From: Candidatus Firestoneibacteriota bacterium
GTDB lineage: Bacteria > Oederibacteriota > D2-FULL-39-29 > JBBTED01
Direction of reading: 5' to 3'
DNA: 18,868 bases
Assembly (NCBI GenBank): GCA_038042445.1
Contig: JBBTED010000148.1
Location: 1-18,868, forward strand
The translations under genes were made by a program, and so were the position numbers. This document shows, one piece after another, positions 1-18,868 of this stretch. Numbering within the stretch: the stretch's first letter is position 1; every line of letters begins with the position of its first letter. The notes under the pieces are model-generated. The model saw nothing but the letters and a program-made list of their open reading frames with translations, was not told the DNA's origin and made no database searches.

Positions 1-1763
1 ATATCGGGTATTTCAAGCAACTTGCTAGTGATATAGCAATGCAACATATTATGTTGATTTCCTTGTGGTTGCAAATCTTTAACAAAAACTGCGATATACC
101 CTTTTGGTTTTAAATATTCTACCGATTTCGCTATAACTTTTTTTAGTGATTCCAAGAAACTTTCCCTATCCATATTACCCAAATCTGTTTCTTGATTAGT
201 AAATGGTGTTGCCATTGCAATGCCAATTTTCTTTTTTTTCTGTCCTGTTCGTTTTTTGCTTAACATCTCACCATAAGGCGGATCAGTAAGAATAAAATCA
301 ATTTTTGTATTTTCTTTGAGCAACTTATCAATTTTTAAAGAGTCGCCAACAATTGCTGTTTGTTCAGAAACATTAAGTTCCTTGCAAACTTTTTTGTATA
401 AATCAATATACTCTTTTGACAAATCAACGCCAATACCTTTTCGGTTAGATAGCGAACAAGCAATAAGTGTTCCGCCAACACCCATAAATGGGTCAAGAAC
501 GGTTTGGTCCTCTTTCGTGAAGAAATCAACAAATTTTTTCATCAATTGTGGTGGCTTCGGTGATGGGTGTTTACCTCGCAAATGGTGAGCAAAACCATCC
601 ACACCTCTTGTTGAGTAATGCGTTACTTCAACAGAATTTAGAAAGTAAATCCACTCCGAACCGCTCAAATCATTAAGCTTATTATTTTGATTTATGCTCT
701 TGAGATAATAAAGTTTTTCTTTTACTCCGTTTTTCTGATCGCCGTTACTATTGCTTTTGTATCTTTGATAATCCTGTTCTGCTACTTCTGTTTTTCCTGC
801 ATTATTAAATAATTTTGATATTTCTTTTTCCGGCATAATACCATCATCGTTGTAGCTTAAAATCAAATGCTTAAAATTCCCATTTTTAATAATTTCGCCA
901 AGTGCTTTTATGCCCGATTTTGAATTGCAAAATTCGGATTTCTGCTCTTCATACGCCCTCATTCCAGTAATGCCTTTAATTTCGGGTTTGTCCCATTTTG
1001 CAATAGTTTCTAAAATATGATAGTTAGGCGCATATTGTCGCTCATTGTAAGGCGGATCAAGATATAAAATATCGATAACTTTTATTTGGTCAAAAACATT
1101 TAGGCCATTGATATTAAACACTTTGTGAGTTTCGTCACTCTTAATAATTTCTGGCACTTCAAGTGTTAGTTTCTTAAACGCTCGCTTGTCCCATTCTTTA
1201 AGAAAAGCAGAATAAGTCCCGCTGATATTTGCGACAAATGGTACTGCTTCAATAAGAGCACCAAGCAAGAAAAAATACTCTTGTTCATTAAGTAAGTTTG
1301 ATTTTTCCCATTCTTCAATTTTCCCTCGTATTGCATCAATACGCTTGGCATTATCACCCATAAAGTATTTGCGGACATGAGTTTGCCCTTGTGTGCCTTC
1401 CGGCGAGTAGTTTTTATAAATAAATCCTTCAATCCCTTCTAAATTATTAAGATATTTAATTATTTCTTTTGCATTTTGACTATCACTGGTAAAAAGAGTT
1501 TCCTCAACAGGATTTATTTTAAAATGTTTTAATAATTTTGCGAATTCAGGATATTGATTTTGTTCAATATAAACTTTTTGCAAAACATAAGAAAAATATA
1601 AAATATCAGATGAAATAATTTTATAGCCAAGTTTTTTAAAATGTTTGCCAACGCTTCCTGTTCCGGCAAAAAGATCACAAAAAACATTACCTCTTATATC
1701 CTTTTCTTTGACAAAGGTTTCTATAAAACTCAACAAATTCTCTTTACACCCAATAAATCTCAT
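1..1763 (-). CDS. Fused two-domain amino DNA methyltransferase (N-terminal M.NlaIII/M.HpyI-like adenine MTase plus C-terminal N4/N6 MTase); 3' end beyond window
   Basis: Manual translation from ATG at 1763 (MRFIGCKENLL...) stays open to the window edge (~587 codons). Domain 1: DLFAGTGSVG (~1655-1676) and DILYLDPPYNERQY (Asp codon 1058-1056). Domain 2: HPSPKP, VLDPFMGVGGT (~474-494) and DFILTDPPY (Asp codon 284-282), all in one frame. Absent from the ORF track because there is no stop in the window. Confidence 0.9.
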   Translation of the reverse strand, partial: MRFIGCKENLLSFIETFVKEKDIRGNVFCDLFAGTGSVGKHFKKLGYKIISSDILYFSYVLQKVYIEQNQYPEFAKLLKHFKINPVEETLFTSDSQNAKEIIKYLNNLEGIEGFIYKNYSPEGTQGQTHVRKYFMGDNAKRIDAIRGKIEEWEKSNLLNEQEYFFLLGALIEAVPFVANISGTYSAFLKEWDKRAFKKLTLEVPEIIKSDETHKVFNINGLNVFDQIKVIDILYLDPPYNERQYAPNYHILETIAKWDKPEIKGITGMRAYEEQKSEFCNSKSGIKALGEIIKNGNFKHLILSYNDDGIMPEKEISKLFNNAGKTEVAEQDYQRYKSNSNGDQKNGVKEKLYYLKSINQNNKLNDLSGSEWIYFLNSVEVTHYSTRGVDGFAHHLRGKHPSPKPPQLMKKFVDFFTKEDQTVLDPFMGVGGTLIACSLSNRKGIGVDLSKEYIDLYKKVCKELNVSEQTAIVGDSLKIDKLLKENTKIDFILTDPPYGEMLSKKRTGQKKKKIGIAMATPFTNQETDLGNMDRESFLESLKKVIAKSVEYLKPKGYIAVFVKDLQPQGNQHNMLHCYITSKLLEIPD

Positions 1764-1830
1764 AATTATTTTATTAAATCATTATCGCTCAATCTCTAAT
1801 ACTTTGAAGATTTTGATTAGTATTTTTATA

Positions 1831-1859
1831 ATGATAACTAATTTAAAAAACTTTGTCTA
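1831..1859 (-). promoter_or_regulatory. Putative sigma-70 promoter for the methyltransferase
   Basis: Minus strand TAGACA (1859-1854), 17-nt spacer, TATCAT (1836-1831), about 70 nt upstream of the ATG. Confidence 0.5.
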
Positions 1860-1891
1860 TTTCTTTTTGACAGATTATTGCAGTAAAATTA

Positions 1892-1938
1892 AAATCCCCC
1901 TTCAATCCCCTTTTTAAAAGGGGGAAAGAGGGGGATTT
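1892..1938. repeat. C/G-tract palindromic repeat, family A, copy 1; may also terminate glnA
   Basis: AAATCCCCCTTCAATCCCCTTTTTAAAAGGGGGAAAGAGGGGGATTT; related copies at 5880-5929, 14598-14629, 18442-18480. Confidence 0.8.
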
Positions 1939-1966
1939 AATATAATAAATTTTTCAGGAATTACAA

Positions 1967-3454
1967 TTAAATATCAAAGTAAAGATAAAATTCATACGGA
2001 TGCGGTCTTAAACGTACGGCATCTATCTCTTTTTCACGTTTATATTCAATCCATACATCAATTACATCTTGTGTAAATACACCACCCTGCAAAAGAAATT
2101 TATAATCTTTTTCTAATGCACAAATAGACTCTTCTAATGAACCCGGCACAGTAGGAACTTTTTTTGCTTCAGCTTCACTTAACTCGTATATATTTGCATC
2201 TAATGGATCACCCGGATCAATTTTATTTTGTATTCCATCTAACCCAGCCATAAGCATTGCAGCAAAAGAAATATATGGATTACAGGAACAATCTGGTGGC
2301 CTAAACTCAATTCTTTTAGCTTTTGGATTATCTGTATAAACAGGAATACGAATAGAAGCAGAACGATTTCTCTGAGAATATGCAAGATTAACCGGAGCTT
2401 CATAGCCTGGCACTAATCTCTTGTATGAATTTGTAGTTGGAGCGCAAAAAGCCATAAGCGCATTTGCATGTTTCAAAAGCCCGCCTATGTAATATTTTGC
2501 AGTCTGTGAAAGTAATCCATAACCTTTTGGATCATAAAAAATATTCTTGCCATCTTTCCATAGAGACTGATGCGTATGCATACCTGAACCATTATCTCCA
2601 AATAACGGCTTTGGCATAAAAGTAGCTACCATATTGTTCTTTTTAGCAACATTTTTAACTATATATTTAAACATCAGGCATCTATCTGCCATTTTTACAA
2701 GAGTATCAAATTTCATATCGATTTCACACTGTCCTGCAGTTGCAACTTCATGATGATGCACTTCTACATTTATCCCTGCTTTCATCATTGTAAGAATAAT
2801 TTTACTTCTTAAATCCTGCAAAGAATCATGTGGAGCAACTGGAAAATACCCTTCTTTATATCTTGGTTTATATCCAAGATTTGGTTTTTCATCTCTTCCT
2901 GAATTCCATTCACCTTCATCTGAATCAATAAAATAATATCCTGAGTTTTCTGTCTGGTCAAAACGAATATCATTAAAAAGGAAAAATTCTAATTCAGGTC
3001 CCCAGCAACTTTTATCTGCAATTCCTGTGCTTCTTACATATTCTGCTGCTTTTTTTGCTACATAACGTGGATCTCTGGTATAGGGTTTTCTAGTTATTGG
3101 ATCGTATATGTCACATACAATACTTAAAGTCGGAATTTCACATATAGGATCTAAAACTGCAGTTGTTGGATCTAATTGTAAAACCATATCTGATTCATGG
3201 ATTTTCTGAAATCCTCGAATTGACGAACCATCAAAACCAATACCTTCAGCCCATATAGATTTAATTGGATCATCTATTTCTGATAATTCTGCAACAGGAA
3301 TAGAAAAATGCTGCCACATACCCGGCAAATCATTGAATTTAAAATCCACAATCTGGATATTGTGTTCTTTAATCAATTGATTTACTTTCTGAATTGCCTT
3401 TTCATCAATATTGTCTTTATATTTACTAACTAATTTTACTCCCGGTTTTGCCAT
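1967..3454 (-). CDS. glnA: Glutamine synthetase type I (GSI-beta-like)
   Basis: [70 protein letters not shown]; beta-type insert ([10 protein letters not shown]...EGYFPV); adenylylation-site-like NIYEL; RBS AAGGAGG at 3467-3461. Confidence 0.98.
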
Positions 3455-3528
3455 TTTAATCCTCCTTTTTAAAACTCCCCTTTAATAACAAACTGTATTA
3501 AAATTGTTTTTTCAATTTCTTTTCTATG

Positions 3529-3598
3529 TGGTAGTCGCAAGCTTTAGCTTGCGGTATTTTTTTACCATTTTTTCGCAGGCTAAAGCCTGCGACTACCA
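3529..3598. repeat. GTAG-type REP doublet (REPIN-like), family B, copy 1
   Basis: TGGTAGTCGCAAGCTTTAGCTTGCG ... CGCAGGCTAAAGCCTGCGACTACCA: two inverted GTAG-plus-palindrome units; near-identical copy at 8812-8869. Confidence 0.85.
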
Positions 3599-3631
3599 TT
3601 ATAATACAATCTCTAAAAGGGGAATTTGTTT

Positions 3632-3973
3632 TTACCCGATTGCAACGCTTCCGTGTTCACCTGTGCGAATACGCACACAATCTTCTAAATTCAAAACAAA
3701 AATCTTTCCGTCTCCTGTTTCTCCTGTTTTTGCGCCTTTTGTAATCGCTTTAACTGTCCTCTCTACAAAACTATCATTAACTGCAATTTCTAATCTAATC
3801 TTTCGCAATAAATTGCCTGTTTCTTTTGCGCCACGATATACTTCTGTAACACCCTTTTGCCTGCCATGTCCAAGCACTTCACTTACTGTTATAAGATTAA
3901 TTTCCTCTTTATACAGTTCGGTTTTCACCTCCTCTAATCTATGTGGCTGAATAATAGCAATAATAAGTTTCAT
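3632..3973 (-). CDS. glnK: PII nitrogen regulatory protein (T-loop lacks Tyr51)
   Basis: 113 aa; GHGRQKG, YRG, TGETGDGKIFV, RIRTGE; directly downstream of amtB. Confidence 0.95.
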   Translation of the reverse strand: MKLIIAIIQPHRLEEVKTELYKEEINLITVSEVLGHGRQKGVTEVYRGAKETGNLLRKIRLEIAVNDSFVERTVKAITKGAKTGETGDGKIFVLNLEDCVRIRTGEHGSVAIG

Positions 3974-3992
3974 AATTTTTTTAATTACCCTC

Positions 3993-5222
3993 CTATTCTA
4001 AAATAGTATATGCACTTTCATGATGTTGTGTAAGGTCAAGTCCCATAATTTCATCTTTTTCATTAACCCGAATTCCAACAAACAAATCAACTAATTTATA
4101 TATTATAAAAGTAACTATAAAAGAATATCCCACAGTTACTAAAACTGCTATTAGCTGAATGATAAATTGTTTGGGATTACCAAAAAATAAACCATCTGCT
4201 CCAGCAGGATTTACAACCTTGGAAGCAAATAAACCAGTAGCTAAAACTCCCCAAATTCCTCCTATGCAATGAACTCCAAAAGCATCTAATGAATCATCAT
4301 AACCAAATTTAGGCTTAATTATACTTACTGCAATAAAACAAAAAATACTTACTAATGAACCAATTAATATCGCAGATAGGACATTTACAAATCCTGCAGC
4401 TGGTGTAATAGCCGCTAAACCTGCTATAGCTCCAGTCACAACTCCAAATACTGTAGGTGTTCCATTTATTTTCCATTCCAACAATGCCCAACTTAAACCT
4501 GCTGCTGCACCTGCAGTATTCGTCACAACAAATGCACTAACTGCTAAGCTATTAGCTGCTAATGCACTGCCTGCATTAAAACCAAACCAGCCAAACCATA
4601 AAAGTCCAGCTCCTAAAACTGTAAAAGGCAAGTTATGCGGCGGAATAGGTTTGTCATCATAATGTTTTCTTCTACCAATCAATAAAGCAACAACTAATGC
4701 CGCTATTCCAGCACTAATATGCACAACTATTCCACCTGCAAAATCAAGTGCACCTAAATTTCTAAGCCATCCACCAATACCCCATACCCAATGCGCAACA
4801 GGATCATATACAAGAGTAGTCCACAAAATAGTAAATATCAAAAATGCAGAAAATTTCATTCTTTCAGCAAAAGCACCTATAATCAAAGCTGGTGTAATTA
4901 TTGCAAACATTGCCTGAAAAATCATAAATGCCTGATGTGGTATAGTTGCAGCATAATCAGCATAAGGCTCGAATCCTACGCCTTTTAAAGCAAACCAGCT
5001 TAAATTACCAATAAAACCCCCATTTGGAGAAAACGAAAGACTGTAGCCGAATAACACCCATTGCAAACTCAAAACGCACAAAGCAATGAAACATTGCATT
5101 AAAATTCCCAATACATTTTTTCGTCTAACCATTCCACCATAGAAAAATGCCAAACCTGGAGTCATCAACATTACTAATCCCGCAGAAATCAAAACAAATG
5201 CCGTATCACCTGAATTTACCAT
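3993..5222 (-). CDS. amtB: Ammonium transporter AmtB
   Basis: LMTPGLAFFYGG, FQAMFA, AERMKF, HWVWG, DFAGGIVVH, WFGWFGFNAGS, DDSLDAFGVH (twin-His conserved), GLDLTQH. Confidence 0.97.
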   Translation of the reverse strand: MVNSGDTAFVLISAGLVMLMTPGLAFFYGGMVRRKNVLGILMQCFIALCVLSLQWVLFGYSLSFSPNGGFIGNLSWFALKGVGFEPYADYAATIPHQAFMIFQAMFAIITPALIIGAFAERMKFSAFLIFTILWTTLVYDPVAHWVWGIGGWLRNLGALDFAGGIVVHISAGIAALVVALLIGRRKHYDDKPIPPHNLPFTVLGAGLLWFGWFGFNAGSALAANSLAVSAFVVTNTAGAAAGLSWALLEWKINGTPTVFGVVTGAIAGLAAITPAAGFVNVLSAILIGSLVSIFCFIAVSIIKPKFGYDDSLDAFGVHCIGGIWGVLATGLFASKVVNPAGADGLFFGNPKQFIIQLIAVLVTVGYSFIVTFIIYKLVDLFVGIRVNEKDEIMGLDLTQHHESAYTILE

Positions 5223-5255
5223 ATACCCCCGTCTCCTTATCCTTAAATCTGATTC

Positions 5256-5299
5256 AAATAAAAAAGGCGTCCTTTACCATTTACGGTAAAGACGCCTTT
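5256..5299 (-). terminator. Leader attenuator terminator upstream of amtB
   Basis: Minus strand AAAGGCGTCTTTACC-GTAAAT-GGTAAAGGACGCCTTT running into TTTTTTATTT, about 35 nt before the amtB start. Confidence 0.85.
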
Positions 5300-5362
5300 G
5301 TCTTAAACTAGTATTTTCTTGCTAAACTTTACTATTTTGTTATGGCATACGTCAATGTAGCC
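5289..5362 (-). promoter_or_regulatory. ANTAR-type tandem hexaloop hairpins in the amtB leader
   Basis: P1 TAC-ATTGAC-GTA (5359-5348) and P2 AAGAC-AAAGGC-GTCTT (5304-5289); both loops have A1/G4 and C-G closing pairs; P2 overlaps the 5' arm of the terminator. Confidence 0.7.
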
Positions 5363-5372
5363 TTACAATAAA

Positions 5373-5402
5373 TACAAGTAAAAATCCATCAATTTTGGTA
5401 AC
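5373..5402 (-). promoter_or_regulatory. Putative alternative-sigma promoter, copy 2 (GTTACC-N17-ACTTGTA)
   Basis: GTTACC 5402-5397 and ACTTGTA 5379-5373; same boxes and spacer length as 8238-8209 while the spacer centre differs. Confidence 0.6.
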
Positions 5403-5424
5403 CTGTATTTTATAATTTTTTAAC

Positions 5425-5516
5425 TATGGTCTGTCTTATTCCACCAGACTATAATTTTTTAATTATGGTCTGTGACCAAAGGGAATGGTAAAACCATCTT
5501 CTTCCACCAGACCATA
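5425..5516. repeat. Two tandem TATGGTCTG...CAGAC(C/T)ATA hairpin repeats, family D
   Basis: 5425-5453 and 5464-5516, both with TTCCAC before the right arm; third copy at 8261-8289. Confidence 0.75.
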
Positions 5517-5522
5517 GTTTTT

Positions 5523-5861
5523 TCATAAAACCTCATCCCCTTTTGCCCCTGTTCGTATCCGTATTGCATCATCAATAGTAGAAATAAATATTTTGCCATC
5601 TCCTATTTCACCGGTTTTGGCACCCTCAATTATAGTCTTTATAACAAGTTCAACATCGCTATCTTTTACAATAGCTTCTATTTTTATTTTTGGCAAAAGC
5701 TCTACTCTGTATTTTTCACCACGCCATTGCTGAACTATTCCTCTTTGTTTCCCCTGCCCTTCAATTTCAGTAACCATTAAACCCCCATGCCCAAGTTTTT
5801 CTAATGCCCGATGCACCTGTTCAAGTTTTTCAGGCCTAATTATTGCTTCTATTTTTTTCAT
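5523..5861 (-). CDS. glnK: PII nitrogen regulatory protein (Tyr51 retained)
   Basis: 112 aa; MKKIEAIIRP, GQGKQRG, WRGEKYRVELLPK, TGEIGDGKIF, RIRTG; downstream of amt. Confidence 0.95.
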   Translation of the reverse strand: MKKIEAIIRPEKLEQVHRALEKLGHGGLMVTEIEGQGKQRGIVQQWRGEKYRVELLPKIKIEAIVKDSDVELVIKTIIEGAKTGEIGDGKIFISTIDDAIRIRTGAKGDEVL

Positions 5862-5879
5862 ATCATTTCACCCCTTTTT

Positions 5880-5929
5880 AAATCCCCCTTAATCCCCCTT
5901 TTTCAAAGGGGGAAATAGGATGGGGATTT
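5880..5929. repeat. C/G-tract palindromic repeat, family A, copy 2
   Basis: AAATCCCCCTTAATCCCCCTTTTTCAAAGGGGGAAATAGGATGGGGATTT between amt and glnK. Confidence 0.8.
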
Positions 5930-5930
5930 T

Positions 5931-7256
5931 TTACTTCTCTATTATTTTCATAAAAGAATAACTTGGCTTACGAGACAAAAATTCAGGATACGCAGTATTT
6001 CCATGTTCACCAATGTCTAAACCTTCTATTTCTTCATGGAGACTAACTCGTAAACCCACAACAGCTTTTATTATTCCCCATATCACCAACGATCCAACAA
6101 AAGTAAATACTGCTACACCTGCAATACCTGTTAATTGAGCAAAAAGTAGTTTCGTTCCACCACCAAAAAATAATCCATTACCAGTAACTGTTCCTGTTAT
6201 ACCATCTTGTGCAAACAAACCAACACATAGAGTTCCAAACACACCATTTACAAGATGAACTGATAAAGCACCAACAGGATCATCTAATTTTAATCTGTCA
6301 AACATCATAACAGCTAAAACTACAAAAATTCCGGCTAATAAACCGATAACAATTGAACTTCCTACACTTACATAAGCGCATGAAGCTGTTATTGCCACAA
6401 GTCCTGCAAGACAACCATTTAAAGTCATACCTAAATCTGGTTTACCCAATAATATCCATGAAAGAATTGTTGAACTTAACACTGCCATTATTGCAGCAGT
6501 ATTTGTTGTTACTACAACATGTGAAATTGCATTTGGATCAGCAGCCATTGTGGAACCCGGGTTAAATCCAAACCACCCAAGCCATAATACAAAAGTACCA
6601 ATAGTAGCTATAGTAAGATTATGACCTGGAATAGGATTTATATTTCCATTATCGCCGTATTTTCCAAACCTAGGCCCTAATACTAAAATTCCAGCCAAAG
6701 CAGCCCATCCCCCAACTGAATGAACAACAGTAGAACCTGCAAAATCAAACATACCAAGTTTTGCAAGCCATCCACCACCCCATATCCAATGTCCAATAAC
6801 AGGATAAATAAACATTGCCATTACAAATGTAAACAGGATAAATGATTTATATTTTATCCTTTCTGCTACTGCACCAGATACAATCGTAGCTGCAGTTCCA
6901 CAAAACACAAGCTGGAAGAAAAATTTTGCTAACAGTGGAACACCTGTCCAATTTATTGCTGAATAAACACCCTGATAATTTGCACCTGTTGCAGGAGAAT
7001 TATCAGCTCCGCTCAAGAAAAATAATCCATTTAAACCTAAAAACCCATTTCCATCTCCAAACATCAAACCCCATCCCAGAGCCAAAAATCCAAATGATGA
7101 AATTGCAAATACTATAAAATTCTTTGAAAGAATATTCACACAGTTTTTCGCCCTTGCAAATCCTGCTTCAACCATAGCAAACCCCAAATTCATAAAAAAC
7201 ACAAGCATTGCAGTAATTAAAACCCAAAGTGTATCTAAAGCAATTTTATAATCCAT
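5931..7256 (-). CDS. amt: Ammonium transporter (Amt family, different subtype from the 409-aa AmtB)
   Basis: LVFFMNLGFAMVEAG, FFFQLVFCGTAATIVSGAVAER, HWIWGGGWL, DFAGSTVVH, WLGWFGFNPGS, DDPVGALSVH, GLDIGEHG. Confidence 0.97.
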   Translation of the reverse strand: MDYKIALDTLWVLITAMLVFFMNLGFAMVEAGFARAKNCVNILSKNFIVFAISSFGFLALGWGLMFGDGNGFLGLNGLFFLSGADNSPATGANYQGVYSAINWTGVPLLAKFFFQLVFCGTAATIVSGAVAERIKYKSFILFTFVMAMFIYPVIGHWIWGGGWLAKLGMFDFAGSTVVHSVGGWAALAGILVLGPRFGKYGDNGNINPIPGHNLTIATIGTFVLWLGWFGFNPGSTMAADPNAISHVVVTTNTAAIMAVLSSTILSWILLGKPDLGMTLNGCLAGLVAITASCAYVSVGSSIVIGLLAGIFVVLAVMMFDRLKLDDPVGALSVHLVNGVFGTLCVGLFAQDGITGTVTGNGLFFGGGTKLLFAQLTGIAGVAVFTFVGSLVIWGIIKAVVGLRVSLHEEIEGLDIGEHGNTAYPEFLSRKPSYSFMKIIEK

Positions 7257-7271
7257 TTCCCCTCACCTCCC

Positions 7272-8012
7272 TCAGAGATTTATATCTAACTGACTTGTCC
7301 ATTTCATATCACCATTTATACCAGAATCATTAAACCATACAGGTCCAACCAGCAAGGAAATATTGTTTGTAAAAAAGAAATATACTCCTATTCCACCACC
7401 ACCAAGTGCATTTTTTCCTGCAGCATAATCACCTGCAAACAGAATTTTATCTTCGTAAATATATTTATCGTATCCCACCATAAAACCTTTATTGTCAACA
7501 TTACCACTACTGTCTTTTAATGTATTACTTCCTGCATAGTATCCCAAATGAACTCTTCCTAAACTAAATGGCAATGTTTTACCAACAATAAAATCAAAAA
7601 TATTGTAATCAGTAACACCAGATTTTGTGCCCACATTAAATATACCGATATTCAAAGCAGGTGAATCTGCAAAAAATATATTTTCTGGTGTTCCGATTTT
7701 AGCATTAAAATACAATGGGTCATCACTTGGTTCCATTAAATCCACACCAACTTCCATTTTCACTTCATCATAAGGAAAAACACCAATCGTAAGACCAAAA
7801 TCCGTTGGAAAATCCTGACCACCTAAAGTTAAACTTTTTTTACCTATTGTAGTGTAATTATCAACACCAATATGCAAAACGCCATAAGACTGAATATCAA
7901 AAACACAAGGACTCCAGTATGTTGTTGACGGTGTCCCAAAAACAAAACCCACAGGCACAACTACAAACACAAATAACGCAAAAACTAAACTCAATATCTT
8001 TTGTCTATGCAT
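7272..8012 (-). CDS. Exported protein, probable outer-membrane beta-barrel of unknown family
   Basis: N-terminal signal peptide (MHRQK plus hydrophobic stretch); Gly/aromatic-rich alternating segments; C-terminal WTSQLDINL resembles a final barrel strand; strong RBS AGGAGGAGG. Confidence 0.7.
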   Translation of the reverse strand: MHRQKILSLVFALFVFVVVPVGFVFGTPSTTYWSPCVFDIQSYGVLHIGVDNYTTIGKKSLTLGGQDFPTDFGLTIGVFPYDEVKMEVGVDLMEPSDDPLYFNAKIGTPENIFFADSPALNIGIFNVGTKSGVTDYNIFDFIVGKTLPFSLGRVHLGYYAGSNTLKDSSGNVDNKGFMVGYDKYIYEDKILFAGDYAAGKNALGGGGIGVYFFFTNNISLLVGPVWFNDSGINGDMKWTSQLDINL

Positions 8013-8033
8013 CTTTATTCCCTCCTCCTACTT

Positions 8034-8060
8034 TGTCATGCTGAATTTATTTCAGCATCT
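8034..8060. repeat. TGTC-type palindromic REP-like unit (single)
   Basis: TGTC-ATGCTGAA-TTTAT-TTCAGCAT-CT; starts with TGTCAT like the units at 17503-17604. Confidence 0.55.
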
Positions 8061-8066
8061 CTTTAC

Positions 8067-8127
8067 AAATAAAAAAAGCGTTCTTCACCCAACGAAGTTT
8101 CGCCCAACTCTGGGTAAAAACGCCTTT
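8067..8127 (-). terminator. Second leader attenuator terminator upstream of the barrel-amt-glnK unit
   Basis: Minus strand AAAGGCGTTTTTACCCA...TGGGTGAAGAACGCTTT running into TTTTTTATTT; overlapped by hairpin GAC-AAAGGC-GTT (8130-8119). Confidence 0.75.
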
Positions 8128-8198
8128 GTCTAAAAAACTCTTAAAATAAAAAAGGCGTTCTTTTTAAGAACGCCTATGTTTTGCTACACATCAATGTG
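8119..8198 (-). promoter_or_regulatory. ANTAR-type hexaloop hairpins (three) in the leader
   Basis: CAC-ATTGAT-GTG (8198-8187), AAC-ATAGGC-GTT (8180-8169, 6-nt linker), GAC-AAAGGC-GTT (8130-8119); all A1/G4 loops; the second and third overlap terminator 5' arms. Confidence 0.75.
8143..8175 (-). terminator. First leader attenuator terminator (also ends the nadE-sigma transcript)
   Basis: Perfect stem AGGCGTTCTT-AAA-AAGAACGCCT followed by TTTTTATTTT. Confidence 0.85.
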
Positions 8199-8208
8199 CT
8201 TCTATATA

Positions 8209-8238
8209 TACAAGTAAAATTTCTTTAGTTTTGGTAAC
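8209..8238 (-). promoter_or_regulatory. Putative alternative-sigma promoter, copy 1 (GTTACC-N17-ACTTGTA), overlapping the sigma stop codon
   Basis: GTTACC 8238-8233 (within codons S-Y-Q) and ACTTGTA 8215-8209; duplicated at 5402-5373. Confidence 0.6.
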
Positions 8239-8794
8239 TTGTATTTTGTGATTTTTTAACTATGGTCTGTCTTTTTCCACCAGACCATAATTCTTTTTTT
8301 AATCTACTGCATTTGTTTCTTATTTTATTTTGTATTTTCATCACCATCACATGTGAAATGCCTAATTTCTGACCTATTTCTCTTACTGTCCATTCTTCTA
8401 TCCAAAGAGATAAAACATCTTTTTCTCTTTCAGTTAAACCAACACTTGTATAAATTGTATCAACCAACAATTTATTCTCCAACAAATTTCCATTGTCAAC
8501 TGATATTATCTCCCCTAATTCTATTTTGCTTTCATCAATAATATTATTTAAACTAACTACAATAACATTGTCAGAAACTTTACGCAGATAATTTTTTAAA
8601 TAAAAATAGCATCCCTGCAATATATAACTATTAGTTTTTTCATTTAGTTTTTCCTCTTTAAAACATTGCCAGAGATATATAAGAGCTTCCTGAAATAAAT
8701 CGTCATCATCTATAAATGTCCAACGACCATTTAATCTTTTTGTTATACGCCTTAATACAGGTGATGTTTTTTTAACAAGTTCTTCAAATTGCAT
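8225..8794 (-). CDS. Alternative sigma-70 family factor (ECF/SigH-like, regions 2 and 4 only)
   Basis: 189 aa; region 2 DDDDLFQEALIYLW...YFYLKNYLRK; region 4 HTH LTEREKDVLSL...TVREIGQKLGISHVMV; no adjacent anti-sigma gene. Confidence 0.85.
   Translation of the reverse strand: MQFEELVKKTSPVLRRITKRLNGRWTFIDDDDLFQEALIYLWQCFKEEKLNEKTNSYILQGCYFYLKNYLRKVSDNVIVVSLNNIIDESKIELGEIISVDNGNLLENKLLVDTIYTSVGLTEREKDVLSLWIEEWTVREIGQKLGISHVMVMKIQNKIRNKCSRLKKELWSGGKRQTIVKKSQNTSYQN
8261..8289. repeat. Family D hairpin repeat inside the 3' end of the sigma gene
   Basis: TATGGTCTG-TCTTTTTCCAC-CAGACCATA, encoding LWSGGKRQTI. Confidence 0.7.
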
Positions 8795-8811
8795 ATTTTT
8801 TCTCTTTGTAG

Positions 8812-8869
8812 TGGTAGTCGCAAGCTTTAGCTTGCGGTATTTTTCGCAGGCTAAAGCCTGCGGCTACCA
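8812..8869. repeat. GTAG-type REP doublet (REPIN-like), family B, copy 2
   Basis: TGGTAGTCGCAAGCTTTAGCTTGCG-GTATTTTT-CGCAGGCTAAAGCCTGCGGCTACCA. Confidence 0.85.
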
Positions 8870-8916
8870 TTATGACACAATGACACAGTTTGAATTACAA
8901 TTGCGAAACAACCTCT

Positions 8917-10596
8917 TTAATTTACAATACTATATTTGTTAGTAATAGGCATCCGTCTGTCTTTACCAAATGCTTTAGGTGTAATTTTAATTCCAGGCGG
9001 AGATTGCCTGCGTTTGTGTTCACTTTTATCAACCATTCTAATGACCTTGGATACTATTGTTTTATCTGTATTCATCTCATCAACATCTTTATCTTCCTCT
9101 ACATAAGATTTTAATATAGGATCCAAAATTTCATAAGCAGGCAATGTATCTTTGTCTTTTTGCCCAAATTTAAGTTCAGCAGTTGGCTCTTTTGTAAGTA
9201 TACGTTCAGGAATTACCAAACCAAGAGAATTTCTATATTTTGCCAATTTATAAACTAATGTCTTCGGCACATCTTTGATTACAGCTAATCCACCTGCCAT
9301 ATCACCATATAATGTAGCATAACCAGTGCTCATTTCAGATTTATTGCCTGTAGTTAAAACTAACCATCCAAATTTATTTGAAAATGCCAATAAAATATTT
9401 CCTCTTATACGTGCCTGTAAATTTTCCTCTGCAATATCTTTCTGCAAACCAAGAAAATAAGGTTCAATAACCATAAGATAAATTTTATATATCTGTTCAA
9501 TAGAGATATGTAGAAATTTTATACCTAAATTATGTGCTAAACTTTTAGCATCAGTTTCTGATTCAGAAGAAGAATAACGAGTTGGCATAAATACTCCAGT
9601 TACATTCTCTTTACCTAATGCATCCGCTGCAATAGTACCAACAAATGCAGAATCAATCCCCCCACTTAATCCTACAACAACCTTTTTAAAATTATTTTTT
9701 TCAACGTAATCTTTTAAACCTAAAGTTAAAGCCTTATAAATTTCTGCTGCTGGCTCTAATATTTTTATATCTCTTTTAGACAATACATCTTTAGATTTAA
9801 AGGAAAACTTTTTTTCAATTACTACAACCTTTTCTGATACTTTTTTTACTTCCAAATTTTTGATTGGCAAATCAAATACCAAATAATCTTCTTCAAATGC
9901 TAATCCTCTATTTTTAATTTTGCCTTTTGTATCTACAACCATACTTTGTCCATCAAAAACCAATTCGTCCTGGCCACCAACCAAATTAGTATAAACAATA
10001 GCTACAGAATTATCTCTTGCCTGTTCGCAAATAGTTAATTCTCTTTCCTGAATCTTACCTGCATGATAAGGAGAAGCACTTATATTAAGAATTAAATTTG
10101 CCCCTGCTAAAGCCTGTTTTTTTACCGGACCATCTTTCCACCATATATCCTCACAAATATTTACCCCAAAAATCGCTTCCCCAAATTTAAATACTATTGT
10201 CTCATTCCCCTGTTTAAAATAACGGTTTTCATCAAAAACTCCATAATTCGGCAAAAACATTTTGTGATACACATCTCTAATTTTTTTCTTATAAATTATT
10301 GCAGCGGAATTATATATATTCCCTTCCTGTTTATCCACAAAACCTATAACAACTACAATATCATCAACAAACTTAGTTATATATTTCAATTTATCTATGT
10401 TTTCTTCAATAAAACTATTTTTAAGCAAAAGATCCTCTGGCGGATAACCTGCAATTGCAAGTTCAGGAAAAGAAATTATATCAACTCCAAGTTTTTTTGC
10501 CTTCTCAATACCTGCAATTATTTTTTCTGTATTATTTTTCAAATCTCCAACTGTAAAATTCAATTGCGCACAACAAATTCTTATATTATTTTCCAT
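8917..10596 (-). CDS. nadE: Glutamine-dependent NAD+ synthetase
   Basis: Nitrilase-fold glutaminase triad (FPELAIAGYPPEDLL, YHKMFLPNYGVFDE, ICEDIW) fused to synthetase domain (GLSGGIDSA, ENLQARIRG, TTGNKSE, GYATLYGD, PTAEL, KRRQSPPG). Confidence 0.97.
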   Translation of the reverse strand: MENNIRICCAQLNFTVGDLKNNTEKIIAGIEKAKKLGVDIISFPELAIAGYPPEDLLLKNSFIEENIDKLKYITKFVDDIVVVIGFVDKQEGNIYNSAAIIYKKKIRDVYHKMFLPNYGVFDENRYFKQGNETIVFKFGEAIFGVNICEDIWWKDGPVKKQALAGANLILNISASPYHAGKIQERELTICEQARDNSVAIVYTNLVGGQDELVFDGQSMVVDTKGKIKNRGLAFEEDYLVFDLPIKNLEVKKVSEKVVVIEKKFSFKSKDVLSKRDIKILEPAAEIYKALTLGLKDYVEKNNFKKVVVGLSGGIDSAFVGTIAADALGKENVTGVFMPTRYSSSESETDAKSLAHNLGIKFLHISIEQIYKIYLMVIEPYFLGLQKDIAEENLQARIRGNILLAFSNKFGWLVLTTGNKSEMSTGYATLYGDMAGGLAVIKDVPKTLVYKLAKYRNSLGLVIPERILTKEPTAELKFGQKDKDTLPAYEILDPILKSYVEEDKDVDEMNTDKTIVSKVIRMVDKSEHKRRQSPPGIKITPKAFGKDRRMPITNKYSIVN

Positions 10597-10610
10597 TTTT
10601 CACCATCCCC

Positions 10611-10681
10611 AAATAAAAAAACGTCCTTTTCCTCAACGAATATACAGCACTAAAACCCACAATCACCGTGGAAAAGGACGT
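10611..10681 (-). terminator. Leader attenuator terminator upstream of nadE
   Basis: 12-bp perfect stem ACGTCCTTTTCC...GGAAAAGGACGT (37-nt loop) followed by TTTTTTATTT, between promoter and RBS; hexaloop hairpin CTAC-AAAGCA-GTAG at 10711-10698 upstream. Confidence 0.7.
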
Positions 10682-10721
10682 CTTCAAAAACCTACTACTA
10701 CTGCTTTGTAGCTCTATTTAT

Positions 10722-10749
10722 AGTATACTACATTTTTCAAATTTGTCAA
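10722..10749 (-). promoter_or_regulatory. Housekeeping sigma-70 promoter for nadE-sigma
   Basis: TTGACA (10749-10744), 16-nt spacer, TATACT (10727-10722). Confidence 0.7.
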
Positions 10750-10784
10750 GTTTTTCTCAGGTTTTTTTTCATAACAATTAAGTA

Positions 10785-10813
10785 TTGACATATAAAAAAA
10801 TACATAGTAATCT
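10785..10813 (+). promoter_or_regulatory. Housekeeping sigma-70 promoter for pckG
   Basis: TTGACA (10785-10790), 17-nt spacer, TAATCT (10808-10813); RBS TAAGGAGG 10833-10840. Confidence 0.65.
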
Positions 10814-10849
10814 TTAGCACAATAAATTTAATTAAGGAGGAATTTATAT

Positions 10850-12622
10850 ATGGCAACACCGATTGAAAAATGGGTTGAAGAACAGGCAAAACTTGCAAAG
10901 CCAAATAAAATTTACTGGTGTAATGGTTCGCTTGAAGAAGCACACAAACTTATTGAAATAGGAGAAACAAAAGAAAAAATCGGGAAAAATTATCTTTTTA
11001 ATAATCTCAATTGCAAAACATATCCTAATAGTTATATCCATCACAGCCATCCTACAGATGTAGCACGAACAGAACATCTAACTTATATATGCCATTCTGA
11101 CAAAGAAACAACAGGTCCTAATAATAACTGGATGGAACCAAATGAAGCAAAACAACTGATGACCAAATTATCTGATGGATGTATGCGCGGCAAAACAATG
11201 TATGTTCTTCCTTATATGATGGGTCATCCTGATTCACCTTATGCAAAAGCATGCGTTCAGCTTACAGATGTAAGTTATGTTGCTATAAGTATGCGAATTA
11301 TGTGCAGAATGGGAAAAAATATACTTGATAAAATAGGAAATTCAGAAAATTTTGTAAAAGGATTCCATTCAGTTGGCGATTTTGATCCTAATAAACGTTT
11401 TATTATGCACTTCCCTGATGAAAATTTTGTATGGAGCATAGGCTCTGGATATGGCGGAAATGCATTGCTTGGTAAAAAATGTTTCTCTTTAAGGCTTGCT
11501 TCATACCTTGGATTACATCAAAATTGGCTTGCTGAACATATGATTGTTATTGGTATAGAAGACCCCAATGGAAATACTACTTATATAACAGCCGCATTCC
11601 CGAGTGCTTGTGGAAAAACAAATCTTGCAATGTTAGAATCCGCTATACCGGGATACAAAATATGGACACTTGGAGATGACATTGCATGGCTGAATATAGG
11701 AGAAGATGGCAGATTATATGCAATAAACCCGGAAATGGGATTTTTCGGAGTTGCACCAGGCACTTCTATGAAAACAAATCCAAATATGATGCAGACTTTA
11801 AAAGCAGGCACATTTTACCCCACGCTATTTACTAATACAGCATTAGATATTGACAATAATGAACCATGGTGGGAAGGTATTGATGGCGAAATTCCTAAAA
11901 ATCTACTTGACTGGCAGAATAAAAAATGGACGTCTGACCTAAACACAAAAGCAGCACATCCAAATTCAAGATTTACAGTATCAGTTTCTCAATGTCCAAC
12001 TCTATCTAAAGAATATAACAACCCAAAAGGTGTACCAATATCTGCAATGATTTTTGGTGGAAAAAGAAGTAAACTTCTGCCTTTAATATATGAAAGTTTC
12101 AACTGGCAACATGGAGTATTTGCAAGTGCAAGAATGGGTTCAGAAACAACAGCTGCAGCCGCTAGCAAAGTTGGAGTTCTACGAAGAGACCCAATGGCAA
12201 TGCTACCATTTTGTGGATATAATATGGGTGACTACTTCAAACACTGGATTGAATTTGGTAAAAAAATTCCGCATCCTCCAAAAATATTTTTTGCAAACTG
12301 GTTCAGGACAGATGAAAACAATAATTTTATGTGGCCCGGATTCGGAGAAAACATACGTGTATTGGACTGGATAATAAAAAGAGTGAACAATAAAGTTTCA
12401 GCCAAAGAAACATCTATAGGCCTTGTCCCTATGACAAACGATTTAAACCTTACAGGTATGAATATTCCCAAAGAAAACTTACAAAAACTATTTGAAATAA
12501 ATCCAACAGACTGGCAAGATGAAATAACCGATGTAGAAAAGTTTTTAACTCAATTTGGGAAACGTATGCCTGAAGATATTTGGTCTGAGTTTAGAAAATT
12601 CAAGTCGAGCTTTTCAAAATAA
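10850..12622 (+). CDS. pckG: Phosphoenolpyruvate carboxykinase (GTP)
   Basis: SGYGGNALLGKKCFSLR, WLAEHM, AAFPSACGKTNLAM, GDDIAW, INPEMGFFGVAPGT, AAHPNSRF, RRDPMAMLPFCGYNMGDY, WPGFGENIRVL. Confidence 0.97.
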   Translation: MATPIEKWVEEQAKLAKPNKIYWCNGSLEEAHKLIEIGETKEKIGKNYLFNNLNCKTYPNSYIHHSHPTDVARTEHLTYICHSDKETTGPNNNWMEPNEAKQLMTKLSDGCMRGKTMYVLPYMMGHPDSPYAKACVQLTDVSYVAISMRIMCRMGKNILDKIGNSENFVKGFHSVGDFDPNKRFIMHFPDENFVWSIGSGYGGNALLGKKCFSLRLASYLGLHQNWLAEHMIVIGIEDPNGNTTYITAAFPSACGKTNLAMLESAIPGYKIWTLGDDIAWLNIGEDGRLYAINPEMGFFGVAPGTSMKTNPNMMQTLKAGTFYPTLFTNTALDIDNNEPWWEGIDGEIPKNLLDWQNKKWTSDLNTKAAHPNSRFTVSVSQCPTLSKEYNNPKGVPISAMIFGGKRSKLLPLIYESFNWQHGVFASARMGSETTAAAASKVGVLRRDPMAMLPFCGYNMGDYFKHWIEFGKKIPHPPKIFFANWFRTDENNNFMWPGFGENIRVLDWIIKRVNNKVSAKETSIGLVPMTNDLNLTGMNIPKENLQKLFEINPTDWQDEITDVEKFLTQFGKRMPEDIWSEFRKFKSSFSK

Positions 12623-13793
12623 CAGATTTTGCAGTAATAGCAGTTAAAAACCATACGAGCATAATTACTTCTGAATCTCCAAAATTGTATTCAAAAATAC
12701 CTGAAACTAAAAATGCTGAAAAAGCGGCTAAAAATCCGAGAAGTAGAGATTTTAAAAATTCATCACTCGCTTTTTTTAATGAAGTCACTCCCCACCTGTA
12801 AAAGCAAAATATCATCCATAAAAAAGCTAAACCACCTAACATACCACGTTCCACTACTATCTGGATAAAATTATTATGTAAATGACCTTGATGTGGATAA
12901 TATGCTTCTGGCATTTTATAAAGTGGATATAATTGTCCCACATTTTCCAAACCTATACCTAAAGGATGATCTTTTATCATTTCAATCCCACTTTTCCACA
13001 TACAAATTCTTTCAAAATTAGACTCTGGCTCAACTATACTTCTTATTCTCCCACCCAGCGTGCTCGTTGGAAAGAAACTCGCAACACAAATAAATATTAC
13101 AGCTATTATTGTAAATATCAGTATAAGTTTTTTTGATTTTAGAATTCCCAGTATTATCAATGAAACTGCAATTCCAAGCCATGCACCTCTTGCAAATGTA
13201 AACACGAGTGCAATAGATATTAATATTGTGCAAGGCATTAAAACGCGTTTTGACAATATCTTACCCTCATTTTTAAAATTTATCAAAAATGGTATTATTA
13301 TTGAAATCACCATTATCAATATCTCCGCCAAAGTCAATGACAAACTAAATGTCCCCTCTAATTTCCATCCACCACCTGTCCAATATTTTATGATTCCATA
13401 GATTGACTCAAAAGTCGCTGAAAATATTATTAGCAATACAAGTTTTTTAGCCTGTTCTAAACTTTTGACATTGTTTGAAACAAAAAAATAAATTAGCATT
13501 AAACCAACTGTTTTAAACATTCCCCCTACGCTATTATGCATATTTATAGATAGAATTGTTGATAAAATTGTTGCAGCAATAAATAATAATATAGCTGTAT
13601 CTAATGGAGTTTTGGTATAATATTTTTTTTCTTCTGTTAGCATTTTTACTACCCACGCAATTAATCCAACAAAAAACCCAAGCTGAGTAAGTGTAATTGA
13701 CCAGGCACATCCAACAGCAAATAGAATCAGTCCCCACTCAATTGCAAAATCGCAATACTTAATTAGCTTTTCCTTTGAAATAGAGTTAACCAT
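12600..13793 (-). CDS. O-antigen ligase (WaaL/Wzy_C) family membrane protein
   Basis: Multi-pass hydrophobic protein; TFARGAW, SNFERICMW...KDHPLGIG, HLHNNFIQ...ERG; LPS cluster context. Confidence 0.85.
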   Translation of the reverse strand: MVNSISKEKLIKYCDFAIEWGLILFAVGCAWSITLTQLGFFVGLIAWVVKMLTEEKKYYTKTPLDTAILLFIAATILSTILSINMHNSVGGMFKTVGLMLIYFFVSNNVKSLEQAKKLVLLIIFSATFESIYGIIKYWTGGGWKLEGTFSLSLTLAEILIMVISIIIPFLINFKNEGKILSKRVLMPCTILISIALVFTFARGAWLGIAVSLIILGILKSKKLILIFTIIAVIFICVASFFPTSTLGGRIRSIVEPESNFERICMWKSGIEMIKDHPLGIGLENVGQLYPLYKMPEAYYPHQGHLHNNFIQIVVERGMLGGLAFLWMIFCFYRWGVTSLKKASDEFLKSLLLGFLAAFSAFLVSGIFEYNFGDSEVIMLVWFLTAITAKSVILKSST

Positions 13794-14554
13794 AAAAGCC
13801 TCCTGTTATACTTATCTTTATACAACTCAATAAGTTTAATCTGTGTTATAAAAATGTAAAAAGATGCAAAAGCACAAGCAAGTAAACCCTGAATACCATC
13901 TAAAAATCCAAATTTAAAAAAATAACTTTTCAAAAACCTGTGTATCGGCTTTATAAATACTTTATATCCTGTTGGATAAATATTTCTTTCAAAAAGCCCA
14001 TTTGCCTCTTTTGTAGTATAATTATTAAATTTACCAAAATATTGTGTAATATTACTGTATGCGTAATGAATGATTGGTTCTTTTAAAATACCAGATTTTC
14101 CATTTAAAAAAATTCCTTCGTGAACATTTGTAAATTTTGATTCGAATTTCCCATAATTTTTATTAAAAAGCCGCAAATGATAATCAGGACAAAATCCACC
14201 ATATTTTAAAAATCTTCCGAAATAATAAGTCTGCATAGGCATTAAATATCCATTATATTCAGGTTTGCGTAATATTATTTTTATCTCTTCGGCTAATTCT
14301 TCAGAAACAACTTCGTCAGCATCTATATTTAATATCCAATCATTTTTCGCTAAACTAATTGCATAATTTTTCTGCTGGGTATAATTTACCCATTCTTTTG
14401 TCCAAACTTTATTGGTATATTGTCTGGCAATTTGGACAGTATCATCTGTGCTAAATGCATCAACAACTATTATATCATCTACCCATCTAACACTTTCAAG
14501 ACATCTTTTAATATTTCCCTGCTCATTTTTTGTTATTACCACAACACTAAGCAT
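13763..14554 (-). CDS. Glycosyltransferase family 2 (WaaE/KdtX-like LPS core glucosyltransferase)
   Basis: LSVVVITKNE, VVDAFSTDDT, WILNIDADE, DYHLRLF, VHE, KFNNYT, GFLDGIQG. Confidence 0.9.
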   Translation of the reverse strand: MLSVVVITKNEQGNIKRCLESVRWVDDIIVVDAFSTDDTVQIARQYTNKVWTKEWVNYTQQKNYAISLAKNDWILNIDADEVVSEELAEEIKIILRKPEYNGYLMPMQTYYFGRFLKYGGFCPDYHLRLFNKNYGKFESKFTNVHEGIFLNGKSGILKEPIIHYAYSNITQYFGKFNNYTTKEANGLFERNIYPTGYKVFIKPIHRFLKSYFFKFGFLDGIQGLLACAFASFYIFITQIKLIELYKDKYNRRLLWLTLFQRKS

Positions 14555-14597
14555 ATAATAAAATTAGTATACATAATATCAAACATTTTTCAAAGCA

Positions 14598-14629
14598 AAA
14601 TCCCCCTACCCCTTTACTAAAGGGGGATT
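14598..14629. repeat. Family A repeat, copy 3, supplying the last codons and stop of the GT2-GT9 gene
   Basis: AAATCCCCCTACCCCTTTACTAAAGGGGGATT; stop TAG at 14619-14617 lies inside it. Confidence 0.65.
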
Positions 14630-16371
14630 AAGAGGAAATTTACAGCTTTCATAACTTGCTCTACAGTTATTAAATCCATACACTTTTTATTATCACAAGT
14701 GGCTTTATAACACGGTCTACAATTAACATCAACTGACACAGCAAAATGTCTATCTTTTTCTAAATAAGGGTGACAAACTGTAGAATCCTCAGGCCCTATC
14801 AATACAACTGATGGAACACCCATTGCAACAGCAATATGAACACCTGCAGAATCAAGACCAATATAAGCTTTACACTTGCCAATTAAAGCAGAGTATTGCA
14901 GTAGAGATAAATCTTTAAGAATAATAGTGTTTTTAGTTTTCACTAATTCCTTTATTTGAGCTGCAATTTTCTCTTCTTTAGGACCTGCAAATAACAAAAT
15001 TTTAGCATTTTTTTCACTCACAAGTTTATCAATGAGTTGAGCAAATTTTTCTAATTTCCACATCTTGATTTCCCTGCTTGCACCAGGACTTATTCCTATT
15101 ACAAAATCATCTGAAAATATTTTTTCTTTTGTAAAAATATTTTCAGCAAATTCACAATCCTTTTTACATGGAAATATCTCAGGATAATAATCTATAGGTT
15201 CAATACCAGCAGACAAAACAGTATCCAAATCCCTTTGTATCCCTGATTTTGGTGTTTTTGAACCCAACATTCTTACAGTAGTAAAATAATTTACACCATT
15301 ATGGTTATTTATAATTCTTTTTTTTGCTCCACTTAACAATGATATTAAAGCACTTCTAAAAGACGCTTCAAAATTTATAACTATGTCGAATTTTTTATTG
15401 TGAATTAATCTAAAAAATTCAATATGGGAAAACAAACTATTTAATTTATCTTTTTCATAAATAATAATTTCATTTATATAGGAATTATTTATAAAAACTT
15501 CAGCTGAATTTTTTGGGCATAAAAATGCCATATGACTATCTTTATATTTATTTCTGATTGCTTTAATAGCTGGTGTGGAAATAAGCATATCGCCTATATT
15601 TCTAAGTTTAATCAGCAAAATTCTCTTTTGGCTAAACTCTTGCTTTTCCCAAAGTTTTGCATACTTCACAAAAGTATAAAAAGCGCTTATAACACAAATA
15701 ACCAAACCTGATATACCGTCAAGAAAACCTTTTTTAAAAATATATTTTTTATAAAATGTTATCTTGGGATTAAAAATTACATGATACCATCTAAATTTTT
15801 TATTTTTAATTTCCTCTGCAGCCAGTGAAGTGTATTTGTTAAATTTTTCAATATATTCTGTAATATCTTTATAAATATAATGCGAAATAGGATTTTTCAG
15901 TTTTCCTATATTGCCCGTAACTTTAACTGACTCATGAACTAATTTTTCATTAAACTGCCCGCAATCTTTTTTAAATAACCGCAAGTTGTAATCAGGATAT
16001 AAACCTGAATATTTTATCCATCTTCCAAGAAAAAATGAACGTCTTGGAAGATAAAAACCATTATATTCACTTGTATTTGTTGCATCTATAATCTCATTTC
16101 TTAATTCATCGGTTATTCGTTCATCTGCATCTACACTTAAAATCCATTTTCCTGATGATTTTGTTATCCCTAAATTTTTCTGCTTTGAATACCCTAACCA
16201 CTCCTGTTCATAAACTTTACATCCAAATTTCTTGCATATTTCTACTGTGTTATCTGTACTTTCCGAATCAACAACAATTATTTCATCTGCAAAAGAAATA
16301 GTTTTTAGACAACCCAATATATTTTCTTCTTCGTTTTTAGTTATTATTACCGCAGAAATTTTATTTGGCAT
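14617..16371 (-). CDS. Fused GT2 (WaaE-like) and GT9 (heptosyltransferase-like) LPS glycosyltransferase
   Basis: N-terminal ISAVIITKNEE, VDSESTD, WILSVDADE, GFLDG; C-terminal KRILLIKLRNIGD, ISPGAS...KMW, YIGLDSAGVHIAVA, CRPC...C...CM. Confidence 0.9.
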   Translation of the reverse strand: MPNKISAVIITKNEEENILGCLKTISFADEIIVVDSESTDNTVEICKKFGCKVYEQEWLGYSKQKNLGITKSSGKWILSVDADERITDELRNEIIDATNTSEYNGFYLPRRSFFLGRWIKYSGLYPDYNLRLFKKDCGQFNEKLVHESVKVTGNIGKLKNPISHYIYKDITEYIEKFNKYTSLAAEEIKNKKFRWYHVIFNPKITFYKKYIFKKGFLDGISGLVICVISAFYTFVKYAKLWEKQEFSQKRILLIKLRNIGDMLISTPAIKAIRNKYKDSHMAFLCPKNSAEVFINNSYINEIIIYEKDKLNSLFSHIEFFRLIHNKKFDIVINFEASFRSALISLLSGAKKRIINNHNGVNYFTTVRMLGSKTPKSGIQRDLDTVLSAGIEPIDYYPEIFPCKKDCEFAENIFTKEKIFSDDFVIGISPGASREIKMWKLEKFAQLIDKLVSEKNAKILLFAGPKEEKIAAQIKELVKTKNTIILKDLSLLQYSALIGKCKAYIGLDSAGVHIAVAMGVPSVVLIGPEDSTVCHPYLEKDRHFAVSVDVNCRPCYKATCDNKKCMDLITVEQVMKAVNFLLIPL

Positions 16372-17491
16372 TTAAAACCTCACAAACTTCAGAAAAAACC
16401 TCATCAACTGTTATTTCATTGCAACGTTTACCAGCAATAATTCTAATATCACTTTGTAGTTGCCGATTTATCGGCAAACTTATAGCTGATGAATCAGCAA
16501 CTACATTAATTTTGCTAAATGGTGGAGACCACCTTATATAATCACTTTTCCCGAATATCGCAATTACAGGAATATCCATTGCAACTGCTATATGAAATGG
16601 TCCTGTATCTCCACAAATAAATAAATCAAAAGAGTTAAGCAATGAAGCCAATTGCCGTGCATCTGTCCCTGGTGCCAAAACTGCTTTATGGCAATGACTT
16701 GCCACAAGCAAACCATCACCGTTTTTCATTGAAGCTAATGTTTTTTTAGCCAAATCCAACTCCCCAGGCCCCCAGGTAATAATAACCTGCGCATTAAACT
16801 TCTCTATAATTTTATCAGCAAGTGCCGCAAAATTTTCATAGCTCCATCTGTGAACTTTACGTCTTGTGCCAATATTAATACCAATTATTTTCTGGTTTAA
16901 ATTTTTCTTTTTGTTTGATTCAACTGGGTAAACATCCAACTTAATATCATTTGTTTTTATCCCAAATGGCCCAAGTAATTTCAGATTACTTATTGCTTCA
17001 TACTGTGATTCTTTCACTGGCTCCACTTCAAAATCAAAAAAATGTTTACTGAATTTTGATTTATAACCTAATTTTATTTCTGCATTAGATAAACAACATA
17101 ACAATGCGCTTTTTAGATTAAATCCACAAAAAAGGTCTATTGCCAAATCAAATTTTTCTACTTCAAGCGTATTTAAAGATGACAAAATACCGCTGTGCAC
17201 TAAAACTTTATCTACATAAGGATTGCCTTCAATTACATTTTTATTATAAGAACTCGCAAATACAATCAATTTTGAATCAGGATAAACTTTTTTTATAGTA
17301 CGAAAAACAGGGGTTGCAAGCAACATATCTCCAATCCTGTCTATTCTAATTACAAGTATATTTTTAAATTTTTTAGATAAAACATCCGCAGGAATATTTT
17401 TTTTGTCTCGCCGAAAGAATATTCGTATAATAAATATTGCTATTAATGTTAAACTTTGCCACCATAGTTTTCTTAACACAGAAATATGCAT
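16361..17491 (-). CDS. Glycosyltransferase family 9 (ADP-heptose:LPS heptosyltransferase-like)
   Basis: NILVIRIDRIGDMLLATP, NPYVDKV, HRWSYENFAAL, FICGDTGPFHIAVA, AIFG...RWSP. Confidence 0.9.
   Translation of the reverse strand: MHISVLRKLWWQSLTLIAIFIIRIFFRRDKKNIPADVLSKKFKNILVIRIDRIGDMLLATPVFRTIKKVYPDSKLIVFASSYNKNVIEGNPYVDKVLVHSGILSSLNTLEVEKFDLAIDLFCGFNLKSALLCCLSNAEIKLGYKSKFSKHFFDFEVEPVKESQYEAISNLKLLGPFGIKTNDIKLDVYPVESNKKKNLNQKIIGINIGTRRKVHRWSYENFAALADKIIEKFNAQVIITWGPGELDLAKKTLASMKNGDGLLVASHCHKAVLAPGTDARQLASLLNSFDLFICGDTGPFHIAVAMDIPVIAIFGKSDYIRWSPPFSKINVVADSSAISLPINRQLQSDIRIIAGKRCNEITVDEVFSEVCEVLNAK
16455..16505. repeat. GTAG-type REP doublet inserted in frame in the GT9 gene
   Basis: TGTAG-TTGCCGATTTATCGGCAA-ACTTATA-GCTGATGAATCAGC-AACTACA; 51 bp. 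Confidence 0.75.
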
Positions 17492-17502
17492 ATTTATTTT
17501 AT

Positions 17503-17604
17503 TGTCATTCCTGCGAAAGCAGGAATCCAGTTTTTTTGCTTTCTACTGCTTAAAACATGTAAAAATAGACACTGGATTCCCGCTTACTACATGCGGGAAT
17601 GACA
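17503..17604. repeat. TGTC-type inverted REP doublet (dRS3/RPE-like), family C
   Basis: TGTCATTCCTGCGAAAGCAGGAATCCAGT ... ACTGGATTCCCGCTTACTACATGCGGGAATGACA; ATTCC-N-GGAAT palindromes in inverted orientation. Confidence 0.85.
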
Positions 17605-17613
17605 CGATGTCCA

Positions 17614-18868
17614 CTAAGTATTTACGTTCTGCCTACGTATAATTTTTAATAAAACAAAGGCAAAAAATAATCCAATAGTTGTGCCGATCCACAACCCATT
17701 AAATATACGTAAAACAGACAATAAAAAAGGTGTATGAATATGACAAAAAGTATTAATCATTGAAACCTGTCCCAAAACTCCAAGAACAATAAAAAACATA
17801 AATGACACAAGATTAATTAACTTTCCTGATTCATATTTAAAAGAACCAATGTTATATCTTATCATAAGTGTAATTCCTAAAATCATAAATAAATGCCCAA
17901 TTAACTCCTTAGTTCTTGGCCTTGCAATTAATGTGTTCTCCAAAACCATACGAATTTTTTCTTCAAATGCAGGAACCGGCAACACAAAATTTCCAGACCG
18001 TCCAATAAAAACAATTACAACACTTGCCAAAGAAATAACAGCTATACTCAAATACAATAAATGTTTAATTGAAACTTTTGTATCCAAAATAGCATTTAAA
18101 GAACCTTTATTTTTGACAAACAGATTTATACCTACTAACAGAATTGGAATAAGAAGTGCAAATTTTACACCGCTAAATTGTGAAAGCTTCATCATAAAAT
18201 CAGAAGAACTTAAAATACCAGATATCAATAAAGAACCTATTAAAGTAATCGAACATATTTTCAGAAATTTCCTCAGAATTACAGATATTTTTAAATGCTT
18301 AACTGTATTATCATTAATAGATATAACTGCCAAGCAAGGAAATACAATAGCTGCAAGCAATGCCACACTTTTTCTTATTAAACTCAAATGCCCGACAAAA
18401 TACAAAACAATCAAAACAGGAATTAAAAATATCAGAACTTTTAAATCCCCCTTTAATCCCCCTTTGTCAAAGGGGGAAAGAATTTGTAGAACCAAAATCA
18501 TTAATCCTATAATTGCACCAAGTTCTGCTAAAACCAACAATATCCTGCTTGATTCAAACTGCCTAATAGGAGAAGACTTTAAAATTCTAAATCCATTATC
18601 TTCAAGTTTTGCTTTAACATCTTTAATGAGATTGACATTTTCTTCAAAACTTTTGCCCGGCAAAATATGAAAATATAAAATTCTCATATTTCTCTCTTTT
18701 ACAGCACGTATAAAACGTGATGTTATCTGTAAAGGTGTTAAAAGCGCCATTTCATCAAGTCCAATTGAATGTGCAAGAATAGCTTTGGTTTTTAGCAACT
18801 TAAATAGTCTGTCTTTACCTTTTGTTTCAGTAAATTCAACATTGGCAATCAATGTGTCTCTTTTTAAT
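17614..18868 (-). CDS. DUF5693-like integral membrane protein (5' end beyond window)
   Basis: Frame remains open past the TTG at 18852 to the edge (LKRDTL); motifs RAVKERNMR, FSGVK, IGRSGN, ARPRTKELIGH, GQVSMINTFCHIHTP recalled from the DUF5693 family. Confidence 0.75.
   Translation of the reverse strand, partial: LKRDTLIANVEFTETKGKDRLFKLLKTKAILAHSIGLDEMALLTPLQITSRFIRAVKERNMRILYFHILPGKSFEENVNLIKDVKAKLEDNGFRILKSSPIRQFESSRILLVLAELGAIIGLMILVLQILSPFDKGGLKGDLKVLIFLIPVLIVLYFVGHLSLIRKSVALLAAIVFPCLAVISINDNTVKHLKISVILRKFLKICSITLIGSLLISGILSSSDFMMKLSQFSGVKFALLIPILLVGINLFVKNKGSLNAILDTKVSIKHLLYLSIAVISLASVVIVFIGRSGNFVLPVPAFEEKIRMVLENTLIARPRTKELIGHLFMILGITLMIRYNIGSFKYESGKLINLVSFMFFIVLGVLGQVSMINTFCHIHTPFLLSVLRIFNGLWIGTTIGLFFAFVLLKIIRRQNVNT
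18442..18480. repeat. Family A repeat, copy 4, in frame within the membrane protein gene
   Basis: TAAATCCCCCTTTAATCCCCCTTTGTCAAAGGGGGAAAG encodes LSPFDKGGLKGDL between two hydrophobic helices. Confidence 0.8.

Follow-up and report, generated by a model that had tools for sequence, protein, structure and literature searches.

Gene content of the locus

The genes considered here are nadE, a sigma factor gene, a porin-like barrel gene, two amt-glnK pairs and glnA. All eight lie on the minus strand of the window (the whole 18,868-nt stretch of DNA that was analysed), as do the promoters, leader elements and spacer repeat described below. This co-orientation had been claimed in an earlier note on the same DNA, and seven of the identities are backed by Pfam or NCBIfam. 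nadE (8917..10596) encodes a glutamine-dependent NAD+ synthase with CN_hydrolase and NAD_synthase domains (NF010588, 706.9 bits). The Pfam/NCBIfam assignments identify amt1 (5931..7256) and amt2 (3993..5222) as ammonium transporter genes, glnK1 (5523..5861) and glnK2 (3632..3973) as genes for PII proteins, and glnA (1967..3454) as a type I glutamine synthetase gene. Terminator-like sites are enriched across the window (24 vs 8.9 +/- 3.0 expected). Loose matches to sigma-54-like promoters number 11 vs 8.9 expected, and none falls in the spacers ahead of the nitrogen genes.

The barrel gene (7272..8012) heads a barrel-amt1-glnK1 unit, and its 246-aa product matches no Pfam family. The AF2 model of this protein (pLDDT 72.3, pTM 0.69) consists of a helix at residues 2-18, taken as a signal helix, and 12 strands. 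Foldseek matches it to OmpF/OmpC-type porins at E 1e-5 and to NanC with a TM by target of 0.60. As modelled, the product is an outer-membrane porin-like 12-strand beta-barrel with the features of a porin. Its C-terminal residue is L, vs F in the homologues.

The sigma gene (8225..8794) encodes a 189-aa, ECF-like member of the sigma-70 family, with a region sigma4 and a putative sigma2. Region 4 is matched by Pfam Sigma70_r4 (PF04545, E 1.8e-7, residues 119-162), and TIGR02937 covers residues 2-163 with 55.1 bits (cut-off 42.9). For region 2, Pfam gave no match to Sigma70_r2 at E <= 0.001, and the PDB profile search aligned it weakly with that of FliA (11.7 bits). The family profile of the sigma matches FliA, SigA and SigF-type PDB chains, with the region 4 of FliA aligned. 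The AF2 model reaches a pTM of only 0.44, and its top Foldseek matches are all sigma-70-family proteins, including whole ECF sigmas over about 170 columns at a TM of only about 0.3. Residues R138, G141, S147, H148, V149, V151 and K153 are invariant among the sigmas of alignment A1. A repeat-derived insertion of 15 aa precedes the YQN end of the protein. The genes on either side of the sigma gene are nadE and the porin gene, so that no anti-sigma gene lies beside it.

Conservation in related loci

Homologues of the sigma number 389 at E <= 0.001, and 218 of 224 candidate stretches from species-representative genomes encode a relative of it. Our comparison set comprised 80 loci around such homologues, labelled Omnitrophota, Syntrophorhabdales and a few others. 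In 52 of 73 loci, nadE is the gene directly upstream of the sigma gene. Downstream of the sigma gene and co-oriented with it, 36 of 64 loci have a homologue of amt, glnK, glnA or the barrel gene, and in none of the 80 does such a homologue occur on the opposite strand. The linkage of sigma homologues to nitrogen genes, which the earlier note had proposed as a check, is thus borne out. The 64 loci are those with 3 kb or more of sequence past the sigma gene; in 28 of them none of these homologues was found there, and the neighbours in eight sampled loci of this kind are mostly unrelated.

The most constant neighbour of the module is a gene for a GAF-ANTAR protein, which 61 of 67 loci carry upstream in the same orientation; both domains were confirmed by Pfam in 13 of 13 sampled. 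The proposed search for an ANTAR partner succeeded among the relatives and failed in the 18.9-kb window, where neither tblastn (best E 1.1) nor Pfam on 15 large ORFs found an ANTAR homologue. At the position where relatives hold the ANTAR gene, the window has a divergently oriented PEPCK gene. In one related locus (L020), the gene order of the window is found with an ANTAR gene in front.

The nadE-sigma operon

A housekeeping-type promoter, TTGACA-16-TATACT (10722..10749; 11 of 12 matches), and a leader with an intrinsic terminator (10611..10685; long stem and U-run) precede the nadE-sigma operon, both as claimed in the earlier note. Because this promoter is of the TTGACA type, the operon has no autoregulatory copy of the motif described below. 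Of 54 related loci, 49 have TTGAC[AG] in the 260 nt ahead of nadE; in two of these, L023 and L030, the regular expression picked a later site. The leader folds into one hexaloop hairpin and the long terminator (-34.7 kcal/mol, z -4.5). This hairpin, GCUAC-AAAGCA-GUAGU (10697..10712), is P1-like, with A first and G fourth in its loop (A1/G4), and is present in the MFE fold as well as in the centroid fold.

A second hexaloop hairpin (P2) over the 5' arm of the terminator was not found in the nadE leader, either by folding or with leader model R1, which matched the terminator part alone (E 0.43). Relatives have GGAC-xxxGGC-GUCC at this site, where the window has AGAC followed directly by GUCC. 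Omnitrophota relatives also carry an attenuator between nadE and the sigma gene, present in 11 of 16 relatives inspected; the corresponding spacer in the window is instead filled by an unrelated double-hairpin repeat, GGTAG..CGCAGGCTTTAGCCTGCG..CGCAAGCTAAAGCTTGCG..CTACC (8799..8881; repeat families D7 and D11). This repeat is not of the ANTAR type, has no U-run in the sense direction, and gave Rfam matches only below threshold. To judge from these sequences, ANTAR control of the nadE-sigma operon looks eroded in the window.

Candidate sigma-type promoters

The motif GTTACC-N18-CTTGTA occurs exactly twice in the window, both times on the minus strand (0.01 copies expected; none of 200 shuffles reached two). 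The first copy (8209..8238), with its -35 part inside the final codons of the sigma gene, precedes the barrel gene, and the second (5373..5402) precedes amt2. The earlier note had described two bipartite motif copies ahead of the two amt units, each followed by AxxGxx hairpins and terminators, and this arrangement was confirmed. Both copies lie within a 98-nt direct repeat (8204-8301 and 5368-5465, 86% identical), and they are therefore not independent of each other; independent support comes from the related loci.

Across 1,287,965 bases, 86 copies of the motif are on the sigma strand (84 in the loci and two in the window) vs one on the opposite strand, with a spacer of 18 nt in 81 of these 86 and of 17 nt in the other five. 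The motif stands 10-35 nt ahead of leader hairpins, and an exact copy lies at or within about 300 nt past the sigma stop codon, which it frequently overlaps, in 48 of the 80 loci. The consensus over the relatives is gGTTACCAaaa-N7-ttttTTACTTGTA. Of 76 ORFs scanned behind the motif, 30 match no Pfam family, and most of the rest encode Amt, PII, GS, GOGAT or porins (Amt 16, GS-III 7, BBP2 porin 7, GS-I 4, PII 4, GOGAT 2, amino-acid permease 2, others 4). Barrel homologues also stand after the motif in related loci. The -35 variant GTTGAC is found only in loci L058 and L066, the same two in which the region-4 helix reads GISHMMVWKI rather than the usual GISHV.V.KI; this covariation between sigma and promoter is limited to two loci and possibly reflects a single evolutionary event. 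We infer that the sigma of the window reads the GTTACC/CTTGTA motif.

Leaders and hexaloop hairpins

Each candidate promoter in the window is followed by a leader with two hexaloop hairpins. In leader 1, P1 is GCAC-AUUGAU-GUGU (8186..8199; sequence, fold and model R1) and P2 is AAC-AUAGGC-GUU (8169..8180), the 3' half of which is the 5' arm of terminator 1 (AGGCGUUCUU..AAGAACGCCU and U6, 8147..8175; terminator scan and fold). P2 scores 65.8 bits with model R1, for which this leader was one of the training sequences. A second module (8071..8131) follows, in which AGAC-AAAGGC-GUUU overlaps terminator 2 (GGCGUUUUUACCCA..UGGGUGAAGAACGC and U7); it was found at 17.2 bits and E 0.001 in a model search with filters off. 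In leader 2, P1 is GGCUAC-AUUGAC-GUA(U)GCC (5344..5362; sequence and fold), and P2, AAGAC-AAAGGC-GUCUU (5289-5304), overlaps a terminator (GGCGUCUUUACC..GGUAAAGGACGCC and U6, 5260-5296), the two together spanning 5260..5304 (22.8 bits, E 1.9e-5). The gap between P1 and P2 is 5 nt in leader 1 and about 35-39 nt, including one extra hairpin, in leader 2.

All window hexaloops (AUUGAU, AUAGGC, AUUGAC, AAAGGC and AAAGCA) have A1/G4. The bases common to the P2 and terminator stems are GGCGUU(C) in leader 1 and GGCGUCUU in leader 2, and the nadE leader has no counterpart. Leaders 1 and 2 thus show the paired hexaloop hairpins, A1/G4 loops and P2-terminator overlap of an ANTAR target, and the default folds of both, as of the nadE leader, are the terminators. 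An ANTAR protein would bind the P1 and P2 hairpins. The antitermination that the earlier note had placed at amt, glnK and glnA is therefore matched by dual hexaloops over terminators before the amt units and by none before glnA. In the motif scan, model R1 and the sequence, glnA has neither the GTTACC-N18-CTTGTA motif nor hexaloop hairpins ahead of it, so it is probably reached by read-through from amt2-glnK2 or served by an unrecognised promoter.

Model R1 was trained on 29 sequences chosen by a filter that demanded the hairpins. It gave 96 matches at E <= 0.01, all but two of them on the sigma strand; 67 lie outside the training set. The exact motif stands within 170 nt upstream of 70 of the 94 on the sigma strand, and ten more have it with one or two mismatches. 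For matches outside the training set, in an alignment fitted to the model itself, G4 is present in 57 of 59 P1 loops and in all 56 P2 loops; A1 is found in 38 and 42 of these, respectively, and position 1 is mostly G in the others. Overall, G replaces A there in about one quarter of R1 matches. The second tandem module is a single hairpin, with A1 in only 11 of 39. The outer stem pairs covary, with a score of 0.162 vs 0.104 in shuffles, a level that none of 500 shuffles reached. The P1 and P2 stems (CAC/GUG, AC/GU) are mostly conserved in sequence, so the support from covariation concerns the outer pairs. No Rfam family matches the leaders.

A proposed control module and its alternatives

With a probability of roughly two in three, we suggest a conserved module for the control of nitrogen assimilation, built from a dedicated sigma and ANTAR-type leaders, of which the window contains the output half. 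In the relatives, a GAF-ANTAR RNA-binding antiterminator is encoded upstream of a housekeeping-type promoter and a terminator-bearing leader that would drive nadE and the small ECF-like sigma. The sigma would then steer RNA polymerase to its own promoter type, the first example of which overlaps the end of the sigma gene, the others lying ahead of porin, amt-glnK, GS and GOGAT units. The leader behind every such promoter would terminate by default, unless an ANTAR dimer holding the two hexaloop hairpins overrides termination, the second hairpin sequestering the 5' arm of the terminator. Uptake and assimilation genes would thus be expressed only where the sigma (at initiation) and an active antiterminator (at elongation) both act, with nitrogen status as the likely input signal. 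The layout is conserved across two uncultivated bacterial lineages and may be their main nitrogen-control circuit.

Two sigma-type promoters with their attenuators, before barrel-amt1-glnK1 and amt2-glnK2(-glnA), are intact in the window. The sigma-plus-ANTAR cascade put forward in the earlier note accordingly stands at the level of the family (80 loci), and its first step, in which antitermination releases the sigma, is weak in the window, with a single hexaloop in the nadE leader, no attenuator before the sigma gene and no ANTAR gene.

We think it improbable, though slightly less so than the two further alternatives below, that the circuit has partly decayed in this genome: the ANTAR partner would be lost or moved, nadE-sigma would have escaped control, and the remaining leaders would be leaky constitutive attenuators. 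The PEPCK gene at the ANTAR position, the missing hexaloop in the nadE leader, the repeat at the site of the relatives' pre-sigma attenuator and the repeat-derived insertion in the sigma tail all fit such a history. However, nadE still stands behind a strong terminator that needs overcoming, and both sigma-type leaders retain A1/G4 hexaloops and terminator overlap, which points to ongoing selection by an RNA-binding partner whose gene lies elsewhere. We also think it improbable that these leaders are plain tandem terminators or insulators, or attenuators sensing a metabolite or another protein, in which short hairpins occur by chance. The lack of an Rfam match and of an ANTAR gene in the window would suit this explanation, as would the very short (3-4 bp), sequence-conserved stems and the single hairpin of the second module, with its seldom A-initial loop. 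It accounts poorly for paired hexaloops in which G4 hardly varies and A1 predominates, which together with the P2-terminator overlap agree with the published definition of an ANTAR target, or for the GAF-ANTAR gene in most loci; moreover, published searches place such motifs ahead of the same gene classes.

Similarly, there is a small chance that GTTACC/CTTGTA serves a DNA-binding regulator as its operator, or a different alternative sigma as its promoter, and that the sigma gene merely travels with nadE. TACTTGTA is near-palindromic, the operon has no autoregulatory copy of the motif, and in many loci the sigma gene is followed by none of amt, glnK, glnA and the barrel gene. The fixed 17/18-nt spacing, the 86:1 strand bias and the position just before hairpins are nevertheless promoter-like, the motif recurs at or soon after the sigma stop codon, and its sole -35 variant coincides with the sole variant of the region-4 helix; we therefore favour the dedicated sigma as its reader.

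Comparison with known systems

Control of nitrogen genes by ANTAR proteins has been described before and is not new here. An ANTAR target is defined as two hexaloop hairpins with A1 and G4 (PMC12591593), and ANTAR motifs are widespread ahead of genes for PII, ammonium transporters and glutamine/glutamate synthases (Ramesh et al. 2012, PMC3369931). According to the latter paper, none of the GAF or PAS forms had yet been characterised in 2012. EutV-type regulons, as described there, share with the window the A1/G4 dual hexaloops, the second of them over an intrinsic terminator, and the same gene classes. They differ from the loci studied here, in which the relatives' antiterminator is GAF-ANTAR or GAF-GAF-ANTAR, the leaders stand behind a dedicated type of promoter that is not the housekeeping one, and many leaders are in tandem with a second, single-hairpin module and often have G at loop position 1.

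The two-layer logic proposed for these nitrogen genes is shared with the Gnf cascade of Geobacter sulfurreducens (GnfL/GnfM and GnfK/GnfR), in which a special holoenzyme initiates and ANTAR antitermination follows (Ueki and Lovley 2010, PMC2995071). It acts there at the leaders of nifH, glnK, amtB and others, where a ..GGCGCC motif overlaps terminators (PMC2995071). By this analogy, the module would work like the Gnf cascade and is not a member of it: the Geobacter cascade, as reported there, relies on sigma-54, the enhancer-binding protein GnfM and GnfR, a REC-ANTAR protein that is phosphorylated, whereas the module has an ECF-like factor of the sigma-70 family, shows no sigma-54-type promoter before the nitrogen genes and, in the relatives, has a GAF sensor instead of a receiver domain. 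Klebsiella nasF is likewise controlled in two successive steps, at initiation by NtrC/sigma-54 and then through antitermination by the NIT-ANTAR protein NasR. However, nasF is a single operon with nitrate sensed by the NIT domain, and the regulon proposed here comprises several ammonium-assimilation operons with their own sigma.

The earlier note knew of no described system with this layout, and we found no paper describing one; the sigma was previously uncharacterised, and neither a dedicated sigma of this kind nor its promoter and cascade was found in print. The main text of the ECF re-classification paper contains none of the terms nitrogen, ammonium, glutamine, 'NAD synth', Omnitroph and antitermin.

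The sigma resembles ECF (group 4) sigmas in its size (about 175-190 aa), in comprising only sigma4 and a putative sigma2, and in its candidate bipartite promoter of fixed spacing. A cognate anti-sigma or an autoregulated promoter is common among ECF groups, though not universal. Unlike such sigmas, the one here has neither an adjacent anti-sigma gene nor an autoregulated promoter, and its control appears to be by attenuation of the sigma mRNA. ECF promoters are generally of the AAC / CGT type, unlike the GGTTACCA / ACTTGTA of the promoters described here.

The nitrogen locus and its sigma factor

The eight genes of the nitrogen locus are all encoded on the minus strand, according to the ORF listing and family scans, and the operon, motifs and leaders that the earlier note had described are confirmed. 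In order, they are nadE (glutamine-dependent NAD+ synthase; 8917-10596; NF010588, 706.9 bits), the gene for a 189-aa sigma-70-family protein (8225-8794; Sigma70_r4; TIGR02937 at 55.1 bits against a cut-off of 42.9), that for a 246-aa protein without a Pfam or NCBIfam family (the barrel; 7272-8012), and amt1 (5931-7256), glnK1 (5523-5861), amt2 (3993-5222), glnK2 (3632-3973) and glnA (1967-3454), recognised by Pfam and NCBIfam. NadE uses up glutamine and is tied to PII signalling in some proteobacteria. The operon is flanked by a GTP-dependent PEPCK gene (10850-12622, plus strand), divergent from nadE, and by a DNA methyltransferase gene (3-1763). The G+C content of the window is ~30-37%, and both nadE and sigma find their best matches in records labelled Omnitrophota.

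Homologues of the sigma number 389 at E <= 0.001, the closest being 55-56% identical, with several labelled Omnitrophota. In alignment A1 (30 members), invariant residues occur in a region-2-like block (L59 Q60 G61 C62 .. N68 R71) and in the region-4 helix (S147 H148 V149 V151 K153). Searched against solved structures, the family profile matches FliA, SigA and SigF-type chains. The AF2 model (pLDDT 72.6, pTM 0.44) has only sigma-70-family factors as its top PDB matches, at a TM of ~0.3, a low value that is expected because the protein consists of two flexibly linked domains. Among species-representative genomes, 218 of 224 candidate stretches were sigma relatives.

Conserved neighbourhood of the sigma gene

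For comparison we used 80 sigma loci, each with 10-kb flanks. By record title, 49 are delta-proteobacterial or Syntrophorhabdus-like, 22 Omnitrophota/Omnitrophica, 3 Planctomycetia, 3 Proteobacteria/Pseudomonadota, 2 Elusimicrobia and 1 Patescibacteria group. Synteny was counted by tblastn with the window proteins and the upstream ORFs of relatives. The expected synteny with nadE was borne out, as nadE lies within 450 nt upstream of sigma in 52 of the 73 loci that have at least 2.2 kb upstream. Of the 67 loci that extend 3.5 kb or more upstream, 61 have a GAF-ANTAR homologue there on the same strand, and 45 of these are also nadE-adjacent. All 13 upstream ORFs sampled with Pfam encode either GAF + ANTAR (~238 aa) or GAF-GAF-ANTAR (~408 aa) proteins.

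The linkage of sigma homologues to nitrogen genes holds in part: of the 64 loci that extend 3 kb or more downstream, 36 have an amt, glnK, glnA or barrel homologue following on the same strand, but the remaining loci have none. Such homologues occur on the opposite strand in 0 of 80 loci. One relative (L020) matches the gene order of the window exactly, from nadE and sigma through barrel, amt, glnK, amt and glnK to GS, and has an ANTAR gene ahead of nadE. In eight sampled loci without downstream nitrogen genes the neighbours are mostly unrelated (e.g., ribosomal protein S2, carbamoyl-phosphate synthase, sensor kinases), with glutamate dehydrogenase in one and glutamate-synthase-like pieces in one. 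ANTAR-nadE-sigma is therefore the core that stays constant, and target genes may be situated at other places in the genome.

A candidate promoter of the sigma family

The bipartite motif GTTACC-N18-CTTGTA, noted earlier ahead of the two amt units, does occur twice in the window (8209-8238 and 5373-5402) against a chance expectation of 0.01, and two or more copies were reached in 0 of 200 shuffles. Both copies lie inside one 98-nt direct repeat (86% identical) that takes in the final 77 nt of the sigma gene, and therefore represent one duplication within the window, not two independent observations. The tail of the window sigma (8225-8301) carries a 15-aa insertion ahead of the final YQN, without counterpart in relatives. 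This insertion is encoded by a hairpin, ATGGTCTG..CAGACCAT, that has two further copies in the glnK1-amt2 spacer (5434-5526), so that the amt2 promoter region looks like a post-insertion copy of the sigma 3' end.

Across the window and the 80 loci (1,287,965 bases), the exact motif has 86 copies on the sigma strand (84 in the loci, 2 in the window) versus 1 on the other, with a rough expectation of ~0.5 per strand. An 18-nt spacer separates the two parts in 81 copies and a 17-nt spacer in the other 5, and the consensus of 80 sites is gGTTACCAaaa-N7-ttttTTACTTGTA. The motif behaves as a promoter of the sigma family would. In many loci (L003, L004, L008, L017, L020, L026, L033, L042, L043, L048, L061, L062 and others) the -35 part overlaps the sigma stop codon, with the motif often starting 14 nt before the stop-codon end. 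The G/S-Y-Q-N tail of many sigmas arises because the reading frame extends into GGTTACCAAAA, the -35 element of the promoter that lies downstream.

The motif leads into 80 ORFs in the loci, and at four further sites no ORF occurs before the locus end. We scanned 76 of the ORFs with Pfam after dropping four that were truncated or visibly mis-called (L006:4537-4743, L007:5447-5833, L011:10653-11033, L057:12860-13165); in L007 and L011, tblastn places an amt start just downstream of the dropped ORF. The 76 comprise Amt (16), type III GS (7), BBP2 porin (7), type I GS (4), PII (4), GOGAT large subunit (2) and amino-acid permease (2), with one each of Prismane, GATase, HTH_8 and Gcw_chp; the 30 without a family include window-barrel homologues and some mis-called ORFs. 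Individual motif-led ORFs include an amino-acid permease ending in a PII domain, which may be an artefact of ORF calling (L026, 10725-12596), a hybrid-cluster (prismane) protein (L061, 10719-12047) and a small Fis-type HTH protein (L042, 19785-20069).

Two loci labelled Pseudomonadota, L058 (10577-10631, 20011-20065) and L066 (10566-10629), have GTTGAC or GTTTAC in place of GTTACC at -35. They are the only ones in which the -35 reads GTTGAC, and the only ones with the region-4 helix GISHMMVWKI rather than GISHV.V.KI. This co-change, which may be a single evolutionary event, is small but pointed evidence that the sigma recognises the motif, and the L058/L066 type would be a natural specificity variant. 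A search with a loose sigma-54 consensus gave 11 matches where 8.9 would be expected; no match fell in the spacers before nitrogen genes, and sigma-54 promoters were rejected.

Leaders as candidate ANTAR targets

Ahead of nadE, the window has the housekeeping-type promoter TTGACA-16-TATACT (10749-10722) and the leader terminator that were noted earlier; the terminator is a long stem (fold -34.7 kcal/mol, z -4.5) beside one hexaloop hairpin, GCUAC-AAAGCA-GUAGU (10697-10712). Both motif copies are, as claimed, trailed by AxxGxx hairpins and terminators; the hairpins have hexaloops (ATTGAT/ATAGGC and ATTGAC/AAAGGC) and overlap the terminators. After the first copy, GCAC-AUUGAU-GUGU is followed by 5 nt and AAC-AUAGGC-GUU, with whose 3' half terminator 1 (8147-8175) begins; a second module then places the hairpin AGAC-AAAGGC-GUUU over terminator 2 (8071-8131). 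After the second copy, GGCUAC-AUUGAC-GUA(U)GCC, a 39-nt spacer with one extra hairpin inside, and AAGAC-AAAGGC-GUCUU follow one another, the last overlapping a terminator (5260-5304). The terminators form in the minimum-energy folds, and termination would therefore be the default state.

An ANTAR target is defined (PMC12591593) by two hexanucleotide-loop hairpins whose loops have A at position 1 and G at position 4, and in the EutV model (PMC3369931) the antiterminator overlaps the terminator. By their sequence, the leaders after the motif fit this definition. We built a covariance model (R1) of the first hairpin (P1), second hairpin (P2) and terminator from 29 leaders, which match the definition by construction, because the picking filter demanded the hairpins. 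R1 gave 96 matches at E <= 0.01, 94 of them on the sigma strand and 67 outside the training set. Of the 94, 70 have an exact motif at most 170 nt upstream and 10 more have one with 1-2 mismatches, while the remaining matches without a motif are mostly nadE leaders behind TTGACA-type promoters. In the 67 new matches, whose alignment is fitted to the model, the P1 loop has six bases in 59 (G at position 4 in 57/59; at position 1, A in 38/59 and G in 17/59) and the P2 loop in 56 (G at position 4 in 56/56, A at position 1 in 42/56).

Inner pairs of the P1 and P2 stems are conserved in sequence and outer pairs covary; for instance, P1 pair 2-32 is AU in 13, GC in 11, UA in 8 and CG in 2. The stem covariation score is 0.162 versus 0.104 in shuffles, and 0 of 500 shuffles scored as high. 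A further hairpin, [AG]GAC-N6-GUC[UC], lies over a second terminator in 39 of 86 leaders; in 33 of these it follows the first module in tandem, and the module at 8071-8131 is the window example. Its loop has G at position 4 in 38/39 and A at position 1 in 11/39, and the module is without a P1 of its own.

Differences between the window and related loci

In relatives, the nadE leader carries AGAC-AxUGAx-GUCU (P1), or a P1/P2 pair over the first terminator, and then GGAC-xxxGGC-GUCC over a terminator. Omnitrophota relatives have a third attenuator in the nadE-sigma spacer (93-125 nt), seen in 11 of the 16 spacers printed (L017, L020, L026, L033, L042, L044, L048, L061, L065, L070, L077). It consists of GUCUC-xxxGxx-GAGAC and then GG(A/CG)C-AxxGAx-GCCC over the terminator GCCCUUU..AAAGGGC-U5. 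Two others of the 16 spacers hold a separate TTGACA promoter and leader, and in Syntrophorhabdales-type loci nadE abuts sigma (gap -4 to +4 nt).

No ANTAR homologue was found in the window (best E 1.1). Neither inspection by eye, folding nor model R1 found a second hexaloop hairpin in the window nadE leader, which keeps P1 alone and in which AGAC runs directly into GUCC; our guess, from comparison with relatives, is that a deletion fused the two. The spacer before the window sigma holds no third ANTAR-type attenuator and is occupied by an unrelated double-hairpin repeat, whose other copy precedes glnA. The window glnA lacks both a motif and a leader of its own.

The cascade proposed earlier thus stands in part. 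In the window, its second and third steps, sigma-type promoters and then attenuators before both amt units, are intact, but the first step, antitermination releasing sigma, is well supported in relatives and poorly supported in the window, given the lack there of an ANTAR homologue, of P2 in the nadE leader and of an attenuator before sigma.

A possible feed-forward circuit for ammonium assimilation

We suspect that the GAF-ANTAR protein would sense nitrogen status, with 2-oxoglutarate or glutamine as guesses for its ligand; GAF domains bind small molecules, as the Geobacter paper (PMC2995071) notes. The active protein would bind P1 and P2 in nascent leaders and block terminator formation. In relatives, antitermination would first let nadE-sigma be transcribed from a housekeeping-type promoter, and the sigma would then initiate at GGTTACCA/ACTTGTA promoters. 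The parts of this mechanism and their conservation are observed; the sigma + ANTAR interpretation, made from sequence, is supported at the family level and only partly in the window.

We give a probability of about 0.45 to the joint reading, in which this unnamed ECF-like sigma clade would replace NtrC/sigma-54, GlnR or NtcA as the master initiation factor of ammonium assimilation, both in Omnitrophota and Syntrophorhabdales and in some of their neighbours. The clade would be wired with the GAF-ANTAR sensor as a coherent feed-forward AND gate, the antiterminator that releases nadE-sigma being required again on each sigma-dependent transcript. The -35 of the first target would be written into the last sigma codons, hence the G-Y-Q-N tail, and the window would represent a lineage with rewired upstream ANTAR control of sigma.

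Textbook nitrogen control comprises a handful of systems (NtrBC/sigma-54, GlnR/TnrA, NtcA, AmtR, NrpR), and we know of essentially no description of nitrogen control in uncultivated phyla such as Omnitrophota. The suspicion that no sigma + ANTAR layout had been described agrees with a full-text literature search, which returned no ECF-like sigma dedicated to ammonium assimilation, nor its promoter; the same search found neither a fixed genetic coupling of an ECF-like sigma to a GAF-ANTAR gene and nadE nor the tandem attenuator layout. Six relevant terms are all absent from the main text of the ECF re-classification paper. As early as 2012, ANTAR leaders had been described as widespread ahead of genes for PII, ammonium transporters and glutamine/glutamate synthases (PMC3369931), and the advance is therefore the sigma layer and the cascade architecture. 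Geobacter also has a two-layer cascade of a special holoenzyme and ANTAR, but its parts are sigma-54/GnfM and the REC-ANTAR protein GnfR (PMC2995071); nasF, too, is under two-layer control, but by NtrC/sigma-54 and NasR.

As read from sequence alone, the circuit is complete and testable: it has a GAF-ANTAR sensor, a dedicated sigma whose promoter is sharply defined, RNA attenuators, and a porin/Amt/PII/GS/GOGAT regulon. It offers a sigma/promoter pair that is orthogonal and an attenuator under protein control, which could be reconstituted in a laboratory host, the motif could be used for nitrogen-regulon prediction in metagenome-assembled genomes, and there is a first handle on what the GAF-ANTAR protein senses.

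The barrel, repeats and flanking genes

Homologues of the barrel in relatives lie after the motif and before amt. Its AF2 model (pLDDT 72.3, pTM 0.69) shows 12 strands in addition to a signal helix and matches general porins, the best match in size being the 12-strand NanC (TM by target 0.60). In other relatives this position is taken by a BBP2 porin or by another kind of small barrel. Proteins from L045, L079, L062 and L008 align poorly with the window barrel and are a separate type, one matching Gcw_chp; they were left out of the alignment used for the fold. It is a reasonable reading that a porin heads the ammonium-uptake operon.

A ~80-nt double-hairpin repeat (8799-8881 and 3516-3610) fills the nadE-sigma and glnK2-glnA spacers. 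Its outer stem GGTAG/CTACC encloses CGCAGGC-TTTA-GCCTGCG and CGCAAGC-TAAA-GCTTGCG, the halves being mutual inverted copies, and it looks like a REP/MITE-like intergenic element, with sub-threshold matches only in Rfam. A C-run/G-run palindrome, AAATCCCCC..CCCCCTTT / AAAGGGGG..GGGGGATTT, occurs in the amt1-glnK1 gap (5852-5919) and just past glnA (1864-1940), where a T-run follows and the copy scores as a terminator. Neither repeat is a plausible ANTAR target, as the loops misfit (CUUUAG and CUAAAG as hexaloops). At the gathering threshold, Rfam gave 0 matches in the window. In E-value mode, 1700-10900 gave sub-threshold matches only (miRNA-precursor models on palindromic repeats; P11 at 29.5 bits versus a gathering score of 70), which we take as chance.

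The open-ended methyltransferase ORF (3-1763, 587 aa) encodes two domains, one a D12-class N6-adenine methyltransferase and the other an N6_N4 DNA methylase, and may be a fused or double DNA methyltransferase. Upstream of the operon, at 12600-18867, is a cell-envelope glycan cluster. Besides a Wzy_C/O-antigen-ligase-like protein and a GT2, it encodes a 584-aa GT2-heptosyltransferase fusion, a second GT9 and a DUF5693 protein. This cluster points to a diderm with LPS-like core synthesis, which agrees with the presence of a porin.
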